Assembly: GCA_964545885.1 (NCBI GenBank)
Contig: CAZJHG010000002.1
Span: 10,421 to 74,420 of the forward strand
Length of the DNA stretch: 64,000 bases
Reading direction: 5' to 3'
Source of the DNA: an uncultured Muribaculaceae bacterium
GTDB taxonomy: Bacteria > Bacillota_I > Bacilli_A > RF39 > UBA660
Shown here: in pieces, positions 1 to 64,000 of the stretch
Layout of the letters: each line of letters begins with the position of its first letter
Numbering within the stretch: the first letter of the stretch is position 1
Notes under the pieces: model-generated
Told to the model about the DNA's origin: nothing
The model's database searches: none
The model's input: the letters and a program-made list of their open reading frames with translations, nothing else
Translations under genes and position numbers: made by a program

Positions 1-3000
1 CTTCAAGAGTACTTGAAAATGTACCTATTACCTTTTCGTTATTGGAAAATAAAATTTCAGCTTTGATTTGTAATTCAGATAATGGTCAAGAATTAATTGA
101 TTCTTTCTTTACGCAGATTGTGTTATATCATAGTGCTGCAGATTTGAAAATTGTCTTTTTAAATAATAAAGATGCTGCTTATGATTTTTCATATGCTAAA
201 TACTTGCCACATTGCTTTAGTGAAGATAAATCGACTCGCTTTTTTAGTGAAAATAGCGACGAAATGAAAGTGTTGTCTTCTTATTTGTTTAAAATTTTTA
301 AAGAAAGAGTAAACAGCAAATCGTCTGAATCTGAAAAGAAAGATGAAGTTTTGGAAGAAAAACAAACTCAAAAAGCATATCGAAAATACGAAACTTATTA
401 TTTGATAGTAACTAATGATTTTGCAAGTGCAAAGACTTTACCTATTACAGAGAGTATATTAAATTCTGATGACAATTATGGCTTTTCTTATTTAATAATT
501 GATAATTCAATAAAAAATTTACCTAACCAATGTAAAGCTTTTGTTAGTGTTGTTGATAACGAAGGCTGTATTATGGAAAGAAATCTGAATAATCAAACTA
601 TGTTTAAACCCGAATGGGCATCTATCGATATGCGAAGTATTGGCACACAACTATTAAACATACCTTTACTAGAAGTTGATGAACAATCTTCGTTACCTAC
701 TTCACTATCTTTTTTAGAAATGTTTGGTGTTTCTAAAATAGAACAATTAAATGTTATGAATCGTTGGAAGAACAATGACCCGACAATTTCCATTGCTACT
801 CCAATTGGAATACATTCTAGTGGAGAAGTTTTTACACTAGACTTACACGAAAAATCACAAGGTCCGCATGGTTTAATTGCTGGTTCAACTGGTTCTGGTA
901 AATCTGAGTTTATCATTACATTCATTCTTTCAATGTGCGTTAATTATCACCCTGACGAAGTTCAATTTGTTCTTATCGATTACAAAGGCGGTGGACTAGC
1001 TGGTGCTTTTGAGAAAAAAGACATCAAAAAAGCGGTTCCTCATATTGCTGGTACTATTACCAATCTAGATGCAGGACAAATTAACCGAAGTTTAGTCTCT
1101 ATTAATAGTGAGTTAAAACGAAGACAACGTGTTTTTAATGAATCTAAATCAATTACTGGTGAGTCTACTATCGATATTTATAAATATCAAAAATATTATA
1201 GAGAAGGAATTGTTAAGGAACCAATTTCTCATTTATTTATTATTAGTGATGAATTTGCCGAATTAAAAGCTCAGCAACCCGAGTTTATGAATGAACTTGT
1301 TTCAACAGCGCGTATTGGACGTTCTTTAGGTGTTCATTTAATTCTGGCTACTCAAAAACCAAGTGGTGTTGTAAACGAACAAATATGGTCGAATACTAGA
1401 TTTAGAATATGCTTAAAAGTTGCTAGTAAGAGTGATTCTATGGAAATGCTTAAAAGACCTGAAGCGGCTTCCATTAAAGAAACGGGACGTTTTTATTTAC
1501 AAGTTGGATATGATGAATATTTTGATATAGGTCAATCTGGTTGGGCTGGTGCTAAATATATCCCTACTGATCGTGTTATAAAGAAAATTGATGACTCGAT
1601 ATCTTTTATTAACAATACTGGCAGTGTTATAAAAACATCTAATAATATCGTAAAAAAAGAAACTACTATCGAATTAGGAGATCAGCTAACTAACATTACA
1701 AAGCATTTAATTGATATCGCTGATAAAAATCAATATGTAACTAGAAAATTATGGCTTGATAGCATTCCTGAATTTATATATTTAGGAAATTTAATCCAAA
1801 AATACGAATATTCTACTTCTCCGTTTAATTTTAATCCGGTTATTGGTGAATACGATGATCCAGAAGGGCAAAAACAATCCTTACTAACACTTGATTTATC
1901 TTCTAATGGAAATACCATTATATATGGTGCTAGTGGAGCTGGACAAGATAATTTGTTGACTACCATCATTTATTCATCTGCTATATATCATAGTCCAGAA
2001 GAAATTAATTTTTATATTATTGACTTGGGAGCTGAAACATTAAAAATATTTAATAAAATGCCACATGTCGGTGATATTTGTACTTTGGATGATACAGAAA
2101 AAATTACTAATCTTTTAGTAATGATTGATTCTGAATTAGACAAAAGAAAGGAACTTTTCTCTGATTATAATGGGGAATATAATTATTATATTAAAAAAAG
2201 TGGTGAAAAATTGCCATATATTGTATGTATGATTAATAATTATGATGCTTTCTTAGAGTCTTTCCGTAAGATGGGAGAACTTTTAGAACCATTTTATAGA
2301 GAATGTGCTAAATATGGAATTTCATTTATTGTAACTTGTTCTACAGGAACGACAATTCGTTCAAAAGTTGCCGAATACTTTCCAAACAAAATGTGCTTGC
2401 GTATGGGAAAAGATGAAGATTACCGTAATATTTTAGGAGCTGCTAAAGGGTTAATTCCAGAAAGTTACAAAGGACGTGGAATTGTAAAGCTACAAAAGAA
2501 ATGTTATGAATTCCAATCTGCTTATTTATTAAATCCTGATTTAATAAACGACACTATCAAAGCAACATCTGAAAAACTTTCAGCCAAATATAGCTATAAA
2601 GCGAAGCGAGTTCCTGTTTTACCAGATGTCGTTGGTTTGGATGATGTTGAGAGTTATCTAAACGAATTAAGTAGTGTTCCTATTGGGTTTAATGTTATGA
2701 CAAAATCAGCCTTTACTTATGATTTTAGCAAAGAAGTTATAAACATAATTTCTACGAATTCTTTAGACAATGCAACTTATTTTGTATATGCTCTTTCTAC
2801 TCTTTTTGGAGCTATATCTAATTTGAATGTTTATGTTATTGACTTTACAAAAACAATTGATGTTTTAAAAACCGGAGGAAAATTAACATCTACTGACTTC
2901 GATAACGTTATTCATACTTTGGCACTAGAAATGAAAAATGAGGCAAATAATACTATTAGAAATTTATATTTTTTCGTCGGCTTATCAAATATAAAGTCAA

Positions 3001-3323
3001 TTGTTTCAGCAGAATCTTATGCTTTGTATAAAGAATTTATGACACAAGCAAAGAACTATAAAAATACTATTATGATTATTTTAGATGAATATAATAATCT
3101 AAAACAATTGCAAGTTGAGTCTTGGTATCTATCAAATGTTAATAAAAACTTAGGAATATGGATTGGTGATGGCGTTGGTTCTCAGACAGCCATTACGTTT
3201 AAAAACTTATCAATGGATGTTAGAAAAATGGCGTTCAGTGATATGGCGTTTGCTAGTGAAAGAAATAATGTTATACCAATAAGATTGGTTGTTTCTGGAA
3301 TGGAGGATGAAGATGAAGAATAA
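1..3323 (+). CDS. essC: T7SSb FtsK/SpoIIIE-family ATPase EssC/YukBA, C-terminal ~1090 aa. The 5' end lies upstream of the window: the frame is open to base 3, so the TTG at 42 is not the true start.
   Basis: Two P-loop NTPase modules are visible (GSTGSGKSE, GASGAGQ). The protein is very large and is followed by a YukD-like gene and a cluster of WXG100 genes. Confidence 0.85.
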   Translation, partial: SRVLENVPITFSLLENKISALICNSDNGQELIDSFFTQIVLYHSAADLKIVFLNNKDAAYDFSYAKYLPHCFSEDKSTRFFSENSDEMKVLSSYLFKIFKERVNSKSSESEKKDEVLEEKQTQKAYRKYETYYLIVTNDFASAKTLPITESILNSDDNYGFSYLIIDNSIKNLPNQCKAFVSVVDNEGCIMERNLNNQTMFKPEWASIDMRSIGTQLLNIPLLEVDEQSSLPTSLSFLEMFGVSKIEQLNVMNRWKNNDPTISIATPIGIHSSGEVFTLDLHEKSQGPHGLIAGSTGSGKSEFIITFILSMCVNYHPDEVQFVLIDYKGGGLAGAFEKKDIKKAVPHIAGTITNLDAGQINRSLVSINSELKRRQRVFNESKSITGESTIDIYKYQKYYREGIVKEPISHLFIISDEFAELKAQQPEFMNELVSTARIGRSLGVHLILATQKPSGVVNEQIWSNTRFRICLKVASKSDSMEMLKRPEAASIKETGRFYLQVGYDEYFDIGQSGWAGAKYIPTDRVIKKIDDSISFINNTGSVIKTSNNIVKKETTIELGDQLTNITKHLIDIADKNQYVTRKLWLDSIPEFIYLGNLIQKYEYSTSPFNFNPVIGEYDDPEGQKQSLLTLDLSSNGNTIIYGASGAGQDNLLTTIIYSSAIYHSPEEINFYIIDLGAETLKIFNKMPHVGDICTLDDTEKITNLLVMIDSELDKRKELFSDYNGEYNYYIKKSGEKLPYIVCMINNYDAFLESFRKMGELLEPFYRECAKYGISFIVTCSTGTTIRSKVAEYFPNKMCLRMGKDEDYRNILGAAKGLIPESYKGRGIVKLQKKCYEFQSAYLLNPDLINDTIKATSEKLSAKYSYKAKRVPVLPDVVGLDDVESYLNELSSVPIGFNVMTKSAFTYDFSKEVINIISTNSLDNATYFVYALSTLFGAISNLNVYVIDFTKTIDVLKTGGKLTSTDFDNVIHTLALEMKNEANNTIRNLYFFVGLSNIKSIVSAESYALYKEFMTQAKNYKNTIMIILDEYNNLKQLQVESWYLSNVNKNLGIWIGDGVGSQTAITFKNLSMDVRKMAFSDMAFASERNNVIPIRLVVSGMEDEDEE

Positions 3324-3567
3324 AATATTAATTGAGCTAATTGTCCCAGAAATAGATGAAAAATATAGCTTATTTATTCCTGTTACTCGTAAAGTTGGAG
3401 ATATCATCGGATTGCTAATAAAGGCAATTAATGAATTTTCTTATGAATCATATACTGGAAACGAAAAAACAGCACTATATAATTCTGTAACATCTGTCCG
3501 ATATGATCCGAATGAATTGGTTTATAATACTGACATTCGTAATGGAACTTGTTTAATTTTACTTTAA
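3313..3567 (+). CDS. esaB: Small ubiquitin-like T7SS component EsaB/YukD-like, 85 aa.
   Basis: GGAGG lies 6 nt before the ATG at 3313, which overlaps the essC stop. The size, an N-terminal I-x-I-D-L pattern and a C-terminal NGTCLILL tail resemble YukD/EsaB beta-grasp proteins. Confidence 0.5.
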   Translation: MKNKILIELIVPEIDEKYSLFIPVTRKVGDIIGLLIKAINEFSYESYTGNEKTALYNSVTSVRYDPNELVYNTDIRNGTCLILL

Positions 3568-3602
3568 AATTTCTATATTACTTAAGTTATATTTATTATT
3601 TT

Positions 3603-3641
3603 AAAAGTTGTCTTTCATAATTAGTGAAAGACAACTTTTTT
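3603..3641. terminator. Bidirectional rho-independent terminator between convergent esaB (+) and the WXG operon (-).
   Basis: Perfect 15-bp inverted repeat AAAAGTTGTCTTTCA/TGAAAGACAACTTTT with a 7-nt loop, flanked by T-runs on both strands. Confidence 0.65.
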
Positions 3642-3709
3642 ATCACTTATTTTTTATTTGAACATATACTTTGTGACCAAATGAAAAAACAACATAAATA
3701 TGTTGCTTT

Positions 3710-4024
3710 TTATAAAATTATAACTGAATTGTTCTTTTCTATTATTTTTATTTCTTCAAGTGCTCTTGCTTGGTTTTCTAAATCTTCTAATGTCTGATCT
3801 GTATCACTCATAGATTGATTTAACCATGATTCACAATTTGTTAATTCATTTTTTTTAGTTACTAACAAACTATGTAAGTTTACTAAGTAATTATATTGTG
3901 AAAAATCGTTTGGAATACTGATTTGAGAAGCATTTATAGCGTTTTGGATATTAGTAATAGCACTTTGCAGATTTGGTTTTACTACTGTTGCTAAAACATC
4001 TTTATTATATCTTAATTTTGTCAT
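3710..4024 (-). CDS. Small alpha-helical protein, 104 aa, last gene of the WXG/Lap-like operon.
   Basis: ORF with a 4-nt overlap to the upstream gene (translational coupling). Coiled-coil composition; sits in a T7SS substrate cluster. Confidence 0.4.
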   Translation of the reverse strand: MTKLRYNKDVLATVVKPNLQSAITNIQNAINASQISIPNDFSQYNYLVNLHSLLVTKKNELTNCESWLNQSMSDTDQTLEDLENQARALEEIKIIEKNNSVIIL

Positions 4025-4305
4025 CTTTTTTTTATCCTTTTACAAAGATTATCAACTTTGACTGACGCATTAATTAAATATGTACTATATTGTCTTGCAA
4101 CTCTGTAAAACTCTGTATATTGCTTTTTATCGATAGATGAGTTTCTAGCAAATCTTTGTGCAGATTCACCAACCCACTCACCAGTTGAAGATGGCATTCC
4201 AGAAATTCTAGTAAATACTTTATTAATAATTGCAAAATAGCTATATGATAAATTTTCGAAATCTTTTCCATATTCGTTTAATAAATTTGTATCAATTTCT
4301 ACCAT
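4021..4305 (-). CDS. WXG100-superfamily protein, 94 aa.
   Basis: Central motif EWVGESAQRF (W-x-G followed by a conserved F) at the hairpin position of a ~95-aa helical protein. Confidence 0.55.
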   Translation of the reverse strand: MVEIDTNLLNEYGKDFENLSYSYFAIINKVFTRISGMPSSTGEWVGESAQRFARNSSIDKKQYTEFYRVARQYSTYLINASVKVDNLCKRIKKR

Positions 4306-4320
4306 TTTATTATTCCTTTG

Positions 4321-4662
4321 CTAATTCATTTGCTCTCTTTGACGACGCTTTTCTTCACGTTCCTCTTCTTCCTCACTTGTAAGAGCTTGCTCGATTTGTC
4401 TACTTAAAGAATTAATTTTATAATTAATTTCAGGTATAATTATGTTTTTTAATTTGTCATTTATATTGCCAATATCTACTCTTATATCACTTATTTTTCC
4501 ATTATCTGCGGATTCACCATCAATTGTAAATGAATCTTTTAGTTTGTCTGCATTTGTAAGGCTACTATAAGTTTTAAGAGTTTGTCTGAGGATATTATTG
4601 ACATCATCTCTTAATGCGTAATATTTACTACGCTTTCTAATTAATTCTTTTGAGCTAGCCAT
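4321..4662 (-). CDS. Coiled-coil protein, 113 aa, with an acidic/basic tail; DUF5082/Lap-like partner candidate.
   Basis: ORF within the operon. Heptad-like pattern and a C-terminal EEEEEREEKRRQREQ tail. Confidence 0.4.
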   Translation of the reverse strand: MASSKELIRKRSKYYALRDDVNNILRQTLKTYSSLTNADKLKDSFTIDGESADNGKISDIRVDIGNINDKLKNIIIPEINYKINSLSRQIEQALTSEEEEEREEKRRQREQMN

Positions 4663-4677
4663 TTCTGCTCATTAAAA

Positions 4678-5169
4678 TTAATGTTGTGCTCCGTCAGATG
4701 GAGTATAAGCAGATTTAAGTTCTTCAGCTTGTCCACTGATAGATTGAGATAATGTAGTTTCGATATTCTCTGTGTATTTTTTAGCATACTCTTCTAATTG
4801 AGTGTTAAATTGTAGTAAATCCTCAATTAAACTATTACAAATGTCTTTAATTGCATTAATAAATGCATGAACAGTTTCTGTTAGTTGTGTTCCAGCAAAA
4901 GCTTCACTTGAATCTATTTCTTTTGCGAAAGTGTCTAATGTAGTTTGCAAATCTTCTACGTAAGTAGTAATTGCTTGTTGCATATCAGGTACTCCATTTA
5001 CATTTATACCAACTACATCTCCTGCAAAAAGCCCTTGTATTTGTGCTTTTGCATCTCCAACAATTCCTGCAAATACTGATGATGCTTTGCTTGCAAAGTC
5101 GCTAATTGCATTTCCAGCAGTCCATTTTAATTTTTCAAATTCTGTTGCTATTGTTCCCATTATATTCAC
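4678..5169 (-). CDS. Helical protein, 163 aa, with an N-terminal KWTAGNAISDF motif. It is related to the C-terminal half of the 204-aa protein at 54944..55558.
   Basis: Shares a W-T-A-G-x(5)-D/S-x-A motif with the 204-aa protein and has no signal peptide. Confidence 0.4.
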   Translation of the reverse strand: MNIMGTIATEFEKLKWTAGNAISDFASKASSVFAGIVGDAKAQIQGLFAGDVVGINVNGVPDMQQAITTYVEDLQTTLDTFAKEIDSSEAFAGTQLTETVHAFINAIKDICNSLIEDLLQFNTQLEEYAKKYTENIETTLSQSISGQAEELKSAYTPSDGAQH

Positions 5170-5178
5170 TCCTTAATA

Positions 5179-5493
5179 TTAATCTTCTGCATTTTCTACA
5201 AGTTCTTCATCCATTGATATAGCTGATGCTACAATATTATCAATTTCTGCGTCACAAGCTTCTTCTAGACTTTTTAGTGTCTCTTTTAGTTTTGAGATTT
5301 TTGCTTGAAAATTCTTCATAAATTGAACTTCAGATTGTCCTTGCCAGTTTGCTTCAAATGCTGAACTAATTTGATCAGTATTGCTTAGAGCGTTACTAGT
5401 TGCTTCAATTGCATCTACTCTTATTTTTTGTTTTAAGTTTTCTGCTCCTTGTCTACTAACTCCAAGTGTTACACTATCAATTCCTATTGCCAT
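5179..5493 (-). CDS. esxA: WXG100 protein, EsxA-like T7SS substrate, 104 aa.
   Basis: Canonical motif FEANWQGQSEVQF at the mid-helix turn, at the size and position typical of EsxA/YukE. Confidence 0.65.
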   Translation of the reverse strand: MAIGIDSVTLGVSRQGAENLKQKIRVDAIEATSNALSNTDQISSAFEANWQGQSEVQFMKNFQAKISKLKETLKSLEEACDAEIDNIVASAISMDEELVENAED

Positions 5494-5508
5494 TAATATA
5501 CACCTCCA

Positions 5509-5847
5509 TTAATTATTATTTTGGGCAACTTTTCCTATGTTACTTATCGCTGCTTCAAATTTACGACAGTTTTCTTCATTAATTCGTGCGTTGCTGTCTT
5601 TGGCACGAATCAAATCTGATTGATAAGTTTCAAGGTTGGATTTGATTTGAGGAAAGTTGTTTTCTAATTCGTTGAATTTTTGACTGAAAATGCTGTTTGA
5701 ACTGCATTTATAAGATGAAAGTGCATTAGCCACACTATCTTCTATTCCATTGAATATCTCAGCTATCTGTTCTTCGTAGTTGCCAAGTTCAATTATCATA
5801 TCATTTAGCAATTCCTCATTGATACCTATTGCTTCGTTGTTACTCAT
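5509..5847 (-). CDS. WXG100-superfamily-like small helical protein, 112 aa, with degenerate WXG.
   Basis: GGAGGTGAGG RBS. Helical hairpin architecture, with SYKCSSNSIFSQKF in place of WxG. Confidence 0.45.
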   Translation of the reverse strand: MSNNEAIGINEELLNDMIIELGNYEEQIAEIFNGIEDSVANALSSYKCSSNSIFSQKFNELENNFPQIKSNLETYQSDLIRAKDSNARINEENCRKFEAAISNIGKVAQNNN

Positions 5848-5954
5848 TTCCTCACCTCCCGTCAGTTTTTCTACTCTGACAATTTTATTTTATCATAATT
5901 CCTTTTTGTTGTCTTCTTTTTTTACATTGTTTTTACATGATTTTAATTTTATTT

Positions 5955-7724
5955 TTATGGCTTTTTTATTTGAATTTCTGAATCATTTATGATTTGCTGA
6001 ACAGTCTGTCCATAAAGAATTCTTGTACCTTCGGATTTTTCTTCGAGCCAGTTTCTTTTTTCATCAGTAATCCATTTTAATGATGCATTATGTACTTTTG
6101 ATCCATCGTTTGTCTGTGCGTACATTCCATACTCACTATATAAAAGTGTTACATCATCTATGCTTAAATTATTACAAATACTTAAAGATGAGAAAAAATT
6201 CGTTTGTAATTCGTTATATTGTGATAAAAATTCTTTTGTTTCGCCGTCTATATTGGATGTTTTTCTTGTACTATATTCTAAGTGATAATTCATATCTCCT
6301 TCGAAAATGGTAATTAAGTAGAAAACATCTTCTAATGTCACATCATTACGATTATTTATTGAAGTTGCTAGATTACTATAAAATATTTTTGCTGTTTCTA
6401 ATATGAAATCTCTTCTTAATTGGTATCTTATATTCATATATTCTTGATCTGATAATTCTTCATTATATTTTTTTGCATAATCTTCTTGATATGTGGTAAC
6501 TTTTTTTTGAACTATTTCCATAGCATACATCATTTCCACTATTTCTTTTCTACTGATTCCGTTTTTTTCTCCTAGTAGTTCATAAAAATGATTTATATTC
6601 TTATTAAATGTACAATTTTCTATGTCGTTACCATCTTTTGCATTCGTAGAAAGAATACTAGCTAAATCTAACGACTCAGCATAAGCTACTAAGTTTATAT
6701 ACGCTTCGTCATTACCACCAATTTGATTGGTACTCCCTTTCTCGGCACTTCCTTCAGTTATCCATGTCCAGGAGAAAGGATTATATTCGAGATTATCAGT
6801 TTTTATTGATATTCCTTGGTATTCGTATAACTCGTTATCATAATCATTACAATTTACTTGTTCTAAATGTTTTGATTCATGGTATATTGTATGTCTTAAT
6901 CCATCATCATTCCTAGAATTAATTTCTAGCATTTTTATCATTGGTTCATTTATTAATAAGACATTATCATCTGTAATTGCTGCCGCCGATAATCCTGTTG
7001 TAGTGAAGATTCTTAGACTCCCTAGAGTACAATCTAACTCTCTAATATCTTCTTCTGTTTTGAACGGAAGATCGTTGTTAATTGATTCGGCAATTATAGA
7101 TACAATTTCCTTTAATAACTTCTGATTATCGATTGGCTGATAAAAAAGTGATTTTTCTTTATTTTCTTTTTTGTATATTGGACTATTTGTTACGATTGAT
7201 TCTAGTAATTTACTTTCGTTAACTTTGCCATCAACAATAAAACCACTATATTGATGATTTTCTACAGTTGCTCTTTCTTGCCCTATAAAATTGCTTGCTG
7301 CATCAATGTCATATATTTCATCTATTGTAGCAAATTCTACATCAAAGTTTTGTAAATATTCATTAAATATTAAATTCGCTTCATCTGTATAATAAATTGG
7401 TGTTTCTTCGAGGCTGGTCATGACTTTCTCACCAACTATTTCTTTTGTTATTTCTGATGAATTTGTCATTTCTTGTACGTATGATGATGTTGTATCCTTT
7501 CGTGGATTGTATGTGTTTTTTTCATTACCACAACCACTTAAGATAACACTTGATGCTATTGCTATGCTTAAACCTATAGTCGCTATCTTTTTTAGGGAAT
7601 ATTTACCTCTTTTTTTTATGTTAAACACTTTTAAATTTTTTATTTTTGACGTATTCGTCGTTACATCTATATTTTGATTTTTATTCCTCTCTCTTATTTT
7701 TTTAAGTTTATCTATTATTTTCAT
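5955..7724 (-). CDS. Lipoprotein, 589 aa, with an HExxH motif (HESKH); first gene of the WXG operon.
   Basis: N-region KKRGKYSLKK, h-region and lipobox LSGC. Motif TIYHESKHLEQ. GGTGAG RBS 4 nt before the ATG. Confidence 0.6.
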   Translation of the reverse strand: MKIIDKLKKIRERNKNQNIDVTTNTSKIKNLKVFNIKKRGKYSLKKIATIGLSIAIASSVILSGCGNEKNTYNPRKDTTSSYVQEMTNSSEITKEIVGEKVMTSLEETPIYYTDEANLIFNEYLQNFDVEFATIDEIYDIDAASNFIGQERATVENHQYSGFIVDGKVNESKLLESIVTNSPIYKKENKEKSLFYQPIDNQKLLKEIVSIIAESINNDLPFKTEEDIRELDCTLGSLRIFTTTGLSAAAITDDNVLLINEPMIKMLEINSRNDDGLRHTIYHESKHLEQVNCNDYDNELYEYQGISIKTDNLEYNPFSWTWITEGSAEKGSTNQIGGNDEAYINLVAYAESLDLASILSTNAKDGNDIENCTFNKNINHFYELLGEKNGISRKEIVEMMYAMEIVQKKVTTYQEDYAKKYNEELSDQEYMNIRYQLRRDFILETAKIFYSNLATSINNRNDVTLEDVFYLITIFEGDMNYHLEYSTRKTSNIDGETKEFLSQYNELQTNFFSSLSICNNLSIDDVTLLYSEYGMYAQTNDGSKVHNASLKWITDEKRNWLEEKSEGTRILYGQTVQQIINDSEIQIKKP

Positions 7725-7978
7725 TTATCTCACCATTTTTATTATAACACATAATGCTTGATTAAAAATTTAATCTTATTTTTTGGCATAGTTTTTTGTA
7801 TAGTGAGTGTTGAATTGAAATATTTTTTTCTTATAAAAAATACACTTTATAAATGTAATTATAATACATTGTTACTCAATATCTATTTTTGGTGTCACAT
7901 ATATTTTAGATTTTAACTTGTTTAATATTATATTTTTTTATCTCCATATTTAAAAAAATATCTATTCATTAGTTAAAT

Positions 7979-8007
7979 TTGACTGATTAATTCTTTGGTG
8001 TTAGTAT
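7979..8007 (+). promoter_or_regulatory. Candidate sigma-A promoter for the 8033 gene.
   Basis: TTGACT, a 17-nt spacer, then TAGTAT preceded by TGT; about 25 nt upstream of a GGGGGGA RBS. Confidence 0.35.
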
Positions 8008-8032
8008 ACGACCCATCAAGGGGGGAATTACT

Positions 8033-8971
8033 ATGTTAGAAACGGATAATTTTAACACTTTAATTAACCATATTACTTTTACGATAGATTATTTACTTAA
8101 AGATAAAAAGTATCCCGCTGAATTATGTGAATACTTATATCTAATAACTGCTGGAATGATTATCAATTATGGTGATGAATCTATTGACGATATATATAAT
8201 ATGATAGAGGATGTTAAATTTATAATATTTGATAAAACAAATTTAAACTATTCTAATATTAATGATTTCTTATATGTAAATCCCACCAAACACAATTACT
8301 TAGATAAAAAAATTGATGTATCTAGTAATTTCCCCACTATAAAATTTAGCTATGAGTTACTATATAATGAAGTTGAGTCTTCTAATATTAAAACTTTAGA
8401 ATACTTAAGTCATGAATTAAATTATATTTTATTTAATAAGAAAAAGAAAATTAAATTTACACATTCTATTAAACTTAGATATAACTATTTAAGAAATAAT
8501 ATTGAATATGATGATAATGAAATATCTACTTTTAATAAAGTGTTTAATGTTTTACAAGCTGAAGATATAGTTAAAACTATTTTAAAATTAAGAGATTATA
8601 ATATTAAGAATATACGTTTTGAAAAAGCATTAGAAAAATTAAAATGCATAAATTTTAATACTTATAAATTTGAAGGTAAAGATTTACTTGTTAACTTATT
8701 TAGACCTTTATATGAGGTCCCTAAATTAAAAGTATTAATTAATAAAAATAATTTTCTTAATGAAGATGCGATTGCTAAAGAATTTGATGATGTTTTGGGT
8801 AATGATTCTTATAGAGAAACTTGTAAAAAGTTAGATTCTCTTGATTATATGATTTCAACTGAAAGTAAATATAAAGATAATTATTACTACGATTTATCGA
8901 TTGAATATTTATCTATTAGAAATGAATTTGTAAATAAATATTTGATAAAAACTTGCTTAAGTGAAAATTAA
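8033..8971 (+). CDS. Hypothetical protein, 312 aa, N/K/Y-rich, no recognisable domain.
   Basis: Long ORF with a strong RBS (GGGGGGA). Confidence 0.5.
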   Translation: MLETDNFNTLINHITFTIDYLLKDKKYPAELCEYLYLITAGMIINYGDESIDDIYNMIEDVKFIIFDKTNLNYSNINDFLYVNPTKHNYLDKKIDVSSNFPTIKFSYELLYNEVESSNIKTLEYLSHELNYILFNKKKKIKFTHSIKLRYNYLRNNIEYDDNEISTFNKVFNVLQAEDIVKTILKLRDYNIKNIRFEKALEKLKCINFNTYKFEGKDLLVNLFRPLYEVPKLKVLINKNNFLNEDAIAKEFDDVLGNDSYRETCKKLDSLDYMISTESKYKDNYYYDLSIEYLSIRNEFVNKYLIKTCLSEN

Positions 8972-8997
8972 AAAAAGTGTGTTTAGTTACACACCTT

Positions 8998-10914
8998 TTA
9001 TTTTGGATTTTCTTCTGTTTTAATTGATTCGTTAAATTTCTCAACTATTGAATCTGATATATCATAGAATGATTCTGGAATTGGTTCAAATTCAATATGT
9101 TCTACCTCATTATTAAGAAATTTTCTTAATATTCTTTCTAATTCTTTTTTTTCAATTGGTTTTGCTATGTAATCGTCAAATCCTTCTTCTATATATTTTT
9201 CTTTCATACCCTCTATTGCATTGGCAGTTAATGCAACTGTTTTAATTTTAAAGCTGGGTATTTCTTGCATAATATGTAGAGTTTCTGTTCCGCTTAATTT
9301 AGGCATCATATCATCAAGTAGGATTAAATCGTACTTTTTACCTTGCTTTATTTTATCTATACATTCATAACCATTCATACAAGATTCAGTGATAATGTCA
9401 TATTTCTTGAGTATTTTTTCTGCTACTTTTAGATTTAACTCATTGTCATCCACAATTAAAACTTTTTTTCCTATTAAATTTAACTCTTTTGAGCTTATCT
9501 CTGTTTCAAAGACATTTTGTGGTTTTGTTACTATTTTTTGCTTTAAGTATACTGTGAATTTAGAACCACTTCCATAAACAGATTGAACTATTATTTTACC
9601 ACCCATCATTTCTATTAGATGTTTTGTTATTGCAAGTCCTAAACCGGCTCCTTCAATAGTGGTATTACGATCTTCATCCATTCTTTCGAATTTATTAAAT
9701 AATTTATCGATATTTTCTGGTTTTATCCCTCGACCTGTATCCTCTACAGATATAACTAATGAGCACTCATCATTTTTATTGATACAACTAATTTTAAAGT
9801 CTATTAAGCCTTCTTTTGTATACTTAACTGCATTAGTAAGTATATTACTCATTATTTCTTTTATTTTACTTTTATCTCCGTATAGAACATTTGGTATGTC
9901 TGGTGCAATATATGCTTTAAATTCTATTGGTTTATCTCCGATACGAGGTTTAATTAAAGTTATTATTTTTTCAAATTCTTGTTTTAAGCTATATTCAGTA
10001 TTTACTATTTCCATCTTGTTTGCTTCTATTTTAGATATGTCTAAAATACCATTTACTATTTCTAATAGGTTTTGAGAAGCTGTTAAAATGTCTTTGGCAT
10101 TCTCTTGAGCTTCTTCAAGTGTTTCAGCTTCGGTAATAGATTCAGAGAATCCAACTATGGCATTTAAAGGAGTTCTTATTTCGTGAGACATACTTGATAA
10201 AAAGTCTGTCTTAGCAGCATTAGCTTTTTCAGCTTGGGTTTTAGCGAGTTCTATTTGATTTAGCAATTTTACGTCTGGATTTTCGATGGTGAAGTACATG
10301 ATTAATAAGACAAATGAAAAGAAGAAATTTTCGAACCAAACTGCTGGAAAATACTCTCTTAAAAATATCCCAGCTACGTACAATATAATCATTACTATAA
10401 ACGGTATATTTTTACTAAATGATTCTTTACTTATAATAAATAATCTTAGTGAGTAGATTGCTGTTAAAATAAAATAAAGTATCGTTGCACATAGCATAAT
10501 ATTATAAGCTGGCCCTGCATTGTCTAAAATATCATTAACATGTATTACTGTCATTGGAGCTATCATTATAAAAGCAGAGATTAAAATCCCAGTTATCATT
10601 GATAATTTGCTAATTTTTTGCTTTGATTTTTCGTCAAAATCAATAATATATGCATTATATATATACATAAGGATAATCATAAATAACATTTCTATCATAT
10701 ATATCTTTTGTAATATTTCAATTATTTGTATATTACCTATTATTTGAGCATACAGATATGTAATAACCCCTGTTATACTAAATATAAAATTTACAATTAG
10801 TAATACTGAGTATATTTTAGTTTCTTTGTTTTGAGTATTTTCCTTTCGAAAAAAAACTCCTATAAGTAAAATTGATAGTGCAGTTGCTGCATAAGTTAAT
10901 AATATATTTTCCAT
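8998..10914 (-). CDS. Hybrid sensor histidine kinase: 7TM sensor, HisKA, HATPase_c and one REC domain.
   Basis: About seven N-terminal TM helices. H-box SHEIRTPLNAIVGFSE, G-boxes, and C-terminal REC (VLIVDDNELN...LILLDDMMP). Confidence 0.85.
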   Translation of the reverse strand: MENILLTYAATALSILLIGVFFRKENTQNKETKIYSVLLIVNFIFSITGVITYLYAQIIGNIQIIEILQKIYMIEMLFMIILMYIYNAYIIDFDEKSKQKISKLSMITGILISAFIMIAPMTVIHVNDILDNAGPAYNIMLCATILYFILTAIYSLRLFIISKESFSKNIPFIVMIILYVAGIFLREYFPAVWFENFFFSFVLLIMYFTIENPDVKLLNQIELAKTQAEKANAAKTDFLSSMSHEIRTPLNAIVGFSESITEAETLEEAQENAKDILTASQNLLEIVNGILDISKIEANKMEIVNTEYSLKQEFEKIITLIKPRIGDKPIEFKAYIAPDIPNVLYGDKSKIKEIMSNILTNAVKYTKEGLIDFKISCINKNDECSLVISVEDTGRGIKPENIDKLFNKFERMDEDRNTTIEGAGLGLAITKHLIEMMGGKIIVQSVYGSGSKFTVYLKQKIVTKPQNVFETEISSKELNLIGKKVLIVDDNELNLKVAEKILKKYDIITESCMNGYECIDKIKQGKKYDLILLDDMMPKLSGTETLHIMQEIPSFKIKTVALTANAIEGMKEKYIEEGFDDYIAKPIEKKELERILRKFLNNEVEHIEFEPIPESFYDISDSIVEKFNESIKTEENPK

Positions 10915-11029
10915 ATTTTTTTATAATCAATTTATTTAATATTATTTTATTAATTGATTCCCTTCTATTTTATATTTCCAATATAATATTATCATTTTAT
11001 CTCTTGTTTCACAATTAAAAACATACTAT

Positions 11030-12001
11030 TTATCTAGTATGTTTTAAGTATAAGCCTTTAACATCTTCTGGTTCTGTAATTGACTTATCGTGATACATAG
11101 TTTCATATATGTCTTCTACACTATATATAAAACTGCTTGTTCCCATTACTTCATCAATATATGCTTCTTCTGTTGGACATTCTGAACGTTTTTTTATTCC
11201 TTGATATTCCCAGATTTCCCATTTTAATGTAGCTAAGTCGTCTCTAAGTTTTGAATTGTAGTATTGGACTGATTCTGCTCCTCTATCAGTGACTTTTATA
11301 TTATGGCCAATATTGGCATAAAATCTATTTCCATATCTTTCCAATGCTATTGGTACAATTTCTGCTCCTGTTTCTAAGGCCATTTTCACTGTACCAGGAT
11401 ATAATTTCATTACGGGTAAATTTGGTGTTATATTAACGGCACCTTCTGGAAATATTAATAAATTAGTGTTCTTTTTTAAAATTTCAACGGCTTTTGAATA
11501 AGCTAATTTTCTATCTTTTTTTATTATTTCCTTTAAATTTTCAATCTCTTCTTCTTGAATAAGGTTTAGATTTAATAGTTCTTCGATATAACTTTGCTTT
11601 ACTCTTGTTTCGACATTGATTACTCCATTTAATTCTAAAAGTAGCCCTTCTATTTTTTGATATACATCTTCGGGGTCACCCAAAAATAAATAGGCATGTT
11701 CTTTGATAACTTCAAATGCAGTTGTAGGGTCTTCTGGATGACAATGTGCACAGGCATATATGATGGGGTTATCTGTTTTTTCTCTTTTATCTGATAACGT
11801 TATCACTTTATTACCTGATATAATTCTGTCTGTAACAATTGCTATATATGGAAATGGATGAAGAATTTTTTTTAGTATAATATTTTTTTCTTCGATGCCA
11901 TTTTGATTTTCATAACTTCTTTTTTCTAGATGATATTTTTTTACTGCAGCTAATGACATTTTTCGTAATTCAAAAAAGTTCTTATATTCAAAATCACTCA
12001 T
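11030..12001 (-). CDS. Lysophospholipid/glycerolipid acyltransferase-family protein (PlsC-like).
   Basis: HX4D motif (CAHCHPED) and an FPEG motif (LLIFPEGAVN) in the correct order. Confidence 0.55.
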   Translation of the reverse strand: MSDFEYKNFFELRKMSLAAVKKYHLEKRSYENQNGIEEKNIILKKILHPFPYIAIVTDRIISGNKVITLSDKREKTDNPIIYACAHCHPEDPTTAFEVIKEHAYLFLGDPEDVYQKIEGLLLELNGVINVETRVKQSYIEELLNLNLIQEEEIENLKEIIKKDRKLAYSKAVEILKKNTNLLIFPEGAVNITPNLPVMKLYPGTVKMALETGAEIVPIALERYGNRFYANIGHNIKVTDRGAESVQYYNSKLRDDLATLKWEIWEYQGIKKRSECPTEEAYIDEVMGTSSFIYSVEDIYETMYHDKSITEPEDVKGLYLKHTR

Positions 12002-12097
12002 CTAACCACCCCTTAACTACCCTAATTATATCATTTTATTGATATCAAAACAAATTTTGATATTAAAAATATATATTTTGATTTTTTTCTTGTTTAA

Positions 12098-12994
12098 TTA
12101 TTTATCCTTTATAATTGCTCTTATTTTTTTTATGTCTAGTTCTAGTATTTTGGACACTTCTTCCACTGACATCCCACTGTTTATCATTTTTAAAGCAGAG
12201 TCTATTTTACCATCTTCCATACCGGCAGCATGACCTTCGGCTAATCCTTCCGCTTTTCCTTCGGCTAATCCTTCCGCTCTAGCATCTCTTGCGACTTCTT
12301 TATGTAGACATTCTAAGTATTCTCCGTAATCATAAGTAGGTAAATTCTTGTTTAAAACAAAGTGTTCTAATGTTTCCATAACACTCTTCCTTTCCTTGTT
12401 TCCACGAATATACTTTTCCATTTCTTTGAAGCTACTACACATAAACATTGCACAGTCTAAGTATATTTCATTATTATCATAACATAACTCTTTTATTCTT
12501 GGTAAAAAAATATCATGAATTTTAATACTTTTGTTTTCTAAGTTATTTTTTACATCGTATAACTTATAGTCTGCGATAGCTATGTCTTTCATCTCGTGAT
12601 AAAAGCCATTTAAATTTACTTGTTCAACATGAATATCATAGTTATACTTTTCATCTCCTTTACCTGAGTAGAATTCTCCTGCTATTTTAAATAAATAGCT
12701 GATGTTTTTGTTAGATGTTGTTTTCTTGTTTATAGGATTTAATTCAATGTTTATTTTATGTAGTTTATCTTTTGATTCGAGTAATATATCTACTTTATTA
12801 GCTATACTATCTTTATTTGTTATAGGTAGTTCATTTGATGTAATATCAAAGTCTTTAATATCAAATCCTACTACATAAGAAATTATTCTATTTAGATATT
12901 CTCTAACATCTGGACCACCATTAATCCATAAAGCTTTAAATACCATATCTTGCATAGGTGATAGGAACCCTTTTAATCTGTCATTTGTTTTCAT
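12098..12994 (-). CDS. Rpn/YhgA-like PD-(D/E)XK nuclease-family putative transposase (TIGR01784-like).
   Basis: N-terminal D-x-x-FKxLw motif. C-terminal (EG[LK]A)n repeat ARAEGLAEGKAEGLAEGHAAG followed by an amphipathic tail, typical of this family. Confidence 0.65.
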   Translation of the reverse strand: MKTNDRLKGFLSPMQDMVFKALWINGGPDVREYLNRIISYVVGFDIKDFDITSNELPITNKDSIANKVDILLESKDKLHKINIELNPINKKTTSNKNISYLFKIAGEFYSGKGDEKYNYDIHVEQVNLNGFYHEMKDIAIADYKLYDVKNNLENKSIKIHDIFLPRIKELCYDNNEIYLDCAMFMCSSFKEMEKYIRGNKERKSVMETLEHFVLNKNLPTYDYGEYLECLHKEVARDARAEGLAEGKAEGLAEGHAAGMEDGKIDSALKMINSGMSVEEVSKILELDIKKIRAIIKDK

Positions 12995-13129
12995 AACAAA
13001 ATCACTCCCTTCACCCTATATTTACTAGGTAGATATATTGATTTCCTTTTTATTTTAGAAATTTTTTTATTTTTCCATAAAAAAACTACTAATAGTTTGG
13101 TATCTGTTAGTAGTTAGTTATCATTTAAA

Positions 13130-13954
13130 CTAATATTCATTATTAGCACTTTTTATAGTTTTTTCGACGGCATCTTTAATCTTTTTTTCGTTAAATGGTT
13201 TGTTTAGCATGTCTACTATGTTATATTCAAATGCTCTACCTATGGCTTCTTTTGATGAATCACCACTAATTATTGTAACTGGCATTTTAGATAATAAATT
13301 ACTTTGTGTCATATAATCTAGTACTTCAAATCCATCTACTTTAGGCATATTTAAATCTAAGAGAACGGCTTTAATACGTCCGTCATCTTCATGCTCTCTT
13401 ATAATTTTTAATGCTTCTTGACCATCAGTTGCAAATGCTAGCTCATAATCAGCATCAAATATTTTCTTTACAAAAATTCTTATTACCTCAGAGTCATCTG
13501 CCACTAAAATAATATCCTCACTTAAAGTATCCGGTTCTTCCACTTCTGGTGCTTCATAATTTTCGTATAAATTTTCAGTATCATGTTCATCTCTTAAATA
13601 CTCATTTACAACAGCTTTTACCTTGCTTGCTTCATCTACTAATGCTTGGTAATTTTCTTTTACATATGCAAGATCACTTGCTTTACTTTTCATTTCATGT
13701 TCATAAGCAATACTTGCTAGCTTGATGAAACCAAAATATTTACAATCGCTTTTTAGTGAGTGAACATATATTGCATAGTTTGGCATGTCTTCATCTTTAT
13801 AGTATTTATCTATTTGATTTAACTTGCCATCAATACTTTTGTTAAATTCTTTAATTGTTTCGTTATATGTTTCAACATCTCCAAATAACTCTAGACATTT
13901 ATTAACGTCTACATTGTTTTCTTTTAAGTAATTAATATCTTTCATTTTATTCAC
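13130..13954 (-). CDS. Phosphorelay protein with an N-terminal Hpt domain and a C-terminal receiver, no output domain.
   Basis: Hpt motif YVHSLKSDCKYFG. REC motifs ILVADDSEV...LLDLNMPKVDG...K. Confidence 0.75.
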   Translation of the reverse strand: MNKMKDINYLKENNVDVNKCLELFGDVETYNETIKEFNKSIDGKLNQIDKYYKDEDMPNYAIYVHSLKSDCKYFGFIKLASIAYEHEMKSKASDLAYVKENYQALVDEASKVKAVVNEYLRDEHDTENLYENYEAPEVEEPDTLSEDIILVADDSEVIRIFVKKIFDADYELAFATDGQEALKIIREHEDDGRIKAVLLDLNMPKVDGFEVLDYMTQSNLLSKMPVTIISGDSSKEAIGRAFEYNIVDMLNKPFNEKKIKDAVEKTIKSANNEY

Positions 13955-13985
13955 CGTACCCTATTTATGTTTTATCATAATATGT

Positions 13986-16265
13986 TTATTTATTCAATAA
14001 AGTTTCAAATATTTCTTCTAAATCTTCTTTTTTAAATGGTTTAGATAAATAACCAGAGAATTTGTGTTCTTTTATTTTTTCTTCAACCTCGTCTTTACTT
14101 GATGCTGTCATCATTACTACTGGTGTATTAAAGCCCTCAAGAGTTTTTAAATTATCTAATGTTTGACAACCATTTAATTCTGGCATCATATCATCTAATA
14201 AGATTAAATCAAAATTATCTTCAATTACCTTTTCTATACACTCAGAGCCACTCGTTGCTGTTGTTATATCCAAGTTATATTTCTTAAGTAATGTTTGTGC
14301 TACCTTAATATTAAGTTCGTTATCATCAACTAAAAGTACTTTTTTGTTTACGATATCTAAATCTTGTATTGAATTAATGATTATAGTTTTTTCTAAATCT
14401 ATTTCATTTTCTAATACTGAAGTTATTGCTTTAGAACTTGATGTATTTATTTCTTTTGTGTTTGTATTATGAATATGCTCTTTAATAACTCTTTCTAATT
14501 CTTTCTTTTCAATTGGTTTTGATAAATAATCATCAAAACCAGCAGCTAGATATTCATCTTTCATACCAGTTATCGCATTGGCTGTAAGCACTATTACTGG
14601 TGTTTTAAAATTAGGATTTTCTTTTAGTTTTTTTACTGCTTGTTTACCAGTCATTTTTGGCATCATATCATCCATTAATATAATGTCATATTGTTCTCCA
14701 TTGTTTATTTTAGCTATACAAACTATTGCACTAGTACAAGATTCAATATTAAAATTATATTTTTTTAGCAATATGGATGCTACTTTTATATTAAGTTCAT
14801 TGTCATCTACAATAAGTAGTTTAGCACCATTAGCATCAACTATTTTACTTTCAGATTTTGCTTCTAATTTAGTAATTGGTTTTTCTACTGCTATTATTCT
14901 TTGATCAATAGATACTGTAAATTTAGAACCTTTACCATATACTGATTGAACTATTATTTTACCATTCATTAACTCAACAAGTTTTTTAGTTATGGCAAGA
15001 CCTAGACCAGTTCCTTCTATTGTAATTTCTTTTTCAACATTAAGTCTTTCGAATTTAGTAAATAGTTTATTAAGACTTTCTTCTTTCATACCTATTCCAC
15101 TATCTTCTACTGAAACTATTAAACGACATACATTATCTTTTATAACAGTTGATACTGTAAAATCAATAAATCCTTCTTTAGTATATTTAACAGCGTTAGT
15201 TAAAATATTTAAAATTATTTGTTTTAATCTTAGATTATCTCCATAAAGAATACTTGGTAATGCTTTATCAATGTTTACTCTAAATTCTAAGTCTTTATCA
15301 CCTATTCTAGCTTTAGTTAATGCTACTAGTTCATCAAACATACTATGAACATCGTATTCTTTATTAATTATTTCTAGTTTATTAGCTTCTATTTTAGATA
15401 TATCAAGTATTCCATTTACTATTTCTAGTAGATTGTTTGAAGCTATTATAATATCTTCTACTTTATATTTAGATTCTTCTGGTATATTGTCTTCTTTTAG
15501 ACTTTCTGAGAAACCTACTATAGCATTAAGTGGTGTTCTTATTTCATGAGACATGTTTGATAAGAATTCTGATTTGGCGTTGTTTGCTTTTTCGGCGGCT
15601 TCTTTGGCTAGGGAGACTTGTTCTAGCATTTGGACGTCTGGATTTTCGATGGTGAAGTACATAAAAAATACTGTGAATGCATAAAGAAAATTATTTAATA
15701 AAATATCAGGTCTATTCTTTTGAATAAGGCTACTAACCACAAGTGAGAAAACAAGAAAAACAATTGGTAAATATTTTTCTTTTTTTATGTTTTTTCTATC
15801 TTTTATCATTACTATAAGGGAAATTATCACTATGATGCTTGAAAGCATATAAACGAAATTAACAGCCGCTCCATAAGAATATGCTTTATTGTTTAGATTA
15901 TAAAATTCAATTGGTAAAAACATTAAAATGCTAACTGACATTAATAAAATAATTATAAAACTTGTTTTAAATTGTTTTTTACTTATTAAATTTTTAGAAG
16001 AAATGCTTAATATGTATAAAAAGATTATTGCGAGCCACACTATAACACTTACTAAATTTAATTTTAGTGAAAAATTAACAAACGTGTCACCTATGTACTT
16101 TATTTGAAAAGGTATTGCTAATTCTGTTAAAATACATATGTTAGTTACCAAAATTAATATGCCATAAATGGACATTTCGATTGATTTTATTTTCTTCTTT
16201 GAAAAAAAAATAAATGATAAAAATAATGTATATATTAAACCTGCGACTGATAAATATATTGTCAT
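13986..16265 (-). CDS. Hybrid sensor histidine kinase: 7TM sensor, HisKA, HATPase_c and two REC domains. Paralog of 8998..10914.
   Basis: Near-identical H-box region to the other kinase (FTIENPDV...SHEIRTPLNAIVGFSES). Two DD...D...K receiver modules. Confidence 0.85.
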   Translation of the reverse strand: MTIYLSVAGLIYTLFLSFIFFSKKKIKSIEMSIYGILILVTNICILTELAIPFQIKYIGDTFVNFSLKLNLVSVIVWLAIIFLYILSISSKNLISKKQFKTSFIIILLMSVSILMFLPIEFYNLNNKAYSYGAAVNFVYMLSSIIVIISLIVMIKDRKNIKKEKYLPIVFLVFSLVVSSLIQKNRPDILLNNFLYAFTVFFMYFTIENPDVQMLEQVSLAKEAAEKANNAKSEFLSNMSHEIRTPLNAIVGFSESLKEDNIPEESKYKVEDIIIASNNLLEIVNGILDISKIEANKLEIINKEYDVHSMFDELVALTKARIGDKDLEFRVNIDKALPSILYGDNLRLKQIILNILTNAVKYTKEGFIDFTVSTVIKDNVCRLIVSVEDSGIGMKEESLNKLFTKFERLNVEKEITIEGTGLGLAITKKLVELMNGKIIVQSVYGKGSKFTVSIDQRIIAVEKPITKLEAKSESKIVDANGAKLLIVDDNELNIKVASILLKKYNFNIESCTSAIVCIAKINNGEQYDIILMDDMMPKMTGKQAVKKLKENPNFKTPVIVLTANAITGMKDEYLAAGFDDYLSKPIEKKELERVIKEHIHNTNTKEINTSSSKAITSVLENEIDLEKTIIINSIQDLDIVNKKVLLVDDNELNIKVAQTLLKKYNLDITTATSGSECIEKVIEDNFDLILLDDMMPELNGCQTLDNLKTLEGFNTPVVMMTASSKDEVEEKIKEHKFSGYLSKPFKKEDLEEIFETLLNK

Positions 16266-16770
16266 TGTATCACCTCTATTTTATTTATTATAACACACTC
16301 AAAACAAAACAGATTCTAAAAATATCAATTTGTATTATTATTCAATTGAAAAAGTAAATTTCACTAAATGATATAAAAATGAAATTAAGTCTTGCAAGAT
16401 ATAATAGTCAAAAATCGTTGAAAAGACAAATTAAGTGAGCACGTCTAGATTTTTGACAAAGTAATTCTATTATAATTGTTTGAAGAAAAATTCTGGCAAT
16501 TGTTATAATAGATATTTTGATTTATCAAAGATAATTAAAATTGAAAATAATTAAGAGTATACAAGAAAATTTATTCCTAAAAGTAATTCTTTTAATAATT
16601 TAATGATAAATCATATTAACTCAGTAAAAAGAGTTTCTTTAGATGGCGATAGTCTAATATTCTCAATGAATGAATTTTTACCGAAAAAATAGAAAATATT
16701 TTGATATTAAAGAAATTGAACAAAAAATATTATGTTAAAAGATAAATTATTTGATTATAAAAAGAAAAAA

Positions 16771-16796
16771 ATAGTTTCTGACAAAACTATTTTAAC
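16771..16796 (-). terminator. Palindromic hairpin with a T-run, a likely terminator for the acyl-CoA synthetase gene.
   Basis: AAAATAGTTT-ctgac-AAACTATTTT followed by a T-run on the minus strand. Confidence 0.35.
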
Positions 16797-16913
16797 TCGA
16801 TACACAAATAATATATCATTGTTATAATAAACTAAAATTTAATTTTGCGGTTGAACTTTGTAATTATTATATTTACTATTTAGTTTATGATACAACAAAA
16901 AGGAGCTGAAAAA

Positions 16914-18716
16914 TTATTTATATTTTTTGTGAATTGTATTTTCAACATACTCTTCTGCTGATAATTCTAATTCTTTAAATTTTTTCTTAGTATTATGATA
17001 TGGTATTTTGTCAATTTGAACTATGTAGTATGGCAATTCGTAATCCGGTAGAAGTTCATAACATTTTTCTTCGACTTTTTTCTTTATTTCTTCGAAGTTA
17101 TCTTTATATTCTCCGTGTAATTCTATATATGCTAATGGTACTTGGGAATTTTCTATTTCTAAATCTCTGACTCCAACTACGCAACAATCTTTTACTTCTT
17201 CTATCTGCATTATAGCATTTTCGATTGTCTCTGGAGCAATTTTAAATGCTTCTCTCTTAATAAGTCTCTTAGCTCTGCCAGTTATGTATACAAATCCTTC
17301 TGAATCTATATAGCCTAAATCTCCAGTATGAATCCATATTTTTCCGTCTTTATCAATCTTTTTGATTCTTTTTGTTTCACTTTCATTATTTAAATATTCT
17401 TGAAATATGCTATCAGAATGAATACAAATTTCCCCCTCTTCACCTATTCGAAGTGGAAGTTGAGTTTCTAAATCTATGCTTTTAACTTCTATTCCTTTTA
17501 ATGGATATCCGATGGATGATGGACGGCTTGAATATAGTGGATTTATAATGGCTGCACCAGCTAATTCATTGTTACCATAACAATTTACGATTGGAGTATT
17601 AAAAATATGTTGCATTTTTAATAATTCATCCGCATTTATTTTATCGCCGCCTGAAGCAAATCCATGAACTTTTTCTAGCTTTTTAAAAATTATATTTAAT
17701 TCTTTTAATAATTTTTTTAATTCTTTTTTTGATTGAATAGTATCATTTTTTGAAATTTCATCTATTTGCGTCTGCAACTCTACTATTTTATTATACATAT
17801 ATCTAAAGTGTAGCGGGGCGGCTGCAGCTATATTATATTTTCCTAAATCGTCATATAATATAGTTTCTGAAACATAGGGGGTCATTACTGCGTTCATACT
17901 ATGACCAAGAGATAAATAAATTGCACCACATAATCCGTATATTATAAATGGAGGGATTGCGTTATAAAACGCTTGACCCGCTATTAAAGGCAAATCAGTA
18001 TAAGATTCTTTCTGTATTGTTGAATTAAAGTTATAGTCAGTATGAACAATTGATTTTGCAATTCCTGTACTACCACTTGATTGTACTATTATTGATGGTT
18101 TATCTTTAATAAATGTTACTGCCGGCACATCGCTTATTATAGCACCAGTTTTAAGAAAATCTTCGTATTTTATAAAAAGCTTGTTCTCTGATAGACTAAT
18201 AGTTTTTCCTTCTCTTTTATCTTTTATATTAGCTAATATTTGAATGACTGGATTCAAATAATTTTTCGGTGATGCAACGATTATCTTTTCTAGATTTGTT
18301 TCTGAAGCTATATTCTGAACTTTGTCAGCAATTCCATCGAAAATCACTAAAATTTTGCAATTACTCTCATTTATATTTTTTATAAAATCCTTTTCTTTGA
18401 TTCTTAAATCAATCCATTTTGATATTGCACCTATTTTATTCAATGCAAGTAAATTTTCTTGAACTATCGGCATATTTATTGTTGCTATCGCTACTACATC
18501 GCCCTCTTTTATACCGGCTTTTGAATATGCATCTGCTAATCGATCCACTCTTGTTTGCAGCTCGCCATATGTGATTTTTGTGTCAAAGAATGTTATGGCA
18601 GTACCATTTTTGTTATTAGCATTCATTTCTTTCACGGTTTCATATAATGTTTTGTTTAAATCAAATTTTCTTGTTGGATTTTCTCTATGGTATTTTATAT
18701 TATCCATTATCATCAC
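16914..18716 (-). CDS. AMP-binding (adenylate-forming) acyl-CoA synthetase/ligase.
   Basis: AMP-binding motif SSGSTGIAKS. Contains YGNNE (close to the conserved YGxTE), plus the TGDLG and GRAKRLIK motifs. Confidence 0.8.
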   Translation of the reverse strand: MMIMDNIKYHRENPTRKFDLNKTLYETVKEMNANNKNGTAITFFDTKITYGELQTRVDRLADAYSKAGIKEGDVVAIATINMPIVQENLLALNKIGAISKWIDLRIKEKDFIKNINESNCKILVIFDGIADKVQNIASETNLEKIIVASPKNYLNPVIQILANIKDKREGKTISLSENKLFIKYEDFLKTGAIISDVPAVTFIKDKPSIIVQSSGSTGIAKSIVHTDYNFNSTIQKESYTDLPLIAGQAFYNAIPPFIIYGLCGAIYLSLGHSMNAVMTPYVSETILYDDLGKYNIAAAAPLHFRYMYNKIVELQTQIDEISKNDTIQSKKELKKLLKELNIIFKKLEKVHGFASGGDKINADELLKMQHIFNTPIVNCYGNNELAGAAIINPLYSSRPSSIGYPLKGIEVKSIDLETQLPLRIGEEGEICIHSDSIFQEYLNNESETKRIKKIDKDGKIWIHTGDLGYIDSEGFVYITGRAKRLIKREAFKIAPETIENAIMQIEEVKDCCVVGVRDLEIENSQVPLAYIELHGEYKDNFEEIKKKVEEKCYELLPDYELPYYIVQIDKIPYHNTKKKFKELELSAEEYVENTIHKKYK

Positions 18717-18882
18717 TACCCCTGTTAACTAATTTAAGTGTACACTAAACTTGGTATTTTGACAAATTTTGCTCACTTTTTTCGTGTTTATTATAACACT
18801 TTCTGTTATAAAATACTTTGATGATACTTATAATATTTTTTTATATTAAAAGCTTTTAATATAAAAAAATAAGGCTTTCACC

Positions 18883-19488
18883 TTATTTTAGTAGTTTTAA
18901 ATTACTATTTTCTTGTTCTAGAATAGTTAGTTCTTCTTGATATTGTTTTGTATCTTTCTTAGTATATACTGCTAATGAGAAGTTTAAAGTAGATACTATT
19001 GCTGATAATATAGCTAGTACTATCTTAGAATATGATGGTTCTAATGCTAATATAGTAGCTGATATTGTTGAAATTAAGAAACCTAATCCAGTTACTTGAG
19101 TCATATTTGTTCTAATTTTATTTCTTTCTATGATATCTTTTAAATCATTTATTCTTTTCTTTAATAGACTGGTAGAATCTAGGTCTTTTTCTTCTTGTAA
19201 TTGAGATTTTTCTTTTTGATATTGTTTCATTAATTTTATATTTCCTACTGTACATGATGCTAGAGCAATGGCTGTACCTGTATTTTGTAATCCAATTAGT
19301 TCATTACCTAGTATGAAGTTTCCTACTGCTACTAAGGCTGAAAGTGATGCAACAGAACCCGATGCTATTGCTAAGGCTTTATTACTTTGGATTATTTGAT
19401 TAAGTGTTTTTTCTCGAAGTTCTATTAAATTATCTTTATTTTCTATTTTTATTTCGCTTTCCATATAAATCTCTCTTTCTGATTGCAT
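18883..19488 (-). CDS. Hypothetical coiled-coil/membrane protein, 201 aa.
   Basis: ORF with hydrophobic segments and coiled-coil stretches; no recognised domain. Confidence 0.4.
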   Translation of the reverse strand: MQSEREIYMESEIKIENKDNLIELREKTLNQIIQSNKALAIASGSVASLSALVAVGNFILGNELIGLQNTGTAIALASCTVGNIKLMKQYQKEKSQLQEEKDLDSTSLLKKRINDLKDIIERNKIRTNMTQVTGLGFLISTISATILALEPSYSKIVLAILSAIVSTLNFSLAVYTKKDTKQYQEELTILEQENSNLKLLK

Positions 19489-19544
19489 ATAATATATCTT
19501 TTCTTTTATTAAAGCAAGTTTTTCTTATCATAGAAAAAAGGATT

Positions 19545-21107
19545 TTACTCCTTTTCTATGATAGATATTGCTACTTTTATACCGTCTATTGCTGCAGATG
19601 TAATGCCTCCGGCATATCCTGCTCCTTCTCCACATGGATATATTCCTTCGATATTGGACATTAGTTTTTCATTACGTGGTAATGTTACAGGAGATGATGA
19701 TCTGGTTTCTACTCCGGTAAGAATTGCATCTGGATTAGCGAATCCTTTTATTTTAGTATCAAAATATAAAATACCTTCTTTTAAAGTTTGAGATACGAAG
19801 TTAGGTAGGATATCCTGAAGGTTACATAAGGTGTAACCTGGTTTATATGATGGAGTTATACTTCCGATATGAGTAGATTTTTGATTATTTAGAAAGTCTT
19901 CGAGACGTTGGACCGGAGCATTGTAGTTACTACCAGCTAGTTGGTAAGCTTTATGTTCAAGTTCTTCTTGGAATTTTATTCCTGCTAGTTGGTCTGTTCC
20001 TTCGAAGTCGGTTGTTTGGATATTAACTAGTAATGCACTATTAGCGTTTTCTTTATCTCTTTTAAATGTAGACATACCATTTGTAACAATTGATTCTGGT
20101 TCGCTAGATGATGCTATTACTTCTCCTCCAGGACACATACAGAATGTATAACAGCTACGTTGTTTTCCGTGATAAGCTAGTTTGTATTCAGCACTTGGTA
20201 AGTTTAATTTAGTGATGTTACCGTATTGGGAATTGTTTATCATAGATTGTTTGTGTTCGATACGGACTCCAACTGAGAAGTTTTTTCTTATCATATTGAG
20301 GTTGTTATTTTTTAGCATATATAGGGTGTCTCTAGAACTATGTCCTATTGCTAGTACTAGGGTGTCTGTTATGAATTCTTTATCTTCACATATTACTTTT
20401 ATTTCTTGGTTATTTTTTTCAAAATTAATAAATTTAGTATTGAAATAGTATTCTCCTCCGTTACTAGTTATATATTCTCTGATGTTTTTTAAGATGTTTA
20501 CTAGGTTGTCTGTTCCTATATGAGGATGGCTTAGGTAGGTAATTTCTTTTGGGGCACCAAATTTATAGAAGTAATCTAGGACTAGTTTGATATATGGAGA
20601 AGATATTCCTGTAGTTAGTTTGCCGTCACTGAAGGTTCCTGCTCCTCCTTCACCGAATTGAACGTTGCACTTTGTATTTATTTTAGCTTTGGTTTTGTAT
20701 TCTTCTACTATGCCTATTCTATCTTCGACGCATGCTCCTTGTTCTATTATAATTGGAGTGTATCCGTTATCAATTAGAGTTAAAGCACAAAATAGTCCGG
20801 CTGGACCAGCACCTATTATGATAGGATGATAGTTTGAATTACGATTATGTCTTATTATAGGCAGTTGTTTTTCTTCTATTTTTTTGATGTTTGGATATTT
20901 AGATTCTTTTGATACTTTGATGTTTACTGCATAGTTATAATGAACGTTTGATTTGTCTCTAGCATCAATAGATTTTTTTATTATAGAAAACTCTATTATA
21001 TCTTGTTTATCTATTTTATATTTTTTAGATATTTTATTTAGAAGTTCTGCTTCTGTTAAATCTTCATATATTTTTATATTGTCTATTCTTAACATAGTTA
21101 TCACCAC
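19545..21107 (-). CDS. FAD-dependent dehydrogenase (COG2509-type NAD(FAD)-utilising dehydrogenase).
   Basis: N-terminal GxGxxG (IIIGAGPAGLFCAL), ~520 aa, with the C-terminal domain typical of this family. Confidence 0.7.
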   Translation of the reverse strand: MVITMLRIDNIKIYEDLTEAELLNKISKKYKIDKQDIIEFSIIKKSIDARDKSNVHYNYAVNIKVSKESKYPNIKKIEEKQLPIIRHNRNSNYHPIIIGAGPAGLFCALTLIDNGYTPIIIEQGACVEDRIGIVEEYKTKAKINTKCNVQFGEGGAGTFSDGKLTTGISSPYIKLVLDYFYKFGAPKEITYLSHPHIGTDNLVNILKNIREYITSNGGEYYFNTKFINFEKNNQEIKVICEDKEFITDTLVLAIGHSSRDTLYMLKNNNLNMIRKNFSVGVRIEHKQSMINNSQYGNITKLNLPSAEYKLAYHGKQRSCYTFCMCPGGEVIASSSEPESIVTNGMSTFKRDKENANSALLVNIQTTDFEGTDQLAGIKFQEELEHKAYQLAGSNYNAPVQRLEDFLNNQKSTHIGSITPSYKPGYTLCNLQDILPNFVSQTLKEGILYFDTKIKGFANPDAILTGVETRSSSPVTLPRNEKLMSNIEGIYPCGEGAGYAGGITSAAIDGIKVAISIIEKE

Positions 21108-21245
21108 ATATATATTTTATCATATTATTTTTATTTCTTTATTAATTTAGTTGTGTTATAATGTATTTATGAATTGATACATAGAGATAGTATCTTTTCT
21201 GTGGTTTTTTTGATTTAAGTATTTCTACTTAAATCTTTTTTTATA

Positions 21246-21323
21246 CTACTTAAATAATAGTATAAATATTATAGCTATTAATAGAAATATTACTGTGAAG
21301 CAATGATTTACTAATTTAGTCAT
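21246..21323 (-). CDS. Unannotated small ORF encoding a 25-aa hydrophobic peptide (MTKLVNHCFTVIFLLIAIIFILLFK).
   Basis: AGGTGAT RBS 3 nt upstream of the ATG. Predicted single TM helix with a C-terminal Lys. Lies in a 500-nt intergenic region. Confidence 0.3.
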   Translation of the reverse strand: MTKLVNHCFTVIFLLIAIIFILLFK

Positions 21324-21589
21324 AATATCACCTACAATTCTATGTAAACCTCTCCCCCCGATTGTTAGTTACTAGAATTACAGAAAAGATACTTGGTCTT
21401 ATGTATCACATAGAAATTATCATATATGGTTTTATTTGTAAAATTATTTGTTTTGGATTTTTATGTGTCTTTTTGATACTAAAACTATTTTTTGTTAATT
21501 AATTTTTTGTTATCTGTATCAAAATACTGAGTTTCATTTAGTTAGAGTTTTAAAATATTTTTTTCAAATTATTGTTTTTAGTTCTTTTT

Positions 21590-21620
21590 TTAATCAAAAA
21601 AGAAGTTTTTACACTTCTTT
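21590..21620 (-). terminator. Rho-independent terminator of pyrH.
   Basis: AAGAAGT-6 nt-ACTTCTT hairpin overlapping the stop codon, then TTTTGATT. Confidence 0.5.
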
Positions 21621-22319
21621 ATTTTCAACTATTGTACCAATGTTTTGTCCTTCAACAACTTTGGTTAAGTTACCATGTTTATTTATATCAAATACTATTA
21701 TAGGAATATTGTTATCCATACATAGGGATGTTGCTGTTGTATCCATAACGTTTAGTTTTTTATTTAGAACGTCCATGTAGGTTATTTCACTTATTTTTTC
21801 AGCATCGTCGTATTTTTTAGGGTCTTTTGTGTATATACCATTTACGTTGGTTGCTTTTAGTAGAGCATCAGCTCCTATTTCTGCTGCTCTTAGAGCTGCT
21901 GCTGTATCTGTTGAGAAGAATGGTGAACCTGTTCCGCATCCAAATACAACTACTCTTTTATTACTTAGATGTTTTAGAGCTCTATCTTTGATAAAATATT
22001 CGGCTATTTGACGCATTTCTACTCCGGTTTGGACTCTAACATCTTGACCTAGTTGTTTAAATGCATCACCGATTGCTAAGGCATTCATTGTAGTACCTAA
22101 CATTCCGATATAATCTGATGTACATCTATCCATTTGTTGGTTGCTTCGTCCTCGCCAGAAGTTTCCTCCACCAACGACAATAGCTACTTCAACACCTTTT
22201 TTGGCAACTTCTGTTATTTCGCGGCATGTTTCAAGGACTTTTTCAAAGTCGATTCCTGTTCCTTTGGAACCGGCTAACGATTCTCCACTAAGTTTTAATA
22301 ATATTCTTTTGTATTTCAT
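21609..22319 (-). CDS. pyrH: UMP kinase.
   Basis: MKYKRILLKLSGE start, GGG/GTG loops, 236 aa, all typical of PyrH. Confidence 0.9.
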   Translation of the reverse strand: MKYKRILLKLSGESLAGSKGTGIDFEKVLETCREITEVAKKGVEVAIVVGGGNFWRGRSNQQMDRCTSDYIGMLGTTMNALAIGDAFKQLGQDVRVQTGVEMRQIAEYFIKDRALKHLSNKRVVVFGCGTGSPFFSTDTAAALRAAEIGADALLKATNVNGIYTKDPKKYDDAEKISEITYMDVLNKKLNVMDTTATSLCMDNNIPIIVFDINKHGNLTKVVEGQNIGTIVENKEV

Positions 22320-22454
22320 TTTTTCCTCCTAAAAAAAGACTTATTACCCTAATAAGTAATAAGTCTTAGTAAAAGAGATAATTATATTAGAAAGTTTTTT
22401 CTTCATAATTATCCCTCCTATTAGTATCATACTATAATATTTAGACGTTTTCAA

Positions 22455-23558
22455 TTATTTAGTTAATTTTTTATTTTGAACTGGTCTTAAAGACATTTCA
22501 CTACTAGTAGCTTTTTCAATAGATGCTTCGTCATAACCTAATGATCTTAGCATATCTTTTTCTTCTTCAGTAATAATTGATATTTGTTCTGGATAAGAAG
22601 ATACAAATTCATATTTATCTTCTAGTATATCTTTGTATGTATTAATAGCTGTTGTTAATTCTTCTTTTATATCAGAATTAGGAAATGATAACCATACTGA
22701 TTCTTTGGTATCTTTTTCTATACCATTATATGCAAAAGTATTTTCATAATCTGATGAATATCCTGCTATATTATATAATGCTGTATAATAGTGATAATCT
22801 AAAGTTTTACATTGATTTATAATATCTGATATAGAATCTCCTGTTATTTTTATTATTTGTGTTTTTCCTTCAATTTCTAATAATACATAAAAATCATTAT
22901 TGTTTATTATACCTTTAGAACTATAAGTCATTTTATAGCCTTCACTTTGTTTTATATCAAATACTACATTAGAAATTTTTGCTTTTAAAAAGTTTGACAT
23001 AGCACCACAAGAAAATGTAATGTATGCATCTATTGCTGGCTTGTTAGTTAAGTTTTCTTCACAGAATTCAACATCATTAAATTCATAATCCTCAGTTGCG
23101 GCTTTATAATCTTTATACATTTTTGCAATATCTAAGTTAAGTACTTCGTTTTTAGTTGTATTAGTGTAAATTACTGGATCAAAGAAATAATTGTTTAAAA
23201 CGTTAGATAATTCGATAGCTTTACTTATATCACTTATGTTAAGTGTATTTATGCCGGTTTTATCAAAACCATAGAATTTCTTATAAATATCAAGATAATC
23301 TTTTATTTTTACTCTTGTTTGGTCTTCTTGGACTTGTTCTTCTCCTAATATATTTTCGGCTGGGACTGATGCATATACAACGGAAGTAGTAGCACCTAAT
23401 AACATACCAATTATACCAGTTGTAATTATAGCTTTTTTGGCACCGCTTTTAATGTTATCTGTAGTTAAAAGACTTTTAAAAATATTTGTTTTCATAATAC
23501 GTCTCCTTTTTATAAGGTTGATTCTAGCACTTGTGATATTGGTTGTCAATTTTAACAT
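22455..23558 (-). CDS. Secreted or membrane-anchored hypothetical protein, 367 aa. The start is probably the internal Met at 23495.
   Basis: Signal peptide/TM segment AIITTGIIGMLLGATTSVVYA; no known domain. Confidence 0.45.
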   Translation of the reverse strand: MLKLTTNITSARINLIKRRRIMKTNIFKSLLTTDNIKSGAKKAIITTGIIGMLLGATTSVVYASVPAENILGEEQVQEDQTRVKIKDYLDIYKKFYGFDKTGINTLNISDISKAIELSNVLNNYFFDPVIYTNTTKNEVLNLDIAKMYKDYKAATEDYEFNDVEFCEENLTNKPAIDAYITFSCGAMSNFLKAKISNVVFDIKQSEGYKMTYSSKGIINNNDFYVLLEIEGKTQIIKITGDSISDIINQCKTLDYHYYTALYNIAGYSSDYENTFAYNGIEKDTKESVWLSFPNSDIKEELTTAINTYKDILEDKYEFVSSYPEQISIITEEEKDMLRSLGYDEASIEKATSSEMSLRPVQNKKLTK

Positions 23559-23587
23559 AATAAAAGATAGTATTTTATTTCTACTAT

Positions 23588-25486
23588 CTATATTAATTCT
23601 TTTAAATTATGGATAATTTCTTCTTGTCTTAATGAATCAGCGCTTTCTAGCTCTTTATATAGTTCTACTACTTTTTGATAATTTTTATTATTGATTGGAT
23701 TTTGTTCCATTATTTCTACTATTGTATGAGCTTTTCTTATTATAAAAGTTCTTTCATCTAAAGGATTTTTATTATCAGTTACTTCTAATATCTGTTCTTC
23801 TTTTTCATTACTTTTTCTTGGCTCTTTAGGATTTTTGATATTAGATATAATACTTAGAAATTCACCTATAGTAAATTCACATTCAAAAGAATCATTAATA
23901 TTTGATTTTTTGAATTTAAGGAGAACATCTTTAATAGTTAAATCATTTATAATTATTTCAAAATTTAAATTTGTTAATGAAGTTTCTAAACTATTATAGA
24001 TAAGATAGTTTATATATGAATTAAATGATTTTTCTCCTTTATCAAGAGATTTTTTTATATTTTGGCTTGTTTCTGAAGTTAATTTATTTAGTTTACCATA
24101 TTTTTTATTATTTAACTTATTTACTACTCTTATATCATATTGACCATTATTATAATCAAGATTTAATATAAATGTTCCTTTATCAAATAATAAGGCTTTT
24201 TTATTAATATTTTTATAGTTATATATTAATATATGTAGTAATGATAATATTGAAGTACTTAGAGTGTTTTTAGTTTTTTTATGTTGACCTTTTATAATAA
24301 TATTATCTATTGTTTTTAAAATTTCTAAGTATTGTTTGTTTTCTTCTGAACGATTTAGATGGTAAGTATGGAATAATTCTAGTACTTTGTCTAAAGATAT
24401 TATACAAATGAAATCTATTATATTATTAGTCTTATTATATAAAAGGACTTGATTACGTGGTAATGGTCTGTATGAAGATGATATAAGGCTTTTAATTATT
24501 AATTCTTTTAATTTTGTTTCTTCTATACTACGATTTCTTTTAGTAGAATCTATATATTCTTCTGATATTAAAATAACCTTAATAAAATTAGTTATTTCTT
24601 TTAACTTTGGTTTAGATGTTAAAATATACTCAATTCTTTCTTGAATAATATTTAATTCTTCTTCTATTTCATAATCTTCATCCTCTAATGAAGCAAGAAA
24701 ACTATTTAAAATAAAATCTAAATCATTATGTTGAATTGATGTTTTATTCGTATCAGTTTTTACTTCTTTTGTATCTAATACATTTTTAGGTTTAATGGTT
24801 GTACCTTTTATTTTATTTATAATAGTTGCATATACTACTAATAAAGATAAGGTAATCTGTTGACGATTATGTAAAACAACATTAAAATTTCTATGAACAT
24901 TTCTTAGGATTTCTTGAGTATATTCTAAATCTTCTTTAGTAGTTAACTGCGTTGTAATTTCATCAATTAAATAGCCAGCTAAATTTTGATAATAGTTTGA
25001 CATACTAGGAATATCAATATATGCTACTTTTCTTTTAGCTTTTTCTAACGATTCCACTTTATCTAATAGACCTTGTTTTAAATCAGGTATCATTTTGGCT
25101 AATTCATTATTTTTAGATAAAATATCTAGAAATGATTCGTAATTAAGAGTATTAAAATCAATTATTTCTTCCTTTATTGTTTCTGCATGATTAGCATCGT
25201 TTTTTGTTTTTAATATAACATATTTATATCGATCTATTTTTTTAAAATACATTGAATATGAATGGAATACCTTTTCATCATCTTTATTTAAAAGATATGT
25301 GTGAACATAATACAATTTAGGTTCTTTTTCTTTTTTTAATTCAAATAAGACACATAGTTCATGTTTTCTTGATTTAATACGTTGTCCTAACATTGAATAT
25401 TGAGGATAAAAGTAAATATTATTTACTAAGTCTCCCTTTTGAATTAATGTACAGTCATTGATATTTGATACTTTTATACTGCTCAT
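23588..25486 (-). CDS. Hypothetical protein, 632 aa, K/N/I-rich, no recognisable domain.
   Basis: Long uninterrupted ORF. Confidence 0.45.
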   Translation of the reverse strand: MSSIKVSNINDCTLIQKGDLVNNIYFYPQYSMLGQRIKSRKHELCVLFELKKEKEPKLYYVHTYLLNKDDEKVFHSYSMYFKKIDRYKYVILKTKNDANHAETIKEEIIDFNTLNYESFLDILSKNNELAKMIPDLKQGLLDKVESLEKAKRKVAYIDIPSMSNYYQNLAGYLIDEITTQLTTKEDLEYTQEILRNVHRNFNVVLHNRQQITLSLLVVYATIINKIKGTTIKPKNVLDTKEVKTDTNKTSIQHNDLDFILNSFLASLEDEDYEIEEELNIIQERIEYILTSKPKLKEITNFIKVILISEEYIDSTKRNRSIEETKLKELIIKSLISSSYRPLPRNQVLLYNKTNNIIDFICIISLDKVLELFHTYHLNRSEENKQYLEILKTIDNIIIKGQHKKTKNTLSTSILSLLHILIYNYKNINKKALLFDKGTFILNLDYNNGQYDIRVVNKLNNKKYGKLNKLTSETSQNIKKSLDKGEKSFNSYINYLIYNSLETSLTNLNFEIIINDLTIKDVLLKFKKSNINDSFECEFTIGEFLSIISNIKNPKEPRKSNEKEEQILEVTDNKNPLDERTFIIRKAHTIVEIMEQNPINNKNYQKVVELYKELESADSLRQEEIIHNLKELI

Positions 25487-25524
25487 AGAATATCCCCTTC
25501 CGATTATAGTTATTATATCATAAT

Positions 25525-25558
25525 TTATTTAAGAAAAAAACGGGATTTAAATCCCGTT
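25525..25558 (-). terminator. Rho-independent terminator after the activase gene.
   Basis: Palindrome AACGGGATTT/AAATCCCGTT directly after the stop, followed by a T-run on the minus strand. Confidence 0.55.
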
Positions 25559-25559
25559 A

Positions 25560-28500
25560 TTATTTTTTTAAGTTTTCTTTAGCTACTGTTAACATTAATT
25601 TAATTCTATTAACTTGATTAGTATGAGATGCACCCGGATCATAGTCAATAGCAATTATATTGGCATCTTTATAAATACTTCTTATTTTTTTGATTACAGA
25701 TTTACCTACAATATGATTAGGTAGACATGCAAATGGTTGAACACATACGACGTTATTTATTCCATCTTTTATAAGTTCGACCATCTCAGCAGTTAAGAAC
25801 CAGCCTTCACCAGTTTGATTTCCAGTAGATAAGATTCCATTAACATTTTCTGCTAATTCATAAATATTACATGTATTACGATATCTTGTATCCTTTAATA
25901 GTTCTCTTACTGTTTTTTCATAATAATCAATAATATGAAGAACAATATTGCTTCCTATACTTAGAGCTTTACCTTTTTTTAGAAGTTTTTCTTTTACTAT
26001 TCCATTATAAGCACAATATTTAACAAAGCCCATAAGTTCTGGAACAAAGACTTCAGCGCCTTCGGCTTCTAGTTTGCCAACTAGATTATCATTACCAAAA
26101 GTATGATATTTTATTAAGATTTCACCTACTATTCCTACTTTAGGAAGAGTTTTCTTTTTTATTTTTACTTTATTAAAATCATTAATTATCTTTTTAGTAT
26201 TTTCTTTAAATTCTTTCATGTTACCTTTAGCAACTAGTTTGTAACATTTCTTTTGCCACTTAGCATATAGCTTATCTGTTTCATCTTTTGTTACTTCGTA
26301 TGGTCTAGTAGCTAGGGATAATTTCATTAGTAAGTCTCCATAAATGACTGCTTGAAGGGCTTTGTTTATGAAACTTGGTGTTAGTTTAAAAGCTTGTTCT
26401 TTTTCAAGACCTGATGCGTTTAGGGATATTATTGGTATTTGTTCTAAGCCGGCATCTTTTAAAGCTTTTCTTATTAGTCCAATGTAGTTTGTAGCTCGAC
26501 AGCCACCACCTGTTTGAGTAATAATAACACTTGTATTATTTAAATCATATTCACCACTTAATAAAGCACTTACTAGTTGTCCTATTACTATTATAGCTGG
26601 ATAACAAGCATCGTTATTTACGTATTTTAAACCTGTTTCTACAGTATTATCATTAGTTTCTTTTAAGTATACAGCGTTATATCCTTCACTCTTTAGAACA
26701 CTTTCAAATAAAGGCATATGGCTTGGTGACATATCTGGGAATAATATTGTATGTTGTTTATTTGACTCTTTAAAATAATTCTTTTGATAATTGTATGTTT
26801 TATAATTTATTTCTTCGTTTCTTTTATTCATTGAAGCTATTAAAGAACGAATTCTTATTTTGGCAGCTCCTAAATTATTAATTTCATCTATTTTAATGGT
26901 TGTATATAACTTGTTATTTCTTTTTAGAATTTCTTCTGTTTGATCTGTTACAATTGCATCTAGACCACAACCAAACGAGTTTAGATTAACTAGTTCAAGA
27001 TTTTTATAACGTGATACAACGTCTGCAGCATTATAGACACGACTATGATATGACCATTGATCAACTACTCTAAGTTTTGATTCTATTTGACTTAAATGAC
27101 ATATTGAATCTTCAGTAAGAACTGCTAGTCCTAAAGAATTAATCATTGTATCTATTCCGTGATTTACTTCTTTATCTAAATGATAAGGTCTTCCGGCTAA
27201 GACAATTGCCTTTTCATTATGTTCTTCAATGTATGATAGGAATTCTTCTCCTTTTTTACGGACTTCTTCTTTAAAGGAACGTTGTTCTTCAAAAGCTGCT
27301 GTTATAGCTTCAGAAAGCTCTTTTTTAGTAAAGTTATACTCTTTAAATTCATCTAATTCTAATATTCTTTTTAATAAAGCTTTTTCTTCTAAAGGTAAGA
27401 AATGATTTATATATTTGATTTTTCTTTCTTCTAATGTTTCAACGTTTAATTTAATTGCTTCTGAGTAGCTTTGAACTATTGGACAGTTAAAGTGATTGTC
27501 AGCATTTTTGAATTCCAAATTTTCATACATTATACATGGATAGAATATTGTATTTACGCCTTTTTTTAGTAAGTTCATTATATGACCATGGACTAGTTTT
27601 GCTGGATAACAAGCTGATTCTGATGGCATTGATTCAATACCTGTTTCGTACATTGCACGATTTGAGTGATCTGATATTACAACTTTGAATCCTAACTTGG
27701 TGAAGAATGTAAACCATAATGGATAGTTTTCGTACATATTAAGAACTCTTGGAATACCGATTTCACCACGTGGAGCGTTTTCAAGTGGTTCATAGTCGAA
27801 TAGTCGGTCATATTTCCATGAGTACATATTTGGTAAATGACTTTGAGAACCATTGTTACCGCTACCTCTTTCACATCGATTTCCTGATATGAAACTTTTT
27901 TTGTTGAATAAGTTTATTGTTAAAGCACAATGATTTTCGCAACCTTGACATCTTGAATGAGTAGTTTTTATTTTTAGATTTTCAATTTCTTCTTTAGTAA
28001 GAATGCCACTTTTTATATCTTGGTCTTCGTATTGTTTGAAGTTATTTAAAGCGATAAGAGCTACTCCATATGCTCCCATTAAACCAGCTATGTCTGGACG
28101 TATTACTTCTTTTTTAGTTATTATTTCAAATGCTCTTAGAATAGCATCATTTAAGAATGTTCCACCTTGTACTACTATTTTGTTTCCTAGTGACTCAAGG
28201 TCTCTTATTTTCATTACTTTTTGAATGGCGTTTCTTATTACTGAGTATGAAAGACCGGCGAAGATGTCGCAAGATGGTCTTCCTTCTTTTTGAGTTTGTT
28301 TTATTTTGGAGTTCATAAATACGGTACAACGAGACCCTAAGTCGATTGGTGCTTGAGATGTAACTGCTTCTTTAACAAAGTCTTCTATTGTAATGTTCAT
28401 TGATTTGGCTAGTGTTTCAATGAATGAACCACATCCTGAGGAACAAGCTTCATTTAACATGATACTATCTACTGCACCATCTTTTATCTTGATATATTTC

Positions 28501-29789
28501 ATATCTTGGCCACCGATATCGATAATACTTTCTACTCCTGGTAGGAAGTAGTTTGCCGCTTCGTAGTGGGCCATTGTTTCTATTTCACTTATATCAAGAT
28601 TGAATGCTGTTTTTATTAGTAATTCTCCATAACCAGTTGAACCGGCACTTCTTATTACAGTATTTTTAGGTAGTACTTTATATAAATCTAATAACATCGA
28701 TTTTATTGTATCTACCGGAGTTCCTTTATTGCTACGATAGTTTTCATATAGAAGATTGCCTTCATAATCGATTGCTACTACTTTGGCGGTTGTAGAACCA
28801 GCGTCTATTCCAATGAAAACATCTCCTTGGTATTTAGTAATGTCTTTTCTAGTTACTTTATCTTTATTATGACGAGTTAAGAATCTTTTGTAAGCTGTTT
28901 CATTTTTAAATAATGGTTCTAAATTTGATGAATCTGATTCTTTGAAGTAACTTAGTCTCTTTAGTAAAACTTGAATTTCTTCGTTAGTAAATGTTTTATC
29001 ATTCTCATTACCTAGTATTGCTCCGATACAAACAAATAAACGTGCGTCGTCTGGAGTGATTATTTCATTTTCTTTTAGGTCTAGTGTTTTTATAAATCTG
29101 TCTTTTAACATAGATAGATAGTTTAATGGACCACCTAAGAATATAACATTACCTTTAATAGGTTTTCCGCATGCTAAACCACTTATTGTTTGGTTTACAA
29201 CAGCTTGCATTATAGATAAAGCTATGTCTTCTTTCTTAGCTCCCTCGTTTAATAATGGTTGAACGTCTGTTTTAGCAAATACTCCACAACGTGATGCTAT
29301 TGGATAAATAGTTTTTCCTTTTGTAGCAAGTTCGTTTAAGCCTTCGGTTGTTGTATTAAGTAGTACGGCCATTTGATCTAAGAATGCTCCTGTACCTCCT
29401 GCACAAGTTCCGTTCATTCTTTGTTCAATTGTTTGATCAAAGTAGATTATTTTAGCATCTTCGCCACCTAGTTCAATGGCAACATCTACTGATGGAGCAT
29501 ATTCTTTAATAGAATTTTTACAAGCTATAACTTCTTGAATAAAAGCTATATCTAAGTATTTAGCTAAAGCTAAGGCTCCACTACCTGTTGCTACTATGGT
29601 GAATTTTTTATTAGGAAATTTTTCTAATACTTCATTAAATAAGTCTTTTATAGTTTTTTTTGTATCAGAAAAATGTCTTCTGTATTCACTATATAATATT
29701 TCTTTTTTATTATTCATTACAACCATTTTTACAGTTGTTGAACCTACATCTATACCTATGTTTAATACTTTACTTCTCATAATAAACAC
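25560..29789 (-). CDS. Fusion protein of ~1400 aa with two BadF/BcrA/HgdC-type ATPase (acyl-CoA dehydratase activase) modules and two HgdB/DUF2229-like modules.
   Basis: Two acetate/sugar-kinase-fold openings (NIGIDVGSTTVK, FIGIDAGSTTAK) and Cys-rich segments; size typical of clostridial CoA-substrate-specific enzyme activase fusions. Confidence 0.75.
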   Translation of the reverse strand: MFIMRSKVLNIGIDVGSTTVKMVVMNNKKEILYSEYRRHFSDTKKTIKDLFNEVLEKFPNKKFTIVATGSGALALAKYLDIAFIQEVIACKNSIKEYAPSVDVAIELGGEDAKIIYFDQTIEQRMNGTCAGGTGAFLDQMAVLLNTTTEGLNELATKGKTIYPIASRCGVFAKTDVQPLLNEGAKKEDIALSIMQAVVNQTISGLACGKPIKGNVIFLGGPLNYLSMLKDRFIKTLDLKENEIITPDDARLFVCIGAILGNENDKTFTNEEIQVLLKRLSYFKESDSSNLEPLFKNETAYKRFLTRHNKDKVTRKDITKYQGDVFIGIDAGSTTAKVVAIDYEGNLLYENYRSNKGTPVDTIKSMLLDLYKVLPKNTVIRSAGSTGYGELLIKTAFNLDISEIETMAHYEAANYFLPGVESIIDIGGQDMKYIKIKDGAVDSIMLNEACSSGCGSFIETLAKSMNITIEDFVKEAVTSQAPIDLGSRCTVFMNSKIKQTQKEGRPSCDIFAGLSYSVIRNAIQKVMKIRDLESLGNKIVVQGGTFLNDAILRAFEIITKKEVIRPDIAGLMGAYGVALIALNNFKQYEDQDIKSGILTKEEIENLKIKTTHSRCQGCENHCALTINLFNKKSFISGNRCERGSGNNGSQSHLPNMYSWKYDRLFDYEPLENAPRGEIGIPRVLNMYENYPLWFTFFTKLGFKVVISDHSNRAMYETGIESMPSESACYPAKLVHGHIMNLLKKGVNTIFYPCIMYENLEFKNADNHFNCPIVQSYSEAIKLNVETLEERKIKYINHFLPLEEKALLKRILELDEFKEYNFTKKELSEAITAAFEEQRSFKEEVRKKGEEFLSYIEEHNEKAIVLAGRPYHLDKEVNHGIDTMINSLGLAVLTEDSICHLSQIESKLRVVDQWSYHSRVYNAADVVSRYKNLELVNLNSFGCGLDAIVTDQTEEILKRNNKLYTTIKIDEINNLGAAKIRIRSLIASMNKRNEEINYKTYNYQKNYFKESNKQHTILFPDMSPSHMPLFESVLKSEGYNAVYLKETNDNTVETGLKYVNNDACYPAIIVIGQLVSALLSGEYDLNNTSVIITQTGGGCRATNYIGLIRKALKDAGLEQIPIISLNASGLEKEQAFKLTPSFINKALQAVIYGDLLMKLSLATRPYEVTKDETDKLYAKWQKKCYKLVAKGNMKEFKENTKKIINDFNKVKIKKKTLPKVGIVGEILIKYHTFGNDNLVGKLEAEGAEVFVPELMGFVKYCAYNGIVKEKLLKKGKALSIGSNIVLHIIDYYEKTVRELLKDTRYRNTCNIYELAENVNGILSTGNQTGEGWFLTAEMVELIKDGINNVVCVQPFACLPNHIVGKSVIKKIRSIYKDANIIAIDYDPGASHTNQVNRIKLMLTVAKENLKK

Positions 29790-29879
29790 CTCGATTTTTA
29801 GTTTATCATTTTAAAAAAATATTCTCAAGGAATTGGTTTTATTCTTAATAATTCTTAATATAATAATAGAAGACTATGG

Positions 29880-30461
29880 CTAGTCTTCTAAGTCTTTTAA
29901 AGTAATATTCCAACTTTTTAATACTGAATAAATTTTTTCGACTGGTACTCCTAAAATATTATAGTAACTTCCTTCTATTTTGTTTATGAAGTTGGAACAA
30001 ATTGTTTCAACAATAAATCCTGAGGCATATAAAGCGTCTTGTTCATTTTCTATGTAATAATCTATTTCTTCTTCAGTTATTTCATTAAAAGATATTAATG
30101 TTTCTTGATAATCGGTTATTACTTCGTTTGTTTTCTTATTTATAAGAGTGTAACCTGTTATTACTTTAGTTATATTATTTGAAGCGTTTCTTAAATTTTC
30201 TTTTACTTCGACAATAGATGATGGCTTTTCAATTATTTTATTATTTATTAAAACTATTGTATCTAGACCGATTATTATTTGGTTTTCTTTTTTATTATCG
30301 TTTATGCTTTGAGCTTTTGTTAGCGATTGTTTTTTGACATAATCATAAGGGTTTCCTTCGTGAATATGAGTTTCTGTACCTTTTTTTGATGTGTGTTTTA
30401 ATCCGACTTTATTTAGAATTTCTTTTTTGAATTTTGATTCACTTGCTAGAATAAGTTTCAT
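29880..30461 (-). CDS. maf: Maf-like nucleoside triphosphate pyrophosphatase.
   Basis: Family-typical N-terminus MKLILASESKFKKEILNKVGL, 193 aa. Confidence 0.8.
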   Translation of the reverse strand: MKLILASESKFKKEILNKVGLKHTSKKGTETHIHEGNPYDYVKKQSLTKAQSINDNKKENQIIIGLDTIVLINNKIIEKPSSIVEVKENLRNASNNITKVITGYTLINKKTNEVITDYQETLISFNEITEEEIDYYIENEQDALYASGFIVETICSNFINKIEGSYYNILGVPVEKIYSVLKSWNITLKDLED

Positions 30462-30515
30462 ATAGTTCCTCCTTTTTATTATTATAATATAAGAAAAAAA
30501 GACTTGAAAGTCTTT

Positions 30516-32936
30516 TTAGAAACGGCCACCTCCGCCTCCGCCACCAAAGGAACCACCACCGGATGAGAATCCGCCTCCGCCTCCGCCACCGGATGACCAA
30601 GAGCCACTACTTCCTGATGAAGATGATCCAGATGAACTAGCGGCTTGTGATGATACTGCTCTATTATGAGCATCTCTAACGCTACGATTAATACCAGTAC
30701 TTATATCATTAAATATATAATAATCTGACATGTCAAAGTCTGTTTCTGATAAATTAAGTTCTTGAACTTTTAATTTTAGTGCTTTTTCTACTTTATCGGC
30801 ACATCCTAAGACAGTAGCATAAACTAGGTATTCTTTCCATAGTTTGACTTCTCCTACTTCTTTGATATCCATTTTACCAAAGTCGCATAAGAAACGTTTA
30901 AATGCTTTCCAACGCGAGAATTCGTAAGCTCCATCTTCTGTACGTTTTTGACAATTAGATACATATATTAAAGATATTATTGCTAGAATAATACAGATAA
31001 TTGGTAGTGTGTAAGGACTACTTATAAAGTGATATGTTGCAAGTACATAAAACATGCTTAATAGTGATAAAACTAATAAGGTAATTAATATAATAATTGA
31101 AACTTTTTTACTAACACTTTTCTTGACGTTTATTTCTGATGACGTAGTGTTATTTTTATTTATATTTAAAATTATGAATAATCCAGGTATTAGAAAGACT
31201 ATCGATTGTATACATATGATTGCCATAATAATTTGAATTATTGTTAAAATTGAATATGAGTTCTTTTTATTCTTTTTATACATAGCAAGTTCATCATCGA
31301 TGTAAATATTTTCATCTAATGCTTCTTCTATACAATATTTTTTGGCATTATCCCATCTTGTTAAGAATGAACGATATGATGATGAAGCTTTTTTCTTTAG
31401 TTCACTTAATTTTATAGAACTCGAATTATTTGTAGCGAGTTTGATTAATGCTTCTTCTTTAGCTGATAATGCCTTTTTGTACTTAGTATTTTTAGATAAT
31501 ATGTAATCATCTTTTTTATTAGTAGTTGTCTTTTCACAAGTCATTATACCTTTGTTAATTAATTCTAGTATTTCGGCTGAAATAGCTTCGTTAGTAATTT
31601 TTCGTTTGAAAAGATAACTTACAGTAGATGGTGAGTAGTTGTTTGGTTTTTCTCTTAAATAGTCTTCTTTGAAACTTGATTTGTGTTCACGGTCATGGTA
31701 ATAGTAAATGTAAGCAACAACGCAGATAATCACTAATATTGTTCCATAGCAATATAATTTATATTTTTTATAATCCTTTTTCTCTTCTTGAATGATGTTA
31801 TCTTTTACAATGTCTAATCGCTCAGTTAGTTCTTTTTTTAATTCTTCATTTTGAAGAATAGAAACACTTTCAATAGCCCATTCATAATTGTAGTATTGAG
31901 AATACGTTTCGGCATTTTTAACGCTTTCCTTAGCTGTTGTTTCTTCTTTGTTTGTAACTAGAAGGTTTAGTTCTTCTAACATTCTTGTATATTCGGCTTT
32001 AACATCTTCATCTAAAATATTTTTTACTATCGATGCAGAGCTTTCATAGCAGTATCTATTTAAGTGTTCATAGCAATACTTTATTTCACTTAAAGCTTCT
32101 TCTTGCCTTTTAGCATCTTGTTGTTTTCTTTCATAGTTGGCTTGGTTGGCAGCATTTTCTTCATAAGCTAAGATTTTGGTTAAAGCTGAGACGTTTGTTT
32201 TTTTTGTTGATTGGTTAATTATTGCTGTATCAAAAGTTGCTCTTATGTCGATTGCTTTATAGGCTGAAAGACCTGTTACTGAAGCAATTAATTTGGTTTG
32301 ACTTTCTTTTGTTACGACGCCATTTAATGGACCATGAGCCCACACACGAAATACTGTTTCGTTATTAGGAAAGTTTACTGTTACTCTTAAATTTTCAATA
32401 GATTCCCTTAATTGATCACCGAAAATATTCCAACCTATTTCGCCAACATCATTATGAAGAATTGCTAAATTTTTAATAGTATATTCAATATAAAATGCTT
32501 TGTTTTCATCTGATGGAAGATATATTAAATAAGAATAACCATCACTTGTAAATGTTTTTTCATATACACCATAATCACCTTTTTTGGCAGATGAAGTTAT
32601 AGTAAATGTATCACCTTTTACATTTTCAAAATCGAAATTAGAATTAATTGGTACTGCCATTATTTTATTCAAGTCAATATTACTACCATTATGAATTTTA
32701 CTTCCACCATAATATTCTAATTCTGGAATAAAATCATAAGCACTAGAATTACTATATAGAATAATTTTCTCAAAGCCATTAAACTCACCATTCATATTAA
32801 AATATTCTTGGACAAATAAATCCCCATTAGGTTGTAATGTTGCGTTAATAAAATAATTTTCAATACCATAAGCTTCTGCTATAAATGGTAAAAATGTAAA
32901 TAAAATAAAAATTATTTTTAATAATACTTTTTTCAT
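30516..32936 (-). CDS. DUF2207-family membrane protein with a Gly-rich C-terminus.
   Basis: Signal peptide, extracellular domain and TM helices. C-terminal SSGGGGGGGFSSGGGSFGGGGGGGRF tail characteristic of DUF2207. Confidence 0.65.
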   Translation of the reverse strand: MKKVLLKIIFILFTFLPFIAEAYGIENYFINATLQPNGDLFVQEYFNMNGEFNGFEKIILYSNSSAYDFIPELEYYGGSKIHNGSNIDLNKIMAVPINSNFDFENVKGDTFTITSSAKKGDYGVYEKTFTSDGYSYLIYLPSDENKAFYIEYTIKNLAILHNDVGEIGWNIFGDQLRESIENLRVTVNFPNNETVFRVWAHGPLNGVVTKESQTKLIASVTGLSAYKAIDIRATFDTAIINQSTKKTNVSALTKILAYEENAANQANYERKQQDAKRQEEALSEIKYCYEHLNRYCYESSASIVKNILDEDVKAEYTRMLEELNLLVTNKEETTAKESVKNAETYSQYYNYEWAIESVSILQNEELKKELTERLDIVKDNIIQEEKKDYKKYKLYCYGTILVIICVVAYIYYYHDREHKSSFKEDYLREKPNNYSPSTVSYLFKRKITNEAISAEILELINKGIMTCEKTTTNKKDDYILSKNTKYKKALSAKEEALIKLATNNSSSIKLSELKKKASSSYRSFLTRWDNAKKYCIEEALDENIYIDDELAMYKKNKKNSYSILTIIQIIMAIICIQSIVFLIPGLFIILNINKNNTTSSEINVKKSVSKKVSIIILITLLVLSLLSMFYVLATYHFISSPYTLPIICIILAIISLIYVSNCQKRTEDGAYEFSRWKAFKRFLCDFGKMDIKEVGEVKLWKEYLVYATVLGCADKVEKALKLKVQELNLSETDFDMSDYYIFNDISTGINRSVRDAHNRAVSSQAASSSGSSSSGSSGSWSSGGGGGGGFSSGGGSFGGGGGGGRF

Positions 32937-33043
32937 ATAACTCGTCCTCTATTCTCTATATTTATTTTAATATATTTAATTATTAAAAACAATCTTTGTT
33001 TTATTTAAACAAAAAAATTGTTGAAGTTAATCAACAATTTTTA

Positions 33044-36000
33044 TTAAGCTAATATTTTCTTTTTTAATACAAGCATTACTATTAATAGTGAAGATGAAAT
33101 TAATGAAATATATAATGCATTATTATCTATCATTGTATTAGGAGGAAGTTCTGGCTCTACATTACCTGTACCTTCTAAGTCATAATAATATGTTACAATT
33201 ATTTCACCATCAATATATGTTCCTGTTATGTTACCTTCTACTTTAGCAAGAACATAGTTTTCAACTTCTTTTTCTTCTGTTTGGTAGCTTTCTCCTACTA
33301 AACCAGTATAGTTTTCAGAAGAAGCTATTTTGTTACCAAATCTATCAACGTAGTTAGCAATTACTGTTCCTTTTATTTCTAAGTTTGTTTCTGTTTCGTC
33401 AGTTGTTTCTGTTGGATCAGTTGTTTCTAATTCTAACTTAGTATTAACTTTGTTAACTACCACTTTTGTATCTGCTGTAATATCTTTGTAATATAGTGAT
33501 AGATTAATATTAACTTCTATTTCGTTATTCTTATTATTGTAAGTGTTAACGTCATATTCTTTAATCCATGTAATAGTTAAATCTTTAGAGTTATATTTTC
33601 CACCATTTAATTCTGATTTTTCTTCATCAATTGGATATGATAATTGGTCAATTATTGTAATAATTGCTTTACCTTCATATTCATTTAATACTGTATTATA
33701 TTTAATTGTATAATTGAAAGCATCTTTAACATTAGTTACTACTTTATTAGTAGATTCTTTTTTAACAATGTTTTCTTCTATTTCAGCTGGTGTTCTATCA
33801 TAGTAGTAGATTACTATTGTATCTTCTTCTTTGTACTCACCTGTTTTATTGGATGGAGTTTCACTTAAAGTATAACCATTAAATTGTTTAGCTTCTGTAG
33901 TATATGTATATCCTACATAGTCTGTTTTTGTATCTTCTATTTTTAGAACTTTTTCGTTACCATCTTTATCTTTATAAATGTGTTTTACTATTAAATTTCC
34001 TTTTATAGAAGCTATTATTTCTTCTTCAGCTTCTTTACCATTACTGTCTTTAGTATCTGTAGATGTTGAGCCTTTTACAGTATTTATTACTTTTTTGTCA
34101 GAAGCCATGTTGTTATATTTTACTAAAATATTTTTTGTTACATTTACTGAATATGTTCCGTTTTGGAATGTATTAATACCTTCGATTTTTTCAGTCCATG
34201 TAATAGTTTTATTTGTTGCATTATAGATACCACCATCTAATTTAGATGCATTTACATCGATAGCATATGGCAAGTAATCAACAATTGTTACTGTAGCAGA
34301 ACCTTTATAGTCAGTTATCTTAGTTGTATAAACAATTTGATAATCTACTAAAGTATTTGATGCAGTTATTTCTTCTAATACTGATTTCTTAGTAATAACT
34401 TCATCAGTTATTTCGGCTATTTTTCTTGTATATTCATAAATTACTACGATATCTTTTTCTGTATATTTACCAGTTGCGTTGCTTGGAGTTGCAACTAATT
34501 CGTATCCTTCAATATCTTTAGCATCTGTAGTATAAGTAACTCCAACTTTATCAGATTGAGTTTTGCTATTAGCTAATTCTTGAGTAGTTCCTTTTAAATA
34601 ATAGTAAGTTATTACTTTACCTTTGATGTTTACATCTGTAGTATGAGTATCTTCTTTTTCATTATCTGGTGTTTCTTCGATATCATCAGATAATGTTGCT
34701 TTTACATGATTAGTGTAATTTTCAGTACTTGCATTTATATCTTTGTAATATACTTCGATTACTTTTGTAATGTTAATTGCTAAATCTTCTTCAGCATCTT
34801 CACTTACATAAGAAATAGTCCATGTAATAGTTTTGTTTGTTGCATTATAGATACCACCATCTAATGTAGATTTACTTTCGTCGATAGCATATGGAAGTGT
34901 ATCTACGATTGTAACTGTGATGTTACCTTTATAATTTTTTACTATTGCATCATATGTAATAGTGTATGTATTTTTATCTGTACTACTTGTTATTTCAGTA
35001 GTTCCTGATTTAGTTACTACTGGGTTTGTAGGAGTTGCTCCTAAACGTTTATATACGTATATAACTTCAATTGTTCCTTCTTTATATGTACCATTTTTAT
35101 TAGAAGGCTCTTCTGTTAATTCGTATCCTGGTATTACTACTTTAGAAGTAGTATATGATTTACCTACTTTGTCTTCTGTTTCTACGTCTGAACTTAGTGT
35201 ATTACCTGATTCATCAACATGATGAGTTATTACTTTTCCTTTAATATGAACTGGCACGTCTTCGCTATCATTAGAATTTATTGGATCGGTTGTTTCTACT
35301 TTGATAGTTCCAGAAACTTTATTAGTTACTTTATCAGCAGTAGCATCTAAGTTTTTGTAAACTACAGTATATTTTAATGATACAGATATTGTTTCAACGT
35401 TTGATGATATACCTTCTGGTTTATTAGCATATGTATCTACATTTTTAGTAATTACCCAAGTAATTGTTTTGTTAGTAGCGTTGTATACGCCTTTATAATC
35501 ACCAGATTGTAATGTGGATTTGCTTTCATCTATTTCATATGGAAGCGTATCAACGATTGTTATAGTAACTGGACCATTATATTCTTTAATAGTAGCTTTA
35601 TAAGTTACGTTATATGTTACCTTATCAGATGAAGAAGTTATTTCTTCTGTTTCAGATGTCTTACTAATAATTGTGTCAGTTATTTCAGCTTCTACTCTTT
35701 CATAATAATATGTAACTGTAGTAGTTCCTTCTTTGTATACACCATTTTTATTAGAAGGTTCGTTACTTAATTTATAACCATCTACTTGAACTGGACTTGT
35801 TTCATATGGTGTTCCTATTTTCTTTTCTGTAGCTGGTTGTGTTGCTACTAATTCTTGTTCTTGACCTTGATCATCTATATATTTATGTTCAACTATTAGT
35901 TTTCCTGTTATATCAACTGGTGTATCTTCAGTTATTTCTTTATCTTTATCAGATGCTGTATCTACTTTAATATTAGTAATAACTTTGTTACTTATATTTA

Positions 36001-38227
36001 CTTCACTACCAGTGAATTCTGGATAGTTGTAGTATACACTGATGTTCTTTTCTATTGATATAGATTTAGGACCATTTGTATATGTGTCAATATTATCTAC
36101 TGATATTGTCCATGTAATAGTTTTAGCTTCTTTATTATAGATTCCACCATCTAATATAGATTTGCTTTCATCTATTTCGTAAGGTAGTTCATCTACGATG
36201 GTTATTGTAGCTGTACCTTTGTAATCTTTAATAGTTGTTTTATATGTTATTTTATAATCTACTGCATCTTTGGCACTTGTTATTGTATTTGGACCTTTTT
36301 TGGTTACTGTTGGGTCTTCTACATCGGCCGGCTTTAATGTGTAGTAGAAAATTATTATATTACTATTAGAGTCTTCAACTAATTTAATTGTTTTTGAAGA
36401 TTCTGTACCTTCTGCAAGGTTGTAACCTGTTATATTTTTAGCATTTTCTGTAATAGTATCATATACGTATTTGTTATTTACTACTTTAGTATCTGCTAAT
36501 TCTTTGTTAGTAGTTTTTTCTAAATATTTAACTGTATAGCTAGTAGGATTTTTTACTACTTTTAAACTTATTGTAGAAGTGTTACTTGTTACTGTGTATG
36601 TTTCACCATTTATAGTAACTGTACTTACTACATGATATTTAATATCATAAATTTTGCTTTCTGTTCCGGCACAGCCTTCAGTAGCATTATAAGTAAATGT
36701 TCCATCTTCATTAACGTTAATTGTTCCACAAGTTGGTTCATTTTCAAGAACTATTTTGTTTGATACTGTTGATTCCATTATTGTATTAGATGGTCTATCT
36801 TTATGAACTGTTAAAGAGTCGTTACTTAAAATACTGTCATTAACATCGATTGTTATTTGGCTACCTTCTTTAGCTATGTATTTTTCATTTTCAGTATAGT
36901 CATCATCTTTTGTTACCATACTTATTGCAACAACTGGTTGATTGAATTTAAGATCAATTTTTTTATCTGGATAATATGTATTATCTTCTGTTGCTGTTGC
37001 TTTTAGTGTTGCTTCAACGTTTGTGTACATTGCTCCATAATGATTTTCGTCTGCTACTACTTCATATTCAATTTTATAAGTTCCTAATACTGAACTTATT
37101 TCATCATATTTTACAGATAATGTTGTTGTTCCATCTTCATTTTCTGTAATTGTAATGTCTTCACCATATTTAGTTATTAAAGCTTCTTTAGCTTCTTGGG
37201 TTAGCTTGAAACTTGCTGGAATTGTATCTGTTACTGTTGCATCTGTTGCTAAAACATTTTTGATACTTGCAGCGATATTTGACATTGCTGTTTCTAAAGC
37301 TTCTGTATCAGATGCTGAATATGCATATTTTTTTTCACTTGTAGATTTACTTGCTATTTGGTTAGTTAAGAAACTTGCAATATCGTTTGCGCTTGAACCA
37401 AAACCTACTGCGTAAATTTCAGCATTGATTGGATTTCCTTTTATTTCTTTTGCAACTTTTTCAGCTGCTGTTGATGGGATTAGACCACTATTCTTGCAGG
37501 CTTGGGTATCTTCTCTATCTAATGCGTCACTATTACCTGCTCCACATATAGAACCATTACTTAAATTAAAATAAGTTGGAACTCCGTCAGAAATTAGAAT
37601 AACTATTTTAGTATCAGCTGTTGAATCTTTTAATAAATTTTTAGCGGCATTTAAACCGGCTTGAACGTTAGTACCATTGTTTTGAACTTCAGTAATTGAA
37701 TTAATCTTCTGTTTTATAATAGCTAGGTCACTAGTCATATCGCTATATTTAGTTGTTGAATATTGTGATTCATAGTTAGTACCAAATGTTACGATACCAA
37801 TTTTTACATTATTATTGCCATTATTTGGTAACAATTCTTCAACTAAACCTATTGCTGATTCTTTAGCTACATATAATCTAGTATCACATGGTGTAGGCTC
37901 ACTTGGTTTATTACCGGGTCCATCTGGATGATAACCGTCACCTTTTTTGCCGTTGTTATTAGTGTTTGATTTTTCAGCACAATAAGACATACTAGCTGAA
38001 TGGTCCATAACAATGACAATGTCAGCTGTTGGTTGTTTTAATTTAGAAGTTTCAATTTCTAATGTAACTTTAGCTTTGCGATCTGATGTTGCTACGGCTG
38101 TTTTGTTTAAAGTTAATTTACCAGATGTATCTTCAGCTTTTAGATTTTGAGCCATTCCTAAAATACCAACTACTGCTATTATGATGCCAACTATAGTAGT
38201 TATTATTTTTTTCCTTTCTTTTTTCAT
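33044..38227 (-). CDS. Giant surface adhesin, 1727 aa: signal peptide, vWA domain, then alternating isopeptide-forming (SpaA/Cna-B-like) and MucBP-like repeats, and a C-terminal sorting-signal-like tail.
   Basis: vWA MIDAS motif (DIVIVMDHSASMS). At least six copies of a ~70-aa VTKKGP...TITWTI repeat interleaved with GK(L/V)I(V)xHxYxD...GY.L...P MucBP-like repeats. Tail ELPPNTM + hydrophobic stretch + KKK. Confidence 0.8.
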   Translation of the reverse strand: MKKERKKIITTIVGIIIAVVGILGMAQNLKAEDTSGKLTLNKTAVATSDRKAKVTLEIETSKLKQPTADIVIVMDHSASMSYCAEKSNTNNNGKKGDGYHPDGPGNKPSEPTPCDTRLYVAKESAIGLVEELLPNNGNNNVKIGIVTFGTNYESQYSTTKYSDMTSDLAIIKQKINSITEVQNNGTNVQAGLNAAKNLLKDSTADTKIVILISDGVPTYFNLSNGSICGAGNSDALDREDTQACKNSGLIPSTAAEKVAKEIKGNPINAEIYAVGFGSSANDIASFLTNQIASKSTSEKKYAYSASDTEALETAMSNIAASIKNVLATDATVTDTIPASFKLTQEAKEALITKYGEDITITENEDGTTTLSVKYDEISSVLGTYKIEYEVVADENHYGAMYTNVEATLKATATEDNTYYPDKKIDLKFNQPVVAISMVTKDDDYTENEKYIAKEGSQITIDVNDSILSNDSLTVHKDRPSNTIMESTVSNKIVLENEPTCGTINVNEDGTFTYNATEGCAGTESKIYDIKYHVVSTVTINGETYTVTSNTSTISLKVVKNPTSYTVKYLEKTTNKELADTKVVNNKYVYDTITENAKNITGYNLAEGTESSKTIKLVEDSNSNIIIFYYTLKPADVEDPTVTKKGPNTITSAKDAVDYKITYKTTIKDYKGTATITIVDELPYEIDESKSILDGGIYNKEAKTITWTISVDNIDTYTNGPKSISIEKNISVYYNYPEFTGSEVNISNKVITNIKVDTASDKDKEITEDTPVDITGKLIVEHKYIDDQGQEQELVATQPATEKKIGTPYETSPVQVDGYKLSNEPSNKNGVYKEGTTTVTYYYERVEAEITDTIISKTSETEEITSSSDKVTYNVTYKATIKEYNGPVTITIVDTLPYEIDESKSTLQSGDYKGVYNATNKTITWVITKNVDTYANKPEGISSNVETISVSLKYTVVYKNLDATADKVTNKVSGTIKVETTDPINSNDSEDVPVHIKGKVITHHVDESGNTLSSDVETEDKVGKSYTTSKVVIPGYELTEEPSNKNGTYKEGTIEVIYVYKRLGATPTNPVVTKSGTTEITSSTDKNTYTITYDAIVKNYKGNITVTIVDTLPYAIDESKSTLDGGIYNATNKTITWTISYVSEDAEEDLAINITKVIEVYYKDINASTENYTNHVKATLSDDIEETPDNEKEDTHTTDVNIKGKVITYYYLKGTTQELANSKTQSDKVGVTYTTDAKDIEGYELVATPSNATGKYTEKDIVVIYEYTRKIAEITDEVITKKSVLEEITASNTLVDYQIVYTTKITDYKGSATVTIVDYLPYAIDVNASKLDGGIYNATNKTITWTEKIEGINTFQNGTYSVNVTKNILVKYNNMASDKKVINTVKGSTSTDTKDSNGKEAEEEIIASIKGNLIVKHIYKDKDGNEKVLKIEDTKTDYVGYTYTTEAKQFNGYTLSETPSNKTGEYKEEDTIVIYYYDRTPAEIEENIVKKESTNKVVTNVKDAFNYTIKYNTVLNEYEGKAIITIIDQLSYPIDEEKSELNGGKYNSKDLTITWIKEYDVNTYNNKNNEIEVNINLSLYYKDITADTKVVVNKVNTKLELETTDPTETTDETETNLEIKGTVIANYVDRFGNKIASSENYTGLVGESYQTEEKEVENYVLAKVEGNITGTYIDGEIIVTYYYDLEGTGNVEPELPPNTMIDNNALYISLISSSLLIVMLVLKKKILA

Positions 38228-38584
38228 ATATACTCTCCTTTTAATTTTTTTCTATTTGAGATATCTTATGGAGCTTGTATATCTCATAATAGTCGCTAGT
38301 TAGAAACTAGCTTGGTGAAAAATTATGTAACTCGTCAATTGAAATTTGATTGCTACTTAGGATTTTTTTATTAAAAAAGGCCGAATAAAACAATATATTA
38401 TAAATTAATACAATATAAATTGCTTATTCGACCTTTTATTCATAAAACCATTCCCCTGTGCTTATTAAACTGCAATTTCACCATTTGCGACGTTTATACT
38501 AATTTAAATCATATAAATTGTCAACTTTAATTTTAAATTTTAGTCATTTTTTTTGATAAAAATTTGATTTTTAAACAATTTTTG

Positions 38585-38628
38585 AAGCACAAAAAAACAT
38601 TTTTAGTTTATAAAAATGTTTAAAATCA
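38585..38628 (-). terminator. Terminator downstream of the sortase gene.
   Basis: AAACATTTTT-7 nt-AAAAATGTTT hairpin followed by a T-rich tract on the minus strand. Confidence 0.45.
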
Positions 38629-38630
38629 GA

Positions 38631-39431
38631 TTATTCAAGTTCGATAGCACTAATAACATAATAAGTTTTTTCGCCACTATAGGAACAAGTTTGGATAGTG
38701 AGTAAATTGGAGTTTTCGTTATATTCAACATCTCTTGTATAAATTGAATTGTTTAATAAAATTTGAATATGTTCTTTATGATAGTCTTTTGATGTTTCAA
38801 CAACCATGTGTTCATTATCGGTTGTTACTTCTTTTATAGAGAATATTTTATAAATTCGACGTCCACCATCGTGTTGTAATAATATGTATGGATTTTGATT
38901 AAAGAAATCTTTATCTAAAAATTTTTCTAACTTTCTAAATGGTATATCATAAGTAGTGGAATTGTGACCATATACATTTACTTGCTTAGCAGTTGGATCA
39001 GTTCTGAAATCTAAAAATTCTGTACCTTTGACATCCTTTTTTTTATCAATTGAATGATTTAAATAATACTTATTATCAGAAGTTTTAGTTAGTAAAATGT
39101 TGAACAATCCTGGTATTTCTAAACGACCGATAACTTCGTTATTATTATATTTTTTACGATATGATGATAAATCGACATCTTCAGAAAATAAAGATTCAAC
39201 TTGTGACTTTTCACTAACTTTTTCTTCTTCTTTTGATTCTTCTTTAGTGGGAGGTTCATCATCTACTGTTTTAACATCTTTTAACTTAATATCATTTTGA
39301 TTAAGAGTATTTTTTATTTCTTGATTATTTTGGACTAACATTATAGTAGAAGATGCAAATAAAACTACTAGTATGCTAATTATTATATAGAAAATAATAC
39401 TTTTTATAGAAATTTTTTTATTTTTTTCCAT
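38631..39431 (-). CDS. srtB: Class B-type sortase. The start is moved to Met30, which has a GGAGG RBS.
   Basis: TM anchor, catalytic His (NVYGHN), Cys (LTIQTCS) and a downstream Arg. Adjacent to the adhesin gene. Confidence 0.7.
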   Translation of the reverse strand: MEKNKKISIKSIIFYIIISILVVLFASSTIMLVQNNQEIKNTLNQNDIKLKDVKTVDDEPPTKEESKEEEKVSEKSQVESLFSEDVDLSSYRKKYNNNEVIGRLEIPGLFNILLTKTSDNKYYLNHSIDKKKDVKGTEFLDFRTDPTAKQVNVYGHNSTTYDIPFRKLEKFLDKDFFNQNPYILLQHDGGRRIYKIFSIKEVTTDNEHMVVETSKDYHKEHIQILLNNSIYTRDVEYNENSNLLTIQTCSYSGEKTYYVISAIELE

Positions 39432-39618
39432 AGTATACCTCCATCTAAATGAGTTCGAACTTGTTATGATTATTTTTTTTATAATACCTTTTTTTTTACT
39501 ATTATTCAAGTGAATCACATTAATATTTTATTCTTTTACTTTATTATGTATATGATTTTTTTCGTAGTTAACGCAAAGGTATTATAACATATTTTTATAA
39601 ATAATTTTATATTTCCAA

Positions 39619-39709
39619 TTATTGAAATTTACTAATATTAAGGATTATTGCTATGGATACCATTGATATTAATAAAGATGAACCACCATAAGATAGAAAT
39701 GGTAAGGTT
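39619..39709 (-). pseudogene. Displaced 3' coding fragment of the SEDS (spoVE/ftsW-like) gene, encoding ...LPFLSYGGSSLLISMVSIAIILNISKFQ*.
   Basis: Minus-strand translation gives the hallmark SEDS C-terminal motif T-G-I-T-L-P-F-L-S-Y-G-G-S-S. The fragment is in frame with the 9-bp repeat that also ends the 5' portion at 46181..46189. Confidence 0.7.
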
Positions 39710-39718
39710 ATACCAGTT
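39710..39718. repeat. Left copy of the 9-bp direct repeat ATACCAGTT (recombination core) flanking the inserted element.
   Basis: Identical 9-mer at 46181..46189. Both lie in the same reading frame of the SEDS gene (codons T-G-I). Confidence 0.65.
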
Positions 39719-39783
39719 ACAAGTTTTACGGGAGAAAATATTTTGTGTTGCTTTTTTACGGGAGATGAAACAAGATAAAAAAA

Positions 39784-41364
39784 TTACTTTAAATATCTAG
39801 AAAGTTCTTGAAATCTAAAGAATACATTTACATTTTTATCATTATCTATTTCTACTCTATCGATTAATTCAACTACTATTGCACGAGTAGGATACTTTGA
39901 TGATAAAAACTTGTTTACTAATTCTGTACAAGTATCATAGTCTAATTTTTTTATTTTTGATAACATTTTAATCTTATCTTTTTCTAGTTTTTTCTTTTGT
40001 GTAGTTGCATTGTTTAAATCTTTATTATATCTATCAATTAAGTTAGAAAATATATTTTCAGGAATTTTACCTTGTACTTTATCCATATATAATTGTTCAA
40101 TAGCGTTGTTATATTTGGCTATTTCTTTTATTAAGATATCTATTTGTTTCTGCAATTCCGTTGATTCTTCATGTAAAATTGCATTTACTTCTTTGGTTAA
40201 TGATTTACCATCATATTCTTTAATAAATAGTTTGCAAATATTTCTAATAACTGATATCAAATCATCCTCTAGTAGATTATAGTTTAATCTATGGATATTA
40301 CATATTCCATACTTACCTTTTTTGCTATACTGATTGCATTGTGTATAATGAGATTTATCTCTTTTATTCTTTCTTTCTAAAATGCTAATCGTATGTCCAC
40401 ATTCTTTACACTTTAATAATCCACTAAATAAATATCTATCTTTATTCTTTTCTATCGTCTTTGAATTTGCTTTTAACATTTTATTTACTTTATCGAAAAT
40501 TTCTTTATCAATTATTGGTTCGTGAGTATTCTCAACTATAATATAATTTTCTTTTCTTACTGCTCTAACTTTATTGGAATTATATCTAACCTTATTGAAA
40601 GTATTTTGAACCATATTACCTAAATACATTTCGCTAGTTAAGATGCTTCTTATTGTTTGAGGCCTCCAAATGCCATAACCATCATTTTCAGTAATTGCTG
40701 CTCCTCTAGTTTCCTTCTTGTAAATTATTGGTATTGGAATTTTTTCAAGAGTTAATATATTAGCTATCTTATAACAACTATTACCTGCATATGCCATTTT
40801 AAAAATTCTTTTTACAACTTGTGATGCATTTGGGTCTATAACTAATTTGTGATGATCGGTTGGATCTTTCAAATATCCATACTTTGGAATTGATCCAATA
40901 TATTCTCCTTTTTTTTGCCTGGCAGTAAATGCTGATTTAACCTTTCTAGATGTATCTCTTAAGATATAGTCATTATAAGTTAATTTCATCGAAATCATAC
41001 TATCCCCCTCGAGTGAATCATAACCATCGTTTATTGCAATGTATCTTACACCTTTTTCACAAAAATAATCTTCGATAAATGAACCTGTTTGGTATAATTC
41101 ACGACCTAATCTTGAAAGGTCTTTCGTTAGTATACAATCTATTTTCCCTGATTCTATATCTTCAATCATTCTTTTAAATCCCGGTCTTTCAAAATTACCA
41201 CCAGAGTATCCGTCATCAACATATTCCTCTATAAGTTCTAGATTATGGTATTTACAAAATGATTCAATAATCATTCTTTGACTCTCAATTGAAGTACTCT
41301 CGTCTTTTTTTAATAAGTCCTCTTTTGACAACCTTAAATAATTACCGCATTTATATCTCTTCAT
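39784..41364 (-). CDS. Large serine recombinase: resolvase catalytic domain, recombinase domain, zinc ribbon and coiled-coil.
   Basis: N-terminal YLRLSKED (catalytic Ser) and DGYSGGNFERPGF...LSRLGRE. Cys pairs CKECGH...C. 526 aa. Confidence 0.85.
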   Translation of the reverse strand: MKRYKCGNYLRLSKEDLLKKDESTSIESQRMIIESFCKYHNLELIEEYVDDGYSGGNFERPGFKRMIEDIESGKIDCILTKDLSRLGRELYQTGSFIEDYFCEKGVRYIAINDGYDSLEGDSMISMKLTYNDYILRDTSRKVKSAFTARQKKGEYIGSIPKYGYLKDPTDHHKLVIDPNASQVVKRIFKMAYAGNSCYKIANILTLEKIPIPIIYKKETRGAAITENDGYGIWRPQTIRSILTSEMYLGNMVQNTFNKVRYNSNKVRAVRKENYIIVENTHEPIIDKEIFDKVNKMLKANSKTIEKNKDRYLFSGLLKCKECGHTISILERKNKRDKSHYTQCNQYSKKGKYGICNIHRLNYNLLEDDLISVIRNICKLFIKEYDGKSLTKEVNAILHEESTELQKQIDILIKEIAKYNNAIEQLYMDKVQGKIPENIFSNLIDRYNKDLNNATTQKKKLEKDKIKMLSKIKKLDYDTCTELVNKFLSSKYPTRAIVVELIDRVEIDNDKNVNVFFRFQELSRYLK

Positions 41365-41902
41365 AACTTATTTTTCTCCTATATAATATGTTAATTAGAG
41401 ACACTTAAATATTGCATTAATTATAATATATTTTAGTGTCTCTTTTATTGTTACTAATTAGCCTATTTTTGACTTTCCTCATCTTTTTTTATTTCCCTTA
41501 TATATATTAAAAAATGCTCTTTTATAATTCGGTATAAATCTTTACCATTTGAATTATAAGTTAATTTAATATTATAATTTAAATTATTGCTTTTCATCTC
41601 GGTATCACTCTCCTCTAAAGTTTATTAAAAATTACGTAAATTTATGCAGCAAAAAAATCAATACATTTTGTATTGACTTTTCTTATTTTATTACTATTTT
41701 TAAAATTCTTTATTGATTTTGTTTTATCATAAACATTTTTGTTAAAATCAAAAGTAAACGTTGGTATTCTTTCTTTAAAGTCTGTTTAGGTATTATACTT
41801 TATAATTACCTCTGCGAATATTTTATTCAAATTTTATATCTCCTTTTGCAAATAATAAAGATTGCCCTTAAAATGGCAATCTTTTTTGCTTTATTTATTA
41901 TT

Positions 41903-42700
41903 TTACCAAGATAAACCGCTCCATGTTGCTTGTGCAGTCGACATCGAATCATAAGATTCTATTATAGATACAGAAACACTTGAATCAAAATTAATTCCAC
42001 CTGTACCAATACTTACTGCATTACTAACGGAACTACTAACTGTTTTTTGAGCATGCTTATAATCACCGTATGCATTTAATGTTAGGATAGTTGCCGATGT
42101 TAACTTTTGAATATCAAAATACATATGTGAACTGAGTGCTGTTACTGTTGTTGTTGATGTGTTTGCTGGAAGTTTAAAAGTTACTGCATATCCCGTACCA
42201 CTTAATTCCCAGGCTCCTGAAGTACTATTTTCATAATAACATACCGAATTGGCTGAATCGTTAATGTCGGCAATTCTTTTAAAAAATTTACTTGATGAAA
42301 CCCCAGAAATAGTACTATCTATTCCGATTCCTTGAATATCATAACTTCTTGTACTAGGCATTTTTTTCCATACTAGGTCGTTTTTATATCTATAATAACT
42401 ACCATTTTTAACGATTGTTGTTGTCATTTTCTTATAATTTGTTTCTGTATAGCCATTTGTATTTCCTAATGGAATTATTAATGCTTCGTCATTTGAATTA
42501 TTGTATTCTTCTTCTGTAATTTCTACAGTAATTGATATTGGATTTGTTTTATTATTTATAGATTTTGTCGAAGCATTACTATGTGTTGTTATTGTTTTAT
42601 AGTATTTTGTAGTTTGAGCAACTATTTCTCCATTTAAATTTTTGTTGTTATCGAACTCCTCTTGTTCCATAGTAATGATTTCTCTCTCAGAAAAGCCCAT
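41903..42700 (-). CDS. Secreted-protein paralog A, mature-domain ORF. The signal-peptide segment lies upstream in the same frame, beyond an in-frame TAA.
   Basis: About 40% identity to the 248-aa paralog (YYKTI...NGYTETNYKKMTT...TRSYDI.GIG...ATW.G.SW). Lacks its own signal peptide. Confidence 0.5.
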   Translation of the reverse strand: MGFSEREIITMEQEEFDNNKNLNGEIVAQTTKYYKTITTHSNASTKSINNKTNPISITVEITEEEYNNSNDEALIIPLGNTNGYTETNYKKMTTTIVKNGSYYRYKNDLVWKKMPSTRSYDIQGIGIDSTISGVSSSKFFKRIADINDSANSVCYYENSTSGAWELSGTGYAVTFKLPANTSTTTVTALSSHMYFDIQKLTSATILTLNAYGDYKHAQKTVSSSVSNAVSIGTGGINFDSSVSVSIIESYDSMSTAQATWSGLSW

Positions 42701-42721
42701 ATTTTGTAAATTTTCTAATTA

Positions 42722-42853
42722 CTGTTCTGAAATTTTTATATTATTAGCATTAGTATAATACCCGTTTTCGTCTAGTTCAAATGCGCTTACATTTTTGATC
42801 GAAAATAATAAAGTGAATATTGAGAATATTGGGAATAAAATATTTTTTTTCAT
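42722..42853 (-). other. 44-codon ORF encoding a signal peptide (MKKNILFPIFSIFTLLFSIKNVSA|FELDENGYY...). It is in frame with the downstream 265-aa ORF and separated from it by a single TAA at 42719..42721.
   Basis: Direct translation. Classic n/h/c signal-peptide regions with a VSA cleavage site. Confidence 0.45.
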
Positions 42854-43052
42854 ATAATATGATTTTCCTTTCTTTTTTTAATTGATAATTATTTGCTTTT
42901 TAATTTACCACCATCCAATCTTTATTTCTCAAAATATTTCAACTACTGTTTTGTATTTTAACTATAATTTGTGTATAAATCTTTTTTATATTGTTCACTA
43001 TGAGATTTTTTTATCCTAAAAGATATTTTTAAAATTATTGAATAATTTACAA

Positions 43053-43799
43053 TTACCAACTGCCTGTCCATGTAGCATTAGCAGTGTTGATAGAATCATA
43101 ATAATTAGCTATTGTGGATTTAAGTATTATTCCCCCTGATTCCACGGTGTATTTTTGAGCGTTAGAATAACTAATTGTTTCAGTTGCATGAGCATAATCT
43201 CCATATGCATATTGTTTGATGATTGTACTAGAATTATTTGCTTTTTCCATATCAACATATAAGATTTGATTTAATGAAGATAAAGAACCAGATGGTAAAG
43301 AGAAAGAAGCGCCCACTCCATAAGTTCCTATATATGGGGTGTATACTGTTTCTGTATCGCAATCGCCATTAGAATAACAATAATTTTGTACAAATGATAC
43401 ACTTGATTCTGGTTTAACACTTGACGGAAAACCTATCCCTATAATATCGTAACTTCTTGTATTAGGAATTGTCTTCCACTCAAGTATAACTTTATATCTA
43501 TATGTTGTTCCATTTTTTGCTATAGAGGTGGTCATTTTCTTATAGTTTGTTTCTGTATAACCATTTGTTGCGCTAAGTGGTAATATTAAACAATTATCTT
43601 TATAACTTTCGTATTCTTCTTTTGATATTTCTACGCTATAAGATTTTGTATTTTCGTTCATTGAATATGCAAAATTTTCACTATTTGCAAAATTTATTGT
43701 TTTATAATATTTTGTAACAGACACTAACTCTTTGTCTTCGGCTGATACTACTATTGGTATTGCCATTAATATTAATAAAATTAAAACTCCTTTTTTCAT
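43053..43799 (-). CDS. Secreted-protein paralog B, 248 aa, with an intact signal peptide.
   Basis: MKKGVLILLILMAIPIVVSA signal peptide. Paralogous to 41903..42700. Ends in W-x-G-S-W. Confidence 0.55.
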   Translation of the reverse strand: MKKGVLILLILMAIPIVVSAEDKELVSVTKYYKTINFANSENFAYSMNENTKSYSVEISKEEYESYKDNCLILPLSATNGYTETNYKKMTTSIAKNGTTYRYKVILEWKTIPNTRSYDIIGIGFPSSVKPESSVSFVQNYCYSNGDCDTETVYTPYIGTYGVGASFSLPSGSLSSLNQILYVDMEKANNSSTIIKQYAYGDYAHATETISYSNAQKYTVESGGIILKSTIANYYDSINTANATWTGSW

Positions 43800-43925
43800 A
43801 TAGTATCATTCCTTTCAATGTTAGTTCCTTTATTGATTAAATAATATCACTTACAAAAAAATACATAACACCTTATTAGGCGGATTATGTATCTTAAAAA
43901 GAGAATCTTCGTTAAAATTGTGTAT

Positions 43926-44714
43926 TTATTTATATAAGACATTATTGTATTCTTTATCAATTATTGACAGCTTGTATTCTTTTTTTTCTTTTATATTATC
44001 ACTTGTACTATATTCGAGAAAGAGAATTAGATTGTTATCACTTATTTTATTTTTCTTCGTTTCTTTTTTGCTTTCATTAAAAAGTATCGAAAAGTTTTCT
44101 AATAATTCACTAATATAATACATTTTAATATTTCCCTCATCATCGTATTGTTCATTAAAAGTATAATTTAATATTACTTCATTATCATTCAGTATAGATA
44201 TTTTTAATTTACTTATTCTTAGTTCATCAGGAGTGCCCTTATCATTTGATTGATATATCAGATTTTTTAAAAACACTAATTCCTTATTTTTTTGATTTAT
44301 TATATAACCTTCTGAATAAAATGACTCATTATCTAAAACAAATTTTATATATCCATATTTGTTATAATTATTATATACAAACGATAATAAGCAAATATTT
44401 AAGAAGATTAGTATTAATATAATTACTATTAAAAAAATATTTTTTCTTATAAAAACATTAGTGTTTTTGATTTTGGGATTTTTAGGAGATGTAGATTCTT
44501 GCTTACCAGATAACAATTCTTTAGTGGTAATTCCTAATTCATCAGCTAATTTATTAACAATTGAAATATCAGGAGTTGTTATACCACATTCCCACTTTGA
44601 TACTGCTTTGCTATTAACTCCCATTTTTTGACCAAGTTGCTCTTGAGTAAGTTTTTTTTCTTTTCTTAATTTTGCAATTAATTTACCTATTTTTGCTTGA
44701 TCCATACACATCAC
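43926..44714 (-). CDS. Membrane-anchored XRE-family (Cro/CI HTH) transcriptional regulator with an extracytoplasmic C-terminal domain.
   Basis: HTH LTQEQLGQKMGVNSKAVSKWECG, a single TM (FLIVIILILIFLNICLLSFV), and a ~150-aa C-terminal domain. Confidence 0.65.
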   Translation of the reverse strand: MMCMDQAKIGKLIAKLRKEKKLTQEQLGQKMGVNSKAVSKWECGITTPDISIVNKLADELGITTKELLSGKQESTSPKNPKIKNTNVFIRKNIFLIVIILILIFLNICLLSFVYNNYNKYGYIKFVLDNESFYSEGYIINQKNKELVFLKNLIYQSNDKGTPDELRISKLKISILNDNEVILNYTFNEQYDDEGNIKMYYISELLENFSILFNESKKETKKNKISDNNLILFLEYSTSDNIKEKKEYKLSIIDKEYNNVLYK

Positions 44715-45146
44715 CTTTTACTAATGGATTATGTATTATTTTAATTTATTTACTTTCTTTTGTAAATATTAAATCAATTTTCTCTATATCTCACGTACCT
44801 ATCGTATAACAGACACAAAAGTAATGCAAATATACCATTGGTCAAGTTTTACTTTATTAGATTTCTGCTATCACTAAAGATATACTTAACTCTTTTATCT
44901 ATTTCAGATTCTTCGGGCTTAAAATTTTGTTCTAACGCCTCCAACCTTTTATATTTTCTATGTTCTTCTTACTACTTTACCATATCTATTTCATATACAA
45001 ATGTTTAAATTAATTTTTGCAAACAGAAAAGCAGTACATTTCTAAAAAAGATAATGTGCTGCTATTTATCTATATTTGTTAGATTATTTATAATGTTGGT
45101 TATAAAGATTTTTCCATCAATTTTAAAATAAAAATTATATTACAAA

Positions 45147-45755
45147 TTATTGACAGTTATTTTCTATCTGCATATCGGCATCACCTATAATGACATCATT
45201 ATTACTTGATGTAGTATTACAAACAATGATATTGAAATTATCGTATTTGTACAATTTGCTTTCGCTATTTTTGTCTGATTCGATTATTTTGGCTTTAGTC
45301 AATATATCATCAAAAGTTACTAATTCATTTTTTAAAGAAATTTCTATATTATATTTATGATTATTTTCAATTAAAGATAACTTGAAATCTGTATTCCCGT
45401 AATAGTAATCAACCTTATTATAATTAAATGCAAATATTTTTTCATATTTTGTATTACTATTTACAGTTACTGAAAAATCATAATTAACAAATTTCTTTAT
45501 TTGTATATTGTCAATGGGACAGGTAAAATTAATACCTTTTAATTTCCAAATTACTGTAGTAATATCTTGTTCTCTAGTACAATAATAAGTATCTATAAAA
45601 ATTCCTCGTTTAACCCAACTATCGTCATCTGCTAAATTTTCTTTCCAGCTAATAATTGGACTATGTTTCAATATTCTTGCTTGTAATGTATCTAATAATA
45701 AAATTCCGATTAAAATTCCTAAAATAATAAATATCTTTCTTATGTTTTTTTTCAT
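45147..45755 (-). CDS. Small secreted or membrane-anchored hypothetical protein, 202 aa.
   Basis: N-terminal signal/anchor MKKNIRKIFIILGILIGILLL. Confidence 0.45.
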   Translation of the reverse strand: MKKNIRKIFIILGILIGILLLDTLQARILKHSPIISWKENLADDDSWVKRGIFIDTYYCTREQDITTVIWKLKGINFTCPIDNIQIKKFVNYDFSVTVNSNTKYEKIFAFNYNKVDYYYGNTDFKLSLIENNHKYNIEISLKNELVTFDDILTKAKIIESDKNSESKLYKYDNFNIIVCNTTSSNNDVIIGDADMQIENNCQ

Positions 45756-46095
45756 ATTTCCTCCGATTTCATAAATTTCTTTTTATAATTATATTATTTT
45801 TTGCTTATTAACTTCCACCACTTATTGAGAGAAATAGGTATCTTTATAAGAGAATAAACCTTATTGCAGATTGTTAAAGCAAAACATAACTTTCAATAAG
45901 TATTTATATTACTTATCTTCTTCTAATATATTTTTAATAAATCATATTAAAAGACTTGTGTTTCTTTCTCATTTATATTTTTCCATCACATTTTGAGTTC
46001 CGATCGACTTTGTTTTTCCCAACATTGTAACCTCTTAATATCCCTTAAGGAAAATGTATTTTTTTGTCAAAAAAACAGTTTTTCCTGTTAGTTTG

Positions 46096-47172
46096 CTATT
46101 TTTTATTTTTTATAAAATCTTCTAAATTCTTTATTTTAAAGGGAAAAAGGCATTTTTTTATTTTCTCCCCTACAAATGTAATACCAGTTGTAGGAATAGT
46201 ACCAGTAACAACTAATATATTTAGTGCTACTTGAAGAATCAAACCGAATGATAACCCAAATGATAAATATTTTTTAAATAAATCTTTTTGTGATAAAGAT
46301 ATTCTTATAGAACGATAAAAAATTATACTAAATAATCCTAATACTAAAATTACACCAAGTATGCCAAATTCCTCAGCTATTATACTAAATATAAAATCAG
46401 TTTGAGGTTCTGGAAGATAAAAATTTTTTTGAATAGAATTACCAAAACCAACTCCTAATAAACCTGAAGGAACAATAGCATATAGACTTTGAATTATTTG
46501 GAAACCACTACCTAATGGATCACTCCATGGATTTAAATATGCAGTTATTCTTTGAAGACGATATGGAGCTATGACTATTAAAATAACTATCCCTATTAAA
46601 CCTAATATTCCAACTTTTATAAAAAACGATAAGTCTGGACCTGATACGTAGATTAATACTACTAAAGTTAGGACAATTACCATAGCAGTTCCAAAGTCAG
46701 GCTCTAACATTATTAAAAAGAAAAAAATACAAATAACTAAAAATAATGGTAAAAGACCTTTCTTTATATCTTTAATACTTTTATTATTATGAGATAAATA
46801 TTTAGATGTATAAATAATTAGACCTAATTTAGAAAACTCTGACGGCTGGATACCTAAGGACCCTAAACCAAACCAACTACGAGAACCATTTCTTACTTTA
46901 CCTATTCCTGGTATCAAGACTAATATTAATAATGAAAGACATACTAAAAGTATATTATTTGAATTTTTTTCTAATATAGATAAATCTAATTTAGTTATAA
47001 TTAACATTACTATTAAACCAAGTAAAAAAAATATTAATTGAGATTTTAAATACTTAAATTCATCATTATATTTATATGCAGCCCATATGCTACTGGAGGA
47101 ATAAACCATTAAAATACCAAAACATATTAATATAATAGTTGACACTAAAAGAATTTTATCTATTTTCTTCAT
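46096..47172 (-). CDS. spoVE: SEDS-family peptidoglycan glycosyltransferase (SpoVE/FtsW/RodA-like). Its conserved C-terminus is replaced by 27 element-encoded residues.
   Basis: Motifs PSEFSK, PDFGTAMV, YLPEPQTDFIFS and LNILVVTGTIPTTGITF. It lacks the LPFxSYGGSS motif, which is found instead at 39619..39709. Confidence 0.7.
   Translation of the reverse strand: MKKIDKILLVSTIILICFGILMVYSSSSIWAAYKYNDEFKYLKSQLIFFLLGLIVMLIITKLDLSILEKNSNNILLVCLSLLILVLIPGIGKVRNGSRSWFGLGSLGIQPSEFSKLGLIIYTSKYLSHNNKSIKDIKKGLLPLFLVICIFFFLIMLEPDFGTAMVIVLTLVVLIYVSGPDLSFFIKVGILGLIGIVILIVIAPYRLQRITAYLNPWSDPLGSGFQIIQSLYAIVPSGLLGVGFGNSIQKNFYLPEPQTDFIFSIIAEEFGILGVILVLGLFSIIFYRSIRISLSQKDLFKKYLSFGLSFGLILQVALNILVVTGTIPTTGITFVGEKIKKCLFPFKIKNLEDFIKNKK
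46181..46189. repeat. Right copy of the 9-bp direct repeat ATACCAGTT.
   Basis: See the left copy. Adjacent inverted-repeat arm TCTCCCCTACAAA. Confidence 0.65.
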
Positions 47173-47230
47173 GTAATCACCTATTTAAATATATTTTACT
47201 TTATTAAAAAAATAATATGAGCTAGTCATA

Positions 47231-48436
47231 TTATTTGAATTTTCTTTTCTTTTTAGTAAATAAATTTAAACATAAGAGAAGTACTATAATAAATGTTATA
47301 ACAATAATTATAGATATTGGAGATTCTGTATCTTCTGGTTCGATAGAAAATATTTTATCTTTTAAATGAACGTTATATGTTGAGATGATTTTATCATTTA
47401 CAATTATATCTATGTAACCAAGATTATCTCCAACTTGATTAGATGGTGTTATCTTATCTGCAATATGATATTCTAATGATACATTGTCTAGTTCTTCTTC
47501 TGGTAATGTTACTATTATGTCTTTTTCGGCTGTTACATCATATTCATCTATTGTACCATTTTCAACTTGAATTTTTTTTAATAATTCATCTTTTTTAATT
47601 AATGTTTTACTACTAAATGTAATGGTAGATAAATAATTATAAATACTATGAGTTTCCAAAATATGAGTTGAAGCATAAGCATTTACATCACAATTCATAA
47701 CAATTAACATATAGTTTGTATCGTTTATATTAGATGTAGATGCCAATAGTAAACCAGCTTCTGGTGTATATCCTGATTTATTACCTGTTAAAAGATTTTC
47801 ATCTAAGCCGTGAAATGTCTCATAACTTCTTGTATAATTATATACAATTAAACCATTCGATAAAGTCTTTTGATTAGTAGAAAATACTTTTTTAAAAGTA
47901 TCATTCTTTAATGCTTCTTTTAGTAGGCGGGATATTTCGCGAGCAGTAGATATATTATTGTCATCTCCACCATATGAATCTGCAAAAGTGGAATTACGTA
48001 AACCTAATTTTTGAGCTTCAAAATTCATTAAGATATTAAATTCTTCGGTTGAACCAGCTGTATGAAGTGCTAAAGCCTGAGAAGCATCAGCACCAGAAGG
48101 TAACATCATAGCATATAAAAGATCTAAATAGCTTAACTTGTCTCCTACTTCTAGACCAGCACAAGTAAAACCATATAAATTATATAAATCATCTTCAGTA
48201 ATAGTAACTTTTTCACTTAAATCATCGACATTATTAATAACAGTATAAGCTGTCATTATCTTAGTTAAAGAAGCCAATATCTGTTTCTTGTCAGGATTCT
48301 TTTCATATACTACTTGGTCAGTATCTAAATTAACAAGAATTACTGAATCAGCAGTTACTTCGATGGGAAGTTCTAAACATTTAGTAGTTGGAATGATTAA
48401 GAAAAAACAACAAATAAAAAACAAGACTTTTTTCAT
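47231..48436 (-). CDS. dacB: Serine-type D-Ala-D-Ala carboxypeptidase (DacB/DacF-like low-MW PBP). The start is moved to Met7, which has a GGAAGTG RBS.
   Basis: Signal peptide. SxxK (ASLTKIM) and KSG motifs. C-terminal TM anchor. Confidence 0.75.
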   Translation of the reverse strand: MKKVLFFICCFFLIIPTTKCLELPIEVTADSVILVNLDTDQVVYEKNPDKKQILASLTKIMTAYTVINNVDDLSEKVTITEDDLYNLYGFTCAGLEVGDKLSYLDLLYAMMLPSGADASQALALHTAGSTEEFNILMNFEAQKLGLRNSTFADSYGGDDNNISTAREISRLLKEALKNDTFKKVFSTNQKTLSNGLIVYNYTRSYETFHGLDENLLTGNKSGYTPEAGLLLASTSNINDTNYMLIVMNCDVNAYASTHILETHSIYNYLSTITFSSKTLIKKDELLKKIQVENGTIDEYDVTAEKDIIVTLPEEELDNVSLEYHIADKITPSNQVGDNLGYIDIIVNDKIISTYNVHLKDKIFSIEPEDTESPISIIIVITFIIVLLLCLNLFTKKKRKFK

Positions 48437-48544
48437 TACATCACTTCCTATCATGCTTTTTTATTTTAACAAATTAATAGTGTTTTTTCAACCAAGGTAC
48501 TAGAATTATTTAAAAATTAAAGCATATATTATTTTGGTGATAAC

Positions 48545-50449
48545 ATGTTTATTAAAGATAAACAATTTAGAATAAAACTAGTACTGGTTATTGTTTTTAT
48601 AATATTTTTTATTATTTTTTTTAGAATTATTTATTTACAAGTTTATCGTAATGATGAACTTGGTACGTTAGCTGAGGCGTTGTGGCAAAGAAATTTACCT
48701 GTTACTGCAGATCGTGGAAGAATACTTGATCGTAACGGGAAAGTTCTAGCGACTAATATAACGACTACTACATTATATGCCGTTCCTAATCAAATTTTGA
48801 ATAAAGAAGATGCTGCACAAAAGTTAGCTAAAATATTAGAAGCTAATTATGATGATATATATGCTCATTTAACTAAAAAAACTTCTTTAGAGAAAATAAA
48901 TCCAGAAGGAAGACAACTTAATAGTGATATTGCTGATAAGATAAATGAGCTTAATATAGATGGTTTATACTTAATGAAAGAGTCTAAAAGATACTATCCT
49001 TATGGAGAAGTATTATCTCATGTACTTGGATATGTTGGAATAGATAATCAAGGACTTTCGGGATTGGAATTAAAATATGATGAATATCTTACTGGGAAGA
49101 ATGGTTCAATAAAATATGTTTCTGATGGTAAAGGTAATAGACTTACTAATAGTGAAGTATATGAACAACCACAGAATGGAATGGATATTTATTTAACTAT
49201 TGATATAGATATTCAACTGGCATTAGAAAAAGAACTAGAAAATGCTACAGCAAAATATAATCCGGAAGAAAGCTTGGCTATGGTAATGAATCCAAATACT
49301 GGGGAAATATTAGCTATGGGGTCAAACCCTACTTTCGATTCGAACAATTATAAAGAATATGACTTAGAAACTATTAATAGGAACTTGCCTATTTGGAAAA
49401 ATTATGAACCTGGGTCCACTTTCAAAATAATTACTTTGGCTGCTTCATTAGAAGAAAAAACAATTAATTTATTTGAAGATACTTATTATGATGGTGGTGC
49501 TATAAATGTTGAGGGAGCTAGGATAAAATGTTGGAAATCTGGTGGGCATGGTGCAGAGACTTTCTTGCAAGTAGTACAGAATTCATGTAACCCGGGGTTT
49601 GTTGTTATGGGGCAAAAGCTAGGTACTGAAACACTTTATAAATATGTTGAAAACTTTGGATTTACGGAAAAAACTGGTATTGATTTAAATGGTGAATCTA
49701 GTGGTATTATGTTTGATTTGGAAGATATTGGGCCTGTTGAACAAGCTACTATATCGTTTGGTCAAGGTATAAGTGTTACTCCGATACAACAAGTTACTGG
49801 AGTTAGTGCTGCTATTAATGGTGGAAATCTGTATACGCCCTATGTTGTTAAATATATAACTGAACCAGAGACAGATGATATTATTTATGAAAATAAACCA
49901 CTTTTAAAAAGAAAAGTTATTAGTGAAGAAACTTCTGAAATGGTTAGGTATGCTCTTGAAACGGTAGTTAATAGTGGGACTGGTAAAAATGCGTATATAG
50001 AAAACTATCGTGTTGGTGGTAAAACTGGAACAGCTCAAAAGGTAAATAATGGAGCTTATATGGTTGGTAATTATATCGTATCTTTTATTGGCTTTTTACC
50101 AGCTGATAAACCAGAGTATGTTGTGTATGTGGCAATTGATCATCCACAAGGAATTACACAATATGGTGGAACTGTTTCGGCACCAATTGCTAAAAGTATA
50201 ATGGAAAGTATCATTAGTATTAAAGAAATTGAGCCGAGTGCTGATATTACCCCTAGAACGTATACTTGGTTAGATACTAAATATGTTAAGTTATCATCGG
50301 TAGTTGGAAAAAGTAAAAAAGAAGCTATTTCTACTTTAAAAGGGTTTAAATTAGAATTTAGTGGTACTGGAGATACCGTAATATATCAAGAGCCAAGTGC
50401 AGATACTTATGTAAAAGAAGGTTCTACAGTTAAAGTGATGCTTAATTAA
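48545..50449 (+). CDS. spoVD: Class B penicillin-binding protein with a single C-terminal PASTA domain (SpoVD-like).
   Basis: N-terminal TM and dimerisation domain. Transpeptidase motifs STFK, SCN and KTGTA. One PASTA domain; PBP2B typically has two. Confidence 0.8.
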   Translation: MFIKDKQFRIKLVLVIVFIIFFIIFFRIIYLQVYRNDELGTLAEALWQRNLPVTADRGRILDRNGKVLATNITTTTLYAVPNQILNKEDAAQKLAKILEANYDDIYAHLTKKTSLEKINPEGRQLNSDIADKINELNIDGLYLMKESKRYYPYGEVLSHVLGYVGIDNQGLSGLELKYDEYLTGKNGSIKYVSDGKGNRLTNSEVYEQPQNGMDIYLTIDIDIQLALEKELENATAKYNPEESLAMVMNPNTGEILAMGSNPTFDSNNYKEYDLETINRNLPIWKNYEPGSTFKIITLAASLEEKTINLFEDTYYDGGAINVEGARIKCWKSGGHGAETFLQVVQNSCNPGFVVMGQKLGTETLYKYVENFGFTEKTGIDLNGESSGIMFDLEDIGPVEQATISFGQGISVTPIQQVTGVSAAINGGNLYTPYVVKYITEPETDDIIYENKPLLKRKVISEETSEMVRYALETVVNSGTGKNAYIENYRVGGKTGTAQKVNNGAYMVGNYIVSFIGFLPADKPEYVVYVAIDHPQGITQYGGTVSAPIAKSIMESIISIKEIEPSADITPRTYTWLDTKYVKLSSVVGKSKKEAISTLKGFKLEFSGTGDTVIYQEPSADTYVKEGSTVKVMLN

Positions 50450-50480
50450 GGATAAATCTATAGGATTTTAAGACAAATAA

Positions 50481-50508
50481 AAAGATAATTTGGATATTAA
50501 TTATCTTT
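50481..50508. terminator. Bidirectional terminator hairpin between spoVD-like (+) and pfp (-).
   Basis: AAAGATAATT-8 nt-AATTATCTTT with T-runs on both strands. Confidence 0.45.
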
Positions 50509-52170
50509 TTCTACTTCAGTTTCTAATGTTAAAGTTATTGTTTTACTATCACATATTTCTGAAGGACCATAATATTGAATAGCTCCTGGATAGATATATG
50601 AATTGTTTAGTGTCCAGTATTCTCTGTTTTGTTCAAATAACTTAAATGGTTTTCCGTTAAGATCAACTAGGGCTTTTTTTATAACTGGTTTATCTTTGCC
50701 GTGTCTTCTTTCAATATTCATCATCTTGGTAATTGGTATACCTCCGGCAATCCAATCTGACGCTGACTTCGAAAGACTAGAGATTTTTGATAGATATCCA
50801 TTGTATCCGTATTGAATTAAAATAAATGCATTATAACCCAATGAATAGCAGTAATCGGCATCAAAATTGGATGGGAATGCACATCTACCCTCATATCCTA
50901 AAAAATGATGAATTGGTGTGAATTTACCATTATATAGGTTGAAAGATTTTTTTAGAGCAAGTCTTTCAGCTACTATCTTAGAAAACAGCTTTTCTGATTC
51001 GATAAGAGATACTTGAACATTTCCATGAGGGTCACGTTCTAATAACAATTGTTTTTGAATGTCGTCTGGCAATATATCAAAAACTTTTAAAGATTTAGAA
51101 GTTAAACCATTAATTATGAAATCATACTTATCTTCCCATGATGGCAAATTATTAAATTCTTCAGTTTTTTCACCAGCAACAAGTTCATTTAGTTCACTTA
51201 TTAGTGTTGAAAATTCTGGTATAAATTCAATTGTTCCTTCAGGGATTATCACTACTCCGAAATTCATGTTTTTTTCTGATCTTTTGATGACAATATCGCA
51301 AATGTAATCAGCTATTTCTGATAAAGATTGTTTTTTCTCTTTGATTTCTTCTGATATGAGGCAGATATTCGGATGAGTTTGAAGAGCACATTCGAGTGCA
51401 ATATGAGAAGCAGAACGTCCCATAATTTTTATAAAATGCCAATATTTTTTAGCTGAAATTGCATCTCTTTCAATATTCCCGATAAGTTCGCTGTATGTTT
51501 TTGTCGCTGTATCAAATCCGAATGAACATTCAATATCTTCATTTTTTAAATCACCGTCTATAGTTTTAGGGCAACCAATTACTTGAATATCAATATTGTG
51601 AGAGATAAAGTATTCTGCTAATAGAGCGGCATTTGTGTTTGAGTCGTCTCCACCAATAATGACAACAGCATTGATATTATGTTTTTGACATACATCTGTA
51701 ATTATAGAAAATTGCTCCACTGTTTCAAGTTTAGTCCTATCTGAACCAAGGATATCAAAACCACCAGTGTTTCTAAATTGATTAATATAGCTATCATCAA
51801 ATATTTTGTAATCATCATTAAGAAGTCCTTTTGGTCCACCGATAAAGCCGTAAAGTTCATTTTCTGGATTAGCTGATTTTAAAGAGTCATATAGTCCGCA
51901 AATTACATTGTGTCCTCCTGGAGCTTGTCCTCCTGAAAGGATTACACCAACTGTGTATTTTTTTGGTATGGATGTATTTTTGCCTTTTTTAAATACTATT
52001 TCTTTTTTTCCGTATGTGTTTGGAAATATTTTTTGTATTTTTTCACAATCAGAAACACTTTTTGTCTCATTTCCTTCTACTACCGCTATTTTTGATATAC
52101 CATTTTTTAACATATTAGGTAGTTTGGGAATGTATTTTAATCTTTCATTTTGTAATGTTGAATTTGTCAT
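50497..52170 (-). CDS. pfp: Pyrophosphate-dependent phosphofructokinase (diphosphate--fructose-6-phosphate 1-phosphotransferase). Start at the ATG with an AAGGAGA RBS.
   Basis: GGQAPGGHNVI, IIGGDDSNTNA and PKTIDGDL motifs; ~555 aa, the long PPi-PFK type. Confidence 0.85.
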   Translation of the reverse strand: MTNSTLQNERLKYIPKLPNMLKNGISKIAVVEGNETKSVSDCEKIQKIFPNTYGKKEIVFKKGKNTSIPKKYTVGVILSGGQAPGGHNVICGLYDSLKSANPENELYGFIGGPKGLLNDDYKIFDDSYINQFRNTGGFDILGSDRTKLETVEQFSIITDVCQKHNINAVVIIGGDDSNTNAALLAEYFISHNIDIQVIGCPKTIDGDLKNEDIECSFGFDTATKTYSELIGNIERDAISAKKYWHFIKIMGRSASHIALECALQTHPNICLISEEIKEKKQSLSEIADYICDIVIKRSEKNMNFGVVIIPEGTIEFIPEFSTLISELNELVAGEKTEEFNNLPSWEDKYDFIINGLTSKSLKVFDILPDDIQKQLLLERDPHGNVQVSLIESEKLFSKIVAERLALKKSFNLYNGKFTPIHHFLGYEGRCAFPSNFDADYCYSLGYNAFILIQYGYNGYLSKISSLSKSASDWIAGGIPITKMMNIERRHGKDKPVIKKALVDLNGKPFKLFEQNREYWTLNNSYIYPGAIQYYGPSEICDSKTITLTLETEVEKDN

Positions 52171-52202
52171 ATGTATTTCTCCTTTAATCAATATAGTGCT
52201 AT

Positions 52203-52231
52203 TTAAAAAGTACCTTAGTTGGTACTTTTTT
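52203..52231 (-). terminator. Hairpin with a T-run at the 3' end of the effector gene.
   Basis: AAGTACC-6 nt-GGTACTT stem overlapping the stop codon, followed by TTTT on the minus strand. Confidence 0.35.
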
Positions 52232-54521
52232 CTTCTTTATCTTCTTTTTTAGTTATTGCTGTTGTTGCAGCTAAGGCTGATAATGCAGCTGCTGAAACGC
52301 CTAAAAGTTCTGGTGACATATAACTAATTCTATTTGAAGATGTAGTATTTGATGTAAAATCAATTCTTGCTGGTGTTACTGTTTGAGCAGTATTTGAATT
52401 TAAATTATAACCATCAACTCTTGTGTTTGGTATTTCTGGTACACTATCATTAGTGCTATTATTTATTATGTTATTATTGTTTGTTATAACGTTACTATTA
52501 TTTCCAGATCCTATGCTATTGTTATTTTGAACATTCTCTGGTGTTATATAATTTACATTATCTTTGGAAGATGAAATTGTATTATTTGTAACATCAGCAA
52601 TAGTGACGTCTTTTATTAAATCTTGGTTAGGACTTGATAAACTTGGTTCAGTATAAGTTGGTCCTGTTGAAGGCGTTTGATCGCTTGAATTGCCAGTTAA
52701 TGTATTGCCATAACTACTTGATGAAGTGCTACCAGTAGTTGTACTACTTGAATTACTTGATGAAGAGCTTCCGGTAGTTGTGCTTCCTGAGTTACTTGAT
52801 GATGAGCTTCCGGTAGTTGTGCTTCCTGAATTACTTGATGATGAACTTCCGGTAGTTGTGCTTCCTGAATTACTTGATGATGAGCTACCAGTAGTGGTGC
52901 CACTTGAGTTACTTGATGAAGAGCTTCCAGTAGTGGTGCCACTTGAGTTACTTGATGAAGAGCTTCCGGTAGTTGTGCTTCCTGAATTACTTGATGATGA
53001 GCTTCCGGTAGTTGTGCTACTTGAGTTACTTGATGATGAGCTTCCAGTAGTGGTGCCACTTGAGTTACTTGATGAAGAGCTTCCAGTAGTGGTGCCACTT
53101 GAGTTACTTGATGAAGAGCTTCCGGTAGTTGTGCTTCCTGAATTACTTGATGATGAGCTTCCGGTAGTTGTGCTACTTGAGTTACTTGATGATGAGCTTC
53201 CAGTAGTGGTGCCACTTGAGTTACTTGATGAAGAACTTCCGGTAGTTGTGCCACTTGAGTTACTTGAAGAAGAGCTACCAGTAGTGGTGCCACTTGAGTT
53301 ACTTGATGAAGAACTTCCGGTAGTTGTGCTACTTGAATTACTTGATGAAGAGTTTCCGGTAGTTGTGTTTCCTGAATTACTTGATGATGAACTTCCGGTA
53401 GTTGTGCTTCCTGAATTACTTGATGAAGAGCTTCCGGTAGTTGTGCTACTTGAATTACTTGATGATGAACTTCCGGTAGTTGTGCTTCCTGAATTACTTG
53501 ATGATGAGCTTCCAGTAGTTGTACTACTTGAGTTACCTGAGCTTGGGCTTTCTGTTTTATCACTTGTTTCGTTTGAAGTTTTATCAGTATTAGTATTGTC
53601 TTCTTTAGATGTTGTTTCTTGTCCCGCTGATAAATTATCGGCTTTTTGATCTGGCTGAACAGTTTCGTTATAAACTCCATCAATATCAATATCTCCAAGT
53701 TGTTCTAAAATACTTGAACTTACAGAAACGGTTCCAGCTGATGTTTGAGCTCCTGTGGTAGCAGCTGGATCAAAAATCCAAGTATTACCAGCTGAAAATT
53801 GTAATTCATCCCATGAATATCCATCATCATAATTTGAACTACGAAAAGAACGATAAGGGTCGTTTGCTATTATTTTTCCGTCTTCGGTTACTCCTGTACA
53901 CACTAAAAAGTGAGTGCTGTTTTTAACAAGACATATTACTAGTTTTCCTTCTTTAAGGTAATTTACTAAATCTTCTCTACTAGTACTACGATCATTTACC
54001 CAATTTAAACCAACGTAATCAGCAGCCGTTGTCATTTTTCCAACGTTGCTACTTTTATCAGCATTAGCAATTTCAGCCAAATCATCTGGAGTGTATAATT
54101 TACCTAATATATATGATGCAACCATACATAGAGATGTGATACCACATCCACTTGTAGCAACTGTTCCTTGACTATATTTAAGATGTGCATAATCATCTTG
54201 AGTTAATAATGGTACATCAGTAAAATTACCATTTTCATCAATTATACCTTGTTCGCAAAAATCAAATAGTAAAGCGGCTTTACTATCGTTAGCAATTAAG
54301 ATACTTTTTGTTTCTTCGAATTGTTCTATTAATGTTGCTATGTCACCATTTACCAATTTACTAATTGTATTCTGAGCATCTGTAAGAAGAGATTTTTTAG
54401 TTACTTCACTTGGTAGTGTTATGCTTTTTATTTTTTGAGAAAAATCATTAAAATCTTGCTCGATATTTTTTAGTTGTTTAAGGCCATAATATATAGAGCT
54501 ACAATCAATTTGAATATCCAT
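52215..54521 (-). CDS. Candidate T7SS-secreted effector, 768 aa: N-terminal ~115-aa helical domain, C39-like Cys-His peptidase domain, ~330-aa Ser/Thr/Gly tandem-repeat region, C-terminal domain with a terminal hydrophobic segment. The start is moved to Met25 (GAGGTG RBS, 4 nt after the upstream stop).
   Basis: No signal peptide. Cys motif SGCGITSLCM, His motif STHFLVCTG and ANDPY (C39_2-like order). About 25 copies of a 13-aa SSSSSNSGSTTTG repeat. Tail LLGVSAAALSALAATTAI + KKEDKEEK. Confidence 0.65.
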   Translation of the reverse strand: MDIQIDCSSIYYGLKQLKNIEQDFNDFSQKIKSITLPSEVTKKSLLTDAQNTISKLVNGDIATLIEQFEETKSILIANDSKAALLFDFCEQGIIDENGNFTDVPLLTQDDYAHLKYSQGTVATSGCGITSLCMVASYILGKLYTPDDLAEIANADKSSNVGKMTTAADYVGLNWVNDRSTSREDLVNYLKEGKLVICLVKNSTHFLVCTGVTEDGKIIANDPYRSFRSSNYDDGYSWDELQFSAGNTWIFDPAATTGAQTSAGTVSVSSSILEQLGDIDIDGVYNETVQPDQKADNLSAGQETTSKEDNTNTDKTSNETSDKTESPSSGNSSSTTTGSSSSSNSGSTTTGSSSSSNSSSTTTGSSSSSNSGSTTTGSSSSSNSGNTTTGNSSSSNSSSTTTGSSSSSNSSGTTTGSSSSSNSSGTTTGSSSSSNSSGTTTGSSSSSNSSSTTTGSSSSSNSGSTTTGSSSSSNSSGTTTGSSSSSNSSGTTTGSSSSSNSSSTTTGSSSSSNSGSTTTGSSSSSNSSGTTTGSSSSSNSSGTTTGSSSSSNSGSTTTGSSSSSNSGSTTTGSSSSSNSGSTTTGSSSSSNSSSTTTGSTSSSSYGNTLTGNSSDQTPSTGPTYTEPSLSSPNQDLIKDVTIADVTNNTISSSKDNVNYITPENVQNNNSIGSGNNSNVITNNNNIINNSTNDSVPEIPNTRVDGYNLNSNTAQTVTPARIDFTSNTTSSNRISYMSPELLGVSAAALSALAATTAITKKEDKEEKSTN
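52710..53540. repeat. Coding tandem repeat of about 21-25 copies of a 39-bp unit (consensus TTACTTGATGATGAGCTTCCGGTAGTTGTGCTTCCTGAA on the + strand) with point variants.
   Basis: Visible periodicity. Creates artefactual long ORFs in two other frames (52697..53698 -, 52726..53649 +). Confidence 0.85.
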
Positions 54522-54525
54522 TCTA

Positions 54526-54861
54526 TCACCTCTGGTTTGTTCTTCTTGCTTGGGCAGCTTTTGCTGCGTCTTCTTCCTCAGCCTTTTTTGCACTATTATA
54601 TAGTTCTCGATATTTTGCTATTAGTTGGTTACATTCAGATATAATAGAATCTAAATCATCAGAAATATCCTCCAATGAATCTCCCATTGCAGATACTTTC
54701 CCTTGATCCATAGGTTCGCCACAAATAGTTAAATTCTCCATTATCTTTTCACCTTTGGAAACAGAACTTTGGCAATCGCCTAAGTTATCTTTTAAGCCTC
54801 TTATTTTTTCTCTTGCTTTTTCTATTTCGGTTATTTTCTGTGAGTAGTAAGCTGAACTCAT
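54526..54861 (-). CDS. Small coiled-coil protein, 111 aa (Lap/DUF5082-like T7SS partner candidate), translationally coupled to the effector gene.
   Basis: AAGGTGGG RBS; the stop lies 4 nt before the effector ATG. N-terminal heptad pattern and acidic/basic tail. Confidence 0.45.
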   Translation of the reverse strand: MSSAYYSQKITEIEKAREKIRGLKDNLGDCQSSVSKGEKIMENLTICGEPMDQGKVSAMGDSLEDISDDLDSIISECNQLIAKYRELYNSAKKAEEEDAAKAAQARRTNQR

Positions 54862-54884
54862 ATATATTATCCCACCTTTAAATT

Positions 54885-54944
54885 CTTATTTCCTAAAAAG
54901 AAAATGTTTTTTTCTCCTTAGGAAATAAGAAGCATAATGCTTCT
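54885..54944 (-). promoter_or_regulatory. Intra-operon stem-loops between the tandem-WXG gene and the downstream genes; candidate attenuator or processing site.
   Basis: 12-bp stem CTTATTTCCTAA/TTAGGAAATAAG with a 21-nt loop, and the palindrome AGAAGCATaATGCTTCT overlapping the stop. Confidence 0.35.
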
Positions 54945-55558
54945 TAGAATGTATAATTTTTTAATGCTGATGTTATGCTCTCAGATACTTCAGTTAAATT
55001 ATTTTGGTATCTTCTAACGTTACTAATAAATTCTCTGTAAGCACTATCTGCATTTTCTCTACCTGTACCAGCTGTCCAGTTATCCATTATATCTGTATAT
55101 TTGGTATTTACAGAATTAATGAATGTACTTAAATCTGTATTAGCAGTATCAATTAATGTTTTTCCTCTTTCTGCTTCAGGTACTATATCAATTGTATCAG
55201 CAGTATCACTATATGCATCTAGTTCTTGCTTTTGGTCAGTAGTAATTACAGTTAAATATTCAAGTCCAGCATTATTACTATTTTGAATATCACGATATGT
55301 TACTGCAACACCTGAAGAATCTTGAGCTAATGTTGCTAAAGCATTTCTTACTTTAACCATTTCATTATGAACTTCAATTACTCTTTGAATGTTTTTACCA
55401 GCATCTATTCCTTTCCAACAATTCTTTAAATTTTCAATTGCTTCATACAAATTAAAAATAATTGAGTCGGCACTAGCATCGCCGCCTTTTACAACTGTAT
55501 TATATAATTCATATGAAGAGTCATATAATGCTTGTACATTATTTAATTTATGATCCAT
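54944..55558 (-). CDS. Tandem WXG100-like protein, 204 aa, with two helical-hairpin halves.
   Basis: First half has LKNCWKGIDAGKNIQ (W-x-G). Second half has MDNWTAGTGRENADSAYREF. No signal peptide. Heads an operon with the C39-like effector. Confidence 0.5.
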   Translation of the reverse strand: MDHKLNNVQALYDSSYELYNTVVKGGDASADSIIFNLYEAIENLKNCWKGIDAGKNIQRVIEVHNEMVKVRNALATLAQDSSGVAVTYRDIQNSNNAGLEYLTVITTDQKQELDAYSDTADTIDIVPEAERGKTLIDTANTDLSTFINSVNTKYTDIMDNWTAGTGRENADSAYREFISNVRRYQNNLTEVSESITSALKNYTF

Positions 55559-55642
55559 ATTAATATCCTCCTTTATTTTAGATTATAAAATTTATTAATT
55601 ATAGTCAATGTTTTATTGTAATTTTGACATTTTTCGACATAG

Positions 55643-57115
55643 TTATTCTAATTCTTCTTGAGAAGCAAATTCTGGTTCACAAGTTAAATTTATATGAAGT
55701 CTTTTTAAGGCTTTTTTATCTTCGTTATCTACTATATACGTAGCGTGAGCTTCACAATTGCGTAATTTTGGCAAATTGTTTAAAGCTTTTTCAACCATCG
55801 GATTTGTAGTTGAGCAGATACTTAAGGCTGTTAAGACCTCCGTAAGTTGTAATGTTTCTTGCTCAATACCTAAACTTTTTTTCATAGCTAGCATTGGCTC
55901 TAATACATTGGGTGACAGTAACTTTATATCATCTGGTATTTTAGATAGTTCTTTTATTGCATTTAAAACTACTGTACAAGCTGGAGATAAGATATCTGTT
56001 TGCTTGCCTGTAATTATTTTCTTTTTAGATATTTTTAAAGAAATAACTGGCTTATTTTCTTTTTTACTTTTATCAATAGCAGGTTTTATAACATCTAAAT
56101 AATTTTCATCAATATTTAACTCATTCATTAAAAGTTTTATTTTTTTACATGACTCTTCGTCAGATAATCCCATTTTATAATTGTTCATTTCGTGATAATA
56201 TCTTCTAACAATTTCTTTTTTAGATGCTTCTTCTACTTCGGTATTATCTTTGATACAATTTCCTATCATATTTACTCCCATATCTGTTGGGGACTTATAA
56301 ATATCTTTTCCAGTTGCTCGATTTAAAATACTTTTTAAAACAGGAAACATTTCAACATCGCGATTATAGTTTACCGCAGTTTGCCCATATGCCTCTAAAT
56401 GAAACGGATCAATCATATTTACATCTTTTAAATCGGCGGTAGCGGCTTCGTATGCCAAATTAACTGGATGTTTCAAAGGTAAATTCCATACTGGGAATGT
56501 TTCAAATTTAGCATATCCAGCATTAATACCTCTTTTGTTTTCATGATAAACTTGAGATAAACAAGTTGCTAGTTTCCCACTTCCTGGTCCTGGAGCATTT
56601 ACCAATACTAATGGCTTGGTTGTTTCAATATATGGATTAGCTCCATATCCTTCATCACTTACAATAGTATCAACATCTGTTGGATATCCTTTTGTAAAAG
56701 TATGAATATATGTTTTAATACCATTTCTTTCTAATTTTTTTATAAATTTATCTACACTAATTTGATTTTTATATAATGTTACAACGACTGAATTAACAGT
56801 AAATCCCATCTTACGTGATTGATTAATTAACTTTATTAATTCGTTGTCATATGAAATACCATACTCTCCACGTATTTTATTTCTCTCAATGTCGCCAGCA
56901 TTTATACAAAATATTATTTCTAAATCTTTTTTTAACTCTTTGAACATACTTATTTTGGCATCATTTTTAAAACCTGGTAAGACTCTTGCAGCATGAGAAT
57001 CGTCAAATAGCTTACCTCCTATTTCAAGATATAATCTATCAAATAGTTTAAATCTTTCTCTTATTTTTTCACTTTGAATTTTGACATATTTTTTATTATC
57101 AAAACCTTTTTCCAT
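55643..57115 (-). CDS. DUF1846 (UPF0371) family protein. Start at Met13 with an AAGGAGAG RBS.
   Basis: N-terminus MEKGFDNKKYVKIQSEKIRERF...LYLEIGGKLFDDSHAARVLPGF matches the UPF0371 signature; ~490 aa. Confidence 0.65.
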   Translation of the reverse strand: MEKGFDNKKYVKIQSEKIRERFKLFDRLYLEIGGKLFDDSHAARVLPGFKNDAKISMFKELKKDLEIIFCINAGDIERNKIRGEYGISYDNELIKLINQSRKMGFTVNSVVVTLYKNQISVDKFIKKLERNGIKTYIHTFTKGYPTDVDTIVSDEGYGANPYIETTKPLVLVNAPGPGSGKLATCLSQVYHENKRGINAGYAKFETFPVWNLPLKHPVNLAYEAATADLKDVNMIDPFHLEAYGQTAVNYNRDVEMFPVLKSILNRATGKDIYKSPTDMGVNMIGNCIKDNTEVEEASKKEIVRRYYHEMNNYKMGLSDEESCKKIKLLMNELNIDENYLDVIKPAIDKSKKENKPVISLKISKKKIITGKQTDILSPACTVVLNAIKELSKIPDDIKLLSPNVLEPMLAMKKSLGIEQETLQLTEVLTALSICSTTNPMVEKALNNLPKLRNCEAHATYIVDNEDKKALKRLHINLTCEPEFASQEELE

Positions 57116-57246
57116 AAATATCACTCTCCTTTTACCTTTTTTCTCTACCATATGTATATAATTATAACATTTTATTACGATGATGTTTTTATTTTTTAGA
57201 AATTTTTCTATAATTATTTTTTATATAAAAAGAGAGATAAGTTATT

Positions 57247-57275
57247 GCAAAGAAAAAAGAGGATTATTTCCTCTT
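57247..57275 (-). terminator. Terminator of trmB.
   Basis: AAGAGG-7 nt-CCTCTT hairpin overlapping the stop, then TTTTCTTT on the minus strand. Confidence 0.45.
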
Positions 57276-57915
57276 AACTATTAAATGATGCATCTACATA
57301 ATAAATAGGTTTTCTGTCTTGAACGCATTTTTTCTCCCAGTCGGTCATAATATTTCCCTTTACAGGATTTTCATCATTATGTAAATCTAAACTAACCTTG
57401 TCAAATACATACCAGTATTGAGATAAAGATTGTAATGAATATTGAAATAAACCCTTGTTATCAGTTTTTAATATGATACGTTTATTTTTTTTAAATATTT
57501 TATCATATAATCTTAAATATCCTTCATGAGTAAATCTTTTCTTTTCGTCATGAGCTTTTGGCCATGGTTCGGAAAATGTTAAGTAAATTGTTGAAATTTC
57601 TTTACCAAAAATATTATCTATATCATGAGCATCAGCACATATTAATCTTAAGTTAGGGATATTTTGATTATTTAGTTTTTGAACAGCTTTTACTAATTGA
57701 TCATCACTTATTTCTAATCCTACAAAGTTAATTCTTGGATTGGCTTTTGCCATATTAATTATAAAATCTCCCCTACCGGTTCCTAGCTCTAAATGAATCG
57801 GATTATTATTACCAAACTCTTCATTCCAATTGTTTTTCTTGCTAGATGGATTTTGAACCATATAACTTGATCTATTAATTATTTTATCAGCATCTTTAAA
57901 TGACTTGTATTGCAT
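57274..57915 (-). CDS. trmB: tRNA (guanine46-N7)-methyltransferase.
   Basis: SAM-binding motif LELGTGRGDF, TrmB motif SEPWPKAHDEKKR; 213 aa. Confidence 0.85.
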   Translation of the reverse strand: MQYKSFKDADKIINRSSYMVQNPSSKKNNWNEEFGNNNPIHLELGTGRGDFIINMAKANPRINFVGLEISDDQLVKAVQKLNNQNIPNLRLICADAHDIDNIFGKEISTIYLTFSEPWPKAHDEKKRFTHEGYLRLYDKIFKKNKRIILKTDNKGLFQYSLQSLSQYWYVFDKVSLDLHNDENPVKGNIMTDWEKKCVQDRKPIYYVDASFNS

Positions 57916-57989
57916 AGTTTCACTTCCTCGTTTTCGTATTATATCATATAAATTTATTATATCATATAAAAAGTAAATCGTTTTAAGAT

Positions 57990-59993
57990 TTACTTTTGAA
58001 ATTTCTTAGTAATAAATTCTACTATCATATCAGATGTTTTTTCTGGACCTAGATAATCACTATTAATTATTAAGTCATAGTTTTTTATATTACCCCATTC
58101 TTGGTTTGTATAATACTTATAATGCTTAGCTCGTAGTTTATTTTCTTTTCTTATTTTATTTAGAGCTTCTTTTTCAGTTAAATTAAAATATTTGATAGCA
58201 CGATTTATTTTATTTTCTTCTGTACTATAAATAAATATCTTTATTAAGTTTTTTTCATCTTTTAAGATATAATCTGCACATCTACCGATAATAACACAGG
58301 AATCTTTTTTAGCAATATCTTTTATAACTTTATTTTCGGCTATGAATAATTCATCATCTTCGTTATAACTACTATTGAATTTAGAACTGAATTTTTTCTT
58401 TTGGTCATTTTCTTCAATAAAGTTTTCTGACATATTAGATTCTTTTGCTACTAAGGATACTAATTCTTTATCATAAAATTTAATGCCTAGTTTTTCAGCA
58501 ATCATTCTACCAATATATCTTCCTCCTGAACCATATTCTCTTGATATAGTAATTAATATTTTTTTATTTAAAATATTATTAGGAGTTTTTTCTGATATTA
58601 ATGATGTACTTTGAGTAGTAGATTTACCTATTTTTTGATATTCACTTTTGAAAATAAAGATAACTATTATAAAACAGATAAAGTCAGCAATTGGACCAGC
58701 GTATAGGGCACCATATAATTTTAAATTAGTGAAATTTGATAATATTAAACATAATGGAATAAATAGAATTATTTGTCTTAAGAATGCAACAAAAGTAGAT
58801 TTTTTTACACTACCAAGTGATTGTAATAAAATACTAGAACTCATTTCTAAAGCATTTAAGAAACATAACATTAAGAATATTCTTAGGGAATCTACACCAA
58901 ATTCCATAAATAAATTGTAATTTGGATCTGATTTAGTAGCAAATAAATTTATTAAACTATTAGCACCAAAGAAAGTTAATAAATTAAATAATACTCCTAT
59001 AATCATCGAAAAGAATATTACTTTTTTAATAATTTCTTTTACACGATTATAATTATCGGCGCCATAGTTATATCCTAATATTGGTTGAGCTCCAATAGAT
59101 AGTCCTAGGATGAATGATACATATAAATTATTTATTTTTGATACTACTCCATAAACTGATAAAGGAATATCAGCTCCAAATTTAGAGATACTTCCAAATT
59201 TTGTCATTACATTATTCATTGTTATAAATAATGCTAGGACTGTTAGTTGAATTATAAAACTTGATAATCCATAACTTATTGTTCTAAATATTGATTTGTT
59301 TAGATGGTAATCTTCTTTAGTTAGTTTTAGTGTTTTTGTTTTAAATAAATAGATTATAGCTATTATACATGAAATGAATTGTCCTATTATAGTAGCTAGT
59401 GCTCCACCTGCTACTCCCATATCAAATGTAAAAATAAATAGTGGATCTAATATTAAGTTGATTATTGCTCCACTAACTAGACACATCATCGAATATTTGG
59501 GCGAACCATCTGCTCTTATAATAGCTGATAGCCCAGTATACAGAATCATGAATGGAGCACCGGCTAGAATGATTCTTCCATAGATGATTGCATATTCATA
59601 AGCGGTTTTTGTGCAACCAAATAAATATACTAGTTTTGGCAAGAATAGTTCTCCTAATATACAAATGATAATGGAGATAAGAAATAAAGCTACTATAGAT
59701 GCACCGGTACTTTTTTCAGCTTCTTCCTTTTTTCCTTGACCTAGTAATAGACTGATATTAGCTGCACAACCATTACCAAGTAATTGGGCAAATCCAGTAC
59801 AAATTATTACTATGGGAAATATAACATTGGTAGCTGCATTACCTAAGCTACCTACTCCCTTACCGATAAATATTTGATCGACAATGTTATAAATTGAATT
59901 AATTAGTTGACTTATTATACAAGGTATAGCAAACGAAATTAATAATTTGTTTATATTACCTGTACCTAAATCTAATTCTTTTTTTGATTTCAT
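57990..59993 (-). CDS. MATE-family efflux transporter (12 TM) fused in frame to a C-terminal cytidylate-kinase-like (PF13189-type) P-loop domain.
   Basis: About 450 aa of polytopic MATE-like sequence, then ...ILITISREYGSGGRYIGRMIAEKLGIKFYD..., a P-loop-like segment (SREYGSGGR; inferred, not a canonical GxxxxGK[ST] Walker A), in one uninterrupted 667-codon ORF. Confidence 0.7.
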   Translation of the reverse strand: MKSKKELDLGTGNINKLLISFAIPCIISQLINSIYNIVDQIFIGKGVGSLGNAATNVIFPIVIICTGFAQLLGNGCAANISLLLGQGKKEEAEKSTGASIVALFLISIIICILGELFLPKLVYLFGCTKTAYEYAIIYGRIILAGAPFMILYTGLSAIIRADGSPKYSMMCLVSGAIINLILDPLFIFTFDMGVAGGALATIIGQFISCIIAIIYLFKTKTLKLTKEDYHLNKSIFRTISYGLSSFIIQLTVLALFITMNNVMTKFGSISKFGADIPLSVYGVVSKINNLYVSFILGLSIGAQPILGYNYGADNYNRVKEIIKKVIFFSMIIGVLFNLLTFFGANSLINLFATKSDPNYNLFMEFGVDSLRIFLMLCFLNALEMSSSILLQSLGSVKKSTFVAFLRQIILFIPLCLILSNFTNLKLYGALYAGPIADFICFIIVIFIFKSEYQKIGKSTTQSTSLISEKTPNNILNKKILITISREYGSGGRYIGRMIAEKLGIKFYDKELVSLVAKESNMSENFIEENDQKKKFSSKFNSSYNEDDELFIAENKVIKDIAKKDSCVIIGRCADYILKDEKNLIKIFIYSTEENKINRAIKYFNLTEKEALNKIRKENKLRAKHYKYYTNQEWGNIKNYDLIINSDYLGPEKTSDMIVEFITKKFQK

Positions 59994-60034
59994 ATTTTAC
60001 CTCTTTCTATATTTTTGAGCAAAAAAATACACGT

Positions 60035-60065
60035 AAATCCAATATCTGGACTTACGTGTTTAGCT
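60035..60065 (-). terminator. Hairpin with a T-run after the membrane-protein gene.
   Basis: ACACGTAA-15 nt-TTACGTGT followed by ATTTTTTTG on the minus strand. Confidence 0.35.
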
Positions 60066-60133
60066 GCTCGACATGTTAATCTTACCACAAAAAAATTTTT
60101 TATGTAAGTTTTTTTAATTTATGTTAGTTAATT

Positions 60134-60928
60134 TTAATTATTTGCTTTTTCAATAATGAATCTTCCGGCTAATTTTGATTTATCTTTGTTTACTATATAT
60201 AAATAACCAAAAATACTATAGACTATAGCTCCAATAAAATTTACTATTAAGTCTTTCATAGTATCGTGAAGACCTATATCTAAATAATTATCAAATTTTG
60301 CTATTTCGTTGTCTTCTTTATCATAAATTATTGTATATTCAATATCCTTATATCTTATTACATTATTATTTTTTTCAGCATCTGTTGACACAGTATTAAT
60401 CGTTTCAATATATTTATCTTTTTGCATATCTAGTTTAAATATTGTATCCATACCATATTCAAAGAACTCCCATACTACACCAACAGTCATCGAAAAACAA
60501 AATGATACTAGAGCAACAAATATTGGTGATAGTTCAATTGATTTACTATTTTCGTTCAATAAATAGACTAGCGAAAAGCCAACACTGGCACATAGGAATC
60601 CATTTAAAGTATGAAGGATAGTATCCCAATGAGGAATTGTTACGTAGAAATTATTAATTTCACCTAATATTTCTGCTGAATAGATAAAAAGAAATATTAT
60701 TCTTTCAAGTAAGCTAGGTAATTTTATCTTGAATTTTTTTTCAATAAAAAAAGGTAGTGTAAATAAAAATAATGATAGAATACATAAAGCAGCATTTTGA
60801 AAACTGCCATTCATTAATTCTCTTATTAAACAAATAATTACTAATATTCGTAGAATAAAATAGGTAATTATTGCCTTTTTATCATTACCTTCTAATAGTT
60901 TTTTCATCTTTTCTTTGTATTTTTTCAT
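60134..60928 (-). CDS. Polytopic membrane protein, 264 aa, function unknown.
   Basis: At least five or six hydrophobic helices; no catalytic motif recognised. Confidence 0.45.
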   Translation of the reverse strand: MKKYKEKMKKLLEGNDKKAIITYFILRILVIICLIRELMNGSFQNAALCILSLFLFTLPFFIEKKFKIKLPSLLERIIFLFIYSAEILGEINNFYVTIPHWDTILHTLNGFLCASVGFSLVYLLNENSKSIELSPIFVALVSFCFSMTVGVVWEFFEYGMDTIFKLDMQKDKYIETINTVSTDAEKNNNVIRYKDIEYTIIYDKEDNEIAKFDNYLDIGLHDTMKDLIVNFIGAIVYSIFGYLYIVNKDKSKLAGRFIIEKANN

Positions 60929-61063
60929 TAAACTCTCTCTTTACTAATTATAATTTATTAATGATATTATATATGATATTTATCATACTATCAATATGTG
61001 GCTTATTAATGTTTTATCAATAATTATTTCATTAAAAAACTCCAGTTTGAACTGAAGTTTTTT

Positions 61064-61390
61064 CTATTTAATAAGAGAACTGCCACAATTTACACAATTT
61101 GTACTAGAACCATTTCTTTTAGTTCCGCATTCTGGGCAATAAGAAAATACTTCATAGTAGTTTGTATTGCTATAGCTACTCTCTTTACTAGCATATTGTT
61201 TGTTGGAATTGTTTACTATGCTAGCTCCTATGGCTGAGCCTATCAAGGCACTTAATCCTGTTCCAAGATAAGACCTTCTCGGCTGATAAAACATTGGTCT
61301 TCTTTCGTGAAACATAGGGCCTCTTGGTCCACCCATCATTGTGCCATGTGGTCCGTGTGGCCCACCTGGTCCACCATGTGGTCCTGGCAA
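61064..61390 (-). CDS. Small Gly/Pro/His-rich protein with a C-terminal zinc ribbon (CPECG...CVNCG) and one TM segment.
   Basis: Two CxxC pairs 12 residues apart. N-terminal PGPHGGPGGPHGPHG low-complexity stretch. Start uncertain. Confidence 0.4.
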   Translation of the reverse strand: MPGPHGGPGGPHGPHGTMMGGPRGPMFHERRPMFYQPRRSYLGTGLSALIGSAIGASIVNNSNKQYASKESSYSNTNYYEVFSYCPECGTKRNGSSTNCVNCGSSLIK

Positions 61391-61418
61391 ATAATCACTT
61401 CTTTCTATATTATAAAAT

Positions 61419-61835
61419 TTATTCTATTTCAATAGTTTTAGCAGTAGGTAATTTTTTAGTTTCTTCTTTTTTAGGAATATCAATTTTCAAAATACCATTT
61501 TTAAATTCAGCATGAATGTCTTCTTCTGTTAATTCATCACCAACATAGAAACTTCTTGAACATTCTCCGTAATATCTTTCTTGACGAACATATCTTTCTT
61601 CGTCTTCATTTTTATCTTCTTTTACTACACTGGCAGATATTTGTAGATATCCATCTTCTAAAGTAATATTTAAATTTTCTTTTTCATATCCTGGTAAATC
61701 CATTTCGATAATGTACTTATCATCTTTTTCTTTAATATCAGTCTTCATTAAAGTTGGTTGCTTTCTAGTAAAGAAATCATCTCTAAAAAAGTCATCAAAT
61801 AAATCAAAACTATTTCTTCTTGGTACTAACATCAT
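61419..61835 (-). CDS. Hsp20/alpha-crystallin small heat-shock protein. Start at the Met with an AAGGAAG RBS.
   Basis: Alpha-crystallin-domain pattern IIEMDLPGYEKENLNITLEDGYLQISA...FKNGILKIDIPKKE. Confidence 0.8.
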   Translation of the reverse strand: MMLVPRRNSFDLFDDFFRDDFFTRKQPTLMKTDIKEKDDKYIIEMDLPGYEKENLNITLEDGYLQISASVVKEDKNEDEERYVRQERYYGECSRSFYVGDELTEEDIHAEFKNGILKIDIPKKEETKKLPTAKTIEIE

Positions 61836-62072
61836 ATAAATCATCTTCCTTTCATAATGTGTTATCAATGAATGGTAGCACAAACTAATATAATTTTAAT
61901 ACCTTGTAATAAGTCTTCTTTTCTTATTACGCTTATATAATAACTCAATTATTGGCACTTGTCAATGGAGAGTGCTAATATTCACAAAATTTTCACATTA
62001 CTTTATTATTTTGAATCTTTTTTCTTATAATATACTAATAATATACTAAAAAAGTGAATATTAGAAATCCAC

Positions 62073-62633
62073 TTAAATAATAGATAAATGTTCTAGAAGA
62101 ATTTTTATTCCTATAAAAATTAATATTAGTCCTCCTATGAACTTGGCTTTCTTTTCGTATTTATCACCAAATTTGTTACCTATTTTGGAACCAAAGAAAG
62201 ACATAATAAATGTAGTTAATCCAATAGTAGTAAATGCGGCTATAATGTTAACTTTTAAGAAAGAAAAAGTTATACCAACAGCTAATGCATCTATACTAGT
62301 AGCTACTGCTAATGGAAGCATTGTTTTAAAATCAACTAAATCATTACTAGTATCTTCTTCGTTAGAAAAAGTTTCTCTTATCATATTAGCGCCAATTGCA
62401 CATAGTAAAACAAATGCTATCCAATGATCTATTTTAGTAATGAATGATTCAAATGTTGAACCTAATAAATAGCCGATTATTGGCATACCGCCTTGGAATA
62501 AACCAAAGTATAACGCTATTATAAGACCTTTTTTACAATCATACTTTTTCATAGATAGACCTTTACAGATTGCTACTGCGAAGGCATCTGCAGAAAGTCC
62601 CACACTTATTAATAAAATTTCAGTAAATCCCAT
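62073..62633 (-). CDS. mntP: Manganese efflux pump MntP.
   Basis: [22 protein letters not shown] start; two DUF204-like halves; 186 aa. Confidence 0.8.
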
Positions 62634-62761
62634 AGTAATCCTCTTTCTTATGGAGTATTAAAAAAGCCATTACAATATAACTGGCTTTACTTATTAGAGT
62701 ATAACTACTCTCTTATTTATATATTCTTATTGTATCATATTTCTAAATTATTAAATAGCTT

Positions 62762-63445
62762 TTATTTGGCTGATACTTCACTATCTTCTTTATCGTTAGT
62801 TATGTTACCATCGCCACTTACTGGAATAGAATCTCCTAAGTATGTGGGAGATGGCTTAAATATACATTTTATGAAGTCTTTATCACGAGCTAATATTTCA
62901 CGAATTTCACGAAATAATTGATTAGAATATTTTCTTGGGTCTGCTCCTACTCCATATGCTTCAACATCTAATTTATTTGATATATATAACGATCTATATA
63001 AATGGTATTTTTGAGTAACAATAATTATCTTTTTAGCTTTAAAGATTTCTTTAGTACGATAAATTGTTTCGTAAGTTGAAAAACCAGCGTGATCCATAAA
63101 GATATCTTCTGATGGAACACCGGCATTGATAGCATATGACTTCATAATATTTACTTCATCATAATTTTCCCTACTATGGTCGCCACTCATAATAATTTTA
63201 GGAGCAATACCTTTTTTATATAAGTCAATAGCAACGTCTAAGCGATCCTTTAACATTGGACTTGGTTCATCACCCCATATTCCTGCTCCTAAAACGACGA
63301 TACAATCAATGTTTTCTATTTTTTCTATATCAGTTAATACTGATATTCTGTTTTTGCTTGATAAGACAACATATAAATTTACACCTATAATTGCTGTTAT
63401 AAAAATTATTATAATAATTAAAAATACTTTAAATACTTTTTTCAT
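62762..63445 (-). CDS. SanA/YdcF (DUF218) family membrane-anchored protein.
   Basis: N-terminal TM, then CIVVLGAGIWGDEPSPMLKDRLD...IIMSGDH, typical of DUF218. Confidence 0.65.
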   Translation of the reverse strand: MKKVFKVFLIIIIIFITAIIGVNLYVVLSSKNRISVLTDIEKIENIDCIVVLGAGIWGDEPSPMLKDRLDVAIDLYKKGIAPKIIMSGDHSRENYDEVNIMKSYAINAGVPSEDIFMDHAGFSTYETIYRTKEIFKAKKIIIVTQKYHLYRSLYISNKLDVEAYGVGADPRKYSNQLFREIREILARDKDFIKCIFKPSPTYLGDSIPVSGDGNITNDKEDSEVSAK

Positions 63446-63463
63446 ATTAACCTCTTATATTAA

Positions 63464-63976
63464 CTATTTAATTACTATTATTTGACCTTTTTCGCAATGT
63501 TTATAGAAATCTATTACTGATATACCTGGTTTTGGTATTTCATATTTTCTTAGAACTAAGTTTTTTTCACTATATTGATTATTTAACTCAGTAATAATAA
63601 AATTATTTCTAACATCTATTAATAATTCATTTAAACTATTATATTCGTGAATACCTTTGTACTTAGACCAAGCGTGTTCAAACCAATAATACTTATTATT
63701 ATCTTCATATACTAAGAAAGTATGAGTTGGACATTTATCATTATCATAATAAACTATAAAATAAGTAGAAAATGGATAATTTGTCTTTTCAAAATAATGA
63801 CGTTCTAATTCTACTTGATCCCAACAGACTCCCAACTTACTATTAATTAGCTCTTTAGGAGATTGCAACTTATAAGTATCAGAAAATGTTTCGTCTATTT
63901 CAAAATGATTTTGATTATTTGAATCTACCCAACCATATTTTATATCATTCATTAAGTTCATTATTTCATCATTCAC
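63464..63976 (-). CDS. Hypothetical cytoplasmic protein, 170 aa, with possible Cys/His residues (GVCWDQ...THTFLVYED).
   Basis: ORF only; domain not recognised. Confidence 0.35.
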   Translation of the reverse strand: MNDEIMNLMNDIKYGWVDSNNQNHFEIDETFSDTYKLQSPKELINSKLGVCWDQVELERHYFEKTNYPFSTYFIVYYDNDKCPTHTFLVYEDNNKYYWFEHAWSKYKGIHEYNSLNELLIDVRNNFIITELNNQYSEKNLVLRKYEIPKPGISVIDFYKHCEKGQIIVIK

Positions 63977-64000
63977 TATTACACATCCTTTAAGACATAA

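Follow-up and report, generated by a model that had tools for sequence, protein, structure and literature searches.

A large serine recombinase cassette splits a spoVE-like SEDS gene at a site used by a widespread family of mobile elements

In the window, that is, the whole 64-kb stretch of DNA analysed here, a SEDS gene of the SpoVE/FtsW type is almost certainly split by a site-specific large serine recombinase (LSR) element. The original prediction had read the structure in the same way; every one of its coordinates was correct on re-check, and the reading is now backed by a scarless empty site and by a large recombinase clade dedicated to that site. The element is a non-phage integrative cassette and belongs to a widespread and apparently undescribed family with one fixed site in the SEDS gene. 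The parts of the gene and the ends of the element are as follows.

46181..47172, minus strand: 5' segment of the SEDS gene (spoVE/ftsW-type), codons 1-330 plus two bases of codon 331, core included
39619..39709, minus strand: 3' part of the SEDS gene, starting with the third base of codon Ile-331 and continuing through TLPFLSYGGSSLLISMVSIAIILNISKFQ to the stop codon
39719..46180, minus strand: intervening element of 6,462 bp when each flank is given one copy of the core, absent in the empty site of contig L001
46181..46189, minus strand: attL core, 9-bp repeat, AACTGGTAT on the minus strand
39710..39718, minus strand: attR core, 9-bp repeat, AACTGGTAT on the minus strand
46157..46180, minus strand: left-end arm of the element, TACATTTGTAGGGGAGAAAAT..., an imperfect inverted repeat of the right-end arm
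39719..39742, minus strand: right-end arm of the element, TTTTCTCCCGTAAAACTTGTAAC
39759..39770, minus strand: further copy, in direct orientation, of the outer portion of the right-end arm, TCTCCCGTAAAA, lying some 30 nt within the element

As found, the SEDS ORF runs from 47172 to 46096 on the minus strand and encodes 358 aa, ending in ...TGTIPTTGITFVGEKIKKCLFPFKIKNLEDFIKNKK before the stop codon, since the interrupted frame reads through to 46096 and gains a foreign tail of 25 aa. It is the 3' segment that encodes the invariant LPFLSYGGSS motif as well as the last transmembrane helix, and integration strips both from the SEDS protein. When 47172..46181 is rejoined to 39709..39619, the product is an intact SEDS protein of 360 aa that ends in ...TTGITLPFLSYGGSSLLISMVSIAIILNISKFQ; it matches Pfam FTSW_RODA_SPOVE end to end (residues 9-359), in agreement with the predicted length of about 360 aa, and can be aligned with Pseudomonas FtsW structures up to and including the last transmembrane helix. 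The identical 9-bp repeat noted at both junctions was located at 46189..46181 and 39718..39710. Integration by the recombinase family takes place within the Gly codon of ...P-x-T-G|[V/I]-T-L-P-F..., at its GG, and GG(T/G) of this codon are the only core bases shared family-wide, the GG being the likely crossover dinucleotide. The attP reconstructed from the two ends is a near-palindrome around the core, as had been proposed for the excised circle, with the outer 10 nt identical between the arms; the second direct arm copy is present too, and is found again in many subfamilies. Recombination of the two element ends, if precise, would give back a scarless SEDS gene.

The original prediction had called for an uninterrupted orthologue equal to left flank, core and right flank, and such an orthologue was found in contig L001, from a relative about 90% identical in DNA. 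L001 has conserved synteny: its positions 1..2789 are 90% identical to 48963..46175 of the window, and its positions 2775..4754 are 85% identical to 39718..37751, with one synonymous change in the core. Alleles with and without the element coexist within species (P0045 versus P0011, L086 versus P0047), and truncation at the site occurs in only 2 of the 120 closest SEDS protein clusters.

The element encodes the following genes.

39784..41364, minus strand: LSR, 526 aa, with Resolvase, Recombinase and Zn_ribbon_recom domains
41463..41597, minus strand: conserved small ORF, 44 aa, ribosome-binding site GGAGG, located 98 nt upstream of the LSR gene
41903..42700, minus strand: cargo, 265-aa protein, paralogue of the 248-aa protein
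43053..43799, minus strand: cargo, 248-aa secreted protein, paralogue of the 265-aa protein, no family match
43926..44714, minus strand: cargo, 262-aa XRE-type HTH regulator with a membrane segment, common to the L002 and L086 elements
45147..45755, minus strand: cargo, 202-aa protein with an N-terminal hydrophobic segment, no family match

The LSR gene (41364..39784) stops 65 nt from the element end, and the catalytic R11/S13 motif is invariant in 43 homologues. The enzyme is only distantly related to characterised recombinases: its best solved relatives are TnpX (E 1e-24) and SprA (E 1e-16), the best solved-structure match is the catalytic domain of TnpX, and the best NCBIfam model, CcrB, scores far under the cut-off. 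A homologous ORF of 39-80 aa lies upstream of the LSR gene in all 26 SEDS-clade and all 8 spoIVA-clade elements examined, and the 44-aa ORF is a candidate recombination directionality factor. It has no detectable similarity to known directionality factors; in the gin element, the proven factor GirX is likewise a 42-aa protein without a recognisable motif (PMC5595907). In all elements examined the conserved parts are the LSR, the ORF of about 45 aa just upstream of it and the imperfect inverted arms, and no others. The cargo differs among elements, and some carry RelE-like toxin-antitoxin pairs or a TraG fragment. The 202-aa protein, which the L002 and L086 elements also encode, evolves under purifying selection (dN/dS about 0.19-0.23), and a terminator-like hairpin follows the 265-aa cargo gene at 41884..41857. 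The insert is not a prophage, and no phage genes were found in it; nor was a mobilisation or relaxase gene found in its cargo.

The same LSR clade is found at the same codon in 41 of 49 sampled clade members, of which 31 come from GTDB species-representative genomes (among loci L005-L040) and 10 from metagenome contigs, the criterion being a SEDS 3' fragment 70-100 nt after the recombinase stop. Of the remaining eight, four run off the end of their contig and one is a tandem array occupying the site. The hosts are uncultured low-GC gut Bacilli, with Ca. Coprovivens (order RF39) as nearest named relative, and Erysipelotrichales, among them a cultured Erysipelatoclostridium and a MAG of Thomasclavelia spiroformis. 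The clade has kept the site across two orders, down to 40% recombinase identity. In one species the same element occupies the same site in seven independent samples. Family members can be as small as 2.7 kb, without phage functions, and the element genes are under purifying selection (dN/dS 0.06-0.23). All 17 N-terminal SEDS fragments examined are intact ORFs, as are their recombinases, and decay of conserved motifs was seen in none of these 17 and in one of the 41 3' fragments (L034); the decayed SEDS copy in L018 is an unselected relic. Furthermore, the recombinases of L007 and L008 are 98% identical while their SEDS genes are only 71% identical, and recombinase dS is 0.2-0.5 versus 0.86-1.37 for host genes. 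The elements therefore move horizontally and are true mobile elements, and for this reason intact gene fragments are no proof of selection while the gene is split.

The target is the spoVE-like SEDS gene of the dcw cluster. SpoVE (TIGR02615) is the best family model for all six SEDS proteins tested, and two orthologues exceed its cut-off of 448.8 (L022 with 450.8, L029 with 451.8). The rejoined protein of the window scores 421, under this cut-off, and passes the FtsW equivalog, which is why the orthologues bear the name FtsW at NCBI. The site lies in the context mraY-murD-[SEDS]-murG-murB-ftsA-ftsZ in Erysipelotrichales and spoVD-mraY-[SEDS] in RF39-type loci. The SEDS and bPBP genes that sporulating Firmicutes encode in the dcw cluster are SpoVE and SpoVD, neither of which is needed for vegetative division in C. 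difficile (PMC10693644). Moreover, L002, L022, L008, L025 and L030 have both genes, spoVD and the SEDS gene, interrupted, spoVD by other LSR elements, which we count as a sign of dispensability for growth, and spoIVA, whose role is confined to sporulation, is split by a sister LSR clade. The SpoVE models, the dcw context and the split spoVD and spoIVA genes together strengthen the sporulation flavour of the target. None of spoVE, spoVD and spoIVA was found described as a target of intervening elements in the searchable literature, which for spoVE is what the original prediction had supposed. Two genes beside the split gene belong to this picture.

47231..48454, minus strand: D-Ala-D-Ala carboxypeptidase gene (Peptidase_S11 and PBP5_C), upstream of the SEDS gene
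48545..50449, plus strand: intact class B PBP with one PASTA domain, passing the SpoVD equivalog model

The class B PBP scores 717.9 against a SpoVD cut-off of 688, which bears out its description as a single-PASTA SpoVD-like neighbour. The adjacent carboxypeptidase exists as described, but the label 'DacB-like' does not hold, since only the generic Peptidase_S11 and PBP5_C domains are matched; its gene has a conserved sigma-A-like promoter and is followed by a hairpin and a T-run. No sporulation-only gene was found in the 64-kb window.

Among known systems, the gin element in gerE of B. cereus ATCC 10987 (GirC and GirX) is similar in being a non-prophage cassette in a coding sequence, with an LSR, a motif-less partner of about 42 aa (a directionality factor in gin, a candidate here), a 9-bp core and scarless rejoining (PMC5595907). 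It differs in that gin splits a transcription factor gene and not a SEDS polymerase gene, that its sporulation-timed excision is proven whereas that of the present element is putative, and that the present family occurs in dozens of species of uncultured lineages and is demonstrably horizontally mobile. The skin elements that interrupt sigK (with SpoIVCA in B. subtilis, CD1231 and CD1234 in C. difficile; PMC5025042; bioRxiv 10.1101/2022.02.25.481979) likewise vary in size and share the recombinase alone, as found for 15 of them by Galperin et al.; they are also polymorphic in presence among strains, have att sites with a short core between imperfect inverted repeats and are controlled in excision by a small directionality factor (only a candidate here). 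However, skin is prophage-derived and its target is sigK, whereas no phage genes were found in the element here and its target is a SEDS gene. The SP-beta prophage in spsM also combines an LSR with a small directionality factor (SprA and SprB; again a candidate here) and reconstitutes a mother-cell gene for the spore envelope, as is proposed here, but it is a 134-kb active phage and not a 6.5-kb cassette (PMC4191935, PMC5499854). Mobilisable transposons of the Tn4451/Tn4453 type (TnpX) and SCC cassettes (CcrAB/CcrC) are likewise small, non-phage and moved by LSRs. In the window's element, by contrast, no mobilisation or relaxase gene was found and no resistance cargo is present, and while SCC spares the gene beside its att site, the family here uses one fixed intragenic site and inactivates the gene.

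During sporulation, the described LSR elements in sigK, spsM, spoVFB, spoVR, gerE and yabG undergo excision (PMC4191935, PMC5025042, PMC5595907, PMC10747680). That the present element is excision-competent and gene-restoring is probable, while for the timing of excision to sporulation the chances appear even. Inspection of promoters at the element and its flanking genes gave no diagnostic sporulation promoter; upstream of the small ORF there are CATA-type -10-like boxes, which are not diagnostic in DNA of 25% GC. A search of two collections for attP or circle junctions gave none, with no power since this element type is barely represented there, and short Logan contigs contain the integrated element or truncated forms. 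The sporulation status of RF39 is contested, as the order was predicted to sporulate (PMC10868615), whereas SpoMAG gives RF39 MAGs a sporulation probability of 0% (PMC12536801).

It is possible, although we consider it the lesser prospect, that an ordinary selfish integrative or mobilisable cassette uses the conserved coding motif as a broad-host att site and knocks out a dispensable gene, in which case excision would be for transfer only and independent of development, and the carriers would be cortex-defective or already non-sporulating. The SpoMAG rating of RF39 as non-sporulating fits this account (PMC12536801). So do the horizontal movement incongruent with the host gene, the variable cargo with its toxin-antitoxin pairs and TraG fragment, the two elements in tandem at the site in one locus and the mostly intact alleles of close relatives; the plain disruptive insertion that the original prediction had kept as its alternative gains some weight from this mobility. 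Many LSR phages and elements do knock out non-essential genes without developmental control, for example Bxb1 in groEL1 (PMC1470463). However, one site is held by a dedicated clade across two orders, other LSR lineages hit spoVD and spoIVA, a pattern for which developmentally excised elements are the only other known case, and motif decay is nearly absent from the fragments in contrast to the relic in L018. Moreover, the element is present in T. spiroformis, a species that forms spores.

A reversible population switch (regulated gene integrity or active lysogeny), which toggles the SEDS gene in a fraction of dividing cells as bet-hedging of sporulation capacity or cell-envelope state beyond the mother cell alone, is unlikely. 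A recombinase with a candidate directionality factor permits both directions of recombination, occupied and empty alleles occur within species, for the yin element of yabG a mixed population with excised copies is seen at every stage of growth (PMC10747680), and candidates for regulated gene integrity have already been surveyed (PMC7192596). Yet gain and loss between strains would account equally well for this polymorphism, and neither circles nor within-sample mixed junctions were seen, in collections that barely contain the element type. Far less probable is that the target is the essential division FtsW and that the truncated protein still works or the insertion is a step by which these bacteria with reduced genomes lose their peptidoglycan synthesis genes: the FtsW equivalog score, the missed SpoVE cut-off, the dcw position and the inferred loss of most PBPs in the RF39 ancestor (PMC10868615) speak for it, but the missing segment holds the invariant motif and the final helix, every orthologue tested has SpoVE as its best model, decay is absent from the fragments, and the precise clade-specific targeting of three sporulation-type genes is unlike random decay. 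An assembly artefact or chimera, raised only for a possible metagenome-assembly origin and with no supporting point found, is highly improbable, as the same architecture with consistent junctions recurs in dozens of assemblies made independently by different projects, among them the genome of an isolate.

Considering all these points, we lean, with modest confidence, to an LSR cassette at the SEDS site that is excised in the mother cell to restore the spoVE-like gene. Integration would need the recombinase alone, whereas the recombinase together with the small protein, a putative directionality factor like GirX, SprB or CD1234, would excise the cassette as a circle. Excision would take place in the terminal mother cell during sporulation, where SpoVE could then be made for cortex synthesis, while the forespore would retain the cassette, which may spread horizontally between hosts and enter again at the same conserved site.

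The minus-strand ORF 47172..46096 reads, as had been predicted from the sequence, as a normal SEDS gene up to ...TGTIPTTGIT and then runs on into 25 unrelated residues, and the predicted 9-bp repeat AACTGGTAT (minus strand) is present at 46189..46181 and at 39718..39710. Joining 47172..46181 to 39709..39619 gives the intact protein that was expected, 360 aa long with the C-terminus ...TTGITLPFLSYGGSSLLISMVSIAIILNISKFQ; its residues 9-359 match the Pfam family FTSW_RODA_SPOVE and it can be aligned with the Pseudomonas FtsW structures, the final helix included. Since the rejoined protein matches the family over its full length and the structures up to the final helix, the insertion removes the invariant LPFLSYGGSS motif and the last transmembrane helix. 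The uninterrupted orthologue that the original prediction had proposed to look for in relatives exists on contig L001, where the junction is exactly left flank, core and right flank: the alignment covers window positions 48963..46175 and goes straight on to 39718..37751, the gene order carboxypeptidase - SEDS - sortase is the same as in the window, and the encoded protein P0001 has 360 aa and is 96% identical. This empty site is the decisive control for the split-gene observation. As in other intervening elements, the insert thus lies inside a coding sequence and its precise removal restores the ORF, as seen from both the full-length family match and the L001 sequence. The insert has the following parts.

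Intervening element of the window, listed from the 5' side of the SEDS gene
39719..46180, the whole element, 6,462 bp
Cargo 1, a 202-aa protein without a family match
Cargo 2, a 262-aa XRE-HTH protein with a membrane segment
Cargo 3 and 4, two secreted proteins of 248 aa and 265 aa, paralogous to each other
A terminator-like hairpin after the secreted pair
41463..41597, minus strand, small ORF of 44 aa with a GGAGG ribosome-binding site
41364..39784, minus strand, large serine recombinase (LSR) of 526 aa with Resolvase, Recombinase and Zn_ribbon_recom domains and an invariant R11/S13 motif

The LSR that had been recognised in the insert is confirmed by these three domains and the invariant motif, as is characteristic of intervening elements; among solved structures it comes closest to the catalytic domain of TnpX and to SprA of SP-beta, and the protein itself has no record in the contig index searched. 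A prophage origin was ruled out, since the element matched only an integrase and an HTH regulator in PHROGs, with no phage structural, packaging or lysis genes, and no phage record was more than 35% identical to the LSR. Defence-system cargo was also ruled out, as the defence models matched nothing beyond the HTH domain. Neither a relaxase/Mob gene nor a conjugation gene was found in the cargo of the window's element, which sets it apart from the mobilisable transposons and ICEs (Tn4451-like). On the short contig L174, a fragment of a TraG/type IV coupling protein (836-1147) adjoins an LSR of the same clade, which suggests that some clade members ride on, or stem from, conjugative elements. 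In the smallest elements (2.7-2.9 kb) the sole cargo is an antitoxin-like gene together with a RelE-like toxin gene (L022, 9015-9622; L026, 8988-9633; L029, 4017-4557).

The near-palindromic attP that had been foreseen for the excised circle can be reconstructed as TTTTCTCCCGTAAAACTTGTAACT|GGTATTACATTTGTAGGGGAGAAAA, and the short core with imperfect inverted repeats that is typical of intervening elements is present, with a core of 9 bp in the window. For the window-type element, the attP junction is defined as AAACTTGTAAC[T/A]GGTATTACATTTGT and the attB junction as CCTACAAC[T/A]GGTATAAC; metagenomes in which this type of element occurs include SRR6425795, SRR12529332 and ERZ13405072. Across the clade, the only bases common to both junctions in the 17 loci with both ends visible are GG(T/G) of the glycine codon, and on this comparison the GG is the likely crossover dinucleotide. 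The second arm copy was correctly described as well: at 39770..39759, between the LSR stop codon and attR and some 30 nt into the element, the outer portion of the right-end arm is repeated in direct orientation. This copy recurs in many subfamilies, occurring at the equivalent position in ten other loci (L002, L007-L009, L014, L015, L017, L023, L085 and L086), and it is significant by itself in 10 of 31 loci and weaker but visible in most of the others. This extra copy may be an accessory recombinase-binding site.

In similarity clustering of 17 complete elements, the LSR is the only gene found in all. Direct inspection showed an ORF of 39-80 aa with a ribosome-binding site upstream of the LSR in all 26 SEDS-clade loci examined, sharing the motif ...NG-x-x-L-x-E-I-L-K-E-x-[FY]-L-x-Y-[IL]..., and the same small-ORF family lies just upstream of the LSR in all eight examined elements of the sister clade that targets spoIVA. 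No match to Pfam, PHROG or solved structures was obtained for the small ORF. It is a candidate recombination directionality factor; the gin element has a proven factor of this kind, GirX, a motif-less protein of 42 aa (PMC5595907), and the small ORF here is likewise short and without a family match. Known directionality factors dock at the coiled-coil/zinc-ribbon hinge of the recombinase (PMC12286644).

Among named bacteria, Candidatus Coprovivens is closest to the host; this genus corresponds to GTDB UBA11963 in the order RF39, family CAG-1000 (PMC8035907). Two SEDS homologues, P0045 and P0048, end in ...TTGITFVWEKNKKVHFSN, broken off at the same residue as the window gene, and their locus, L002, carries a related element of 5.1 kb, for which L003 is the intact counterpart. 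A recombinase-profile scan with one genome per GTDB species gave 80 loci, and the sample of the SEDS-targeting clade comprises 49 members, namely the window, 36 loci of the genome scan and 12 metagenome contigs. In 41 of the 49, the SEDS 3' fragment (G[V/I]TLPFLSYGGSS...) begins 70-100 nt past the LSR stop codon, and the clade spans LSR identities down to 40%; of the other eight, four are truncated where the contig ends, three have switched target and one has two clade elements in a tandem array in the SEDS site. The break always falls after ...P-x-T-G in the 17 loci with both ends visible, where the elements measure from 2.7 kb (L029) to 10.7 kb (L009), and those of L031 and L032 are larger still, with the 5' fragment past the 10-kb flank. 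Thus a whole LSR clade is devoted to one codon, with elements from 2.7 kb to more than 10 kb. It was found in MAGs of Thomasclavelia spiroformis and of Longicatena, in Clostridium sp. CAG:914 and in the cultured isolate Erysipelatoclostridium sp. AM42-17, where the SEDS gene is split on contig NZ_QUIN01000005 and the LSR lies at L040 9995-11527. For a near relative of the window's element (LSR 89% identical), the SEDS site is occupied in seven independent samples. The tandem array is that of contig L012 (506-9134), where two different SEDS-clade elements, with LSRs at 506-2077 and 7383-8942 and an attP-like hybrid junction between them, share one SEDS site, which is evidence of repeated integration there.

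The identity of the target gene was assessed with the NCBIfam models for SpoVE (TIGR02615, an 'exception' model with a cut-off of 448.8 bits) and FtsW (TIGR02614, an equivalog model with a cut-off of 337.5 bits), together with RodA.

Scores (bits) of rejoined SEDS proteins from the window and five other split loci
Window: SpoVE 421.0, FtsW 400.7, RodA 296.6
L007: SpoVE 445.6, FtsW 417.5, RodA 324.4
L022: SpoVE 450.8, FtsW 412.0, RodA 331.3
L029: SpoVE 451.8, FtsW 407.9, RodA 322.3
L039: SpoVE 404.0, FtsW 385.2, RodA 306.0
L040: SpoVE 393.9, FtsW 365.3, RodA 290.9

SpoVE is the top model for all six rejoined proteins and FtsW scores lower each time, though only the L022 and L029 orthologues pass the SpoVE cut-off. 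The window protein misses it (421.0 against 448.8), although SpoVE is its top-scoring model and the match covers positions 1-354 of 354, and it passes the FtsW equivalog cut-off (400.7 against 337.5); the name given by NCBI to the SEDS orthologues is 'putative lipid II flippase FtsW'. The divergent neighbour had been called SpoVD-like, and rightly, for it passes the SpoVD equivalog model (717.9 against 688). The context of the site is mraY-murD-[SEDS]-murG-murB-...-ftsA-ftsZ in Erysipelotrichales and spoVD-mraY-[SEDS] in RF39-type loci, with murG next in L027, and because of this gene order the target is the SEDS gene of the dcw cluster. According to Shrestha et al. (PMC10693644), the SEDS/PBP genes of the dcw cluster in sporulating Firmicutes encode not FtsW and FtsI but SpoVE and SpoVD, both proteins are dispensable for vegetative division of C. 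difficile, and the pattern is mixed in Erysipelotrichia.

Moreover, the partner spoVD-like PBP gene, intact in the window (48545-50449), is split by other LSR elements in five loci. In L002 and L022 the break is ...QNSCN|PGF... (about residue 349) and the LSR there has 565 aa and is 25% identical to the window's, while in L008, L025 and L030 it is ...TPIQ|QVT... (about residue 412). The SEDS gene is split too in all five genomes with a split spoVD, and because both genes are split, the SpoVD-SEDS pair must be dispensable for growth in these organisms. In the sister LSR clade, 36-38% identical to the window's LSR, the 3' part of spoIVA comes after the LSR gene, while residues 1-122 are encoded 2.6-11 kb upstream, which is also the size range of these elements; the break is ...RMVxTPW|YDEE... 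in at least 13 loci. An intact copy on L046 has Spore_IV_A-family homologues that are named stage IV sporulation protein A by their sources. spoIVA is not known to have a role outside sporulation. No informative flanking genes are common to the spoIVA loci and the window.

Split spoVD and spoIVA genes in other contigs
Split spoVD: L002, 3709-7612; L022, 1186-5602; L008, 147-1782; L025, 1902-3522; L030, 2111-3731
Split spoIVA: L044, 8554-11920; L049, 7648-11980; L058, 7749-11981; L057, 150-11980
Further split spoIVA: L043, L050-L052, L060, L071, L075, L128, L134

Near or at LSR insertion sites in several loci of uncultured Bacilli there are genes for collagen-repeat proteins resembling the exosporium protein BclA (L009, 13426-14394; downstream of LSRs in L045, L056 and L072). 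The window itself also has genes for the type VII secretion ATPase EssC and for a protein with a WXG100 domain (42-3323 and 54944-55558), and the region adjoining the 3' SEDS fragment (33044-39518) holds the genes for a 1,727-aa surface protein, whose homologue in L002/L003 has VWA and MucBP domains, and for a class B sortase.

No sporulation-only gene was found in the 64-kb window, where most other large ORFs are annotated, and only housekeeping genes were found downstream of the SEDS site in RF39-type loci; spoIVA was found in related low-GC Bacilli MAGs. Spore formation has been predicted for RF39, with a 'reduced presence' of spoVD (PMC10868615), whereas RF39 MAGs were scored 0% for sporulation elsewhere (PMC12536801); the supplement of PMC10868615 holds no entries for ftsW, rodA, spoVE or family CAG-1000. 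Gene-content surveys such as these two would arrive at wrong counts for spoVD, spoVE and spoIVA where these genes are split. With a sigma-70 model, 80 sites were called where chance alone predicts 75. Promoter calls are unreliable at a GC content of 25%, and CATA-type boxes upstream of the small ORF, spoVD and the SEDS gene were judged non-diagnostic at this GC content. In most subfamilies a CAT(A/T) box precedes the small ORF by 45-60 nt; it is compatible with -10 elements of the mother-cell factors sigma-E or sigma-K but likewise not diagnostic. For the carboxypeptidase gene, an extended -10 promoter of sigma-A-like type is conserved across species (TTGAAA-17-TGnTAAAAT, window 48463-48491), as is a hairpin with a T-run just after the gene (about 47195-47225). 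Given this hairpin, the SEDS gene probably has its own promoter, and none was identified for it in the promoter scan of this 25% GC sequence. As for excised forms, an attP-specific 26-mer had no match in viral and JGI metagenome contigs, a negative that is uninformative because these collections hold almost no close relatives of the element, as a follow-up scan showed. The short LSR contigs L085 and L173-L175 were considered as excised circles and rejected, since their ends do not overlap and each is an integrated or a truncated form.

Taken together, the best-supported interpretation is that of a gin- or skin-type gene-intervening element. The LSR would integrate at the conserved SEDS site, and the LSR with the small protein would excise the element precisely; these two steps are drawn from the sequence anatomy and the empty site. 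Excision would most likely be confined to the sporulating mother cell, restoring SpoVE for cortex synthesis, and the forespore would retain the element, a timing suggested by the identity of the targets and by precedent, as sporulation is when the LSR elements described in sigK, spsM, spoVFB, spoVR, gerE and yabG excise (PMC4191935, PMC5025042, PMC5595907, PMC10747680). A selfish cassette whose insertion simply inactivates a dispensable gene is the main rival reading. The N-terminal SEDS fragments are open in 17 of 17 loci and the motif is kept in 40 of 41 3' fragments. In L018, a decayed second SEDS 3' copy (7267-7350; IMLHFLSYASSF... / IMLHFLSYASSFLL...) can be seen 1.1 kb downstream of its intact counterpart and is preceded by a relic arm from another element subfamily, and this relic shows by example how an unselected copy degenerates.

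The value of the intact fragments as proof of selection on the split gene is weakened by horizontal transfer. LSR identity follows SEDS identity only in part (Spearman 0.51, Mantel p about 0.004): L007 and L008 have LSRs 98% identical and SEDS genes only 71% identical, whereas L010 and L025 have SEDS genes 87% identical and LSRs 51% identical. Among the window, L002 and L086, dS is 0.21-0.49 for the LSR against 0.86-1.37 for flanking host genes, about half or less, and dN/dS is 0.06-0.23 for all element genes, indicating purifying selection. From the conflicting identities, the low dS of the LSR and the purifying selection, the element family is old, functional and transferred between species, and therefore the intact split-gene state alone does not prove selection while the gene is interrupted. 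Going beyond the gene-intervening element, one could imagine that a guild of small LSR cassettes jointly acts as a gate on spore-envelope formation in uncultured gut Bacilli, through the paired cortex synthases SpoVD and SpoVE and through SpoIVA, the basement protein of the coat, that spore completion would be a mobile-element-controlled trait, reversible, horizontally transferable and switched at population level and not in the mother cell alone, and that split genes would explain the disagreement of the RF39 predictors; we consider this broader scenario unlikely.

No link of spoVE, spoVD or spoIVA to such elements was found in the literature searched, most subscription journals lying outside it, and the targets (spoVE, spoVD and spoIVA), the LSR clade and the host range appear to be new. 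The previously known targets, sigK, spsM, spoVFB, spoVR, gerE and yabG, are almost all in cultured Bacillus and Clostridium, and the list gains the gene of the cortex polymerase, spoVE, of its partner, spoVD, and of the morphogenetic ATPase, spoIVA. The compact sets of LSR, partner protein and att sites, with defined attB sequences, are possible parts for genome engineering, and the developmental hypothesis is directly testable in the cultured carrier Erysipelatoclostridium sp. AM42-17. The phenomenon is hereby extended to RF39 and Erysipelotrichales, which are abundant but largely uncultured gut lineages, and predictors of sporulation based on gene content will score split spoVD, spoVE and spoIVA as absent or as pseudogenes, which may contribute to the conflict over spore formation in RF39.

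Follow-up and report, generated by a model that had tools for sequence, protein, structure and literature searches.

The mother-cell genes described as interrupted in the searchable literature are sigK, spoVFB, spoVR, spsM and gerE, and the known intervening elements of the skin/gin type all lie in mother-cell genes (PMC6957869, PMC5595907). The skin elements of sigK, found in B. subtilis, C. difficile and 12 further species, are prophage-like and range from 14.6 to 48 kb. Their target is a regulator, the absence of which blocks a whole regulon. Skin elements in this same target share only the recombinase, which is located at the element edge directly upstream of the 3′ fragment, and the split is a frequent source of confusion in annotation (Galperin et al. 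preprint). In the skin of C. difficile, a recombination directionality factor (RDF) governs cell-type specificity (PMC5025042). SPbeta in spsM, vfbin in spoVFB and vrin in spoVR are (defective) prophages that interrupt structural or enzymatic mother-cell genes, which are restored when a serine integrase excises the element, and SprA/SprB of SPbeta is the paradigm for an integrase working with its RDF. The gin element in gerE of Bacillus cereus ATCC 10987 is small and carries no phage genes (Abe et al. 2017, PMC5595907). It splits a short coding stretch at a 9-bp consensus that has inverted repeats on either side and encodes serine recombination functions (three recombinase genes) together with a small accessory factor (GirC/GirX). 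The 5′ ORF, cut short by gin, gains element-encoded residues and was shown to be inactive, whereas the composite gene works (PMC5595907).

We have analyzed a locus from the uncultured gut lineage RF39 in which the gene of a SEDS peptidoglycan polymerase is split, with its 5′ part at 46181-47172 and its 3′ part at 39619-39709 (plus the core) of the window, i.e., the whole 64-kb stretch of DNA under study. Like gin, the intervening element is small, lacks phage structural genes, breaks the coding sequence at a 9-bp core flanked by inverted repeats and adds residues to the truncated 5′ ORF; it has one recombinase gene instead of three, accompanied by a 44-aa ORF as the candidate counterpart of GirC/GirX. 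Like skin, it carries the recombinase gene at its edge, adjoining the 3′ fragment, unrelated elements occupy one and the same target, and the split is likewise apt to confuse annotation. It differs from skin in its length of 6,471 bp, and from skin, SPbeta, vfbin and vrin in not being a prophage. Its target is a cortex-type wall synthesis enzyme rather than a regulator or, as in gin, a transcription factor. We found no report of an interrupted spoVE or spoVD in the searchable literature, and a SEDS polymerase with a SpoVD-type partner would add a cortex synthase to the list of interrupted genes.

The SEDS reading frame and its attachment sites

The features of the locus are collected in Table 1. 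The 358-aa ORF of the integrated form has no record by exact-protein look-up, and Pfam FTSW_RODA_SPOVE (PF01098) matches it with 324.5 bits over profile positions 5-327 of 356 only. The first-pass annotation had placed the last 85 nucleotides of this ORF inside the element, past the 9-bp core, and had proposed that the LPFxSYGGSS motif and the final transmembrane helix give way to the resulting tail. Both statements hold true, as positions 46096-46180 follow the core at 46181-46189, and the canonical LPFLSYGGSS and last membrane helix are encoded in frame 3′ of the second core copy (39710-39718). This downstream segment encodes the canonical end (T)LPFLSYGGSSLLISMVSIAIILNISKFQ followed by a stop codon, also given as (I)TLPFLSYGGSSLLISMVSIAIILNISKFQ plus stop. 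When the 5′ and 3′ segments are joined across the predicted attB, with the restored junction CCTACAACTGGTATAACCTTACCATTT, the product has 360 aa, aligns with full-length SEDS models from end to end (TIGR02615, 1-354/354; TIGR02614, 1-355/357) and is 96% identical to P0001, an orthologue without interruption.

Table 1. Positions of the SEDS gene segments, attachment sites, element genes and neighbouring genes in the window
Feature	Coordinates	Strand	Evidence or remark
Class B PBP, one PASTA domain, intact in window	48545..50449	(+)	TIGR02214 717.9 bits vs cutoff 688
D-Ala-D-Ala carboxypeptidase (Peptidase_S11 + PBP5_C), DacB-like	47231..48454	(-)	
SEDS ORF, integrated form, 358 aa	46096..47172	(-)	ORF list and translation
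SEDS 5′ segment, codons 1-330 and 2 nt of codon 331, ends in attL core	46181..47172	(-)	
attL copy of the 9-bp core AACTGGTAT (minus strand), encodes T-G-I of IPTTGIT	46181..46189	(-)	exact repeat
P′ half-site of attP TTACATTTGTAGGGGAGAAAA, inverted-repeat partner of P arm	46161..46180	(-)	
Element DNA read in SEDS frame, T-FVGEKIKKCLFPFKIKNLEDFIKNKK then stop, 85 nt	46096..46180	(-)	
Intervening element (6,471 bp with the core counted once; G+C 25.5%)	39710..46180	(-)	
202-aa gene, hydrophobic N-terminal segment (membrane anchor by eye)	45147..45755	(-)	no family match
262-aa repressor-like gene, N-terminal Cro/CI-type HTH	43926..44714	(-)	Pfam HTH_3 1.4e-12; PHROG transcriptional repressor families
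248-aa cargo gene, hydrophobic N-terminus (signal peptide by eye)	43053..43799	(-)	unknown family
Paralogous cargo gene, in-frame stop after signal-peptide-like N-terminus	41903..42853	(-)	translation
44-aa ORF directly upstream of recombinase gene, candidate RDF	41463..41597	(-)	
Large serine recombinase, 526 aa, at element edge	39784..41364	(-)	Pfam Resolvase + Recombinase + Zn_ribbon_recom
P half-site of attP TTTTCTCCCGTAAAACTTGT	39719..39738	(-)	conserved in L002 and L052
attR copy of the 9-bp core	39710..39718	(-)	exact repeat
SEDS 3′ segment, ECL5 motif and membrane helix 10	39619..39709	(-)	in frame, intact

The core 9-mer occurs five times in the 64-kb window, so that its repetition is by itself not significant. 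Its significance comes from its location at both breakpoints of one reading frame and from the empty site in a relative. The insertion is precise: L001 (~90% nucleotide identity), which lacks the element and has a normal SEDS end, aligns to 48963-46175 of the window and then straight to 39718-37751, base for base, and the attL junction agrees with this empty site. Most GTDB relatives also carry the SEDS gene without interruption, that is, with an empty attB. The reconstructed attP (TTTTCTCCCGTAAAACTTGTAACTGGTATTACATTTGTAGGGGAGAAAA) is an imperfect inverted repeat of about 49 bp (TTTTCTCCC...GGGAGAAAA), and the attP junction sequence expected on excision is AAACTTGTAACTGGTATTACATTTGTAGG. A split coding sequence, intact fragments, an identical short core and inverted repeats in attP, as in elements of the skin/gin type, are all found at this locus.

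Properties of the element-encoded tail

Among the 27 residues encoded by the element, T332 is the same in the canonical protein, which leaves 26 that truly differ. The tail includes 8 K/R and 3 D/E, and its best 19-residue hydropathy is 0.13, compared with 1.84 for the canonical end. Its first ~7 codons are given by the P′ half-site, i.e., the first 20 nucleotides of the tail DNA, and this recombinase-binding arm is conserved in L002, which has a related 5.1-kb element at the same SEDS site. In this sister element, a 1-nucleotide shift in the homologous DNA leads into another frame after about 6 codons and to a tail of 14 aa. Where unrelated elements occupy the same Gly codon, the tails are 24 aa (L016), 7 aa (L057/L009) and 0 aa (L055) long, a stop standing immediately 3′ of the Gly codon in the last case. 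Tail length, sequence and reading frame are thus not conserved even between related elements, and the proposal that the element supplies an alternative C-terminus is not supported. Judging from these comparisons, the tail is an accidental read-through into the element and not a selected or evolved C-terminus: a ribosome that crosses attL translates the P′ arm of attP and then non-coding element DNA until the first stop.

We have also compared the integrated and intact forms at the protein level. Residues S337, Y338, G339, G340, S341, S342 and L343 are invariant among 61 orthologues. The S-Y-G-G-S motif of ECL5 is missing from the integrated ORF and found in the 3′ fragment, and the tail eliminates the Y-G-G residues, each of which is essential in E. 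coli FtsW, where the ECL5 mutants Y379A, G380A and G381V/D show no complementation (PMC8765783). The model of the intact orthologue P0001 contains a helix at residues 340-357 (pLDDT about 90), and comparison of the intact form with the FtsW structure 8BH1 indicates a SEDS fold (query-normalised TM-score, TMq, 0.87). The AlphaFold2 model of the integrated form is good over the first 332 residues, which are intact and comprise the equivalents of the ECL2-4 cavity residues and G330 (= FtsW G371). Residues 330-358 have pLDDT <50, the alignment being uninformative on the tail, and only short helical segments of low confidence are seen past residue 322, so that the model falls short of ten helices. 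The swapped tail, which had been considered as a possible completion of TM10, is predicted to be unable to form helix 10.

Without the SYGGSS of ECL5 and without helix 10, the 358-aa protein is most likely catalytically dead, as judged from residues essential in homologues, and it is probably unstable. The integrated allele is thus most likely inactive. Of the annotations raised earlier (pseudogene, split gene or intact gene), split gene is the one to use. The 358-aa ORF is no intact FtsW/SpoVE and carries a risk of misannotation, as pipelines would report either an odd SEDS protein or a missing gene, with the 3′ part lying 6.5 kb away.

Genes of the element

All genes of the element are co-oriented with the SEDS gene. 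In the recombinase, PF00239, PF07508 and PF13408 all score above cutoff, and the protein matches the phrog_95 integrase family (2e-100). Its stop codon lies 65 nucleotides from attR, adjoining the 3′ SEDS fragment, and the same layout is found in L002, L052 and L053. The recombinases of these elements share 90% (L002) and 82-83% (L052/L053) identity with that in the window, at dN/dS values of 0.07-0.10 that indicate purifying selection. The nearest deposited phage integrases have <35% identity to it, and the collection of viral contigs contained neither the attP pattern nor the recombinase nor an excised form. The small ORF is kept in four of the four related elements (44-54 aa; dN/dS 0.24-0.27), and on its 5′ side lie a TTGCAT-N16-TAATAa box and a hairpin whose pairing is preserved by compensatory changes. 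It is a candidate RDF that probably helps the recombinase.

No family match was obtained for the small ORF or the three cargo proteins (Pfam, and PHROG for the small ORF). The 202-aa gene product shows 82-85% identity to its counterpart in L002, and the repressor-like protein, in which a mid-protein hydrophobic segment was read by eye, shows 84%. The 248-aa cargo gene is paralogous to the gene at 41903..42853 (repeat D1). The latter is broken and represents decaying cargo; its counterpart in L002 is only a 149-aa remnant.

Recurrent insertions in relatives

At least three unrelated elements use one glycine codon of the SEDS gene, and one of the occupants of this site resembles an ICE in carrying genes for T4SS pilin and SSB. 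Recombinase elements also split the partner PBP gene in relatives, after SCN in L002 and L016 and after STFK in L011, and at least five independent insertions are found in the two neighbouring cortex-type genes. In every interrupted case examined, both gene fragments are in frame, intact and free of secondary lesions. That the partner PBP is also split implies that the SEDS/bPBP pair is dispensable for growth in the assembled populations.

The integration looks evolutionarily recent and the elements appear to move between species, since divergence is lower in the recombinase than in the host gene (dS 0.47 vs 0.99) and every interrupted allele has a close intact relative. The dN/dS of the SEDS gene is low (0.07-0.12) in interrupted and intact alleles alike. 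Because of the apparently recent integration, the low values of the interrupted alleles are no proof of upkeep by excision, and dN/dS was set aside as a decisive test of maintained function.

Neighbourhood and family assignment

The SEDS protein has its top NCBIfam match in the spoVE model (TIGR02615), with 421.0 bits below the curated cutoff of 448.8, and it reaches 400.7 bits with the ftsW model, above that model's cutoff. The restored protein shares the SEDS fold of SpoVE and FtsW, with SpoVE as its top score and a SpoVD-type PBP nearby, while lying below the curated SpoVE cutoff and above that of FtsW. The class B PBP, which exceeds the SpoVD equivalog cutoff, is encoded one gene away, and a conserved hairpin lies between the carboxypeptidase gene and the SEDS gene. 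The gene order in relatives is bPBP-mraY-(dac)-SEDS, and mraZ, rsmH and ftsL are absent around this cluster in relatives. The closest cultured homologues are the SEDS genes of the Bacillaceae dcw cluster, which follow a pair of class B PBP genes; of these, the second is closer to the SpoVD-type PBP of the window. In B. subtilis, this place in the dcw cluster is taken by spoVE. A second SEDS paralogue was found neither in the 64-kb window nor in 0.97 Mb of relatives' loci, and the window holds no other SEDS/bPBP paralogues and no sporulation hallmark genes. RF39 has been predicted to be spore-forming (PMC10868615).

A generic sigma-70 scan was at background (68 sites, 64 expected). By eye, we recognized no convincing sigmaE or sigmaK promoter in front of the SEDS gene, spoVD, the recombinase gene or the small ORF. 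SigmaA-like boxes were read by eye in front of the small ORF (the TTGCAT-N16-TAATAa box) and dac (TTGAAA-N17-TAAAAT, extended -10), and CATA-type boxes near the ribosome-binding sites of spoVD and the SEDS gene, also read by eye, are ambiguous.

Proposed mechanism and alternatives

The best overall explanation, to which we give a probability of about 0.6, is a split gene that is restored by the recombinase, with excision coupled to sporulation. The recombinase (39784-41364), probably with the 44-aa ORF as directionality factor, would recombine attL with attR within the core, releasing a 6.5-kb circle and restoring the 360-aa SEDS gene; in this way the recombinase of the element probably rejoins the gene. 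Excision would most likely be limited to the terminally differentiating mother cell, and the spore would retain the element. The best SEDS score to SpoVE, the SpoVD-type PBP and DacB-like neighbours and the predicted sporulation of RF39 point to the mother cell, and we infer the coupling to sporulation by analogy with skin in sigK, SPbeta in spsM and gin in gerE. The first-pass annotation had left two alternatives, namely an allele kept inactive until excision, as in sigK/skin, and a truncated protein that retains function. The former fits the locus, and the latter finds no support in view of the charged tail and the lost essential residues.

It is possible, though less likely, that a serine-integrase element has simply inactivated a conserved, currently dispensable gene and that SEDS is a pseudogene in this strain. 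Any excision would then serve only the transfer of the element and have no part in host development, as might be the case where sporulation or peptidoglycan is being lost from the lineage. RF39 and its neighbours have indeed undergone repeated, independent loss of sporulation and wall genes (PMC10868615), and the recent integration and movement of the elements, the ICE-like occupant of the same site, the lack of a recognized sporulation promoter and the decaying cargo are all consistent with such an inactivation. However, the lesion-free, in-frame fragments in all interrupted cases examined and the repeated insertions into two adjacent cortex-type genes argue against it, as does purifying selection on the recombinase and small ORF of an element that is cargo-poor and without transfer genes. 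Intact fragments, repeated insertions and a selected recombinase are the pattern of skin and gin, unlike that of random decay.

The same tails and models make it very improbable that the integrated form is itself functional, be it as a 9-helix SEDS polymerase or as an inactive decoy that restrains the SpoVD-type PBP until excision. The well-modelled first 332 residues would be compatible with such a role, and inactive point mutants of E. coli FtsW bind FtsI and are dominant-negative (PMC8765783). Nevertheless, the tail varies in sequence, length and frame, and in one element it is replaced by a stop right after the Gly codon; the Y-G-G essential in FtsW and helix 10 are gone, and the partner PBP is itself split in some genomes, in which nothing would be left to restrain. 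A lineage-specific SEDS C-terminus, with the downstream LPFLSYGGSS fragment as a coincidence or relic, was also considered, as the ORF is open and its 358 aa are near the normal orthologue length of 360 aa. We rejected this reading, which retains practically no probability. The canonical end is found in 116 of the 120 listed orthologue clusters (94 by an LPF/SYGG regular expression and 22 TCVFLSYGGSS variants read from the tails), one of them 97% identical, and the other four are truncated forms. Orthologues without a nearby recombinase carry the canonical end, a related tail occurs only in P0004/P0007 (L002) together with the same recombinase element, and the empty site aligns base for base.

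A further, improbable reading is that the SEDS/bPBP pair is the main or only SEDS-type wall synthase in the reduced RF39 genomes and that the elements are reversible wall switches. The elements would in this case act from within catalytic motifs, between PTTG and ITLPF in SEDS and directly after STFK and SCN in the PBP. If this were true, cells would toggle between a wall-synthesising and a wall-reduced state, and a mobile element would drive a step from walled Bacilli toward mollicute-like cells. 

Genes split in this manner may add to the 'reduced presence of spoVD' that has been reported for RF39. As the targets are the shared glycine codon of SEDS and the SxxK and SxN motifs of the PBP, integrases seem to favour, within growth-dispensable genes, the DNA that varies least.

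Interruption of the SEDS gene

The SEDS ORF encodes a protein of 358 aa, as given by the ORF list and its translation, and its strong match to the Pfam model FTSW_RODA_SPOVE (324.5 bits) ends early, at profile position 327 of 356. The protein ends in ...NILVVTGTIPTTGIT, then FVGEKIKKCLFPFKIKNLEDFIKNKK*; the corresponding stretch in every relative is LPFLSYGGSS and then a hydrophobic helix. The canonical end, ...VTGITLPFLSYGGSSLLISMVSIAIILNISKFQ*, was found once in a six-frame search, beyond a further copy of the 9-mer AACTGGTAT that marks the break. The gene rejoined at this core encodes a 360-aa protein, which matches the spoVE, ftsW and rodA models from end to end. These results confirm that the last 85 nt of the ORF are element DNA, into which the SEDS frame reads after the core. 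The first-pass annotation had proposed an alternative C-terminus of 27 aa; all 27 residues are indeed element-encoded, but only 26 differ, T332 being the canonical residue. The ORF is the 5′ part of a split SEDS gene, for which the label "intact gene" is wrong; the right annotation is one SEDS gene in two fragments with a mobile element between them, as spoIVCB and spoIIIC are likewise annotated as two fragments of one gene split by an element.

The best homologue (protein cluster P0001, 97% identity over the aligned part) has 360 aa and the canonical end, and on its contig, L001, the SEDS gene leads directly into a sortase gene. L001 aligns to window positions 48963-46175 and then 39718-37751, skipping the element, with an overlap of only 15 nt around the core. 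Thus, an empty site exists.

Positions of features in the window and in related loci
Feature	Sequence	Position	Strand
SEDS ORF as assembled	window	46096-47172	−
Element DNA at the end of the SEDS ORF	window	46096-46180
attL core	window	46181-46189
attR core	window	39710-39718
Canonical SEDS end	window	39619-39709	−
Second P-arm motif copy	window	39740-39770	−
Second P-arm motif copy	L002	16060-16110
Hairpin with T-run	window	41600-41690	−
Cargo paralogue with in-frame stop	window	41903-42853	−
Carboxypeptidase gene promoter	window	48455-48544
Terminator 3′ of carboxypeptidase gene	window	47173-47230
Sortase and surface protein genes	window	33044-39518	−
FtsK/SpoIIIE-family ATPase and WXG100 regions	window	42-3323	+
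	window	3710-7724	−
	window	52215-55558	−
Histidine kinase cluster	window	8998-16265	−
PBP gene split after SCN	L002	2845-8658
PBP gene split after SCN	L016	780-3198
PBP gene split after STFK	L011	45-2268
SEDS tail, 24 aa	L016	6880-6960
SEDS tail, 7 aa	L057	10990-11100
SEDS stop after Gly, ICE-like element	L055	6720-16724

Origin of the tail

The first 20 of the 85 nt are the P′ arm of attP. A sister element in the related locus L002, whose recombinase is 90% identical, retains this arm (TTACATTTGTGTGGGAGAAAAA), but through a difference of 1 nt the reading frame changes some six codons in, and the homologous DNA yields FVWEKNKKVHFSN*, a tail of 14 aa. The Gly codon at the break (PTTG| in the SEDS gene) is shared by at least three junction types whose element-side sequences are unrelated, which looks like convergence on a single, highly conserved target. 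The tail has 24 aa in L016 and 7 aa in L057/L009; in L055 a stop follows the Gly directly (0 aa), and the element there is ICE-like, with genes for a T4SS pilin, SSB, a sortase and a SpaA-type surface protein. With a length of 0-27 residues and a frame that changes even between sister elements, the tail peptide is not under selection, which speaks against the idea that the element supplies an alternative C-terminus; the tail is incidental read-through of attL. The first-pass annotation had also considered that the tail might occur in orthologues lacking a recombinase. That is not so: related tails were found only in protein clusters P0004 and P0007, both of which come with this recombinase element, and where no recombinase lies near the gene, the orthologue keeps the canonical end.

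Activity of the integrated form

The best 19-residue hydropathy is 1.84 for the canonical end versus 0.13 for the tail, which carries 8 K/R and 3 D/E. The AlphaFold2 model of an intact orthologue (pLDDT 81.9, pTM 0.85) has a helix at residues 340-357 and resembles P. aeruginosa FtsW (8BH1; query-normalised TM-score 0.87). In the model of the integrated form (71.8 and 0.73), pLDDT stays below 50 from residue 330 onward, and the tenth helix is absent; both models were built from the same orthologue alignment, which is blind to the tail. The structural comparison called for by the first-pass annotation thus gives no tenth helix for the swapped tail.

Residues S337, Y338, G339, G340, S341, S342 and L343 are invariant in 61 orthologues. 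In E. coli FtsW, the ECL5 substitutions Y379A, G380A and G381V/D abolish complementation, and these residues are proposed to line the active-site cavity (PMC8765783). In the alignment to P. aeruginosa FtsW (LPTKGLTLPFLSYGGSS), the break falls between the G371 equivalent, which is kept, and the essential ECL5 residues, which are lost. Judged by homology, several individually essential residues and one membrane helix are missing from the integrated allele. It is very likely (about 0.9) that the tail has no function and that this allele is inactive.

The intervening element

The element comprises 6,471 bp between the cores, with 25.5% G+C (28% in the window), and all of its genes run in the direction of the SEDS gene. 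They encode a protein of 202 aa whose N-terminal segment is hydrophobic, a Cro/CI-type HTH protein, two paralogues with signal-peptide-like N-termini (these features were judged by eye from translations, not by a predictor), a 44-aa ORF and, at the element edge 65 nt from attR, a large serine recombinase of 526 aa with Resolvase, Recombinase and zinc-ribbon domains (phrog_95 integrase). The element has no phage structural genes, and no deposited phage integrase is more than 35% identical to its recombinase. When the junction halves are exchanged, the result is an attP that spans about 49 bp and whose arms form an imperfect inverted repeat: TTTTCTCCCGTAAAACTTGTAACTGGTATTACATTTGTAGGGGAGAAAA. The P-arm motif, TCTCCC(G/A)TAAAA, recurs some 30 bp element-inward from attR, and this second copy is conserved in L002; it could be an accessory recombinase/RDF binding site or part of the recombinase gene 3′ UTR.

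One cargo paralogue has an in-frame stop (…NIKISEQ*LENLQNMGFSE…) that cuts the signal-peptide-like N-terminus from the remainder, and the L002 element keeps just a 149-aa remnant of the same gene. The cargo is decaying; the recombinase, small ORF, HTH protein and 202-aa protein are retained. The small ORF upstream of the recombinase spans 44-54 aa across related elements (dN/dS about 0.25) and is a candidate RDF, holding the position expected of RDFs such as GirX and SprB. Upstream of this pair is a hairpin with a T-run, also found in L002, L052 and L053, whose stem is preserved by compensatory changes (CAATAC/GTATTG, CTCAAC/GTTGAG, CAATGC/GCATTG), followed by a promoter-like box, TTGCAT-N16-TAATA(A/T). 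Judged from sequence, the two look like an insulating terminator plus a dedicated promoter.

Identity of the SEDS gene and its split partner in relatives

The reconstituted protein scores highest with spoVE (421 bits, under the 448.8 cutoff), followed by ftsW (400.7, over its cutoff). One gene away and divergent is a class B PBP with one PASTA domain, which passes the SpoVD equivalog cutoff (717.9 > 688); a PBP5/DacB-like carboxypeptidase gene lies between them. The lineage is Candidatus Coprovivens-like (GTDB order RF39, family CAG-1000), and relatives have a compact bPBP-mraY-(dac)-SEDS order with no mraZ, rsmH or ftsL near the cluster. The closest cultured homologues are a Bacillaceae dcw-cluster SEDS gene downstream of two class B PBP genes, the second of which is the closer match to the SpoVD-type PBP of the window. 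In B. subtilis, spoVE holds this place in the dcw cluster.

Other serine-recombinase elements interrupt the SpoVD-type PBP gene in related RF39 genomes; the break follows SCN (SxN motif) in L002 (ENA ERZ13405072) and L016, and STFK (SxxK motif) in L011. In L002 both the SEDS gene and the PBP gene, with both sides present, are split; L016 has a truncated SEDS gene, and of its PBP gene just the 3′ part, behind a recombinase gene, is on the contig. Genomes assemble with a split SEDS gene and, on contigs that extend far enough, a split PBP gene; growth thus does not need the pair, as expected of a cortex synthase and not of the divisome. It is of modest additional interest that several unrelated elements converge on catalytic-motif codons of this pair. 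A reduced presence of spoVD in RF39 has been reported (PMC10868615), and split spoVD genes like those in L002, L011 and L016 could escape orthologue-calling pipelines and in this way add to that result.

Probable excision and its possible link to sporulation

The architecture is like that of skin/sigK, SPbeta/spsM, vfbin, vrin and gin/gerE, in that a short core goes with inverted repeats, the recombinase gene adjoins the 3′ fragment, the cargo is decaying and one small ORF is conserved; gin in gerE is the closest likeness, both being phage-free. The recombinase would join attL and attR, so that the element leaves and the SEDS gene is restored, and we consider it likely that it can do so. RF39 bacteria are predicted from gene content to form spores (PMC10868615), and the known sporulation gene-intervening elements all lie in mother-cell genes (PMC6957869; PMC5595907). 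By analogy, the odds slightly favor excision during sporulation, in the mother cell.

The main rival explanation is plain insertional inactivation with no developmental excision; reductive loss of sporulation and wall genes is known from this lineage. Integration looks recent, and the elements seem to pass from species to species: dS is 0.47 for the recombinase versus 0.99 in the host SEDS gene, and a close intact relative exists for every interrupted allele. The low dN/dS of the interrupted alleles (0.07-0.12) is therefore no proof of long-term maintenance. The promoter boxes seen are sigmaA-like or ambiguous, viral contigs hold neither attP nor an excised form, and the 64-kb window has no further SEDS/PBP or sporulation genes. 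With excision as the preferred reading, this case would be a further example of sporulation-type gene-intervening elements, for which we found no report of spoVE or spoVD as targets in the searchable literature.

Neighboring genes

The carboxypeptidase gene has a well-conserved sigmaA-like promoter (TTGAAA-N17-TAAAAT, extended −10, TG at −15) and a conserved 3′ hairpin terminator, the same regions being present in L001-L018. Given this terminator, the SEDS gene seems to be its own transcription unit. A short conserved AATATATTTAAATAGGTGAT box lies upstream of it, and a similar CATAT(A)TTATTT-GGTGAT box upstream of spoVD. Directly beyond the SEDS 3′ fragment are a sortase gene and the gene for a 1,727-aa VWA and MucBP repeat surface protein with internal repeats, so the organism has a wall that anchors proteins. 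Elsewhere, three regions hold a 1,093-aa FtsK/SpoIIIE-family ATPase, several small ORFs in a row, a 204-aa protein whose C-terminal domain is WXG100 (the same gene is in L002) and a 792-aa protein with a weak Peptidase_C39 match; these are possible components and substrates of type VII secretion. A possible phosphorelay is suggested by a cluster of two hybrid histidine kinase/response-regulator proteins (638 and 759 aa) and a 274-aa receiver-domain protein.

Follow-up and report, generated by a model that had tools for sequence, protein, structure and literature searches.

A three-gene module on the minus strand

The window, i.e., the whole 64,000-nucleotide stretch of DNA that was analysed, carries on its minus strand three consecutive genes, encoding a tandem WXG100 protein, a small helical partner and a large putative cargo protein, and all three open reading frames were found again where the preliminary description had placed them (Table 1). 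Each gene is preceded by a Shine-Dalgarno sequence, and the ATG of the 768-aa gene lies 4 nt past the stop codon of the 111-aa gene. The same order (WXG gene, 111-aa gene, C39 gene) is repeated at at least six other loci in differing genomic contexts, and this recurrence confirms that the arrangement is more than chance. The gene 3' of the module is not the same from context to context and may be pfp, a flavodoxin gene, or a convergent gene for either PBP2B or a membrane protein. In four related loci the neighbours of the module are PBP2B, DacA and FtsW; the PBP2B/FtsW synteny may reflect simple inheritance within one clade.

The reported distance of 23 nt to pfp applies only if that gene starts at a TTG codon; counted to the ATG, the distance grows to 44 nt and takes in a hairpin. 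The terminator-like hairpin over the stop codon of the 768-aa gene likely closes the operon ahead of pfp. An extra part of the module, previously unreported, is a double RNA hairpin behind the WXG gene, in which a stem of 21 bp comes after a short GAAGC/GCUUC stem and no U-tract is present (folding energy -26.2 kcal/mol, z -5.1). The whole 64-kb window has a single copy of the element, which matches no Rfam family at the gathering score. Its sequence is near-invariant in L003-L008, L017/18, L030, L062 and L097, and of the 23 pairs in the consensus structure, 3 show compensatory changes. Through this element, expression of the two genes downstream would probably be set relative to that of the abundant WXG protein.

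Table 1 Features of the module and of the EssC locus in the window
Feature	Position	Strand	Remarks
EssC-like FtsK/SpoIIIE ATPase, C-terminal 1107 aa	3..3323	+	frame open from base 3; runs off window start
Small-partner paralogue, 113 aa	4321..4662	-	HMM 42.0 bits against at most 13.4 for shuffles; within the EssC locus of the window
Hairpin over stop codon of 768-aa gene	52205..52230	-	terminator-like site; -11.3 kcal/mol, z -3.9
Large putative cargo gene	54521..52215	-	768 aa counted from ATG
C-terminal membrane helix (aa 739-757) and Lys-rich tail (aa 758-768)	52218..52307	-	Kyte-Doolittle 19-mer 1.71
Low-complexity stalk, aa 255-738	52308..53759	-	21 units of SSSSSNSGSTTTG, then Asn-rich stretch
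C39-fold papain-type cysteine peptidase domain, aa 101-254	53760..54221	-	putative catalytic Q108, C126, H204, D221
N-terminal helical domain, aa 1-100	54222..54521	-	proposed type VII targeting domain, new family
Small helical partner gene	54861..54526	-	111 aa
Conserved double RNA hairpin	54884..54941	-	directly 3' of WXG stop codon
Tandem WXG100 gene	55558..54944	-	204 aa

Helical components and linkage to EssC

The 204-aa protein matches Pfam WXG100 in two stretches (E=3.7e-10, 40.4 bits, cut-off 27.3) and TIGR03930 (E=3.1e-11), and AlphaFold2 predicts two helix-turn-helix hairpins in the one chain (pLDDT 92.2, pTM 0.88), in agreement with the earlier suggestion that the WXG partner is duplicated and fused. 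The predicted helices span residues 8-47, 51-94, 129-160 and 167-203, with the hairpin turns formed by W48-K-G50 and W161-T-A-G164. Invariant residues include W48, G50, W161, G164, N201 and Y202, and the C-terminus bears an invariant N-Y-x-F. The family comprises 140 clusters, nearly all of 201-209 aa, at 48-98% identity. As in EsxA/EsxB WXG100 dimers, the two hairpins should assemble into a four-helix bundle, but here they are covalently joined in a 204-aa chain by a structured 34-residue linker. We found no description of such a single-chain tandem-WXG fusion in the literature searched. EspB is a single-chain four-helix substrate, to which the Foldseek match of the tandem WXG protein is weak (E=0.11, rank 16). 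Like esxA, the tandem-WXG gene adjoins EssC in related genomes, and its product may be the core EsxA equivalent of this lineage rather than a dedicated chaperone.

The 111-aa family is marked by a conserved I-C-G-E-P-x-D-x-G motif and a later E-C. An HMM built from six orthologues, with 1000 shuffles as control (best at most 13.4 bits), matches proteins encoded upstream of N-domain cargo at three loci: L021 (128 aa, 68 bits), L022 (104 aa, 86 bits) and L015 (87 aa, 42 bits); family members always lie directly 5' of N-domain proteins. The Pfam YwqH-like family is matched weakly by the 111-aa protein (18.7 bits, under the 33.7 cut-off), such a below-threshold match being present in only 2 of 10 small-partner members, and homology of the small partner to Lap/YwqH was not detectable.

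The N-terminal domain of the 768-aa protein is predicted by AlphaFold2 to form helices at residues 7-32, 43-78 and 80-90 (pLDDT above 90). At about 100 aa versus about 200 it is indeed shorter than an LXG domain, as had been noted, and it has no match in Pfam, LXG included. Among 1.84 billion representatives its profile retrieves no more than 45 protein clusters, with the match N-terminal in all 45 and beginning at residues 1-3 in most. The payloads behind it are C39, NlpC/P60-like (P0207, 22.6 bits) and ADP-ribosyltransferase domains (P0208, E=5e-19; P0214, E=5e-22). The locus of the giant ADP-ribosyltransferase P0208 has the order EssC, tandem WXG, small partner, P0208, and at L062 the EssC-adjacent WXG gene is directly followed by the gene of an N-domain protein that matches NlpC/P60 weakly. 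Because the domain is rare, always N-terminal and also present on ADP-ribosyltransferase giants after EssC, WXG and partner genes, we propose that it is a modular export domain, which would work in an LXG-like manner without detectable LXG homology.

The EssC fragment, about 47 kb from the module in the same window, matches Pfam FtsK_SpoIIIE in two stretches (E=2.3e-48) and shares 42-44% identity across about 1080 aa with the WXG-adjacent EssC of L010, L015 and L019. Convergent on it are six small helical or WXG-like genes (3710-5847), among which sits the 113-aa paralogue of the small partner; the ORFs beside this paralogue contain the motifs ANWQGQS and GEWVGES, and their Pfam WXG100 matches are weak. 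In related genomes, tandem-WXG orthologues (52-59% identity) directly adjoin FHA+FtsK EssC genes of 1524-1531 aa, and the tandem WXG gene lies beside EssC and a YukD-like gene at L009-11, L015/16, L019/20, L021 and L062. The C39 cargo gene is usually away from the EssC locus. The EssC fragment, the partner paralogue, the WXG-EssC adjacency and the N-domain on giants beside EssC support the view, put forward in the preliminary description, that the module is a type VII substrate cassette, which would consist of a WXG partner, a small partner and an N-domain cargo. EsaA, EssA and EssB were not seen in the part of the genome examined, and thus the label T7SSb is unproven.

Putative catalytic domain, stalk and anchor of the 768-aa protein

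Pfam Peptidase_C39 (PF03412) matches aa 123-222 of the 768-aa protein (26.1 bits, cut-off 22), and Q108, C126, H204 and D221 are conserved at 90% or more in an alignment of 40 sequences. The payload had been called C39_2-like; a C39-fold Cys/His/Asp domain is present, but its own match is to PF03412, and it is the homologues that carry PF13529 (Peptidase_C39_2). By sequence, its closest relatives are Sec-exported proteins in which C39_2 is fused to Hydrolase_2 (SleB-like) (P0005, P0006, P0129-P0150); they belong to the same C39-like subfamily, with 35-45% identity over the catalytic domain and identical Q/C/H/D residues. Unlike the 768-aa protein, these fusions carry a classical signal peptide along with a further wall-lytic domain, and they have no helical N-domain, stalk or anchor and no recorded WXG neighbours. 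A Sec signal peptide together with a SleB-like Hydrolase_2 domain is found in more than 20 of the proteins most closely related in the C39 domain, and endolysin surveys treat PF13529 as a lysin-associated domain. From the domain partners of these relatives we infer a peptidoglycan substrate, and cleavage of peptidoglycan peptide bonds is the most likely activity of the payload. The PBP2B, DacA and FtsW neighbours in four related loci and the NlpC/P60-matching N-domain protein of L062 also speak for a wall enzyme. Counting against a peptidoglycan substrate, leader-peptide proteases are the nearest relatives of known structure, and folds akin to them act as intracellular toxins (8ssk, 9l5u).

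The N-terminus of the 768-aa protein has no hydrophobic stretch, the top Kyte-Doolittle 19-mer in the first 60 residues being 0.42, which bears out the reported lack of a signal peptide. In the stalk, Tandem Repeats Finder detects a DNA repeat at 52715-53540 with a 39-nt period, 21.2 copies and 88% matches; the protein has 21 full 13-aa units instead of the approximately 25 copies counted before. What had been taken for a C-terminal domain of approximately 170 aa is low-complexity sequence (25% Asn, S/T/I-rich) with no sign of a fold. An E-IPNTR-VD island lies in the Asn-rich stretch (IPNT at 52422-52433), and islands of the IPNT type are present in 8 of the 19 anchored family members. A stalk occurs in every orthologue, varying in length (182-486 aa) and composition.

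After the C-terminal helix the protein ends in KKEDKEEKSTN. A hydrophobic segment followed immediately by a Lys/Arg cluster was found in each of 10 orthologues inspected, as well as in about 19 representatives of the family, and this anchor is conserved while the stalk sequence drifts freely among orthologues; three family members (P0201, P0212 and P0216) have no anchor. Some orthologues also have Lys upstream of the helix, so the positive-inside argument is suggestive, not decisive. An S/T-rich stalk that leads into a hydrophobic segment with a basic tail behind it is the hallmark of Gram-positive surface proteins.

Possible function and comparison with known systems

B. subtilis YwqJ with YwqH/YwqI is an example of the LXG/Lap type. 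Another LXG polymorphic toxin with Lap1/Lap2 targeting partners is Streptococcus intermedius TelA with LapA3/LapA4 (PMC10801868). Several features resemble these systems: (i) An all-helical N-terminal domain precedes a variable payload. (ii) One or two small helical proteins are encoded directly upstream. (iii) An EssC-type ATPase would be required, as suggested here by genomic linkage. (iv) The cassette may sit far from the core locus. However, the present module has no above-threshold match to LXG (PF04740), DUF3130/TIGR04197 or YwqH-like families, one of its partners is a single-chain tandem WXG100 protein, its payload lies near the N-terminus with a stalk and membrane anchor behind it, and an immunity gene is absent. 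Since neither the N-domain nor the small partner has detectable homology to LXG or Lap/YwqH, "LXG-type" denotes analogy, not membership.

EssH, a CHAP-domain peptidoglycan hydrolase needed for S. aureus T7SSb (PMC13059805; PMC10765036), is likewise a papain-superfamily cysteine hydrolase genetically tied to a type VII WXG gene, and a role in opening the wall to the machine or to what it secretes is plausible. EssH, however, is made with a Sec signal peptide and ends up in the medium, whereas in the 768-aa protein a type VII-style N-domain is combined with a membrane anchor, the fold is C39-like rather than CHAP and peptidoglycan activity is putative. Unlike the C39 domains of bacteriocin/competence ABC exporters (ComA, LahT, PCAT1), the domain is neither fused to nor beside an ABC transporter, has no evident double-glycine substrate and is predicted to act outside the cell.

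The reading of the whole that we favor, with slightly better than an even chance of being correct, is a type VII-exported, surface-tethered wall peptidase cassette. The host would belong to a lineage of gut Bacilli, uncultured and low in GC, that is related to Candidatus Coprovivens and carries a type VII secretion system. The N-domain (~100 aa), bundled with the 111-aa partner and the tandem WXG100 protein in a three-protein complex suggested by gene order, would be recognised as a composite helical signal, by analogy with LXG+Lap1+Lap2, and the EssC ATPase encoded in the same window would drive export of the 768-aa protein. The C-terminal hydrophobic helix would then be retained in the membrane of the producer, with the Lys-rich tail in the cytoplasm, and the 480-aa S/T/G/N-rich stalk would cross the wall. 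With the proposed anchoring helix and wall-spanning stalk, the C39 domain would be displayed in or beyond the peptidoglycan layer. There it could either remodel the producer's own wall, for example to make a passage for very large substrates of the machine, like EssH, or attack the walls of contacting cells. To our knowledge, no type VII substrate stays anchored by a C-terminal membrane helix, and we know of no way in which EssC could release a substrate laterally.

An antibacterial type VII effector, i.e., a Tox-PLC39-type toxin released from its stalk or delivered by contact that cleaves an essential target in the recipient, appears unlikely. Giant ADP-ribosyltransferase toxins share the N-domain, one of them with a small downstream gene that possibly confers immunity, and the catalogued domains of polymorphic toxins include papain-like C39 types (PMC3482391). 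Tox-PLC39/papain-like T6SS and CDI toxins (PDB 9l5u, 8ssk; PMC3482391) also have a C39-like papain fold as secretion-system cargo, but those domains are C-terminal and paired with immunity proteins, whereas in the anchored 768-aa protein the catalytic domain is N-proximal. The downstream gene differs across six contexts and none is conserved, consistent with the earlier remark that no immunity-like gene is present. A conserved C-terminal membrane anchor and a long stalk are unfit for a delivered toxin, and the nearest sequence relatives are SleB fusions rather than toxins. Moreover, Tox-PLC39 is listed for T2SS, T6SS and PVC systems only, and papain-like toxins are reported for T2SS, T6SS, PVC and CDI systems, with none for type VII (PMC3482391). 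The kept anchor and the variable downstream genes agree with the original judgement that a tethered enzyme is likelier than a delivered toxin.

MycP, the mycosin of actinobacterial type VII systems, has a C-terminal membrane anchor and an extracytoplasmic catalytic domain. This parallel in architecture, together with the tight linkage of the C39 cargo gene to the WXG gene, would fit a membrane-anchored accessory protease that processes secreted giants or the tandem WXG protein instead of peptidoglycan. We consider such a role quite unlikely: a disordered stalk of 180-490 aa places the enzyme far from the membrane complex, the cargo gene is mostly away from the EssC locus, P0201, P0212 and P0216 are anchorless, and the NlpC/P60-like sibling payloads and SleB-fusion relatives point to the wall. 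Very improbable is a non-secreted, tail-anchored protein with its N-terminal 740 residues in the cytoplasm and the WXG and small genes as unrelated neighbours or cytoplasmic partners. It would accord with the missing signal peptide, with the cytoplasmic action of classical C39 domains and with a charge distribution around the helix that is not one-sided in every orthologue, but the N-domain, small partner and WXG protein are repeatedly tied to EssC, the closest C39 relatives have Sec signals, and the S/T-rich stalk, hydrophobic segment and basic tail together mark a Gram-positive surface protein.

Genes of the cassette and the type VII loci

All three genes of the cassette (tandem WXG, small partner and cargo) are preceded by a Shine-Dalgarno sequence, and the cargo gene starts 4 nt past the stop codon of the small partner gene. 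The GC content is about 23-36%, a composition typical of a low-GC Bacillota genome. Two ORFs lying over the repeat of the cargo gene, at 52697-53698 (minus, 333 aa) and 52726-53649 (plus, 307 aa), were discarded as frame artefacts of its 39-nt unit. The preliminary description had placed the cassette in type VII secretion without naming a machine. An EssC-like ATPase fragment is present in the same window, 47 kb from the module, and supplies this link. The type VII locus at the left edge of the window spans 3-7724, and the contig retrieved for the DNA to the left also ends inside EssC.

Coordinates of the cassette, hairpin and type VII features and matches to the small-partner profile (window positions unless a locus is named)
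Feature	Position	Strand	Remarks
Tandem WXG gene	55558..54944	minus	204 aa
Small partner gene	54861..54526	minus	111 aa
Cargo gene	54521..52215	minus	768 aa, counted from ATG
Double hairpin	54884-54941	minus	directly after the tandem-WXG stop codon
Double hairpin, L003	9563-9620
Double hairpin, L005	9591-9638
Double hairpin, L006	10630-10697
Double hairpin, L017	10628-10675
Double hairpin, L062	about 5816-5875
EssC-like FtsK/SpoIIIE ATPase fragment	3-3323	plus	frame open from base 3; C-terminal 1107 residues; Pfam E=2.3e-48, two stretches
YukD-like ORF	3289-3567	plus	92 aa; weak Pfam match, E=0.1 only
Six small helical/WXG-like genes	3710-5847	minus	converge on EssC; some with W-x-G motifs
Small-partner match in the EssC locus	4321-4662		113-aa gene; 42.0 bits
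589-aa protein	5955-7724	minus	lipoprotein-like N-terminus
Small-partner match, L015			87-aa gene after the EssC-adjacent WXG; 42.3 bits
Small-partner match, L021			128-aa gene; 68.2 bits
Small-partner match, L022			104-aa gene; 85.7 bits

The 204-aa protein matches the WXG100 family PF06013 in two stretches (40.4 bits, cut-off 27.3; E=3.7e-10) and scores slightly under the cut-off for TIGR03930 (43.3 against 44.85 bits). In the AlphaFold2 model, W48-K-G50 sits at the turn between helices 30-47 and 51-94, and W161-T-A-G164, a W-x-x-G rather than a strict W-x-G, at the turn between helices 129-160 and 167-203. Trp48, Gly50, Trp161 and Gly164 are invariant in 67 sequences. The family comprises 140 clusters that are 48-98% identical, and almost all relatives among the 120 matches listed are 201-209 aa long. 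WXG100 proteins normally have about 100 residues and pair as two-chain dimers. Because both hairpins here sit in one 204-aa chain, the protein is a fused variant of the WXG100 family. Its tandem character follows from Pfam and AlphaFold2; an hhalign comparison of the two halves was not significant, with the two Trp motifs nonetheless aligned in register. A fold search with the model returned only generic four-helix bundles, e.g., ferritins, with EspB at rank 16 (E=0.11), and a PDB sequence search gave nothing specific. Phrase-matched searches of open-access papers turned up no account of a tandem WXG100 protein.

Members of the tandem-WXG family occur in two settings among loci from other genomes and metagenome contigs. 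In the core loci (L009-11, L015/16, L019/20, L021 and L062), the orthologue is adjacent to EssC at a site between rplL and rpoB, in the order 81-aa YukD-like protein, EssC, tandem WXG, small helical gene and a protein of 2000-4100 aa. The core-locus EssC has 1524-1531 aa with FHA and FtsK domains and is sometimes flanked by tandem WXG on both sides; it shares 42-44% identity with the window fragment over ~1080 residues. In L021 the large protein carries an ADP-ribosyltransferase domain. In the satellite loci (L003, L004, L005, L006-8 and L017/18), the arrangement matches that of the window, with tandem WXG followed by a gene of 104-130 aa and one for a C39-type protein. A tree of the core and satellite paralogues is compatible with the organism phylogeny. 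EsaA, EssA and EssB were found neither among the scanned ORFs of the window nor in the related core loci. Judged by its genes, the rplL-rpoB locus (L009-L011, L015/16, L019-L021, L062) looks like a minimal type VII locus, and we were unable to assign it to any of the subtypes T7SSb-j described in the literature (PMC11217815).

The N-domain and the small partner

AlphaFold2 modelling of cargo residues 1-270 (40 sequences; pLDDT 89.9, pTM 0.84) predicts helices at 7-32, 43-78 and 80-90 in the N-domain, the helical first 100 residues of the cargo, followed by the peptidase fold. Pfam searches of the N-domain at E up to 10 returned nothing, LXG (PF04740) included, and no LXG match was obtained with the whole 768-aa protein in Pfam or NCBIfam at E up to 1. 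Homology to LXG, WXG100 or the small partner was rejected on this Pfam result and on hhalign probabilities below 1%; likewise, HMM scores against the six small proteins of the EssC locus in the window were no better than those of shuffles. By sequence, the N-domain is a new family and not LXG. Like an LXG domain it is helical, has small partners upstream and precedes variable payloads, but it has no LXG profile match.

Using a profile of residues 1-105 from five sequences against 1.84 billion representative proteins, we matched 45 proteins, and in 45 of 45 the N-domain is N-terminal, in most cases from residues 1-3. About 20 of these combine it with a C39 domain, stalk, membrane helix and basic tail, and some have the C39 domain but no anchor. 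Other payloads include a borderline NlpC/P60 domain (cluster representative P0207) and ADP-ribosyltransferase exotoxin domains (P0208 and P0214; 2135 and 2699 aa). The remaining proteins, 1236-1440 aa or about 350-400 aa long, have no Pfam match. In L021 the gene order is rplL, YukD-like, EssC, tandem WXG, small partner, P0208 and a 167-aa gene; in L062 the protein encoded after the EssC-adjacent WXG gene carries the N-domain (43 bits) and matches NlpC/P60 weakly. A first N-domain HMM built from 9 sequences was not significant against the giant proteins of L009, L010, L015 and L019. A richer HMM scored the L015 giant at 18.6 bits, where shuffles reached 10.2 at most, and did not pick up L010 or L019; the score for L021 is circular and was left out. 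Because the N-domain is rare, strictly N-terminal, swapped among payloads and found adjoining EssC, it resembles, as far as sequence can tell, a secretion-targeting domain. Of the evidence for a type VII substrate, as the preliminary description had proposed, this combination is the strongest.

Two proteins with another N-terminal helical region and the same C39 domain (P0140 and P0143) were dropped, because they have no LXG match and no type VII context; their neighbour is LytR_cpsA_psr.

An HMM built from six satellite small partners recovered genes in L015, L021, L022 and the EssC locus of the window, at scores given in the table; the best shuffled controls reached 8.8-13.4 bits. The hallmark of the family is the motif I-C-G-E-P-x-D-x-G, and these matches identify the small partner, at the sequence level, as a genuine type VII-associated family. 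It is conserved directly upstream of N-domain genes, so that it resembles the Lap proteins, the small partners of LXG, in position only. The 111-aa protein scores 18.7 bits against the YwqH-like family PF16888 (threshold 33.7), which is matched by just 2 of 10 members of the family (E up to 0.1), both below threshold. No match above threshold was obtained with Lap/YwqH-like profiles (PF16888, TIGR04197, DUF3958), homology to Lap families was not seen, and a PDB profile search returned generic coiled coils only. By sequence, then, the small partner cannot be shown to belong to the Lap or YwqH proteins.

The cargo and its possible roles

The payload of the cargo (aa 101-254) is a C39 peptidase by both profile and fold: residues 123-222 match Peptidase_C39 (PF03412, clan CA) over the gathering score, and the papain-like fold carries the Gln/Cys/His/Asp set, with conservation of at least 90% at Gln108, Cys126, His204 and Asp221. 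The closest sequence relatives are more than 20 clusters that combine a signal peptide, C39_2 and Hydrolase_2 (a SleB-like wall hydrolase), so that in them the C39 domain is an exported one with a wall-lytic module as its partner. Endolysin surveys class PF13529 as a lysin-associated domain. No ABC transporter domain was found in the cargo or in adjacent genes, in contrast to the C39 domains that head or partner ABC exporters and cleave double-glycine leaders.

The cargo N-terminus is without a hydrophobic stretch, in agreement with the earlier observation that a signal peptide is lacking. Behind the payload, Tandem Repeats Finder reports a 39-nt unit in 21.2 copies (52715-53540), corresponding in the protein to 21 units of SSSSSNSGSTTTG; the S/T/G repeat noted previously is thus present, and the estimate of about 25 copies was slightly high. 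The C-terminal domain proposed at the same time holds as regards its terminal hydrophobic helix and charged tail, but the stretch that joins the repeats to the helix is of low complexity and rich in Asn, with no evident fold. The strongest hydrophobic 19-mer of the cargo is residues 739-757, followed by KKEDKEEKSTN. In the ten orthologues compared, linkers are 182-486 residues long and range in composition over S/T/G, poly-Ser, N/T/S, and E/D then Q/P, and a hydrophobic segment followed immediately by a Lys/Arg cluster is found in all ten and in about 19 family representatives. Gram-positive surface proteins are laid out in the same way: a functional domain, a wall-spanning spacer, a hydrophobic segment and a basic tail. 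Whereas their export signal is a Sec peptide, that of the cargo would be the helical N-domain. From this layout we infer, with moderate confidence, an N-out, C-in topology.

About 40 aa ahead of the membrane helix the cargo has a conserved E-IPNTR-VD island (IPNT, aa 697-700, 52422-52433), and 8 of 19 anchored family members have an IPNTR-type island. The hydrophobic segment and Lys-rich tail that would follow an LPXTG-type motif are present, but the spacing of IPNTR is atypical. The sortase-adjacent MucBP/VWA adhesin in the window ends (33044-33283) in LPPNTM, a hydrophobic/TM segment and KKK. The island and this adhesin terminus are hints that a sortase might act on the cargo despite the unusual spacing.

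We lean, by a little over even odds, towards the following scheme as a whole. A helical bundle would form from the N-domain, the small partner and the double WXG in its single chain; EssC would recognise the bundle and export the cargo; the C-terminal helix would hold the protein on the producer; and the C39-fold domain would act on peptidoglycan, in the producer's own wall with a role like that of EssH (PMC13059805) or in the walls of neighbours that touch it. A rival reading is delivery of the cargo as a toxin; exotoxin domains do stand behind this N-domain in other proteins. The layout of the Tox-PLC39 toxins is not seen: the catalytic domain takes up residues 101-254 out of 768, a membrane anchor forms the C-terminus and there is no conserved immunity gene. 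The gene downstream of the cassette differs in each of six contexts and none is conserved, from which we take an immunity partner to be lacking, as the preliminary description had noted for the window. We regard a delivered toxin as unlikely. The 2012 catalogue of polymorphic toxins gives Tox-PLC39 for T2SS, T6SS and PVC and does not list type VII (PMC3482391), consistent with the earlier remark that a C39 payload was undescribed for type VII; phrase-matched searches of open-access papers likewise found no description of one. Against a MycP-like protease of type VII substrates stand the closest relatives of the C39 domain, which are joined to wall-lytic modules, and we consider it improbable. 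Finally, a tail-anchored protein that is not secreted would show the C-terminal helix and no signal peptide, as here; the N-domain, with its likeness to a targeting domain, speaks for export, and this reading seems highly improbable.

A bolder reading can be put forward only tentatively. Type VII would export a resident surface protein, a C39-fold enzyme threaded out N-terminus first as a bundle with the fused double WXG and then either held by its C-terminal helix or transferred by sortase to peptidoglycan at the xPNT(R/K)VD island, using a minimal machine (EssC, YukD-like, tandem WXG, rplL-rpoB) and a previously undescribed targeting domain. The cargo would then be the first stalked, cell-anchored wall enzyme among type VII substrates.

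Substrate cassettes with a helical N-domain and small partners are of a known kind, and what is known of type VII secretion in Bacillota comes almost wholly from cultured pathogens, through their LXG toxins and small WXG proteins. The new elements here comprise the family of the targeting domain, the double WXG fused in one chain, a cargo of C39 fold with stalk and anchor, the conserved hairpin and the apparently minimal machine of the core loci. If these readings are correct, there would be a second modular N-terminal targeting domain, with no detectable relation to LXG and restricted to uncultured gut Bacilli with reduced genomes; the natural single-chain double WXG could ease structural work on the WXG dimer and on substrate presentation to EssC; a surface-retained cargo would demand a model of how a membrane-anchored protein exits the EssC channel; and the cargo might be a self-exported wall hydrolase with a role analogous to EssH. 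The module also makes a type VII system of apparently very small size (EssC, YukD-like and tandem WXG in the loci examined) amenable to testing.

The hairpin after the WXG gene and the neighbouring DNA

The 82-nt spacer between the WXG and small partner genes contains a short hairpin and a 21-bp hairpin (-26.2 kcal/mol, z -5.1), without a U-tract. This double hairpin occurs once in the window. Its sequence is near-invariant across all satellite loci, where the flanking proteins are just ~50% identical, and it also follows the EssC-adjacent WXG gene of L062. The consensus structure has 23 pairs, three of them with compensatory changes. No Rfam family matched, and a metagenome scan with a 17-mer of the hairpin recovered the full element in 3 of 120 fetched loci, the others being chance matches. 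The element may set the ratio of WXG to cargo expression, as a site where the RNA is processed or stabilised or as a partial terminator; an attenuator, an operator and a protein-binding palindrome are further candidates.

The surroundings of the module at 46096-52191 contain the cell-wall and division genes FtsW/RodA, D-Ala-D-Ala carboxypeptidase and PBP2B. PBP2B directly adjoins the cargo gene in L003, L004 and L017, and in the window pfp is inserted between them. One metagenome contig (L001, 9759-11307) lacks the second half of the WXG protein together with the small partner and the N-domain, and ~75 codons from the start of the tandem-WXG gene run directly into the C39 portion of the cargo gene. 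The locus is intact in L005, and its form in L001 reflects either a deletion in nature or an error of assembly. Farther away, 33044-44714 holds the VWA and MucBP adhesin (1727 aa) with a sortase gene (38631-39518) alongside, followed by a large serine recombinase (39784-41364) and an HTH regulator (43926-44714), and may be the edge of a mobile element.
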